A stretch of 24,413 bases of DNA, from the NCBI GenBank assembly GCA_016235455.1, contig JACRKZ010000066.1:1-24413 (forward strand), written 5' to 3'. Below the pieces are notes generated by a model that was not told where the DNA came from, searched no databases, and saw only the letters and a program-made list of their open reading frames with translations. This DNA is from Armatimonadota bacterium (GTDB lineage Bacteria > Armatimonadota > UBA10988). Shown one piece after another: positions 1 through 24,413 of this stretch (its first letter is position 1; every line of letters starts with the position of its first letter). A program made the translations under genes and the position numbers.

Positions 1-91
1 CCCCCGTTCTGTCCGAAAACCCGCCAAGAGAACCCCTGGTCGCCCAAGGACTGCCGGCGAGGGCGGCGAATCACTTGGCAGGAGCCAAGCG

Positions 92-1558
92 ATGATGGGT
101 CGGCGACCGGCGCGGCAAGGGGAGCTGTTCTGCTATCTGCCCGAGGTGCCGCGCACCAAACTGGCGGCCCGGCTGGAGGAGCTGGAACGGGCGCTGGACT
201 GGGAGCAGGTGCGCTGCCGGGCGCAGGCCTACCTGGCCGGGGACCGCGGGCGGCCGTCGCTGGACCCGGCGGTGGTGGTCAAGCTGCTGCTGCTGCACAA
301 GCTGGTCGGCGGGCGGTCGTGGCGGGGGCTGGTGGAGTTCGCCAGCGACTCGCTGTGCAGCCGGCAGTTCCTCGGCTATGGACTGAGCGAGGACCTGCCC
401 AGCCATCAGGCGCTGCACGACTGGCGCCGGCGACTGGGTGCGGAGTTTTTCGAGGACCTGCTGGGGGACATCGTCGGCCACTGCCAGCGGGAGGGCATGG
501 TGTTGTCCAGCGTGCGGGTGGTCGACGCCACGGCGGTCAAGGCCCAGGCCGACCCCGAAGGGCCGACGGTGCGGGTCGAGGCCGATGCCGACGAGTTGGC
601 CGTGTGGCAGGCGGTGGTGGGTTGCCACGGCGCGAACGAGGGCGATGATGATGATGACCCGTCGCCCGAGCCCCCGCCGACACTGCTGAGCCGGCCACCG
701 GCCTTGCGGGACGGCAGCGCCAAGGGCGGCGCCAAGGGCGGCGGCGCCAAAGGCGGCCGTCTGGTCAGCCGGCATGACCCCGAGGCGCGCCTGTCGGCCA
801 AGCCGGGCTTGCCGCGTGACTTCTACTATCAGGTGAGTTTCGCCAGCGACCCGGTCAGCGGGCTGATCACCAGCGCTATGGCGCGGCCGACCGAAGAGCC
901 GGTGACGCTGCTGGCGCATGTGGACGCGGAGCCGGGGCTGGTGGCGGCGGTGGTGGCCGACTGCCATTACGACACGACGGAGGTCATGGCCGGTCTGGCG
1001 CAGCGGGGCATCACGGCGTACATCCCCTACCAGGACCATCAGCGCCAGCACGGGTATCGGCGCGAGCAGTTCGGGCACAGCGCGGAGTTGGACTGCTACC
1101 AGTGTCCCGAGGGCGTGCTGCTGACGCGCCGGGCCACGATGAGTGACGGGCGGGTGACCTATCGTGCGCGGGTGGGCGCCTGTCGCGACTGCCGGCGGCG
1201 GAGCTGGTGCACGAGCAGCGAGTGCCGGACGCTGACGGTGCCGGCGGGCAGCGCGGAGCGTGAGCTGGCCCGGCGCGCGGGTCCCGAGTACGAGTTGCGA
1301 CAGGCGCAGCGGCGGGCGCAGGAGCATGTTTGGCGCTGGGGCAAGCGTGATTTCGGGTTGAGCCGAGCAGACGGTCTGGGGTTGGCGCAGGTACGCATCA
1401 GCGCGGCGCTGGTGGCGGTCTGCATCAACCTGGGCAAGCTGGTCAAGTGGCGGGAGACGGGACCGCGGCCGGAGGCGGTGGCGAGGGCCCAGGAGGCCAC
1501 CGGGCGGCGCATCGAGGCGTCCCCCAGGCGCTGGCCTGGGCGGCGCAGGGCGGCCTGA
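92..1558 (+). CDS. IS1182/IS5-type DDE transposase
   Basis: N-terminal DUF772-like GRPSLDP...FLGYGLSEDLPSH. Catalytic-type motifs VVDATAVKA, ADCHY and RRAQEHVW..KR. YQCPEG and CRDC...C Cys motifs typical of IS1182. GGAG RBS at 80-83. Confidence 0.9.
   Translation: MMGRRPARQGELFCYLPEVPRTKLAARLEELERALDWEQVRCRAQAYLAGDRGRPSLDPAVVVKLLLLHKLVGGRSWRGLVEFASDSLCSRQFLGYGLSEDLPSHQALHDWRRRLGAEFFEDLLGDIVGHCQREGMVLSSVRVVDATAVKAQADPEGPTVRVEADADELAVWQAVVGCHGANEGDDDDDPSPEPPPTLLSRPPALRDGSAKGGAKGGGAKGGRLVSRHDPEARLSAKPGLPRDFYYQVSFASDPVSGLITSAMARPTEEPVTLLAHVDAEPGLVAAVVADCHYDTTEVMAGLAQRGITAYIPYQDHQRQHGYRREQFGHSAELDCYQCPEGVLLTRRATMSDGRVTYRARVGACRDCRRRSWCTSSECRTLTVPAGSAERELARRAGPEYELRQAQRRAQEHVWRWGKRDFGLSRADGLGLAQVRISAALVAVCINLGKLVKWRETGPRPEAVARAQEATGRRIEASPRRWPGRRRAA
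717..755 (+). repeat. In-frame 12-bp tandem repeat (GCGCCAAGGGCG x3) encoding AKGGAKGGGAKG
   Basis: Units at 717-728, 729-740 and 744-755 (last has one mismatch). Confidence 0.8.
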
Positions 1559-1692
1559 GCGGCCATCGGGGCCGCCCACCGCTGCGCGCGCGGCCCGGCG
1601 GCTGGCGGAGGCAGGGACGACTTCGGTGCTGGGGCTTTACGGACAGAACGGCCCTCGGCTGCACGCCATGGGCATCGCCCTCGCTCTGGTCG

Positions 1693-2496
1693 CTACTTGA
1701 GGCTCGACGCCGTGACGCTGCGCTCGCCCGCCGGCTGACGGCGCTGGGCGAAGAGCCAGGGCCACAAGTCAGCTTCGGCGTAGGCCTTGAGCCAGGAGTC
1801 GTGCCCGGTCTTGGGATACTCCTTGTAGTAGAGTGATCCACCGCGCGTGTTGAGCACGCTGACCATACGGCGCGACATGGCCACCGGCACCGCGGAGTCG
1901 TCGGTGCCGTGATAGACGCGCATGGGCACGCTGACGGCATCGACCATCAGGTCGGGGTTGCCCGCGCCGCACACCGGCACGGCCGCCGCGAAGGTGAACG
2001 GGTCGCCGGTGAGCAGCGCGCAGGTGCCGAACCCGCCCATGGACAGGCCGGTCACATACAGCCGTTGGGCGTCGATGTTGAACTCACGAGGCAACGCGCC
2101 AAGCAGGGCGCGCACCGCGGCCATCTCGGGCGTGTAGCCGGCCTTGGAGTCGCGCCAGCGCGACCAGGTGCTGGTCTTGGGGCACTGGGGCGCCACCACG
2201 AAGCAGGGAAAGGCACTGCGCAGCGGCTCGTTGGCAAGCTTGGCGCAGGCGATGGGCTGGTCGGCAATCTGCTGGCGATTGTCGTCGCCGCGACCGCCCG
2301 AGCCGTGCAGCACGAGCACCAGCGGGTAGCTCTTGGCCGCGTCGTAGTTGAGCGGCTGGAGCAGGCGATAGAGCAGCTTCACGCCGTTGGGCGCGGCGAA
2401 CGTGCGTGCCTCCATGACGTTGAGCGGATCAACGTCGGCGGCATAGGCCGTGGCCGCCAGGGCCAGGACGAGCATCAGAGCGAAACGACGGATCAT
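1693..2496 (-). CDS. Exported alpha/beta hydrolase (predicted esterase/peptidase, phospholipase/carboxylesterase-like)
   Basis: Signal peptide MIRRFALMLVLALAATAYA. Motifs YPLVLVLHGSG, VVAPQCP, nucleophile GLSMGG, HGTDD and GHDSW. Start moved to the ATG at 2496, which has a GGAGG RBS. Confidence 0.88.
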   Translation of the reverse strand: MIRRFALMLVLALAATAYAADVDPLNVMEARTFAAPNGVKLLYRLLQPLNYDAAKSYPLVLVLHGSGGRGDDNRQQIADQPIACAKLANEPLRSAFPCFVVAPQCPKTSTWSRWRDSKAGYTPEMAAVRALLGALPREFNIDAQRLYVTGLSMGGFGTCALLTGDPFTFAAAVPVCGAGNPDLMVDAVSVPMRVYHGTDDSAVPVAMSRRMVSVLNTRGGSLYYKEYPKTGHDSWLKAYAEADLWPWLFAQRRQPAGERSVTASSLK

Positions 2497-2514
2497 GGCA
2501 AGGGTCCTCCCGGT

Positions 2515-2588
2515 TGGGACGCGGGTGGTGGGACGTGGGCGAGCGATCTGCCGTACCCACGTCCCACGTCTCACGCCCTACGTCCCAA
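2515..2588. repeat. Heptamer-based palindromic intergenic repeat, possible hairpin
   Basis: Perfect 12-bp inverted repeat GTGGGACGTGGG (2528-2539) / CCCACGTCCCAC (2556-2567). The right arm continues as degenerate 7-mers CCCACGT CCCACGT CTCACGC CCTACGT. Confidence 0.75.
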
Positions 2589-5500
2589 GATCGCAGCTCA
2601 GCTTGTGTGTGCCCGACCCCACCTCGCGCGGCGTGGTCTGGCCCGGCAAGGTCACCGCGGCGCTGGAGTTCGGCGGCACGAGGAGGTTCAGCTCAAAGTG
2701 CCGGCCGCTCAGCTTCCAGTCCACGATGATGGTGCCATAGGGCGAGTCATGCGTGGCGCGCGCGCTGGTCAGGTCGCCCACGGGCGTCGGCTTGACCAGG
2801 AAGTGCTGGAAGCCCGGCTGCGCGGCATCGGGCCGGATGCCGGCCAGATACTCGATGAACCAGGCACTGATATCGCCGAACATGATGTGATTGAGCGAGG
2901 CGCCCGTGCCCCAGGTCTCCCACATGCTCGTCGCGCCCTGGCTCAGCCACCAGCCCCACGACGGTTGGGTCTTCTGGCTGGCGATGCGGTAGGCCACGTC
3001 GGCGTGCCCGTTGTCGCTGAGCGTGCGCAGCAGGTACTTGCTGCCCAGAATACCCACGTCCAGATGGCCGTCGGTCTTGTTCACGGCGTCCACCAGCGAT
3101 TGCACCACACGCGGCTTCTGGTCGGCCGGCACCAGGTCCTGGTACAATGCGCAAGACAGCGAGGTCTGCCCGCCGTTGGCATAGGTGGCGCCATCGGCCT
3201 TGTAGAAGGCGTGGTTGAAGCCCGCCTTGAGTCGCTCGGCCAGCGCCTCGTAGCGCGCCTGGTCGTCCTTCTTGCCCAACAGGGCGGCGGCCTTGGCCAC
3301 CACGCGAGCGCTCTGGATGACATACCCGGTGCTGGTCAGCGACGACGGCGTCTGGGTCTTCCAGGGGCACCAGTCGCCCAGGCCATAGGTGACGATGTCG
3401 TCCTTGGCGGTCGCCGCGAAGTAGTCGACCCAGCGCTTCATGCGGTCGTAGTGGTCGGCCAGAATGCGCGCGTCGCCGCGGTACTCATACAGCCACCAGG
3501 GGATCAGCACGTAGGCCGATTCCCAGGCCGGGCCGTCAAGCGTGTTGTAGCCCCAGCCGGGCGTGGGCACGATGCACGGCAGCTTGCCGTTGGGCTGCTG
3601 CGCATCGGCGAAGTCGTCCAGCCAGCGGGTGTAAGCCGCTTCGCCGCGATAGTGCAGCAAGCCCATCTCGCAGGCCAGTTGCGCGTCGCCGGTCCAGCCG
3701 TTCTTCTCGCGATGCGGGCAGTCGCTGGGGAAGCCGATGAAGTTGGATTCATAGCTCCACTGGGCCAGCTTCTCGATGCGGTTGAGCAGGTCGTTGGAGC
3801 ACTCGAACGTGCCCGCGCGATCGAAGCTCGTGCGCACCTGCAGCGCCACCAGCGTCTGCGCCGTCGGCGGGGTGGGCAGACCCGTCACCTCGACATACTG
3901 GAAGCCGTGGAAGGCGAAGCGCGTCTCGAAGGTCTCCGTACCACGGCCGGCCAGGGTGTACACGTCGGTCTGGAAGGTCGGGTTGTGGACCAGCGAGGCG
4001 ATATCGGCCTGGTTCAGCGTGCCGTCGGCGTTGATGCGCTCGCCATGGCGCAGTGTGACGGTCGTGCCGGCCGGGCCGGCGATGGTCAGACGGGTCCAGC
4101 CAGTCATGTTCTGGCCGATGTTGGCCAGCCACACGCCGGGCTTGGGCTCGGTCCACTTGGCCACGGGCAGCGTGCGGACGATCTTAATCGGCTCGGCGCG
4201 CTGCGCCCGGAGCACACCGGTCGGACCGTTCACCTCGGTCGCGGGCTGCCAGGCCTTGTCGTCGAAGGCGGCCGTGGCCCAGCCCGGCTGCTCGAGCCGC
4301 GCATCCCACGTGGTGCCCACACGGGTCAGGTCAAAGGTCAGCGGCCCGTTGGCCTGCTTCCAGGATCCGTCGCTGACGACCTGCTCGCGGCTGCCGTCGG
4401 TGTACTCCAGGTCGAGTTGCAGCCGCAGCCGGGGCGACGAGAGCCACGGCGCGCGGTGGAAGCTCCAGGCGTCGGACACCCATTGGTTGAACTCGCCGTT
4501 GGCCAACTGCACACCCAGCGCATGGCGGCCGGGCCGCAGCAGCGGCGTCAGGTCGTGGGTCACGTACAGCGCGCGTTTGTCGTACTGGGTGATGGCCGGG
4601 TCGAGCACGTGGTCGCCGACCTTCTTGCCGTCCAGATACAGCTCGTGGTAACCGAGGCCGCAGACGCTGACCTGCGCGGCACGCAAGGCCTTCGCGACAG
4701 CGAAGGGCCTGCGCAGCATCGGGCTGACCGCGGCACCGGCGGCCTGGGTGGCGTCGGCGATGGGGCCCCACGGCTGTTCGCCCACCTTGACCTGGACCAC
4801 CGCTGCCGGCCAGGCGCTGTCGTCGAAGCCCGGCGCGCGCCAGCCGGCGGCCGCGCGGCTGCTGGCCTTCCAGGCGGCGTCGGTGACCAGCTCGGTGCTC
4901 TTGCCGTCAGCCGTCTCCATCACCAGCCGGGCAAGCACCCCGGCGGGCGTGATGCCGCTCTCGTTGGCGCCGTTGACCGCCTGCACGGCCAGGACGTTCT
5001 CGCCGGCGCGCAGCCCGGCGCTCAGGTCGACCAGTTGCGGCCGGCGCCAGGCGTCGCCCTGGCCGTCGCTGCGAGCCACTTGCTTGTCATTGAGCCAGAG
5101 CTGGTACTGGTCGTCGGCGCTGATGGCCAGCCGCGCCTTGGCCACACCGGCCGGCGCGACAAAGGTCCGCCGCAGGAACCGCTGCCCCGCGGGCGCCTCG
5201 CGGCCGGGGCCGAACTTCTCTTCGGCGAACCACACCCAGGCGGCGTTGCCCCAGCCCATGGGCGTCGCGGCCTGCGCGGTCGGGCCGATCCACTTGGCCT
5301 TCCAGTCACCAGGCGCCAGCAGGCCCATGGACCAGCTCGCCGGCTGGCTCCAGCTGCTGACCGCGCCGTCCTTGTCCCACACACGCACGCGCCAGGCGCA
5401 ACGCTGGCGACTGGCCAGCGGCTGACCGGCATAGACCACCTGCGTGCTCTGGCTGGAGACGACCTTGCCGCTGTCCCAGCGGTCGCCGCGACCGCGTGCG

Positions 5501-5706
5501 AGCAGCTCGGGCGAGGAGGCGACCTGCACCTGGTAGGCGGTCTGGCGCTGGCCGGCCTCGCTCGACACCAGTTGCCAGCCCAGCCGAGGCCGAACGATGT
5601 CGATGCCGACGGGATCCGCCAGGTACTCACAGCGCAGGTGGTCCAGCCGCGGCGGCGCGGCCAGGGCCATGGTGGCGAACAGACAGGCGACAATCCAACG
5701 AGACAT
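2578..5706 (-). CDS. Exported alpha-L-rhamnosidase, glycoside hydrolase family 78
   Basis: Signal peptide MSRWIVACLFATMALA. N-terminal LRCEYLADPVGID..PRLGW and WDSGKV. GQNMTGW, FHGFQYVEV, catalytic PSDCPHREKNGWTGDA, GDWC, GATSMWETW, SLNHIMFG. Start set at ATG 5706 with a GGGAG RBS. Confidence 0.93.
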   Translation of the reverse strand: MSRWIVACLFATMALAAPPRLDHLRCEYLADPVGIDIVRPRLGWQLVSSEAGQRQTAYQVQVASSPELLARGRGDRWDSGKVVSSQSTQVVYAGQPLASRQRCAWRVRVWDKDGAVSSWSQPASWSMGLLAPGDWKAKWIGPTAQAATPMGWGNAAWVWFAEEKFGPGREAPAGQRFLRRTFVAPAGVAKARLAISADDQYQLWLNDKQVARSDGQGDAWRRPQLVDLSAGLRAGENVLAVQAVNGANESGITPAGVLARLVMETADGKSTELVTDAAWKASSRAAAGWRAPGFDDSAWPAAVVQVKVGEQPWGPIADATQAAGAAVSPMLRRPFAVAKALRAAQVSVCGLGYHELYLDGKKVGDHVLDPAITQYDKRALYVTHDLTPLLRPGRHALGVQLANGEFNQWVSDAWSFHRAPWLSSPRLRLQLDLEYTDGSREQVVSDGSWKQANGPLTFDLTRVGTTWDARLEQPGWATAAFDDKAWQPATEVNGPTGVLRAQRAEPIKIVRTLPVAKWTEPKPGVWLANIGQNMTGWTRLTIAGPAGTTVTLRHGERINADGTLNQADIASLVHNPTFQTDVYTLAGRGTETFETRFAFHGFQYVEVTGLPTPPTAQTLVALQVRTSFDRAGTFECSNDLLNRIEKLAQWSYESNFIGFPSDCPHREKNGWTGDAQLACEMGLLHYRGEAAYTRWLDDFADAQQPNGKLPCIVPTPGWGYNTLDGPAWESAYVLIPWWLYEYRGDARILADHYDRMKRWVDYFAATAKDDIVTYGLGDWCPWKTQTPSSLTSTGYVIQSARVVAKAAALLGKKDDQARYEALAERLKAGFNHAFYKADGATYANGGQTSLSCALYQDLVPADQKPRVVQSLVDAVNKTDGHLDVGILGSKYLLRTLSDNGHADVAYRIASQKTQPSWGWWLSQGATSMWETWGTGASLNHIMFGDISAWFIEYLAGIRPDAAQPGFQHFLVKPTPVGDLTSARATHDSPYGTIIVDWKLSGRHFELNLLVPPNSSAAVTLPGQTTPREVGSGTHKLSCDLGT

Positions 5707-5737
5707 CAACAACGCTCCCCGTTCTCGATCAGCGCCG

Positions 5738-5857
5738 CCAGTGCCGGACCGCCACGCTCCAGCGTGGCATCGGGTCGAAGACCCGACGTTCCCAACGGCG
5801 GCGCCCGCAGGTCGGCGGCGGCCGATGCCACGCTGGAGCGTGGCGTTCCGGCGCTGG
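5738..5857. repeat. REP-doublet/REPIN-like inverted repeat element
   Basis: 36-bp inverted arms 5738-5773 and 5822-5857 (2 mismatches). Each holds the palindrome GCCACGCT(CC/GG)AGCGTGGC. Internal hairpin TCGGGTC-GAA-GACCCGA at 5770-5786. Confidence 0.8.
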
Positions 5858-5914
5858 TTCGGGCTGGCGGAGCGTGGCAGCGCCAGCCAGCTCAGACTCG
5901 TACAACGAACACGC

Positions 5915-8560
5915 TCACGGCGCGACCAGGCCGTAGAGTGCCACATAGGGCGTGACGAGTCCATTGTGGTCGGTCCAAATGGCCGCGTGGCCGTCGGGCA
6001 GCGGCTTGGGATCGGTGTAGCTGATCAGCAGCCGGCCATGGAACCAGACCGTCAGCGCGGCGCCACAACGCTCGATGCGCAGGTCGTACCAGGCGTTGTG
6101 GATCTCGCGCCACATGGGGATCTGGCCCGGCACCGTGGCCACCACGTCCTTGCCACGGTACAGCGAGCAGAGCTCGCCGCGGCTGCCGACCTCGAAGGTG
6201 TAGCCGCTCTTGGGATCCTTGCCGTCGGCACAGACGCTCACGCAGAGTCGCTCGAACGGCTCGGCGTTGTAGTCGCCGTAGCCGCCCTTCATCTTCACGC
6301 TGAGGGGCACCTGAGCCACGAAGTCGCCGACCAGCCGGCTCTTCTGCCAGAAGACCGCCGGGCCCTGCTCGTTGACGCCGTTGAGCCACGACCACTGGGG
6401 TTGACACAGCCAGCGCGAATCGACGTGCCAGTCGCCCGAGCCCTCCCAGAAGTCCACCGGTGCGCGTTCGAACTGATACTCATGCGCATCGGCCGCGCGC
6501 AGGTCGACGTCCTCGACAGCCACGCCCGGCTCGGAGAGCTTGAGTCCCAGGCAGACCGAGCCCTTGGCCTGGGCGGCGACAGCCACCGGCTTGCCGTCGG
6601 CGCTGGCCTTCCAGACGCCATCATGCCGGGTCAGCTCGATGGCTCGACGCGGACCCGTGACGGTCAGCACCGGCGTCTCGCGCCCGCGTTCGGCGGCGGC
6701 AAAGACGGTCAGGGCGCCGGCGCCATGCCACGGCAGGCGCAACTCGATATTGCCCACGAAGCGGCCCACATGCCACAACACGCCGGGCTCGGCGGTGGGC
6801 CGCCAGACCGACGCGGCGTTGGCCCAGGTGTCGTGGTCGAGCAGCCCGTCGCGGCCCTTGTCCATGGTCGGCGGATGGATGCGCGGCAGGCCCACGGCGA
6901 GGTGGCTGTCGATCACCGCCACATCGTCGAAGATGGCCGCGCCGCCGTCGGCGCCGAGCGCCACGGCGCCCAGCAGGTCCGCCGGTCGCTCCACCGACAG
7001 CAGACGCCGGCCGTCCAGATCGGCCACCAACCGGCCGCCCTCGAGGCCGAGGCCCAGCCGCAGCCACTGCCGGGCCCGCACATCGGCCTTGGCCTGGGCC
7101 AGCGTGCGCGACTGCTCGCCGTGGCGTTCGGTGAGCTTCACCTCGCCGGCCCCGGCCACGCCGAGCGTCAGTTCAATCGCGTTCTTGTCGTCCCAACGGC
7201 CGATCTGCAGCCGCACGGTCTTGGCGTCGAGCGCGCGCACCGAGGTTTCCAGCCGGTAGTCCGACCAGTGCCAGGCGCCGGTCGTGGTCAGGCCGTCGCG
7301 ACCGGAGAGCGCGAAACCGGGCGTGTTGGAGACCTTGGGTGTCTGGCCCGTCAGCGACCAGGCGCCGCCCTCGGCGTGCCAGATGCCGCCGTCGGTGGTG
7401 CCGGCCTCGCTGGAGAAGTCGTCGGTGAAGTACAGCGGCTCGGTGGGCTGCAGAAGCGGTTCCTCGAGCCCTTGCGCGAAGCAGTGTCGACCGGCTACCT
7501 CGGGCGCCGCGATGCGGCCGATCTCGCTGCCGGCCTGGGCCACAACCACCACGCCGGGCCGGCGCACGAGTACCAGTTCCTCGCCGCCGGCCAGCGCGAA
7601 CGACTTGCCGCCGCCGGCTCCCGCGGGCCGCAAGGTGGCGCGCTCGCGCGACGCTTCCAGCACCCAGCCTTGGGCCTTTTTGCCCGGTAGCCACTCGACG
7701 AAGAGGCGGCCCGTGCCCGTCTTGGGCAGGCCGGCACGCAGGCAGTAGCCGTCGGCCGGCGCCGGCCCCAGGTCCTGCGCGCCAAGCACGGTCGGCTCGG
7801 CGCCGGCCGCCACTGGGTCGCCCGCGACCGCCGGCTCGTCGGCGGGCTCAGCGGGCCGCGCCCATTGGGGCTTGGCGCGGCCGTCGGTCAACAGGTTCAC
7901 CGCAGCCAGGAAGAGGTCGTCGAAGTCGGGCGTCCAGTTGCCTTGGAGGTAAGCCAGGTCGCTGCCCCAGTAGACGAAGCGGCCCTTGCCCGCCGGTCCG
8001 GCCAAAACCGCCGGCTGCCCGGCCAGGTCACCGCTCTGGAAACGGCCCAGGACTTTGATGGCCGGGTCATTGATGCCAATGACCTCGGTCTCGGAGGCGT
8101 AGCTCCACTCGCGGTTGGCCGGCACCAGCTTGGCCAGCGGGTTGTCGCCCGGCTCAAGGGTGAAGCGGAACGGCTGGTGACGACGATTGGCGACGCGAAA
8201 CACGCCCACGCCGGCCAGCGCCTTCGACGGCCGAACACCCATCTCCAGCACGGCATGGCCGCCGTTGAGCAGGTACGTGTCCAGTGCGTCGAGGCATTGC
8301 GACAGCCACGGCTCGTTGCCGTGGTTCATGGCGGCCACCAGCAGCAGGTCATAGTTGGCCAGCGCCTTGGCGTCCTTGTGCTCAGCCACCGTGAGGTAGT
8401 CGAACGGTATGCCGGCGCGGGTCAGCACGCCGCCAAAGCCCATGCGCAGCGCACCCATGACGCCGATGCGCGGCAGATGAGGCTGGCCTGCAGGCTCACC
8501 GTGGGCAGCGGTGAGCAGGCATAGCATCACCGTCAGAACGCGACATCCACGCACCACCAC
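5915..8560 (-). CDS. Large exported hypothetical protein; N-terminal class I GATase-like domain plus several concanavalin/lectin-like (DUF1080-like) beta domains
   Basis: Signal-like N-terminus (RGCRVLTVMLCLLTAAHG). LANYDLLLV..YLLNGGHAV..GKGRFVY resembles a GATase-like fold. WSDYRLETSVR, WLRLGL..FDDVAV and WYDLRIER..YTDPKPL resemble lectin-like folds. Start is uncertain (8527-8569). Confidence 0.7.
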   Translation of the reverse strand: MVVRGCRVLTVMLCLLTAAHGEPAGQPHLPRIGVMGALRMGFGGVLTRAGIPFDYLTVAEHKDAKALANYDLLLVAAMNHGNEPWLSQCLDALDTYLLNGGHAVLEMGVRPSKALAGVGVFRVANRRHQPFRFTLEPGDNPLAKLVPANREWSYASETEVIGINDPAIKVLGRFQSGDLAGQPAVLAGPAGKGRFVYWGSDLAYLQGNWTPDFDDLFLAAVNLLTDGRAKPQWARPAEPADEPAVAGDPVAAGAEPTVLGAQDLGPAPADGYCLRAGLPKTGTGRLFVEWLPGKKAQGWVLEASRERATLRPAGAGGGKSFALAGGEELVLVRRPGVVVVAQAGSEIGRIAAPEVAGRHCFAQGLEEPLLQPTEPLYFTDDFSSEAGTTDGGIWHAEGGAWSLTGQTPKVSNTPGFALSGRDGLTTTGAWHWSDYRLETSVRALDAKTVRLQIGRWDDKNAIELTLGVAGAGEVKLTERHGEQSRTLAQAKADVRARQWLRLGLGLEGGRLVADLDGRRLLSVERPADLLGAVALGADGGAAIFDDVAVIDSHLAVGLPRIHPPTMDKGRDGLLDHDTWANAASVWRPTAEPGVLWHVGRFVGNIELRLPWHGAGALTVFAAAERGRETPVLTVTGPRRAIELTRHDGVWKASADGKPVAVAAQAKGSVCLGLKLSEPGVAVEDVDLRAADAHEYQFERAPVDFWEGSGDWHVDSRWLCQPQWSWLNGVNEQGPAVFWQKSRLVGDFVAQVPLSVKMKGGYGDYNAEPFERLCVSVCADGKDPKSGYTFEVGSRGELCSLYRGKDVVATVPGQIPMWREIHNAWYDLRIERCGAALTVWFHGRLLISYTDPKPLPDGHAAIWTDHNGLVTPYVALYGLVAP

Positions 8561-8699
8561 CAGCAACACTCCGGGCTCGGCACTCTACCGACGCCAGCGC
8601 GCCCGTCCAGGTTCGGTCGCAGCCAGCTTTTGTAAGAAGGACGCGGCGCGCGATCGGGGAACATGTGTCTCAATTGCCGTACCCGCACCGGAGATCTCG

Positions 8700-9668
8700 A
8701 TGCGCAGGCTGATACCCGTCGTCCCCCTGGCCGCCTGCTGCCTGTCGCTGGGCGCCTGGGGCCACTTGTGCAACAACATCTACCGCACGCCCGACCGCGT
8801 CATCGTCAAGCCGGAGAAGCAGGTCACCACCGTCGACCAGAGCGAGCGGTTCCGCGTCTTCGTGCAGAACAACTACCCCACCCGACTGACCAAGCTGCGG
8901 CTGGGCGCCCAGGCCGGCGGCGGCATACAGGTCGCCATCGAGCCGGCCGAGTTCGCCCAGCTCAAAGCCGGTGAACGCGTGGCCTTCACGCTGAACCTGA
9001 CCGTCCCGCCCGGCACGCCGCGCGGCACGCAGACGCTGCGCATGGCCGTCGCCGCCAACGAGATTGGATTCCGGCCGGCCGAGCAGCCCACGGTGGCGCA
9101 GTTGCGACAAGCGGCGGGCGACGACAACAGCTCGCCCAAGGTACTGGCCGCCGAATCGCTCATGCGACTGGGCGACCCGACGGGCACCCAGGTGCTCACG
9201 CAGATGGCCAGCGCGGGCGACCGCGACTATGGCACACGTGCGTTGCGCGCCATCGGCAAGTCCGGCGACAAGAACCAGATCCCCTTCCTGCGCAGCGCGC
9301 TACGCAGTCGCGACGGCTCGCTGCGCGGCACGGCGCTGCTGTCGCTGGGCCTGCTGGGCGACGGCAAGAGCACCTTCGTGGCCATGGCCGCCGACCGCGA
9401 CGAGTATGTCAAGGCCTGTGCCTGGGCCGGTTGGTACCTGTCGGGCGAGCACTCCAAAGCGGTCGAGGACGCCGTGCGCGGCGGGCTGACCTCGGACAAT
9501 GTCTACGTGCGCATCGCCTCGGGCTGGGCGCTGGCCAGCAACCGCGACATCGCCGGCATCAAGGCGCTGGACGAGGCGTTCGCCACCGACGATGTGATGC
9601 AGCGTGTGAGCGCCGGCGATGCCATGGTCGACATCGCCAACCGGCCCAACCAGGACCCGCCCAAGTGA
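8700..9668 (+). CDS. Exported protein: mature N-terminal HLCNN motif, Ig-like domain and HEAT/PBS-lyase-like repeats
   Basis: GGAG RBS at 8690. Signal peptide ending AWG|HLC. LKAGERVAFTLNLTVPPGTPRG resembles NEW3/CARDB Ig-like domains. HEAT-like units ALRAIGK, LRGTALLSLGLLG and VRIASGWALA. Confidence 0.8.
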   Translation: MRRLIPVVPLAACCLSLGAWGHLCNNIYRTPDRVIVKPEKQVTTVDQSERFRVFVQNNYPTRLTKLRLGAQAGGGIQVAIEPAEFAQLKAGERVAFTLNLTVPPGTPRGTQTLRMAVAANEIGFRPAEQPTVAQLRQAAGDDNSSPKVLAAESLMRLGDPTGTQVLTQMASAGDRDYGTRALRAIGKSGDKNQIPFLRSALRSRDGSLRGTALLSLGLLGDGKSTFVAMAADRDEYVKACAWAGWYLSGEHSKAVEDAVRGGLTSDNVYVRIASGWALASNRDIAGIKALDEAFATDDVMQRVSAGDAMVDIANRPNQDPPK

Positions 9669-9675
9669 CCCGCCC

Positions 9676-10293
9676 ATGCTGAGCGCCGTCCTACAAGGCT
9701 GGATCCTGGGTCTGGGTACCGGGCTGCTCTGCGCTGCCTCGTGCCTGCCCGTCATGCTGCCCTTCATGGTCGCCGCGGGCAGTGGCCAGGCCAGGAACGC
9801 TGGGCGCTCGCTCGGCGAGTTCCTGCTGGGCCGACTCGCCGCCTATCTGCTGCTGGGCCTGCTGGCCGGCCTGGCCGGTCAGCAGCTCCAGGGCAGTCCG
9901 CTGGCCATACATCTGCTCGGCCTGGCCACACTGCTGCTCGGCGGCTTGCTGCTGGCCAACGGCATCGGCCGCAGCTTCCCCGAAGCCCGGCCCTGCGCGG
10001 CGCTCTGCGGCTCGCGGGTGGGCCGGCGCGTGCCCTTGGCGGCGGGGTTCGTCATGGGCCTGTCGCCCTGCGCGCCGCTGCTGGCCGCCCTGGCCGGCGC
10101 CGCGGAGCGCGGGCCGCTGGGGGCCTTGGCGCTCATGGTATCGTTCTTTGTGGCCAGCTCCTGGGCGCTGCTGCCGTTGGTCGGCGCCTATCTGCCGGCG
10201 CGGCGCGAGCGGCTGCGCGGCATGGCCGAGGTGGCCCTGGTCTTTGCCGGGCTGGCGTTTATGGTGCAGGGCGGCCTGCTGCTCCTGCGATGA
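9676..10293 (+). CDS. DsbD_2 / TauE-SafE-like (cytochrome c biogenesis-type) membrane protein
   Basis: About 6 hydrophobic helices. GLLCAASCLP (CxxxC), FLLGRLAAYLLLG and GLSPCAPL motifs. Confidence 0.8.
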   Translation: MLSAVLQGWILGLGTGLLCAASCLPVMLPFMVAAGSGQARNAGRSLGEFLLGRLAAYLLLGLLAGLAGQQLQGSPLAIHLLGLATLLLGGLLLANGIGRSFPEARPCAALCGSRVGRRVPLAAGFVMGLSPCAPLLAALAGAAERGPLGALALMVSFFVASSWALLPLVGAYLPARRERLRGMAEVALVFAGLAFMVQGGLLLLR

Positions 10294-10306
10294 GGTACCC
10301 GCTGAC

Positions 10307-11302
10307 ATGACCGTGACACGCAAGATCACCCTCACCCGGCGCGCGGTGCAGATCGTCTGCTTCGTGCTGCTGATGTACGGCGGGTTCCTGTGGGCGCCGG
10401 TGGGCGGCCCGCTGGGCAAGATCCCTGGCGGCTCGCCGCGCACCACGACCTATGCGCGCGATCGCATCCTGTGGGTCTCGGGCAAGGAGTCGGTCATCGA
10501 CTTCTACGTGCCGTTCCTGTCGTGCCGGTTCACGGCCAAGGGCGGCCTGTTCAAGTCGTGCTCGGTGCACTTCTTCTCCGAGAACTTCACCTGGCGCACC
10601 AGCCTCAAGCTGATGATGCCGCACATCCTGTTCCTCGTGACGCTGATGGTGCTGGCCGGGCGGTTCTGGTGCGGGTGGTTCTGTCCACTCGGCGCCATCA
10701 TGGACTTCATGACCTGGATCAGGCGCTTAGCCGGCTGGCCTAGACGTTACCTCAGCCCAGCCTGGCAGCGCTTCCTGACCAACACCGGCCATGTCGTGCT
10801 GTGGGTGTGCATCGCCGTGGCCATCCTCATCTCGTTCCCCTTCCTGGGCACGGGCGCCAACGACTCGCTGTTCCTGCTCTACTGCCAGTTCTGTCCGGCG
10901 CGGCTCATCTATCCGCTGCTGGGCGGCGTCAATCCCTGCTGGTACGACAAGACGACGACCATCACCTACATCCTCAGTTGGTGCGGCTGGGCCACGCTGG
11001 CGGTGTTCTTCCTGGGCATCTGGTTCCCCCGGTTCTGGTGCCGCGTCTGCGCCATCGGCACGCTCAGCGGCTACTTCAACCGCGGCTCGCTGCTGTCGTT
11101 GGACAAGAAGGCCCGAGCCTGCACCTCGTGCGGCACCTGCGCGCGCAACTGCCCGGTCGATATCGAGGCCGTCTACCGCGACCGGCGCGGCAACATCGTC
11201 ACCGACCCACGCTGCCAGCTGTGTCTCCAGTGCCTTGAGGACTGTCCCGAAGAGGGCTGCCTCGAGGTCAAGTTCCTCGGCAAACGGATCATCTCCTCAT
11301 GA
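10307..11302 (+). CDS. Membrane-bound 4Fe-4S ferredoxin-type protein (NapH/MauN-like)
   Basis: GAGGT RBS before ATG 10307. GRFWCGWFCPLG, CQFCP and RFWCRVCAIG motifs, TM helices, and C-terminal CTSCGTCARNCP and CQLCLQCLEDCP. Confidence 0.9.
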   Translation: MTVTRKITLTRRAVQIVCFVLLMYGGFLWAPVGGPLGKIPGGSPRTTTYARDRILWVSGKESVIDFYVPFLSCRFTAKGGLFKSCSVHFFSENFTWRTSLKLMMPHILFLVTLMVLAGRFWCGWFCPLGAIMDFMTWIRRLAGWPRRYLSPAWQRFLTNTGHVVLWVCIAVAILISFPFLGTGANDSLFLLYCQFCPARLIYPLLGGVNPCWYDKTTTITYILSWCGWATLAVFFLGIWFPRFWCRVCAIGTLSGYFNRGSLLSLDKKARACTSCGTCARNCPVDIEAVYRDRRGNIVTDPRCQLCLQCLEDCPEEGCLEVKFLGKRIISS

Positions 11303-12423
11303 CCAACAGTCTCTCGTACTTCCGCGATATGGTCACCACCGACCGCCGCGCTCGCGAACTCGCCGACGACCCGCGCCGGGTGGTCGGCACGTTCTGCAAC
11401 TTCGTGCCCGAGGAGCTGATCCTCGCGGTCGGCGCGGTGTCGGTCCGGCTCTGTTCGGGTGATGCCGACGCCGCCACCGCCTCGGAGACCATCCTGCCGC
11501 GCGAGGTCTGCTCCGCGGTGCGCGCCACGGCCGGCGCGGTGGCCGGCGGCGCGGGCCTGTATGGCCGCGCCGACCTGCTGGTCATGCCCACGCCGTGCGA
11601 CGGCAAGAAGAAGCTCGGCTCGGTCCTGGCCTCCATTCGCCCCCTGCACGTGCTCGATCTGCCGCCGCGCAAGGACTCGCCCGGCGCCAAGCCCTTCTGG
11701 CGTCAGCAGGTGGGCCTGCTGGCCGAACGGCTCGAAGCGCTCACCGGCCACCGGCTCAAGCGCACCGCCCTGCGCGCCGCCATCGACCTGCTCAACCGCC
11801 GTCAGGCCGCCTATCGCCGGTTCCTGGGGCTGCGCGCACAGGGCTTGGTGGGCGGTGCCGACGGGCTGATGGTGGCGCAGGCCTCGTTCGTCGCCGACCC
11901 CGCGGAGTACACCGATCAGCTCAACCTGCTGTGCGACGAACTGGCCCAGCTGCCTACCAACGGGAAGACCGGCCCGCGGCTGCTGCTCACCGGCGCGCCG
12001 ATCATCTGGCCGAACCACAAGGTCATCGACCTGATCGAGTCAGCCGGCGGCAAGGTCGTGGCCGACGAGCTGTGCTCGGGCACGCAGCGGCTCTATCAGC
12101 CCACGGAGATCCGCGAGAACTCGCTGCCGGAACTGATCGGCGCCGTCGCTGACAAGGTCCTGCTGCCGTGTACCTGTCCCTGCTTCGTCGATGGCACCGA
12201 CCGCATGAACCGATTGCTGGAGCTGGTCGACGAGCATCGGGTGGACGGTGTGGTCTATCACAACCAACGGTTGTGCGCGCTGTTCGACATCGAGTCGATG
12301 GCCGTCGGCCAGGCCCTGCGCGACAAACGAGTGCCGCTGCTTGCCCTGCAGACCGACTTCAGCAAAGAGGACGTCGGCCAACTGCGCAACCGCGTCGATG
12401 CTTTCATGGAGATGATCTCGTGA
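11299..12423 (+). CDS. 2-hydroxyacyl-CoA dehydratase (HGD-D) family protein, double-cubane-cluster (DCCP)-like reductase
   Basis: GTFCNFVPEELI, LPREVC, PCDGKKK, ADELCSG, CTCPCF, RLCALFDIE and QTDFS..DVGQLRNRVDAFMEMI. Single subunit with two Cys triads. ATGA overlap with the upstream gene. Confidence 0.85.
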   Translation: MTNSLSYFRDMVTTDRRARELADDPRRVVGTFCNFVPEELILAVGAVSVRLCSGDADAATASETILPREVCSAVRATAGAVAGGAGLYGRADLLVMPTPCDGKKKLGSVLASIRPLHVLDLPPRKDSPGAKPFWRQQVGLLAERLEALTGHRLKRTALRAAIDLLNRRQAAYRRFLGLRAQGLVGGADGLMVAQASFVADPAEYTDQLNLLCDELAQLPTNGKTGPRLLLTGAPIIWPNHKVIDLIESAGGKVVADELCSGTQRLYQPTEIRENSLPELIGAVADKVLLPCTCPCFVDGTDRMNRLLELVDEHRVDGVVYHNQRLCALFDIESMAVGQALRDKRVPLLALQTDFSKEDVGQLRNRVDAFMEMIS

Positions 12424-13208
12424 GTCTCTTCGCCGGTATCGACATCGGTAGCCTGTCCTGCGAGGCAGTCATTCTGGACGGCAACAGCCAGGTCGTGGCC
12501 ACGGCGCAGACGCTCACCGGCGCGCGCAGTGGCGTGGCCATCGAGCGCGCCATGGGCGACGCACTGGCCGCCGCGGGCGTTGGCCGCGAGGAGTTGTCGG
12601 CGCTCGTCGCCACGGGCTACGGTCGCGAGCGCGTCGACGGCCGCAGCCGCGCGGTCACCGAGATCACCTGCCATGCGCGCGGCGCCTATCACCTCTTCCC
12701 CGGCACGCGCCTTCTGATCGACGTGGGCGGCCAGGACTGCAAGGCGGTACGCCTGGGCGACGACGGCCGCGTGATCGACTTCGCCATGAACGACAAGTGC
12801 GCCGCCGGCACCGGCCGCTTCTTCGAGGTGGTGGCGCGCGCGCTGGAGATCGACCTGGACGACTTCGGGCCGCTGGCCTTGCAGGCCACGCGCGTCGTGC
12901 CGCTAAGCACCGTCTGCACGGTCTTCGCCGAGAGCGAGGTGGTCTCGCTGGTGGCCCAGGACGAGCCCACCGCCAACCTCTGCGCGGGCCTCTGCGCGGC
13001 GGCGGCGGAGCGAGTGCGCGCGCTGGTGCAGCGGGTCGGCCCGGCGACCGAAGTCACCGCCACGGGTGGCGGCGCCCTGAACGTGGGGCTGGTCCGGGCC
13101 CTGGAAACCGTGCTCGGCGTGAACATCAACGTGCCCGAGCGCCCGCAACTCGCCGGCGCGCTGGGCGCGGCGCTGCTGGGATTGGAGAGCTGTCATGCGA
13201 CCGTGTAA
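12420..13208 (+). CDS. ATP-dependent [4Fe-4S] activator/electron transferase (HgdC/BcrAD/DCCP-R, ASKHA family)
   Basis: GIDIGS, ATGYGR, TEITCHARGA, DVGGQD, MNDKCAAGTGRF and CTVFAESEV. GTG start overlaps the previous stop (GTGA). Confidence 0.92.
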   Translation: MSLFAGIDIGSLSCEAVILDGNSQVVATAQTLTGARSGVAIERAMGDALAAAGVGREELSALVATGYGRERVDGRSRAVTEITCHARGAYHLFPGTRLLIDVGGQDCKAVRLGDDGRVIDFAMNDKCAAGTGRFFEVVARALEIDLDDFGPLALQATRVVPLSTVCTVFAESEVVSLVAQDEPTANLCAGLCAAAAERVRALVQRVGPATEVTATGGGALNVGLVRALETVLGVNINVPERPQLAGALGAALLGLESCHATV

Positions 13209-13830
13209 GTTGCTCTGGCTTCTGGCCGCCGCGCTGCCGGCGCTAGCCGGCGAGCAGTATGCCACCTGGGACAAGCTCTTCCTCAAGCCCCAGGTGCCCA
13301 TGGTCGCCATCGCGCCCGAGGGCACGGTGACGCTGCTGGCCTATCACCAGTACCCCGCGGCCATGCACAACCTGCGCGCGGCCGCGACCAGCGAGCAACT
13401 GACCCTCACAGTGCGCGCCGTGCCCATGTCGGACAAGACGCTGGTGGGCCGCGATCCCGCCACGCTGGCCGAGATGCCGCCCACCGAAATCCACAGCTTC
13501 GAACTGCACGCCGTGCGCCGCGCAGGCGCCGCCGCCGCGGATGTGGCCAAGGTGACCGTCACCTTCACCGCCGACGAACTGCGCGAGCCGCTGGCCTGGG
13601 ACATGGTTGTACCGCTGAACAAGGCCGGCGAGAAGCAGGCCAATGACCCGCTGACCATGCCCGCGGGCGAGGTGCAGGTGGTCGTTGTGCGCAGCAGCAA
13701 GGCCGTGTTCGCCTATCAGGTCGCCCTATGCCTGCTGCTGCTCGCCTGGTGGTGGCGACGCAAGGCGATGATCGGCTCGCGCGTGGTGCGTGAGAAGCCG
13801 GCCCGCCGCGAGCCGGCTTCTCGACGCTGA
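13195..13830 (+). CDS. Exported, C-terminally membrane-anchored hypothetical protein (Ig-like)
   Basis: Signal peptide MRPCKLLWLLAAALPALA. C-terminal TM AVFAYQVALCLLLLAWWW followed by RRK and a basic tail. Overlaps the activator gene by 14 nt. Confidence 0.75.
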   Translation: MRPCKLLWLLAAALPALAGEQYATWDKLFLKPQVPMVAIAPEGTVTLLAYHQYPAAMHNLRAAATSEQLTLTVRAVPMSDKTLVGRDPATLAEMPPTEIHSFELHAVRRAGAAAADVAKVTVTFTADELREPLAWDMVVPLNKAGEKQANDPLTMPAGEVQVVVVRSSKAVFAYQVALCLLLLAWWWRRKAMIGSRVVREKPARREPASRR

Positions 13831-13832
13831 TC

Positions 13833-14510
13833 CTAGTCGAGCCAGCGCACCTGGCCGCTGCCTAGCTCGTAGACGGCGCCCACCACCCGCGTGTGCCCCG
13901 CCGAGACGGCTTCGGTCATCGGGCCGGCACTGGTGCGGAGCAGCGCCACCGTGCGCTTGACCTGCGCGGTGACGGCGTTGGGCAGCAGGTCGCCGGGCAG
14001 CTTCTTGGCGTCCTCGACAGCGGGCGTAATGGCCTTGACCAGCGCGCCGATACCGCCCTCGGGCGCCGCGCCACCGGCCTGCACACACTCCATCGTGGCC
14101 TTGACCGCGCCGCATTTGCTGTGCCCCATGACCACCACCAACGGCACATGCAGGTGCTCGACGGCATACTCCACCGAACCCAGCGCCACCTGATCGACGA
14201 CTTCGCCCGCCGTGCGCACCACGAACAGGTCACCCAGGCCGAAGTCGAACAGCAGTTCCGGCGGCACCCGCGAGTCCGAGCAGGTGACCACCACCGCAAA
14301 CGGCGTCTGGCCGGCATCGAGCTTGGCCCGCAAGGCCGCGGTCTGGTCCGGGTGCACCGCCCGGCCCGCGGCGAACCGCGCATTCCCCTCCTTGAGCCGA
14401 GCCGCCCCATCCGCGCCGCCGTGGCCGCCAGCCGCCACGCCCAGACCAACCGCAACGAACAGAGCTACGCCTCCGACCGCCCACGTCCGCAACCCAAACC
14501 GACGTCGCAT
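13833..14510 (-). CDS. Beta-class carbonic anhydrase with export signal
   Basis: LKEGNARF, CSDSRVPPE, GDLFVVRTAG, GSVEYAV and MGHSKCGAV Zn-ligand motifs. AAGGAG RBS before ATG 14510. MRRRF plus a hydrophobic stretch. Confidence 0.93.
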   Translation of the reverse strand: MRRRFGLRTWAVGGVALFVAVGLGVAAGGHGGADGAARLKEGNARFAAGRAVHPDQTAALRAKLDAGQTPFAVVVTCSDSRVPPELLFDFGLGDLFVVRTAGEVVDQVALGSVEYAVEHLHVPLVVVMGHSKCGAVKATMECVQAGGAAPEGGIGALVKAITPAVEDAKKLPGDLLPNAVTAQVKRTVALLRTSAGPMTEAVSAGHTRVVGAVYELGSGQVRWLD

Positions 14511-14613
14511 ACCGGTCTCCTTGGCGCCACACAGGGCCACCAGACTAGACATCGGTTGGATGGGCCGCAAGCGATGGCCGCCACGTAACGCGGATGTGGC
14601 CGCCGGGGCCTGG

Positions 14614-15798
14614 TCAGCGCGCTGGCGCTTCGGGCGGGTGCGTTGCCAGCAGCCGCTTGAGCAACGGCGGCGCCAGCACCGAGGTCAGTAGCGACATGGC
14701 GATGATGAGCGCATAGGTGCTGCCGCCGAAGACCCCGGCGCGCTGGCCCAGACTGGCCACGATGATGCCGACTTCGCCGCGCGGGACCATGCCCACACCC
14801 ACGATGAGCGCCGATCGCCGACCCAGGCGACGCGCGCCCAGGCCGCAGCCCAGCAGCTTGCCAGCCACGGCCAGGCCTGTGATCAGCACCAGCGCGCCGA
14901 GCACCGGCCAACTCGCCAGCTGACGCAACTCCACCTGGGCACCCGTGACGACGAAGAAGAACGGGACCAAGAACGCCATGAGTGCCTGCACCTGGTGTTC
15001 CAGCACAGCGCGTTGCTTGGCCTCCGCGGCGACCATGCCGGCCAGGAAGGCGCCAATGATCGCGGCCAGGCCCAGGTAAGCCGCCGCCAGCGCCAGCCCC
15101 AGGCACAGGGCCAGACACAAGCTGAGCGGCGAGTGGGCGCTGATCGGCGCGTCCAGCGCAGCCGACGAGCGGCGCATCACCCGCGTGCCCACCACCGCCA
15201 CCAGCACCACGAAGCCGACCGCCTGCCCGAGCACCAGCAGCAGGCCAGCCACATTGACCCTGCCTCCGCCCTGAATGGCGCTGACCACACCCAGCAGGAG
15301 CATGGCGAGGATATCGTCAATCACCGCGGCACCCAGGATCACACGGCTCTCGAGGCGGTTCAACGCACCCAGCTCGGCCAGTACCCGCGCCGTGATACCG
15401 GCCGATGTGGCCACGAACGCCGCGGCGACGAAGGCAGACTGAGCAGTGCCGAAGCCCGCGGCCAGCGCCCAGGCAGCTCCCAGGATGAACGGCGCCACCA
15501 CGCCGGCCACACCGACCGACAGGGCCGTGCCCCCCACCTCGCGCAGATCGTCCAGACGCGTCTCCAGCCCGACCGAGAAAAGCAGCAGCACGGCACCGAT
15601 CTCGGCCAGCACCGACAGCGGCTCGTTGATGGCCACCCAGCCGAACACGGCCGGGCCGATCAGGCAGCCCGCGGCGATCTCACCGACCACGGCGGGCAGC
15701 TTGAGCCGCTGGGCCAACTCCGCGCCGACCTGGGCAGCGACGAAGACCACGAAAAGGCTGAGCAGGACGTCGGTGGCAGGATGGGCGGATGGGGGCAA
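14614..15798 (-). CDS. Cation:proton antiporter, CPA2 (NapA/KefB-like)
   Basis: PAVVGEIAAG, LLFSVGLE, ATSAGIT, GAAVIDD, IGAFLAG, PFFFV, AGKLLG and GMVPRGEV. Probable TTG start at 15798 after GGAG. Confidence 0.9.
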   Translation of the reverse strand: MPPSAHPATDVLLSLFVVFVAAQVGAELAQRLKLPAVVGEIAAGCLIGPAVFGWVAINEPLSVLAEIGAVLLLFSVGLETRLDDLREVGGTALSVGVAGVVAPFILGAAWALAAGFGTAQSAFVAAAFVATSAGITARVLAELGALNRLESRVILGAAVIDDILAMLLLGVVSAIQGGGRVNVAGLLLVLGQAVGFVVLVAVVGTRVMRRSSAALDAPISAHSPLSLCLALCLGLALAAAYLGLAAIIGAFLAGMVAAEAKQRAVLEHQVQALMAFLVPFFFVVTGAQVELRQLASWPVLGALVLITGLAVAGKLLGCGLGARRLGRRSALIVGVGMVPRGEVGIIVASLGQRAGVFGGSTYALIIAMSLLTSVLAPPLLKRLLATHPPEAPAR

Positions 15799-15847
15799 CG
15801 GTCTCTCCAGGCACGGCCGTTGGGCTCGGGCCGAATGCGGTTGGCGC

Positions 15848-17482
15848 TCAGTCGCCGGCCGGCGGGATGGCCTCCACGGGCACAAAGCCGTTGGCGCCCG
15901 CCACCGGACTGATCACAGACTTGATCAGCAGCGAGATGTCCGGCCGGACATACGTCCTGAGCGCCTGCTGCATGGCCTGAACCTCGGCCGGCTCGATGGG
16001 CCAGGGCGTCTCCACCTCGGCGTAGACCAGCAGCCGGTGCGGCTGGACGCGCGGGCGGACGGTCGACACCGTGGCGGTCGGATGCCGCAGGGCCACCTGG
16101 TTGGCCAGCGCCTGTTGCAGCCGGCGGAGCAAGGCCAGCTCGGCGCCGGTCGGCTCGGGCGGCAGATCGGGGTCGACAAAGCCCTGCGACGTGGCCACGC
16201 GGGCCAGCACCGAGCGGACCACCAGCCTGGTCGGCCGGCCGAGCTTCTCGGACAGCGCGGCTTGCAGATCGGCCACCTGGTCCGGCACGACCAGCTCAGG
16301 GGTGCGCACATCGGCCACGAACTGCAGTTGACCCGCCTCGTCGCGCCGGCGCAGACTCACCAGCTCCGCGCCGGACACCGCGCCGAGGCGCTCGGACAAC
16401 ACGCTCGTCGCCTCCTTGAGCATCTTGGCTTCGCGCGTGACGGTCGTCTCTTGGTCGGGCTTGGCCCGCAGTGTGTAAACCGGCCCGTTGGCATCGGCAT
16501 CCTTGGACGACAGCGAGCGCACCACCAGGTGGATGCGCGGGTCCACCCCGCGCCGCAGGTCCTGCTCGATCTCGGCCACCTGGCGCGGCGCGAACTCCTG
16601 CGGGGTGAGCACCACCGCCACGACATCGGTCTGCTCCGGCCCACGGTCGTAGGTCAGCGAGTCGAGTTGCGCGCCAGCCGTCTGGCCGAGCGCCGCCACC
16701 ACGCGCTGCTCCACCTGGTCGCGGAAGTGGCGATCGGCAATCAGGCCCAGGAAGGTGCGTGTCATGAACACCGTCACCGCCACCAGCGCCAACAGACTGA
16801 TCCCGAACCGCCGCAACAGCCGGCCCGCCGAGAGAGCGCTCCCACCGCGGCACTGAGCAATGCCCGTCACGAGAAAGAGCAGCGACGCGGCCATCTGGAT
16901 GGCCACCAGGTTGGCCAGGAACAAGAGCATAGCGCCCTTGGCCAGCTCTGGACGATGAGCGCCCAGACATAGACCGCACGTGGCCAGCGGCGGCACCAGC
17001 GCCACGGCGATGGCCACGCCCGGCAGCGAGGTGCTCACGCGCGCATCGGCCATGGCATACGCGCCCGCGCAGCCCGCCGCCAACGCGATCAAGATGTCGT
17101 AGAGCGTCGGCTGCGTGCGCGCCATGACCTCGGAGCCGAGCCCCAGACTGAGCGGCACCCGGCCGATCAGGTAGGCCAGCAGCAGACACAACAGGACGCC
17201 GAGCGACTCGGTCACCAGGGCCCGCCCGGCCAGCCGCCGGTCGCCGGCCGCCAAACCCAGCGCCAGTCCCAGAATGGGACCCATCAGCGGCGCCACGATC
17301 ATCGCGCCGATGACCACCGCCGTGCTGTTGGCCAACAGGCCAAACGAGGCGATGGCCGCGGACAGCGCGGCCAGCACGTAGTAAGCCCGGTCCCCACGGG
17401 CCATTTCCACTACCGCGTCATACGCGGTCTGGAGTCGCGCGGTGTGCTCCGCGCTGTGCTCGGCCGGCGTAGCCCTAGCCAC
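15848..17482 (-). CDS. DUF389 (TIGR00341-like) membrane protein with a long C-terminal repeat region
   Basis: GLLANSTAVVIGAMIVAPLMGPI, ARTQPTLYDILIAL, LPGVAIAVALVPPL and LFLANL. Probable GTG start at 17482 after GAGGG. Confidence 0.85.
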   Translation of the reverse strand: MARATPAEHSAEHTARLQTAYDAVVEMARGDRAYYVLAALSAAIASFGLLANSTAVVIGAMIVAPLMGPILGLALGLAAGDRRLAGRALVTESLGVLLCLLLAYLIGRVPLSLGLGSEVMARTQPTLYDILIALAAGCAGAYAMADARVSTSLPGVAIAVALVPPLATCGLCLGAHRPELAKGAMLLFLANLVAIQMAASLLFLVTGIAQCRGGSALSAGRLLRRFGISLLALVAVTVFMTRTFLGLIADRHFRDQVEQRVVAALGQTAGAQLDSLTYDRGPEQTDVVAVVLTPQEFAPRQVAEIEQDLRRGVDPRIHLVVRSLSSKDADANGPVYTLRAKPDQETTVTREAKMLKEATSVLSERLGAVSGAELVSLRRRDEAGQLQFVADVRTPELVVPDQVADLQAALSEKLGRPTRLVVRSVLARVATSQGFVDPDLPPEPTGAELALLRRLQQALANQVALRHPTATVSTVRPRVQPHRLLVYAEVETPWPIEPAEVQAMQQALRTYVRPDISLLIKSVISPVAGANGFVPVEAIPPAGD

Positions 17483-17643
17483 TGTCCACCCTCGTGTTCG
17501 CGCGTCCCTCGCCAGGGCGCTCCCGGGCTCACCACTGAACCGCCAAACCCGACAGCCTGTTAAGGCATTTTGGCACACGCCGACCAGGTTCGGCGCCGCT
17601 TGGCCTCGCATGGCGGAACCACGGCCCGCGCCAGCGCGTCCAT

Positions 17644-17652
17644 ATCATACCA
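17644..17652 (-). promoter_or_regulatory. Possible extended -10 promoter (TGGTATGAT) for the DUF389 operon
   Basis: TGnTATGAT in an AT-richer patch of the divergent intergenic region. No clear -35. Confidence 0.4.
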
Positions 17653-17727
17653 CGATACACCACGGAGGCCGGTAGGCCACCCGCGGCGGGCCGGTCGGTC
17701 GGCCCCGATTCCCGCCAGGAGGCTACC

Positions 17728-18873
17728 ATGGCGCGCGTACACACCACTCTGTCGCCAGCGACGTCCGCTCGGACAGAAGCCCGGTGCATCCACCATCTTG
17801 AGCACCTCTGCGACCTGCCGCGGACCGAACTGCGCCAACTGGCGCAGGTGACACGGCACTTCCCCTTCCGTGCCAGCAACTACTACCTGGGGCTCATTGA
17901 CTGGTCTGACCCCGCCGATCCCATCCGCCGACTGATCGTGCCGAACCGCGCCGAAGTAGAGCCGTGGGGCACGCGCGACGCCAGCCACGAGCAGGACTAC
18001 ACTGTCGCGCCTGGCGTGCAGCACAAGTACCCCTCGACGGTCCTGTTTCTGTGCAGCAGCCAGTGCGGCGGACTGTGTCGCTACTGCTTCCGCAAGCGGT
18101 TGTTCGGCGCAGCGCGCGAGCACATCAAGTTCGACATCGTCGAGGCCCTGGCCTACGTCGCCGCGCGGCCCCAGGTCAGCAACGTACTGCTGACCGGCGG
18201 CGATCCCCTGATGTTGCCCACGGGGCAACTGAGCCGCATCATCGCCAGCCTGTGGGAGATACCGCATGTGCGGATCATCCGCATCGGGTCCAAGATGCCG
18301 GCCTTCGATCCCGATCGCATTGGCTCTGACCACGAGTTGCTGCAAACGCTCGATCACTACGGCAGCGGCCACGCGCGTATCCAGGTGATGACCCACTTCG
18401 ACCATCCCCGCGAGTTGACGCCCCGCGCGCTGTGTGCCCTGCAGGCACTGCACGCACACGGCGTCGCTACCGTCAACCAGTGCCCGATCTCGGCCGGCAT
18501 CAATGACGATCCACTCGTGCTGCGCGCGTTGTTTGAGGCCTTGTCCTACGCCAACTGCCCACAGTATTACGCCTTCGCGGTACGCCCGACGGCCGGCAAT
18601 AAGCCCTTCAGGGTGCCGTTGGTGCGGGCCTATGAGCTCTTCGGCCACGCCATCGCCGGCATCCCCGGCCTGGCCAAGACAGCACGGCTGGTCATGTCGC
18701 ACGCCAGCGGCAAGATCGAGATCGTCGGCCTCGACAGCAACCGCATCTACCTGCGCTACCACCGCGCCTTCGCCCCCGCCGACCGCGGGCGCTTCTTCGC
18801 CTGCCGCCGCGATGACAACGCGTTCTGGCTCGACGACCTGCAGGTCGACAACGGAATCGCCGCCGCGTGCTGA
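17728..18873 (+). CDS. KamA-family radical SAM enzyme (lysine 2,3-aminomutase-like, divergent)
   Basis: DPIRR, HKYP, CGGLCRYCFRKR (CxxxCxxC), LLTGGDPL, IRIGSK, THFDHPRE, GINDD and SHASGKIEI. GGAGG RBS. Confidence 0.9.
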   Translation: MARVHTTLSPATSARTEARCIHHLEHLCDLPRTELRQLAQVTRHFPFRASNYYLGLIDWSDPADPIRRLIVPNRAEVEPWGTRDASHEQDYTVAPGVQHKYPSTVLFLCSSQCGGLCRYCFRKRLFGAAREHIKFDIVEALAYVAARPQVSNVLLTGGDPLMLPTGQLSRIIASLWEIPHVRIIRIGSKMPAFDPDRIGSDHELLQTLDHYGSGHARIQVMTHFDHPRELTPRALCALQALHAHGVATVNQCPISAGINDDPLVLRALFEALSYANCPQYYAFAVRPTAGNKPFRVPLVRAYELFGHAIAGIPGLAKTARLVMSHASGKIEIVGLDSNRIYLRYHRAFAPADRGRFFACRRDDNAFWLDDLQVDNGIAAAC

Positions 18874-18900
18874 GCCGCCAGACGCCAGATCGCAGACGCC

Positions 18901-18929
18901 TTGCGTCCGCGCTCCGTCTATGCTACAGT
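18901..18929 (+). promoter_or_regulatory. Sigma70-type promoter of the LacI gene
   Basis: -35 TTGCGT (18901-18906), 17-bp spacer, extended -10 TGcTACAGT (18921-18929). Confidence 0.65.
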
Positions 18930-18931
18930 CA

Positions 18932-18945
18932 CTTATACGTATAGG
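18932..18945. promoter_or_regulatory. Putative LacI-family operator CTTATACGTATAGG
   Basis: Perfect palindrome TATACGTATA (18934-18943) with central CG, over the predicted +1. Confidence 0.7.
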
Positions 18946-18964
18946 CTAGAGCAACGGAGGCAGT

Positions 18965-19969
18965 GTGGCACGCAAGGCGACAAGTGTGGATGTGGCGCGG
19001 CTGGCGGGTGTCTCGCAGGCCACGGTGTCGTATGTGCTCAATGGGCGCGTCGACCAGAGCATTCGCGAGGAGACGCGCAGCCGGGTGCTCGACGCGGCGC
19101 GTGAGCTGGGCTACCAGGCCAATCTGGCGGCGCGGGCGCTGGTCACTGGCCGCACGCAGATGATCGCCCTGTGGGTGCCCTATGCGTTCCACAGTGTGTT
19201 CGGCCACATCGTCGAGCAGGTCATGGGGCAGGCGCGCGGCAGCGACTACCGCATCCTGGTCGTGCAGATCTACGACGAGACGCCGCAGACCATGCTCACC
19301 GGCGCGCTGCGCGCCACGTTGCAGGTCGATGGCATTCTGGCCTTCGACGCATTCGGGCTGGCGGAGTCGATGCTCGACGCGGCGCCGCATCTGCCGCCGC
19401 TGGTCACCTTCGGCCCGACCTGGTCGCCGCGCACGGACCACGTCGGCGTGGACCTCGGCGGCGGCAGCGTGACCGCCGTGCGGCACCTGCTGGCGCGCGG
19501 CTGCCGGCGCGTCGCCTTCGCCGGCTTCGCCGACCGGCTGTGGCCAGGCGAGGCGCGCTACGATGCCTACCTCCGCGTGCTCGGCGAGGCCGGGCTGGAG
19601 CCGTGCGTCATCCCACTCGAGCGCGGCGATTACGACGACAGCTACCGCGCCGTGCGAGACTGGTTCGCCGCCGACCGCGCGGTGGACGGCCTGTTCTGCT
19701 GGAACGACGAGGCCGCCATCGGCGCGGTGCGCGCCTTGGCCGACCTGGGCGTACGAGTGCCCGACGACGTGGCCGTGATCGGCTCCGACGGCGTGCGCGA
19801 GACGGCCTTCACCTCGCCCACGCTAAGCACCATGGCCCAGCCCTTCGCGGCCATGTGCGAGTTAGCCTGGAACTACCTGCGGCAGCGGCTGGACCAGCCC
19901 GACCTGCCGCTGCAACAGACCGTGTTGCCCATGGATCTGGTGGAGCGCGCCTCCACTGAGCGGGTCTGA
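18965..19969 (+). CDS. LacI-family transcriptional regulator
   Basis: HTH TSVDVARLAGVSQATVSYVLNG, LGYQANLAARAL, CWNDEAAIG, VPDDVAVIG and PTLSTMAQP. GGAGG RBS with GTG start. Confidence 0.95.
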   Translation: MARKATSVDVARLAGVSQATVSYVLNGRVDQSIREETRSRVLDAARELGYQANLAARALVTGRTQMIALWVPYAFHSVFGHIVEQVMGQARGSDYRILVVQIYDETPQTMLTGALRATLQVDGILAFDAFGLAESMLDAAPHLPPLVTFGPTWSPRTDHVGVDLGGGSVTAVRHLLARGCRRVAFAGFADRLWPGEARYDAYLRVLGEAGLEPCVIPLERGDYDDSYRAVRDWFAADRAVDGLFCWNDEAAIGAVRALADLGVRVPDDVAVIGSDGVRETAFTSPTLSTMAQPFAAMCELAWNYLRQRLDQPDLPLQQTVLPMDLVERASTERV

Positions 19970-19977
19970 CATGATCC

Positions 19978-20035
19978 TCCACAGATAACACAGACGGACG
20001 ATCCGATCATCTGTGCAATCTGCGCAGTCTGTGGA
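19978..20035. repeat. Inverted array of 9-mer CACAGAT/ATCTGTG repeats
   Basis: TCCACAGAT AACACAGAC (19978-19995) faces ATCTGTGCA ATCTGCGCA GTCTGTGGA (20009-20035). Confidence 0.7.
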
Positions 20036-20076
20036 TGAGTCGTTGCCTTTGACGCGAGAGCGGAATGGAGACTGCG

Positions 20077-23000
20077 ATGTCACGAGGTAGCCAGCGAGTG
20101 TGGCTGTGCCTGAGTCTGGCGATGACGGCGTTGAGTGCCGCGCCGGTCAGGTTCGGCGAGACCATCGGCCTGGGCGTCAAGTTCAGCCAGGGCCAGCCCC
20201 TGAGCCAACTGCCCGACCTGAAGGAGTTGGGCGTGCGCTGGGTGCGTGACGGCGTCGACTGGCCGACCATCGAGCCGACGGCCGGCAACTACCTGCCGGC
20301 CTTCCCGGCCGACTTCGCGCAGCGGCTGGCCTTCTACCGCGCCAACCACATCGGCGTCGACTTCCTGCTGGCCTACAGCAACCCCAAGGCCTACCCCAAC
20401 ACCGCCGACAAGCCGCGCAACGAGTACGACGCCGCGGCCTACGGGCGCTACGCCGGCCAGGTGGCCCGGCTGATGAAGGCGTCGGGCGTGGAGTTCGTGC
20501 TGGAAGTCTGGAACGAGCCGCACAACTCGCTGCAGAAGCCGTTCGGCGGCGAGTGGCAGGGCAAGCTGCCTTCGGCCTGGGTCGACCAGTACGTGAAGAT
20601 GGTCGAGGAGACGGTCAAGAACGTGGCCGCCGTGGACCCGGCCATCACCGTGCTTAGCCAGGACGACATGTGGATCTGCACCTACTGGTTCCTGGAGAAG
20701 GGCCTGCCATCGGCGCTCGGCGGCCTGAGCTTCCATCCCTACCAGGGCCTGCCCGAGCAGGCGGCGGTGCGCGCCGACACGGACTGGTGCCGCCCATACC
20801 AGTGCACCGACGCCGACGGCTCGTATGCCTCGGCCGTGCGCCGGCTGCGCGAGTTCGGCGCGGGGAAGCTGGGCCATACGCCGCAGATGTGGGCTACGGA
20901 GGCCGGTTACGAGACCGGCGGCAAGTCGGCCAAGGGGCCGATCAGCGAAGAGACCATCGCCGCGTATGTGCCGCGCACGTTCATCGTCAACGCCGCGGCC
21001 GGCGTGGACAAGATGCTCTGGTTCAGCTCGTTCGACGGGCCCGACGGGCCCATGGGCCTGACGGACAACCAGGGCCGCCACCGCAAGCAGTACGACGCGT
21101 TCCGCACCATGAGCGCGCAGCTGCGCGACTGCACACTGGTTCGGCAGGTCGCCGGCGCCGATGATCCCGTGTCAGGCCTGCAGGCCTTCCTCTTCCAGGG
21201 GCCCGACGGCTACCGGCTCGCGGCGTGGTGCATCGACGGCACCACGCCGGCGCTACTGGGCAAGGCCGGCGGCACGGCCATCCACGCGGTGGATGTCATG
21301 GGCCAGCCCGCGGCGCTGACCGCGCCCGTGGACGGCACGCGCCGCGTGTCGCTGGGCATCGCCCCGCTGTATATCAGCGGCGTGCCCGCCGATGTGACCC
21401 TGGCGCCGGTGCCCAAGCCGGTCGTCACGGCGCGGCTCGACGACCTGATCGATGGCGAGACCGACTGGACCGCGGGCGATGCCACGCTGGAAGTGCTGCC
21501 CGACGGCGCCGTGCCCGGCCGACCGACCTTTCGCTACACGGTCGACCTGAGCAAGGGTTGGCACTGGAACGCGCTGACCAAGCCGCTGGGCGACCTGAAC
21601 GTGGCGGATGTCTCGGCTGTCCGCATGAAGGTCAAGACGCCCACGGCCTGCACCATGGACATCCTCTTTGTGGACGGCACCGGCCAGTCGCACATCGTGC
21701 ATCAGCAGCCGGTGAACGCTGATGGTGCGTGGCACGACATGACCATCGAGCCCCGGCGCATCGCGGGTGGCGAGCACTGGGGCGGCGCCAACGACGCGGT
21801 CTGGCACGGTCCGCCGACCAGCATGGCCATCCTGTTCGGCACGCCGACGCCGGGCAAACTGGTGGTCGACATCAGTGACGCTCGCGCCGAAGCCACGCCC
21901 GCCGTAGTGGCGCAGCCGGCGGCCTGGAAAGCAGACTTCGAGGCGGGGGACACGCTGCCCGCGGGCTGGACGAGCGCCGGCGCCGTCAGCATCGACGCCA
22001 AGGACGGCCTGAAGGGCGGCCGCTCGCTGCTGCTGACGCTGCCGGTCACGGCCACGGTCGGCGCGCCCATCACCGCCACCGGTCCGACCTTCGCCGTGAC
22101 GACCGGCCAGTGGCGCTTTGCCGGCATGGCGCGCAGCGACCTCAAGTCGCCCGACGACTCCTTCGCCGGCGTGGTCACGCTGAGCCTGCTCAACGCCGCC
22201 GGCGCCGTGGTGCAGGCCGTCGATCTCGCTCAGCTCTTTGGTCAGCACGACTGGCAGGCATTGGCCGAGACGGTCGAAGTGCCCGCCGGCGTGACCAGCG
22301 CACGCTTTGCCGTGCGACTCAACAAACCCAGCGGGCGCTTCTGGGTCGACGACCTGAGCGCGGCCTTCCTGGCGCCGGCCACCAGCGGCGACACGCGCGT
22401 GGCCCGGCTGATCTTCGGCACCAGCGCGCTGGGCAACCTGTGGTATCCGGGCGACCCGCGTAAGGTGGAAGTGCGCGTGGAGTCCACCAAGCCGCTGCTG
22501 GCCGCGCAACGCATGGTCACCTACGAACTCCGCGACTACTGGGGCGCGCCGCAAACCCAGCCGGCGGCGGTGGCCGAGGAACGCAAGTCGGCCGAGCGCT
22601 TCCTCTACGTTGGCGAGATCGACCTCAGCGCGGCGCCCATGGAGACCGGCCGCTACTACGAGATCCACGGCGCCGTGGCGCGGCCGGGCAACACGCCCTT
22701 CGAGAACTACAGCGCGTTGGCCGTGCTGCCCGAGGCGCCGGCACGCCGGTACCGGCCCGAGGACGTGCCGTTCACCAGCCGCGACTGGGACAACCGGCTC
22801 ACGCCCTACCTGCTCTTGACCGACCGCGTGGGCATCCGGGTGGCCGGGCTGTGGGGCGGCTGGTCCGAGAAGCCGCCGTACAACCCCGAGGCGCCCGGCA
22901 TCGATGTGGTCGCCAAGACCGGCATGGGCTTCCTGAGCGGCACGCCGAGCTCGACCATCGAAGCCGGCAAGAGCACCTACGATGAGGCCGCCCTGCGCGG

Positions 23001-24413
23001 CGGCGTGGCCCGCTTCATCGAGGCGTTCGGCAAGAACCGGCCGATGTACATCAGTCTGGGCAATGAGCCCTCGGGCAGCGGCGAGCAGGTGCTCCGCAAT
23101 GTCGCCGCCTACAAGATCGTTTACGAAGAGATCAAGCGCATCGACCCGTCCATTTTCGTGGTCGGCACGTCCATCGGACCGACCGAGGAGTACTTTAGGG
23201 CCGGGTTCGGCAAGTACTGCGATGCCTATGACTTCCACACCTACGCCGGCGTGGACGACATCCGCGGCGCGTTCGCGCAGTACCGCGAGCTGATGCGCCG
23301 GTACGGCCCGGTCAAGCCCATCTGGTCGACCGAGATGGGCATGAACAGCCAGGGCGTGGCGCGCAACGTGGTGGCCGCGCTGATGATCAAGAAGTTCGCC
23401 ATCTTCTTCGCCGAAGGCGGCCAGAACTGCTCGTGGTTCGACTTCCTCTACCCCGACGACAACGGCACCAACGCCAACAGCGCCTCGGCGGCCCACGACG
23501 TGTTCGACTCCCGCTACAGCCGCTACGCGCCCAAGCTCACAGCCATCTCGCTGTACGACATCGTCAACGCCATCGGCGCCAAGAAGTTCGTCGCCGAGAA
23601 GGCCTATGCCAACGGCGTCAGCGCGTTCCTGTTCCGCGATCGCGACGGCCGGGCGCTGCAGATCCTGTGGCGCGACCAGGGCCGCGTCGACGTAGCCCTG
23701 CCGCTGGCCGGCGCGGACGTGGTGCGCGTGACGCTGCTCGACGGCACGCGCCGCACGCTCAACGCCAAGACTGGCGCGCTCACGCTCAGTGTGGGCAGCG
23801 AACCGCTGCTGCTCGAGTATGACGGCGGGCCCAAGACGCTGGCCGAGAAGCTGGATGCACCGCTGGCCACGGTCGACGTGCCCACCGCGCTGCGCGGCGC
23901 GACCAGCACCGTCAAGGTGGCCCTGGCCGGCGCGAACGCCGACGAGGTCGGCCTGCTGGTGCCGCCGTTCTGGACCGTGCGCCGGCTGGCGCCGACCACC
24001 GAGGGCGGACGGCGCGTGCTGCCGTTCGAGGTCACCACGCCGGAGAACGGCGCGGCGCGTGAGGCGTCGTACACGGTGACCCTGGGCAGCCGCGGCGAGC
24101 TGTATGCCCGCGCGCCGGTGGCCGGCCGCCTGTCGGCCGAACTGCGCCCGCTGCCGGCTTATGACGGCAAGCCCGCGGGCGTGCGCCTGACCATCACCAA
24201 CAACGGCCAGACCCCGCAGGACGTGCGCTACGCCGTCTCGCCCGAACGCGAGCAGGCCCTGGCCAAGGGCCAGTTCGGTGCAGCCATGCCGTCGTCGGCG
24301 CAGTTCGCCAAGGCGGCGTCCGGCACGGTGGCCGTGGCCGGCGGCAAATCCGTCGACCTCGACCTGCCGTTGGCCGGCGCCGACCCCATCCGGCTGTACC
24401 GCGTGCAGGCCAC
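20077..24413 (+). CDS. Very large secreted multidomain glycoside hydrolase (two GH39/GH5-like clan GH-A domains plus CBM-like modules), 3'-truncated by the window
   Basis: Translated by hand in frame +1 from ATG 20077 (GGAG RBS): MSRGSQRVWLCLSLAMTALSA signal, LGVRWVRD..W..IEP, EVWNEP (~20503-20520), FHPY, WATEAG. Second set: LGNEP (~23056-23070), YDFHTY, PIWSTEMG (~23317-23340). No stop seen before the window end, which explains its absence from the ORF track. Confidence 0.85.
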   Translation, partial: MSRGSQRVWLCLSLAMTALSAAPVRFGETIGLGVKFSQGQPLSQLPDLKELGVRWVRDGVDWPTIEPTAGNYLPAFPADFAQRLAFYRANHIGVDFLLAYSNPKAYPNTADKPRNEYDAAAYGRYAGQVARLMKASGVEFVLEVWNEPHNSLQKPFGGEWQGKLPSAWVDQYVKMVEETVKNVAAVDPAITVLSQDDMWICTYWFLEKGLPSALGGLSFHPYQGLPEQAAVRADTDWCRPYQCTDADGSYASAVRRLREFGAGKLGHTPQMWATEAGYETGGKSAKGPISEETIAAYVPRTFIVNAAAGVDKMLWFSSFDGPDGPMGLTDNQGRHRKQYDAFRTMSAQLRDCTLVRQVAGADDPVSGLQAFLFQGPDGYRLAAWCIDGTTPALLGKAGGTAIHAVDVMGQPAALTAPVDGTRRVSLGIAPLYISGVPADVTLAPVPKPVVTARLDDLIDGETDWTAGDATLEVLPDGAVPGRPTFRYTVDLSKGWHWNALTKPLGDLNVADVSAVRMKVKTPTACTMDILFVDGTGQSHIVHQQPVNADGAWHDMTIEPRRIAGGEHWGGANDAVWHGPPTSMAILFGTPTPGKLVVDISDARAEATPAVVAQPAAWKADFEAGDTLPAGWTSAGAVSIDAKDGLKGGRSLLLTLPVTATVGAPITATGPTFAVTTGQWRFAGMARSDLKSPDDSFAGVVTLSLLNAAGAVVQAVDLAQLFGQHDWQALAETVEVPAGVTSARFAVRLNKPSGRFWVDDLSAAFLAPATSGDTRVARLIFGTSALGNLWYPGDPRKVEVRVESTKPLLAAQRMVTYELRDYWGAPQTQPAAVAEERKSAERFLYVGEIDLSAAPMETGRYYEIHGAVARPGNTPFENYSALAVLPEAPARRYRPEDVPFTSRDWDNRLTPYLLLTDRVGIRVAGLWGGWSEKPPYNPEAPGIDVVAKTGMGFLSGTPSSTIEAGKSTYDEAALRGGVARFIEAFGKNRPMYISLGNEPSGSGEQVLRNVAAYKIVYEEIKRIDPSIFVVGTSIGPTEEYFRAGFGKYCDAYDFHTYAGVDDIRGAFAQYRELMRRYGPVKPIWSTEMGMNSQGVARNVVAALMIKKFAIFFAEGGQNCSWFDFLYPDDNGTNANSASAAHDVFDSRYSRYAPKLTAISLYDIVNAIGAKKFVAEKAYANGVSAFLFRDRDGRALQILWRDQGRVDVALPLAGADVVRVTLLDGTRRTLNAKTGALTLSVGSEPLLLEYDGGPKTLAEKLDAPLATVDVPTALRGATSTVKVALAGANADEVGLLVPPFWTVRRLAPTTEGGRRVLPFEVTTPENGAAREASYTVTLGSRGELYARAPVAGRLSAELRPLPAYDGKPAGVRLTITNNGQTPQDVRYAVSPEREQALAKGQFGAAMPSSAQFAKAASGTVAVAGGKSVDLDLPLAGADPIRLYRVQA

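What the first reader, a model, noticed from the sequence alone, without database searches (positions are those of the whole stretch)
8700..13830. Six-gene operon linking an ATP-driven double-cubane-type reductase to membrane redox proteins and two exported proteins
Seen: six co-oriented genes with gaps of 7 and 13 nt, then ATGA, GTGA and 14-nt overlaps. They encode an exported HLC/Ig/HEAT protein, a DsbD_2-like Cys membrane protein, a NapH/MauN-like polyferredoxin, a DCCP-like protein, an HgdC-type activator and an anchored exported protein. Known: the DCCP/DCCP-R pair of Carboxydothermus hydrogenoformans uses ATP to generate very low-potential electrons, and its physiological substrate is unclear. 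NapH/MauN proteins are membrane electron-transfer or maturation factors, and DsbD-type proteins move thiol reductant across membranes. Inference: this may be an undescribed system that couples cytoplasmic ATP-driven reduction to an extracytoplasmic target, for example reductive maturation or metal/cofactor loading of the exported proteins, or uptake and reduction of a metal- or sulfur-containing substrate. No CoA-transferase or acyl-CoA dehydrogenase gene lies nearby, which argues against ordinary amino-acid fermentation.
Basis: partly seen in the sequence, partly recalled or inferred. Interest (0 to 1): 0.9.

Follow-up and report, generated by a model that had tools for sequence, protein, structure and literature searches.

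The report
ATP-driven iron-sulfur reductase wired to envelope
A conserved gene set in a few Armatimonadota bacteria joins an ATP-powered, very-low-potential iron-sulfur reductase of unknown natural role to a membrane iron-sulfur protein and to exported proteins that all begin with a histidine-x-cysteine tip, which gives the first genomic clue to what this reductase family is for.

Summary
In detail: six co-oriented genes sit at 8700-13830 with the stated junctions and domain content.

The refutation test failed to refute. The genes are the local form of a seven-gene set, the six plus a DUF6599 gene that this genome keeps at another locus.
- In 401 Armatimonadota genomes, orthologues of the polyferredoxin g3 occur in 11. 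Orthologues of the double-cubane-type protein g4 (47% identity or more) occur in the same 11.
- Across 16 distinct loci that show g3, g4 is adjacent in 14, in four different gene orders.
- g1 and g6 are paralogues and are fused in 5 systems.
- A controlled complex prediction supports docking of g4 on the cytoplasmic ferredoxin domain of g3: score 0.71, best control 0.00.
- g3 carries five invariant cysteines in its two outward loops.
- Every g1 relative starts its mature chain with His-x-Cys.

Best reading (confidence 0.45): ATP-energised electrons pass from the archerase through the double-cubane protein and the polyferredoxin to a tethered periplasmic complex that holds a metal or small substrate.

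The substrate and the direction of electron flow are inferred, not shown. No description was found in print.

The parts
8700..9668 (+). g1: exported protein with a signal peptide (8700-8762). The mature N-terminus is His-Leu-Cys-Asn-Asn-Ile-Tyr-Arg-Thr-Pro-Asp-Arg (8763-8798), followed by an Ig-like NEW3/CARDB domain and a HEAT-repeat domain.
   Evidence: Pfam gives NPCBM_assoc and HEAT_2. The AlphaFold2 model has mean pLDDT 88.1: residues 1-10 are below 50, strands span 13-98 and helices span 111-293. The first 12 mature residues are invariant in 21 orthologues. His1 and Cys3 are kept in all 20 family representatives read and always follow a signal-peptidase-type site.
9676..10293 (+). g2: six-helix DsbD_2 (CcdA-like, LysE-clan) membrane protein with four invariant cysteines: C19 and C23 in helix 1, C107 in the third loop, and C132 in helix 4.
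   Evidence: Pfam DsbD_2 scores 55.7 bits. The invariant columns come from an alignment of 17 orthologues.
10307..11302 (+). g3: four-helix polyferredoxin.
- Cytoplasmic side: CX3CP motif (C122/C126), C245/C248, and two 4Fe-4S motifs (C272-C282, C303-C313).
- Predicted outward loops 33-99 and 182-221 carry invariant C73, C85, H88, C193, C196 and C211.
   Evidence: Pfam gives Fer4_5 and Fer4_10. TIGR02163 scores 56.5 bits against a 213 cut-off. The invariant columns come from an alignment of 16 orthologues. Topology comes from hydropathy. The predicted contacts with g4 use residues 140-146 and 269-314, all on the predicted cytoplasmic side.
11299..12423 (+). g4: double-cubane-cluster-type protein (HGD-D fold). 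It is a short form that lacks about 43 N-terminal residues of the Carboxydothermus protein.
   Evidence: It scores 232 bits (E about 1e-67) to DCCP chains 7yyl_C and 6eno_A, and 74 and 73 bits to BzdN and HadC. C33, C71, C100, C259, C293 and C326 are invariant in 12 orthologues. C52 is Asp in 3 of the 12.
12420..13208 (+). g5: HgdC/BcrAD-type ATPase (archerase, activase) with the two cluster cysteines at 127 and 166.
   Evidence: TIGR00241 scores 238.7 bits. PDB matches: MbdQ 232 bits, HadI 216, HgdC 186, DCCP-R 165. Both cysteine positions are conserved in the printed alignment.
13195..13830 (+). g6: exported protein with a signal peptide, an Ig domain paralogous to that of g1 (without the His-x-Cys tip), a second region, a C-terminal membrane helix and an Arg-rich tail.
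   Evidence: It has no Pfam or NCBIfam family. hhalign against the g1 Ig domain gives probability 98.5% and E 1.9e-15 over 112 columns. The C-terminal helix and basic tail appear in 16 orthologues. It is fused to g1 in 5 distinct systems.

Best explanation
The six genes are one functional unit: an envelope-spanning redox machine that occurs in a patchy minority of Armatimonadota.

Proposed mechanism:
1. In the cytoplasm the archerase g5 hydrolyses ATP and drives an electron into the double-cubane [8Fe-9S]-type cluster of g4.
2. g4 sits on the cytoplasmic ferredoxin domain of the four-helix polyferredoxin g3.
3. g3 passes the electron through its two 4Fe-4S clusters and membrane-face cysteine motifs to a cysteine-rich site formed by its two outward loops.
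4. On the outer face a tethered complex holds the target, most likely a bound metal ion or a small inorganic substrate. The complex consists of g1 (a disordered His1-x-Cys3 tip on an Ig domain, plus a HEAT scaffold), its paralogue g6 (the membrane anchor) and the DUF6599 protein. In this genome the DUF6599 protein is encoded beside a second g1 copy on contig C105.
5. g2, a cysteine-lined DsbD_2 channel, moves either thiol reductant or the metal across the membrane.

Shown here:
- the gene set and its conservation
- the phyletic match of g3 and g4
- the g1-g6 fusion and paralogy
- the cluster-ligand cysteines of g4
- the invariant His-x-Cys tip

Supported by a model only: g3:g4 docking.

Inferred: the outward direction of electron flow, the role of the outward cysteines, and the nature of the target.
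For: Conservation:
- Orthologues of g1 (E 1e-79 or better) occur in 5 of 41 relatives, each with the other genes alongside.
- A metagenome scan with g1 gave 29 loci, 14 of which show g4 or g5.
- After merging near-identical copies there are 45 loci and 31 distinct systems. Sixteen show g3, and g4 is adjacent in 14 of these.
- Four gene orders occur: g1-g2-DUF-g3-g4-g5-g6; g5-g1-g6-g2-DUF-g3-g4; g6-g2-g3-g4-g1-DUF; and g1-g6-g2-DUF-g3 with g4 and g5 convergent.

Phyletic match:
- g3 orthologues occur in 11 of 401 genomes.
- g4 orthologues of 47% identity or more occur in the same 11. The next best hit has 41% identity.
- G005, from the same family and 95% complete, has neither g4 nor g5.

Physical link:
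- Predicted g3:g4 complex score 0.71 (runs 0.72, 0.71, 0.71); best of 3 controls 0.00.
- The runs share at least 92% of contacts, and partner pLDDT is at least 87.
- The pass mark was reached by 58 of 80 solved complexes and 2 of 110 mismatched pairs. The tool notes that these counts hold only roughly with my own alignments.
- The interface uses g3 140-146 and 269-314 with g4 155, 266-290 and 300-311. These g4 segments lie around the cluster ligands C259 and C293.
- The DCCP-R contacts named in the passages read are the C-terminal helix, D400-D405, Q408 and N111. They map to other parts of g4.

Outward face:
- C73, C85, H88, C193, C196 and C211 are invariant in the g3 loops placed outside by hydropathy.

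Tip:
- His1 and Cys3 are kept in 20 of 20 representatives read.

Paralogous themes:
- DUF6599 sits between an activase and HGD-D genes in G092.
- A Fer4_5 / HGD-D / activase / DsbD_2 set occurs in G227.

Electron source:
- The genome has three POR_N matches, giving a possible source of reduced ferredoxin.
Against: - No experiment, transcript or structure exists. No RNA run holds the stretch.
- The complex score is a model's confidence, not a measurement. No coordinates were returned, so cluster-to-cluster distances are unknown.
- The topology of g3 and g2 rests on a simple hydropathy count plus recalled NapH and CcdA topologies.
- g4 scores 318.2 bits, below the 350-bit NCBIfam equivalog cut-off.
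- In 2 of 16 loci g4 is not adjacent. g5 is adjacent in only 10 of 16.
- Nothing shows that electrons leave the double-cubane protein for g3 rather than arrive from it.
- No reason is shown why a periplasmic target would need ATP-energised electrons.
- The genome also encodes a haem-copper oxidase, so oxygen-sensitive clusters would need anoxic or micro-oxic conditions.
- DUF6599 in other phyla is not linked to DCCP. There it pairs with TAT-signal DUF362 proteins in 21 of 22 loci.
Confidence: 0.45

Rival explanations
1. Capture, import and cytoplasmic reduction. g1/g6/DUF6599 bind an external metal or sulfur species and g2 carries it in. The double-cubane protein reduces it in the cytoplasm with ATP, and g3 only feeds or buffers electrons.
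For: - g2 belongs to a clan of small-solute and metal carriers and keeps four invariant cysteines.
- g4 is the short form lacking the N-terminal residues that, per the 2020 review (passages), close the channel in the Carboxydothermus protein. A larger substrate could therefore reach the cluster.
- HEAT and Ig domains are typical binders.
Against: - It gives no role to the five invariant outward cysteines and the His of g3.
- It does not explain the predicted direct g3:g4 docking next to cluster ligands.
- No solute-binding-protein or ABC-type partner is present.
Confidence: 0.25
2. Inward electron flow. g3 collects electrons from the quinol pool or from a periplasmic donor handled by g1/g6/DUF6599 and supplies them to g5 and g4. 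These use ATP to lift the electrons to a potential low enough to reduce a cytoplasmic small molecule.
For: - NapH-type proteins are quinol dehydrogenases (established knowledge, recalled).
- g3 shares the four-helix, CX3CP, two-ferredoxin-motif architecture.
- The archerase needs an electron donor, and none is encoded in the set.
Against: - g3 fails the NapH/MauN cut-off: 56.5 bits against 213.
- The predicted docking is on g4 rather than on the archerase. No g3:g5 prediction was run.
- The genome has pyruvate:ferredoxin-oxidoreductase-type genes that could reduce ferredoxin directly.
Confidence: 0.15
3. Two unrelated units lie side by side by chance or hitch-hiking: a periplasmic/membrane module (g1, g6, g2, DUF6599, g3) and an ordinary DCCP-activase pair.
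For: - In G006 and G054 the DCCP gene is not next to g3.
- The G000 contig C105 has a g1-DUF6599 pair standing alone.
Against: - The same 11 of 401 genomes hold both.
- g4 is adjacent in 14 of 16 loci through four gene orders.
- The genes overlap (ATGA, GTGA) in the window.
- The predicted complex passed its controls.
Confidence: 0.05
4. An ordinary 2-hydroxyacyl-CoA dehydratase or benzoyl-CoA reductase used in fermentation or aromatic degradation.
For: The HGD-D and BcrAD_BadFG domains are shared with those enzymes. g5 is closest in the PDB to MbdQ and HadI.
Against: - Only one HGD-D gene matches g4 in the genome at E 1e-8 or better, whereas those enzymes need two different subunits.
- HadC scores 85.5 bits against a 700 cut-off, and BzdN scores 71 against 453.8.
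- All seven motif cysteines align with DCCP.
- The four flanking ORFs scanned in 5915-8569 and 13833-17611 show no CoA-transferase or acyl-CoA dehydrogenase.
Confidence: 0.02

Closest known systems
DCCP / DCCP-R of Carboxydothermus hydrogenoformans (CHY_0487 / CHY_0488; PDB 6ENO, 7YYL)
   Same: - g4 matches at 232 bits over nearly its whole length, and all seven motif cysteines align.
- An archerase gene is adjacent.
- The physiological substrate is unknown in both cases (passages of PMC9351452 and PMC7317905).
   Different: - g4 is about 47 residues shorter and lacks the N-terminal extension. The review ascribes this short form to YjiM-like proteins.
- It falls 32 bits short of the NCBIfam equivalog cut-off.
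- It is tied by gene order, phyletic pattern and a predicted interface to a membrane polyferredoxin and exported proteins. The passages read mention no such link.
- g5 is closer to MbdQ and HadI than to DCCP-R.
NapH / MauN / NosH and CcoG membrane polyferredoxins (Fer4_5 family)
   Same: - Four membrane helices.
- A CX3CP motif after helix 2.
- A C-terminal cytoplasmic domain with two 4Fe-4S motifs.
- From recall, CcoG is a cupric reductase, which shows that this architecture can reduce metals.
   Different: - The scores are far below the family cut-offs: TIGR02163 56.5 against 213, NapH NF007013 48.9 against 234, CcoG TIGR02745 18.3 against 316.7.
- The second motif reads CxxCA rather than CX3CP.
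- Two outward loops carry five invariant cysteines and a histidine. From recall, these are not a feature of NapH.
- No NapG, NapA, MauA or cbb3 genes were seen in the ORFs scanned.
CcdA / DsbD-type thiol-disulfide transporters (DsbD_2)
   Same: - The Pfam family match passes its cut-off.
- Six helices with cysteines in helices 1 and 4, next to prolines.
   Different: - Helix 1 carries a CX3C pair, and a further invariant cysteine sits in a cytoplasmic loop.
- No thioredoxin-like periplasmic partner is encoded in any of the loci.
N-terminal metal sites exposed by signal-peptide cleavage: the histidine brace of LPMOs, CopC and YcnI, and the Ni-hook of NiSOD (all recalled, not tested)
   Same: - The mature chain starts with His directly after the signal peptide.
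- The tip sits on or beside an Ig-like sandwich and is disordered in the apo model.
- YcnI-like membrane tethering is echoed by g6.
   Different: - No second invariant His that could complete a brace.
- Only one Cys, at position 3, rather than the two of the Ni-hook.
- The tip is followed by nine more invariant residues, which suggests a docking peptide as much as a metal site.
DUF6599-DUF362 pairs (PF20244 with PF04015) of Acidobacteriota and other phyla
   Same: The DUF6599 protein of the set belongs to this family (82 bits). In G042 and in G000 contig C73 a DUF6599-DUF362 pair is followed by a Fer4_5 polyferredoxin.
   Different: Those loci have no DCCP, activase, g1 or g6. The set described here has no DUF362.

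Membership tests
Double-cubane cluster protein (DCCP; NF040772; 'cluster IV' of the FldB/C family) | HGD-D fold over the whole length | tested here: met
   PF06050 scores 297.3 bits over residues 33-373 of 374.
Double-cubane cluster protein (DCCP; NF040772; 'cluster IV' of the FldB/C family) | Six cysteines that bind the [8Fe-9S] cluster, plus a seventh nearby (the seven-Cys motif of the 2020 review) | tested here: met
   All seven align with cysteines of 6ENO/7YYL. The positions are 33, 52, 71, 100, 259, 293 and 326. Six are invariant in 12 orthologues. C52, which aligns with the non-ligand Cys94, is Asp in 3 of the 12. My regex with the spacings as printed in the review did not match, because the first three gaps are one shorter by my count and the long gap is 158 residues. 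The residue-by-residue alignment does match.
Double-cubane cluster protein (DCCP; NF040772; 'cluster IV' of the FldB/C family) | Score above the curated equivalog cut-off | tested here: not met
   318.2 bits against a 350 cut-off. I therefore file g4 as DCCP-type, not as an equivalog.
Double-cubane cluster protein (DCCP; NF040772; 'cluster IV' of the FldB/C family) | Partner archerase encoded alongside | tested here: met
   g5 overlaps g4 by GTGA. g5 is adjacent to the set in 10 of 16 distinct loci.
Double-cubane cluster protein (DCCP; NF040772; 'cluster IV' of the FldB/C family) | Holds an [8Fe-9S] cluster and carries out ATP-dependent reduction of small molecules | not testable with these tools
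   This needs anaerobic purification, spectroscopy and activity assays.
2-hydroxyacyl-CoA dehydratase / class I benzoyl-CoA reductase | Two different HGD-D subunits, and scores above the family cut-offs | tested here: not met
   g4 finds only itself in the genome by tblastn at E 1e-8 or better. HadC scores 85.5 against 700, BzdN 71 against 453.8 and BcrC 56.5 against 421.
NapH/MauN family (TIGR02163) | Score above the curated cut-off | tested here: not met
   56.5 bits against 213.05. NapH equivalog NF007013 scores 48.9 against 234.
NapH/MauN family (TIGR02163) | Four helices, two CX3CP motifs and two cytoplasmic 4Fe-4S motifs | tested here: inconclusive
   The four helices, one CX3CP motif (C122/C126) and two 4Fe-4S motifs are present. 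The second motif is CxxCA (C245/C248).
Archerase / acyl-CoA dehydratase activase (TIGR00241) | Score above the cut-off, and the two cysteines that bridge the dimer's 4Fe-4S cluster | tested here: met
   238.7 bits against 125.4. C127 and C166 align with cysteines of MbdQ. Their identity as cluster ligands is recalled from HgdC.
DsbD_2 (PF13386), CcdA-like | Pfam cut-off passed, and cysteines in helices 1 and 4 | tested here: met
   55.7 bits against 24.9. C19, C23 and C132 are invariant in 17 orthologues.
DsbD_2 (PF13386), CcdA-like | A thioredoxin-fold periplasmic acceptor encoded with it | tested here: not met
   None of the seven conserved genes has such a domain.
Histidine-brace copper proteins (LPMO, CopC, YcnI) | Mature N-terminal His | tested here: met
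   His follows the predicted cleavage site in all 33 g1 sequences found in the loci and in 20 of 20 representatives read.
Histidine-brace copper proteins (LPMO, CopC, YcnI) | A second conserved His (or Asp/His pair) that completes the site | tested here: not met
   There is no other invariant His among the 35 invariant columns of 21 orthologues.

The most novel reading that the evidence does not exclude
This would be the first natural job found for a double-cubane protein, and the first archerase system whose output leaves the cytoplasm. ATP-energised electrons are sent across the membrane through an all-iron-sulfur/cysteine wire (g3), with no haem or quinone. On the outer face they reduce a metal held by the invariant N-terminal His-x-Cys hook of a tethered periplasmic protein. 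That protein would be a new kind of exported metal centre, kept in a low-valent state at the cost of ATP.
Probability: 0.25. Interest if true: 0.92.

Novelty: new variant of a known kind. Interest (0 to 1): 0.78.

Why it matters
- Double-cubane proteins reduce acetylene, azide and hydrazine in vitro, yet their physiological role is unknown (passages of PMC9351452 and PMC7317905).
- Here one subfamily has fixed partners, which turns 'what is the substrate?' into a testable question about a defined seven-protein set.
- If the link holds, the ATP-driven archerase principle is not confined to soluble cytoplasmic enzymes.
- If the link holds, a NapH-type scaffold can serve as a transmembrane iron-sulfur wire.
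- The invariant His-x-Cys mature N-terminus is a candidate new exported metal site.
- DUF6599 and DUF362, two widespread families of unknown function, gain a redox context.

Tried and rejected
- Foldseek of the g1 model returned only HEAT-repeat and designed alpha-Rep proteins, which says nothing about the Ig domain or the tip.
- Foldseek of the DUF6599 model (pLDDT 92.1) gave no match at E 0.001 or better. The best rows were TP0453, MucB/RseB and TiME at E about 0.03, which I treat as a lead only.
- The VIA-align libraries were not available.
- Profile searches of the PDB found nothing for DUF6599, only HEAT proteins for g1 and only ferredoxin domains for g3.
- The ESM Atlas gave only DUF6599 clusters for DUF6599, and CARDB/NEW3-type clusters below 0.9 for the g1 Ig domain.
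- The search for homologous proteins with g6 found just 2 clusters.
- The representative search with g1 was swamped by giant HEAT proteins. I read 20 of the 150 listed, chosen because their match began within the first 20 profile positions. Further family members may lie below the listed 150.
- Rfam found nothing in the window.
- The promoter scan found 0 sites. The 5 terminator-like sites (2.4 expected) all lie inside genes.
- No RNA holder was listed for the stretch. The short-sided joints (sides of 21-39 letters in metagenome contigs) were ignored as noise.
- Two surveys outside the phylum with g3, centred on the genomes that hold L044 and L045, gave 0 of 301 each at E 1e-30 or better. The handles listed were the same in both and the tool names no group, so I cannot say which taxa were sampled and draw no conclusion on range.
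- The spacing regex for the seven-Cys motif failed, and I rely on the alignment instead.
- The supplements of PMC9351452 (interface Table S4, Fig. S4C) were not read. They may add DCCP-R contact residues that bear on my claim that g3 docks at a different site.
- The carbohydrate lead was not followed. It rests on PA14, CBM9/GxGYxYP and NEW3 domains near related modules, and on DUF362-CBM9 fusions in PMC5742341 (passages).

Full report
**What is there**

The window has about 70% G+C. Between 8700 and 13830 it carries six same-strand ORFs. A GGAG lies 8 nt before the first ATG.

Pfam and NCBIfam give the following:
- g1: signal peptide, NEW3/CARDB-like Ig domain (28.2 bits), HEAT_2 (60.6 bits).
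- g2: DsbD_2 (55.7 bits).
- g3: Fer4_5 (43.4 bits) plus a dicluster ferredoxin. It scores only 56.5 bits to NapH/MauN TIGR02163 (cut-off 213).
- g4: HGD-D (297.3 bits). Its best NCBIfam match is the double-cubane equivalog NF040772 at 318.2 bits (cut-off 350).
- g5: activase TIGR00241 (238.7 bits).
- g6: no family.

The flanks hold a divergent 884-aa exported protein, a convergent beta-carbonic anhydrase, a Na+/H+ exchanger and a DUF389 protein. None of the window's flanking genes is conserved beside the cluster in 13 related loci.

**The set has seven genes and is conserved**

Record titles of the closest relatives place the organism in Armatimonadota, near Fimbriimonadaceae.
- g1 has full-length orthologues in 5 of 41 related genomes, counting G000.
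- In G002, G004 and G003 the order is g1-g2-X-g3-g4-g5-g6, where X is a roughly 300-aa exported DUF6599 protein (PF20244, 82 bits) that the window lacks.
- The G003 contig ends after g5.
- The window's own genome keeps a g1 paralogue (47% identity) directly upstream of a DUF6599 gene on contig C105. The seventh gene is therefore displaced, not lost.
- Contigs of four public DNA runs from two studies cross the g2-g3 junction without an insertion (table 8).

A metagenome scan seeded with the g1 alignment gave 29 loci.
- Twenty-eight carry g1-type matches, and 14 show g4 or g5.
- The other 15 are short, or end at or just after g1.

After merging copies that are more than 93% identical, 45 loci reduce to 31 distinct systems.
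- Sixteen of these reach g3.
- g4 is adjacent in 14 of the 16. One of these shows only a partial g4 at the contig end.
- g5 is adjacent in 10 of the 16.
- Four gene orders occur, across G+C contents from 0.49 to 0.71.

**Phyletic test**

- In 401 Armatimonadota genomes, g3 orthologues (52-65% identity) occur in 11, spread over several families.
- g4 orthologues of 47% identity or more occur in exactly those 11. The next hit has 41% identity and contains a stop codon.
- In the two genomes where g4 is not beside g3, it lies 12 kb away on the same contig together with g5 (G054), or on another contig (G006).
- G005, of the same family and 95% complete, lacks the module, g4 and g5.
- Kin are not independent, so I treat this as a strong pattern, not a statistic.

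**The parts**

g4 (DCCP-type protein):
- It aligns with the Carboxydothermus DCCP (6ENO, 7YYL) at 232 bits, against 74 and 73 bits for BzdN and HadC.
- All seven cysteines of the review's motif align.
- Six are invariant in 12 orthologues. The seventh, the non-ligand position, is Asp in 3 of the 12.
- The alignment starts at DCCP residue 64, so g4 lacks the N-terminal part. The review ascribes this short form to YjiM-like proteins with a more open active site.

g5 (archerase):
- It is a standard archerase with both cluster cysteines.

g3 (polyferredoxin):
- It has four helices.
- Its N-terminus, the loop with CX3CP, C245/C248 and the ferredoxin domain fall on the cytoplasmic side.
- Loops 33-99 and 182-221 fall outside.
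- The outside loops carry invariant C73, C85, H88, C193, C196 and C211, within long invariant stretches.

g2 (DsbD_2 protein):
- It has six helices and four invariant cysteines.

g1 (exported His-x-Cys protein):
- In all 33 sequences found in the loci, the predicted signal peptide is followed at once by His-Leu-Cys-Asn-Asn.
- The first 12 mature residues are invariant in 21 orthologues.
- In 20 more distant representatives drawn from 1.84 billion clusters, the tip varies but His1 and Cys3 never do.
- AlphaFold2 (pLDDT 88.1) leaves residues 1-10 disordered ahead of an Ig sandwich and a HEAT solenoid.

g6 (membrane anchor):
- It is a paralogue of the g1 Ig domain (hhalign probability 98.5%, E 1.9e-15).
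- It carries a C-terminal helix and a basic tail.
- In 5 distinct systems g1 and g6 are one polypeptide. The added part matches g6 at E 5.7e-56.

DUF6599:
- It folds confidently (pLDDT 92.1) into two alpha/beta units with no significant PDB match.

**The link between cytoplasm and membrane**

- The score was 0.71 in three runs, and the best of three controls was 0.00.
- The runs agree in at least 92% of contacts, and partner pLDDT is at least 87.
- The pass mark was reached by 58 of 80 solved complexes and 2 of 110 mismatched pairs. The tool cautions that my own alignments were used.
- I know of no solved complex of these two families, and the PDB searches showed none. A pass from memory is therefore unlikely, but the result remains a model.
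- The contacts use only parts of g3 that the hydropathy analysis independently puts in the cytoplasm.
- On g4 the contacts bracket the cluster ligands C259 and C293.
- The DCCP residues named as DCCP-R contacts in the passages I read (N111, D400-D405, Q408 and the C-terminal helix) map elsewhere on g4. A g5:g4:g3 ternary arrangement is therefore possible.
- The supplementary interface table was not available to me.

**Related themes**

- Outside Armatimonadota, DUF6599 is not linked to DCCP. No DCCP or activase gene was seen in 41 such loci, and a NapH-like gene lies nearby in 4 of them.
- There it is followed by a roughly 300-aa DUF362 protein, matched in 21 of 22 proteins scanned, with a TAT-signal match in 1.
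- DUF362 is in the LarA clan (PMC11770544, passages).
- In G042, and in G000 contig C73, a DUF6599-DUF362 pair is followed by a 515-586-aa Fer4_5 polyferredoxin.
- G092 has HGD-D / activase / DUF6599 / HGD-D after a GxGYxYP/CBM9 protein.
- G227 has Fer4_5 / HGD-D / two activases / an unknown exported protein / DsbD_2.
- Exported DUF6599 proteins, membrane polyferredoxins, DsbD_2 proteins and archerase-driven HGD-D proteins thus recombine repeatedly in this phylum.

**How it most likely works**

I read the set as one machine (about 0.85 for 'one functional unit', 0.6 for a physical g3-g4 contact).
- The most economical mechanism is outward delivery: g5 (ATP) to g4 (double cubane) to the g3 clusters to the g3 outward cysteine site to the g1/g6/DUF6599 complex.
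- The His-x-Cys tip would hold a metal or dock into g3.
- g2 would move thiol reductant or the metal across the membrane.

The rivals are:
- import with cytoplasmic reduction
- inward electron supply from g3 to the reductase
- chance juxtaposition
- an ordinary CoA-ester enzyme

The last two are poorly supported. The genome has pyruvate:ferredoxin-oxidoreductase-type genes and a haem-copper oxidase. This fits a facultative organism that could run the system when oxygen is low.

**Comparison and novelty**

- g4 and g5 work like DCCP/DCCP-R. g4 meets the fold, cysteine and partner criteria but not the equivalog score.
- g3 works like a NapH/CcoG-type polyferredoxin but is not a member by score, and it has extra outward cysteines.
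- g2 is a DsbD_2 member without a thioredoxin-like partner.
- The g1 tip recalls histidine-brace and Ni-hook sites but fails their second-ligand criteria.
- I found no paper describing the combination. The searches were 'double-cubane cluster protein' (5 papers), 'DUF6599' (0), 'YjiM/YjiL', 'NapH' with '2-hydroxyglutaryl-CoA dehydratase' (6 unrelated papers, judged from the listing), and 'double-cubane' with 'polyferredoxin' (0).
- I rate it a new variant of a known kind, with a fair chance of being more than that.

Noticed in passing
G000 contig C105: 15074-15982 (-) and 16091-17167 (-) (locus L013): A second g1 copy (47% identity, same His-Leu-Cys-Asn-Asn tip) sits directly upstream of a DUF6599 gene, with no other gene of the set nearby. 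It probably supplies the DUF6599 protein that the window's operon lacks.
   Followed up: partly
G000 contig C73: 16795-20730 (-) (L103); G000 contig C113: 20101-21909 (+) (L104); L097 447-5585 (-): These are paralogous modules. C73 has DUF6599 / DUF362 / a 586-aa Fer4_5 polyferredoxin, and C113 has DUF362 / DUF6599. In G042 a PA14 protein / DUF6599 / DUF362 / 515-aa polyferredoxin operon lies divergent from the main set.
   Followed up: partly
L022-L060 (Acidobacteriota, Aminicenantes, Ignavibacteriota and other records): In 21 of 22 loci scanned, DUF6599 is followed on the same strand by a roughly 300-aa DUF362 protein, often with overlapping stop and start codons. The consensus begins with a twin-arginine-like RRDF motif. 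This is a widespread, undescribed two-gene pair.
   Followed up: partly
L099 (G227:C1) 6312-11715 (-): A divergent variant reads Fer4_5 polyferredoxin, HGD-D gene with an in-frame TAA, two activase genes, an unknown 256-aa exported protein, DsbD_2. The stop may be a pseudogene lesion or a sequencing error.
   Followed up: partly
L100 (G092:C9) 8184-15026 (-): The operon reads GxGYxYP/CBM9 881-aa protein, HGD-D, activase, exported DUF6599, HGD-D. It carries two different HGD-D subunits with an exported DUF6599 between them, next to a carbohydrate-binding protein.
   Followed up: no
L017/L019 (G006:C655) 3739-5670: There are two tandem g1 copies, the first with one in-frame TGA. In this genome the gene downstream of g3 is an FG-GAP/VCBS-repeat protein instead of g4.
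   Followed up: partly
window 5915-8569 (-): An 884-aa exported protein lies divergent from g1. Its only match is weak, to the lectin domain of glycoside hydrolase family 59 (22.8 bits, below the cut-off). It is not conserved beside the set in relatives.
   Followed up: partly
window 13833-14570 (-), 14614-15885 (-), 15848-17611 (-): A convergent beta-carbonic anhydrase ends 2 nt after the g6 stop. It is followed by a Na+/H+ exchanger and a DUF389 membrane protein. None of these is linked to the set in other genomes.
   Followed up: partly
L014 3000-3686 (+); L015 13576-14259 (-); G000 C113 19376-20032 (-): Proteins with a near-identical prepilin-type N-terminus (FTLIELLVVIAIIAILAAILFPVF...) recur near the set in two relatives and elsewhere in the genome. 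This is probably the large family of such proteins common in this kind of bacterium.
   Followed up: no
window 12671-12847: Summed contig depth in run X1 peaks at 958 here, against about 30-120 elsewhere, and many short contigs and joints pile up at 12680-12830. This conserved stretch of the activase gene probably attracts contigs of other organisms' activases.
   Followed up: no
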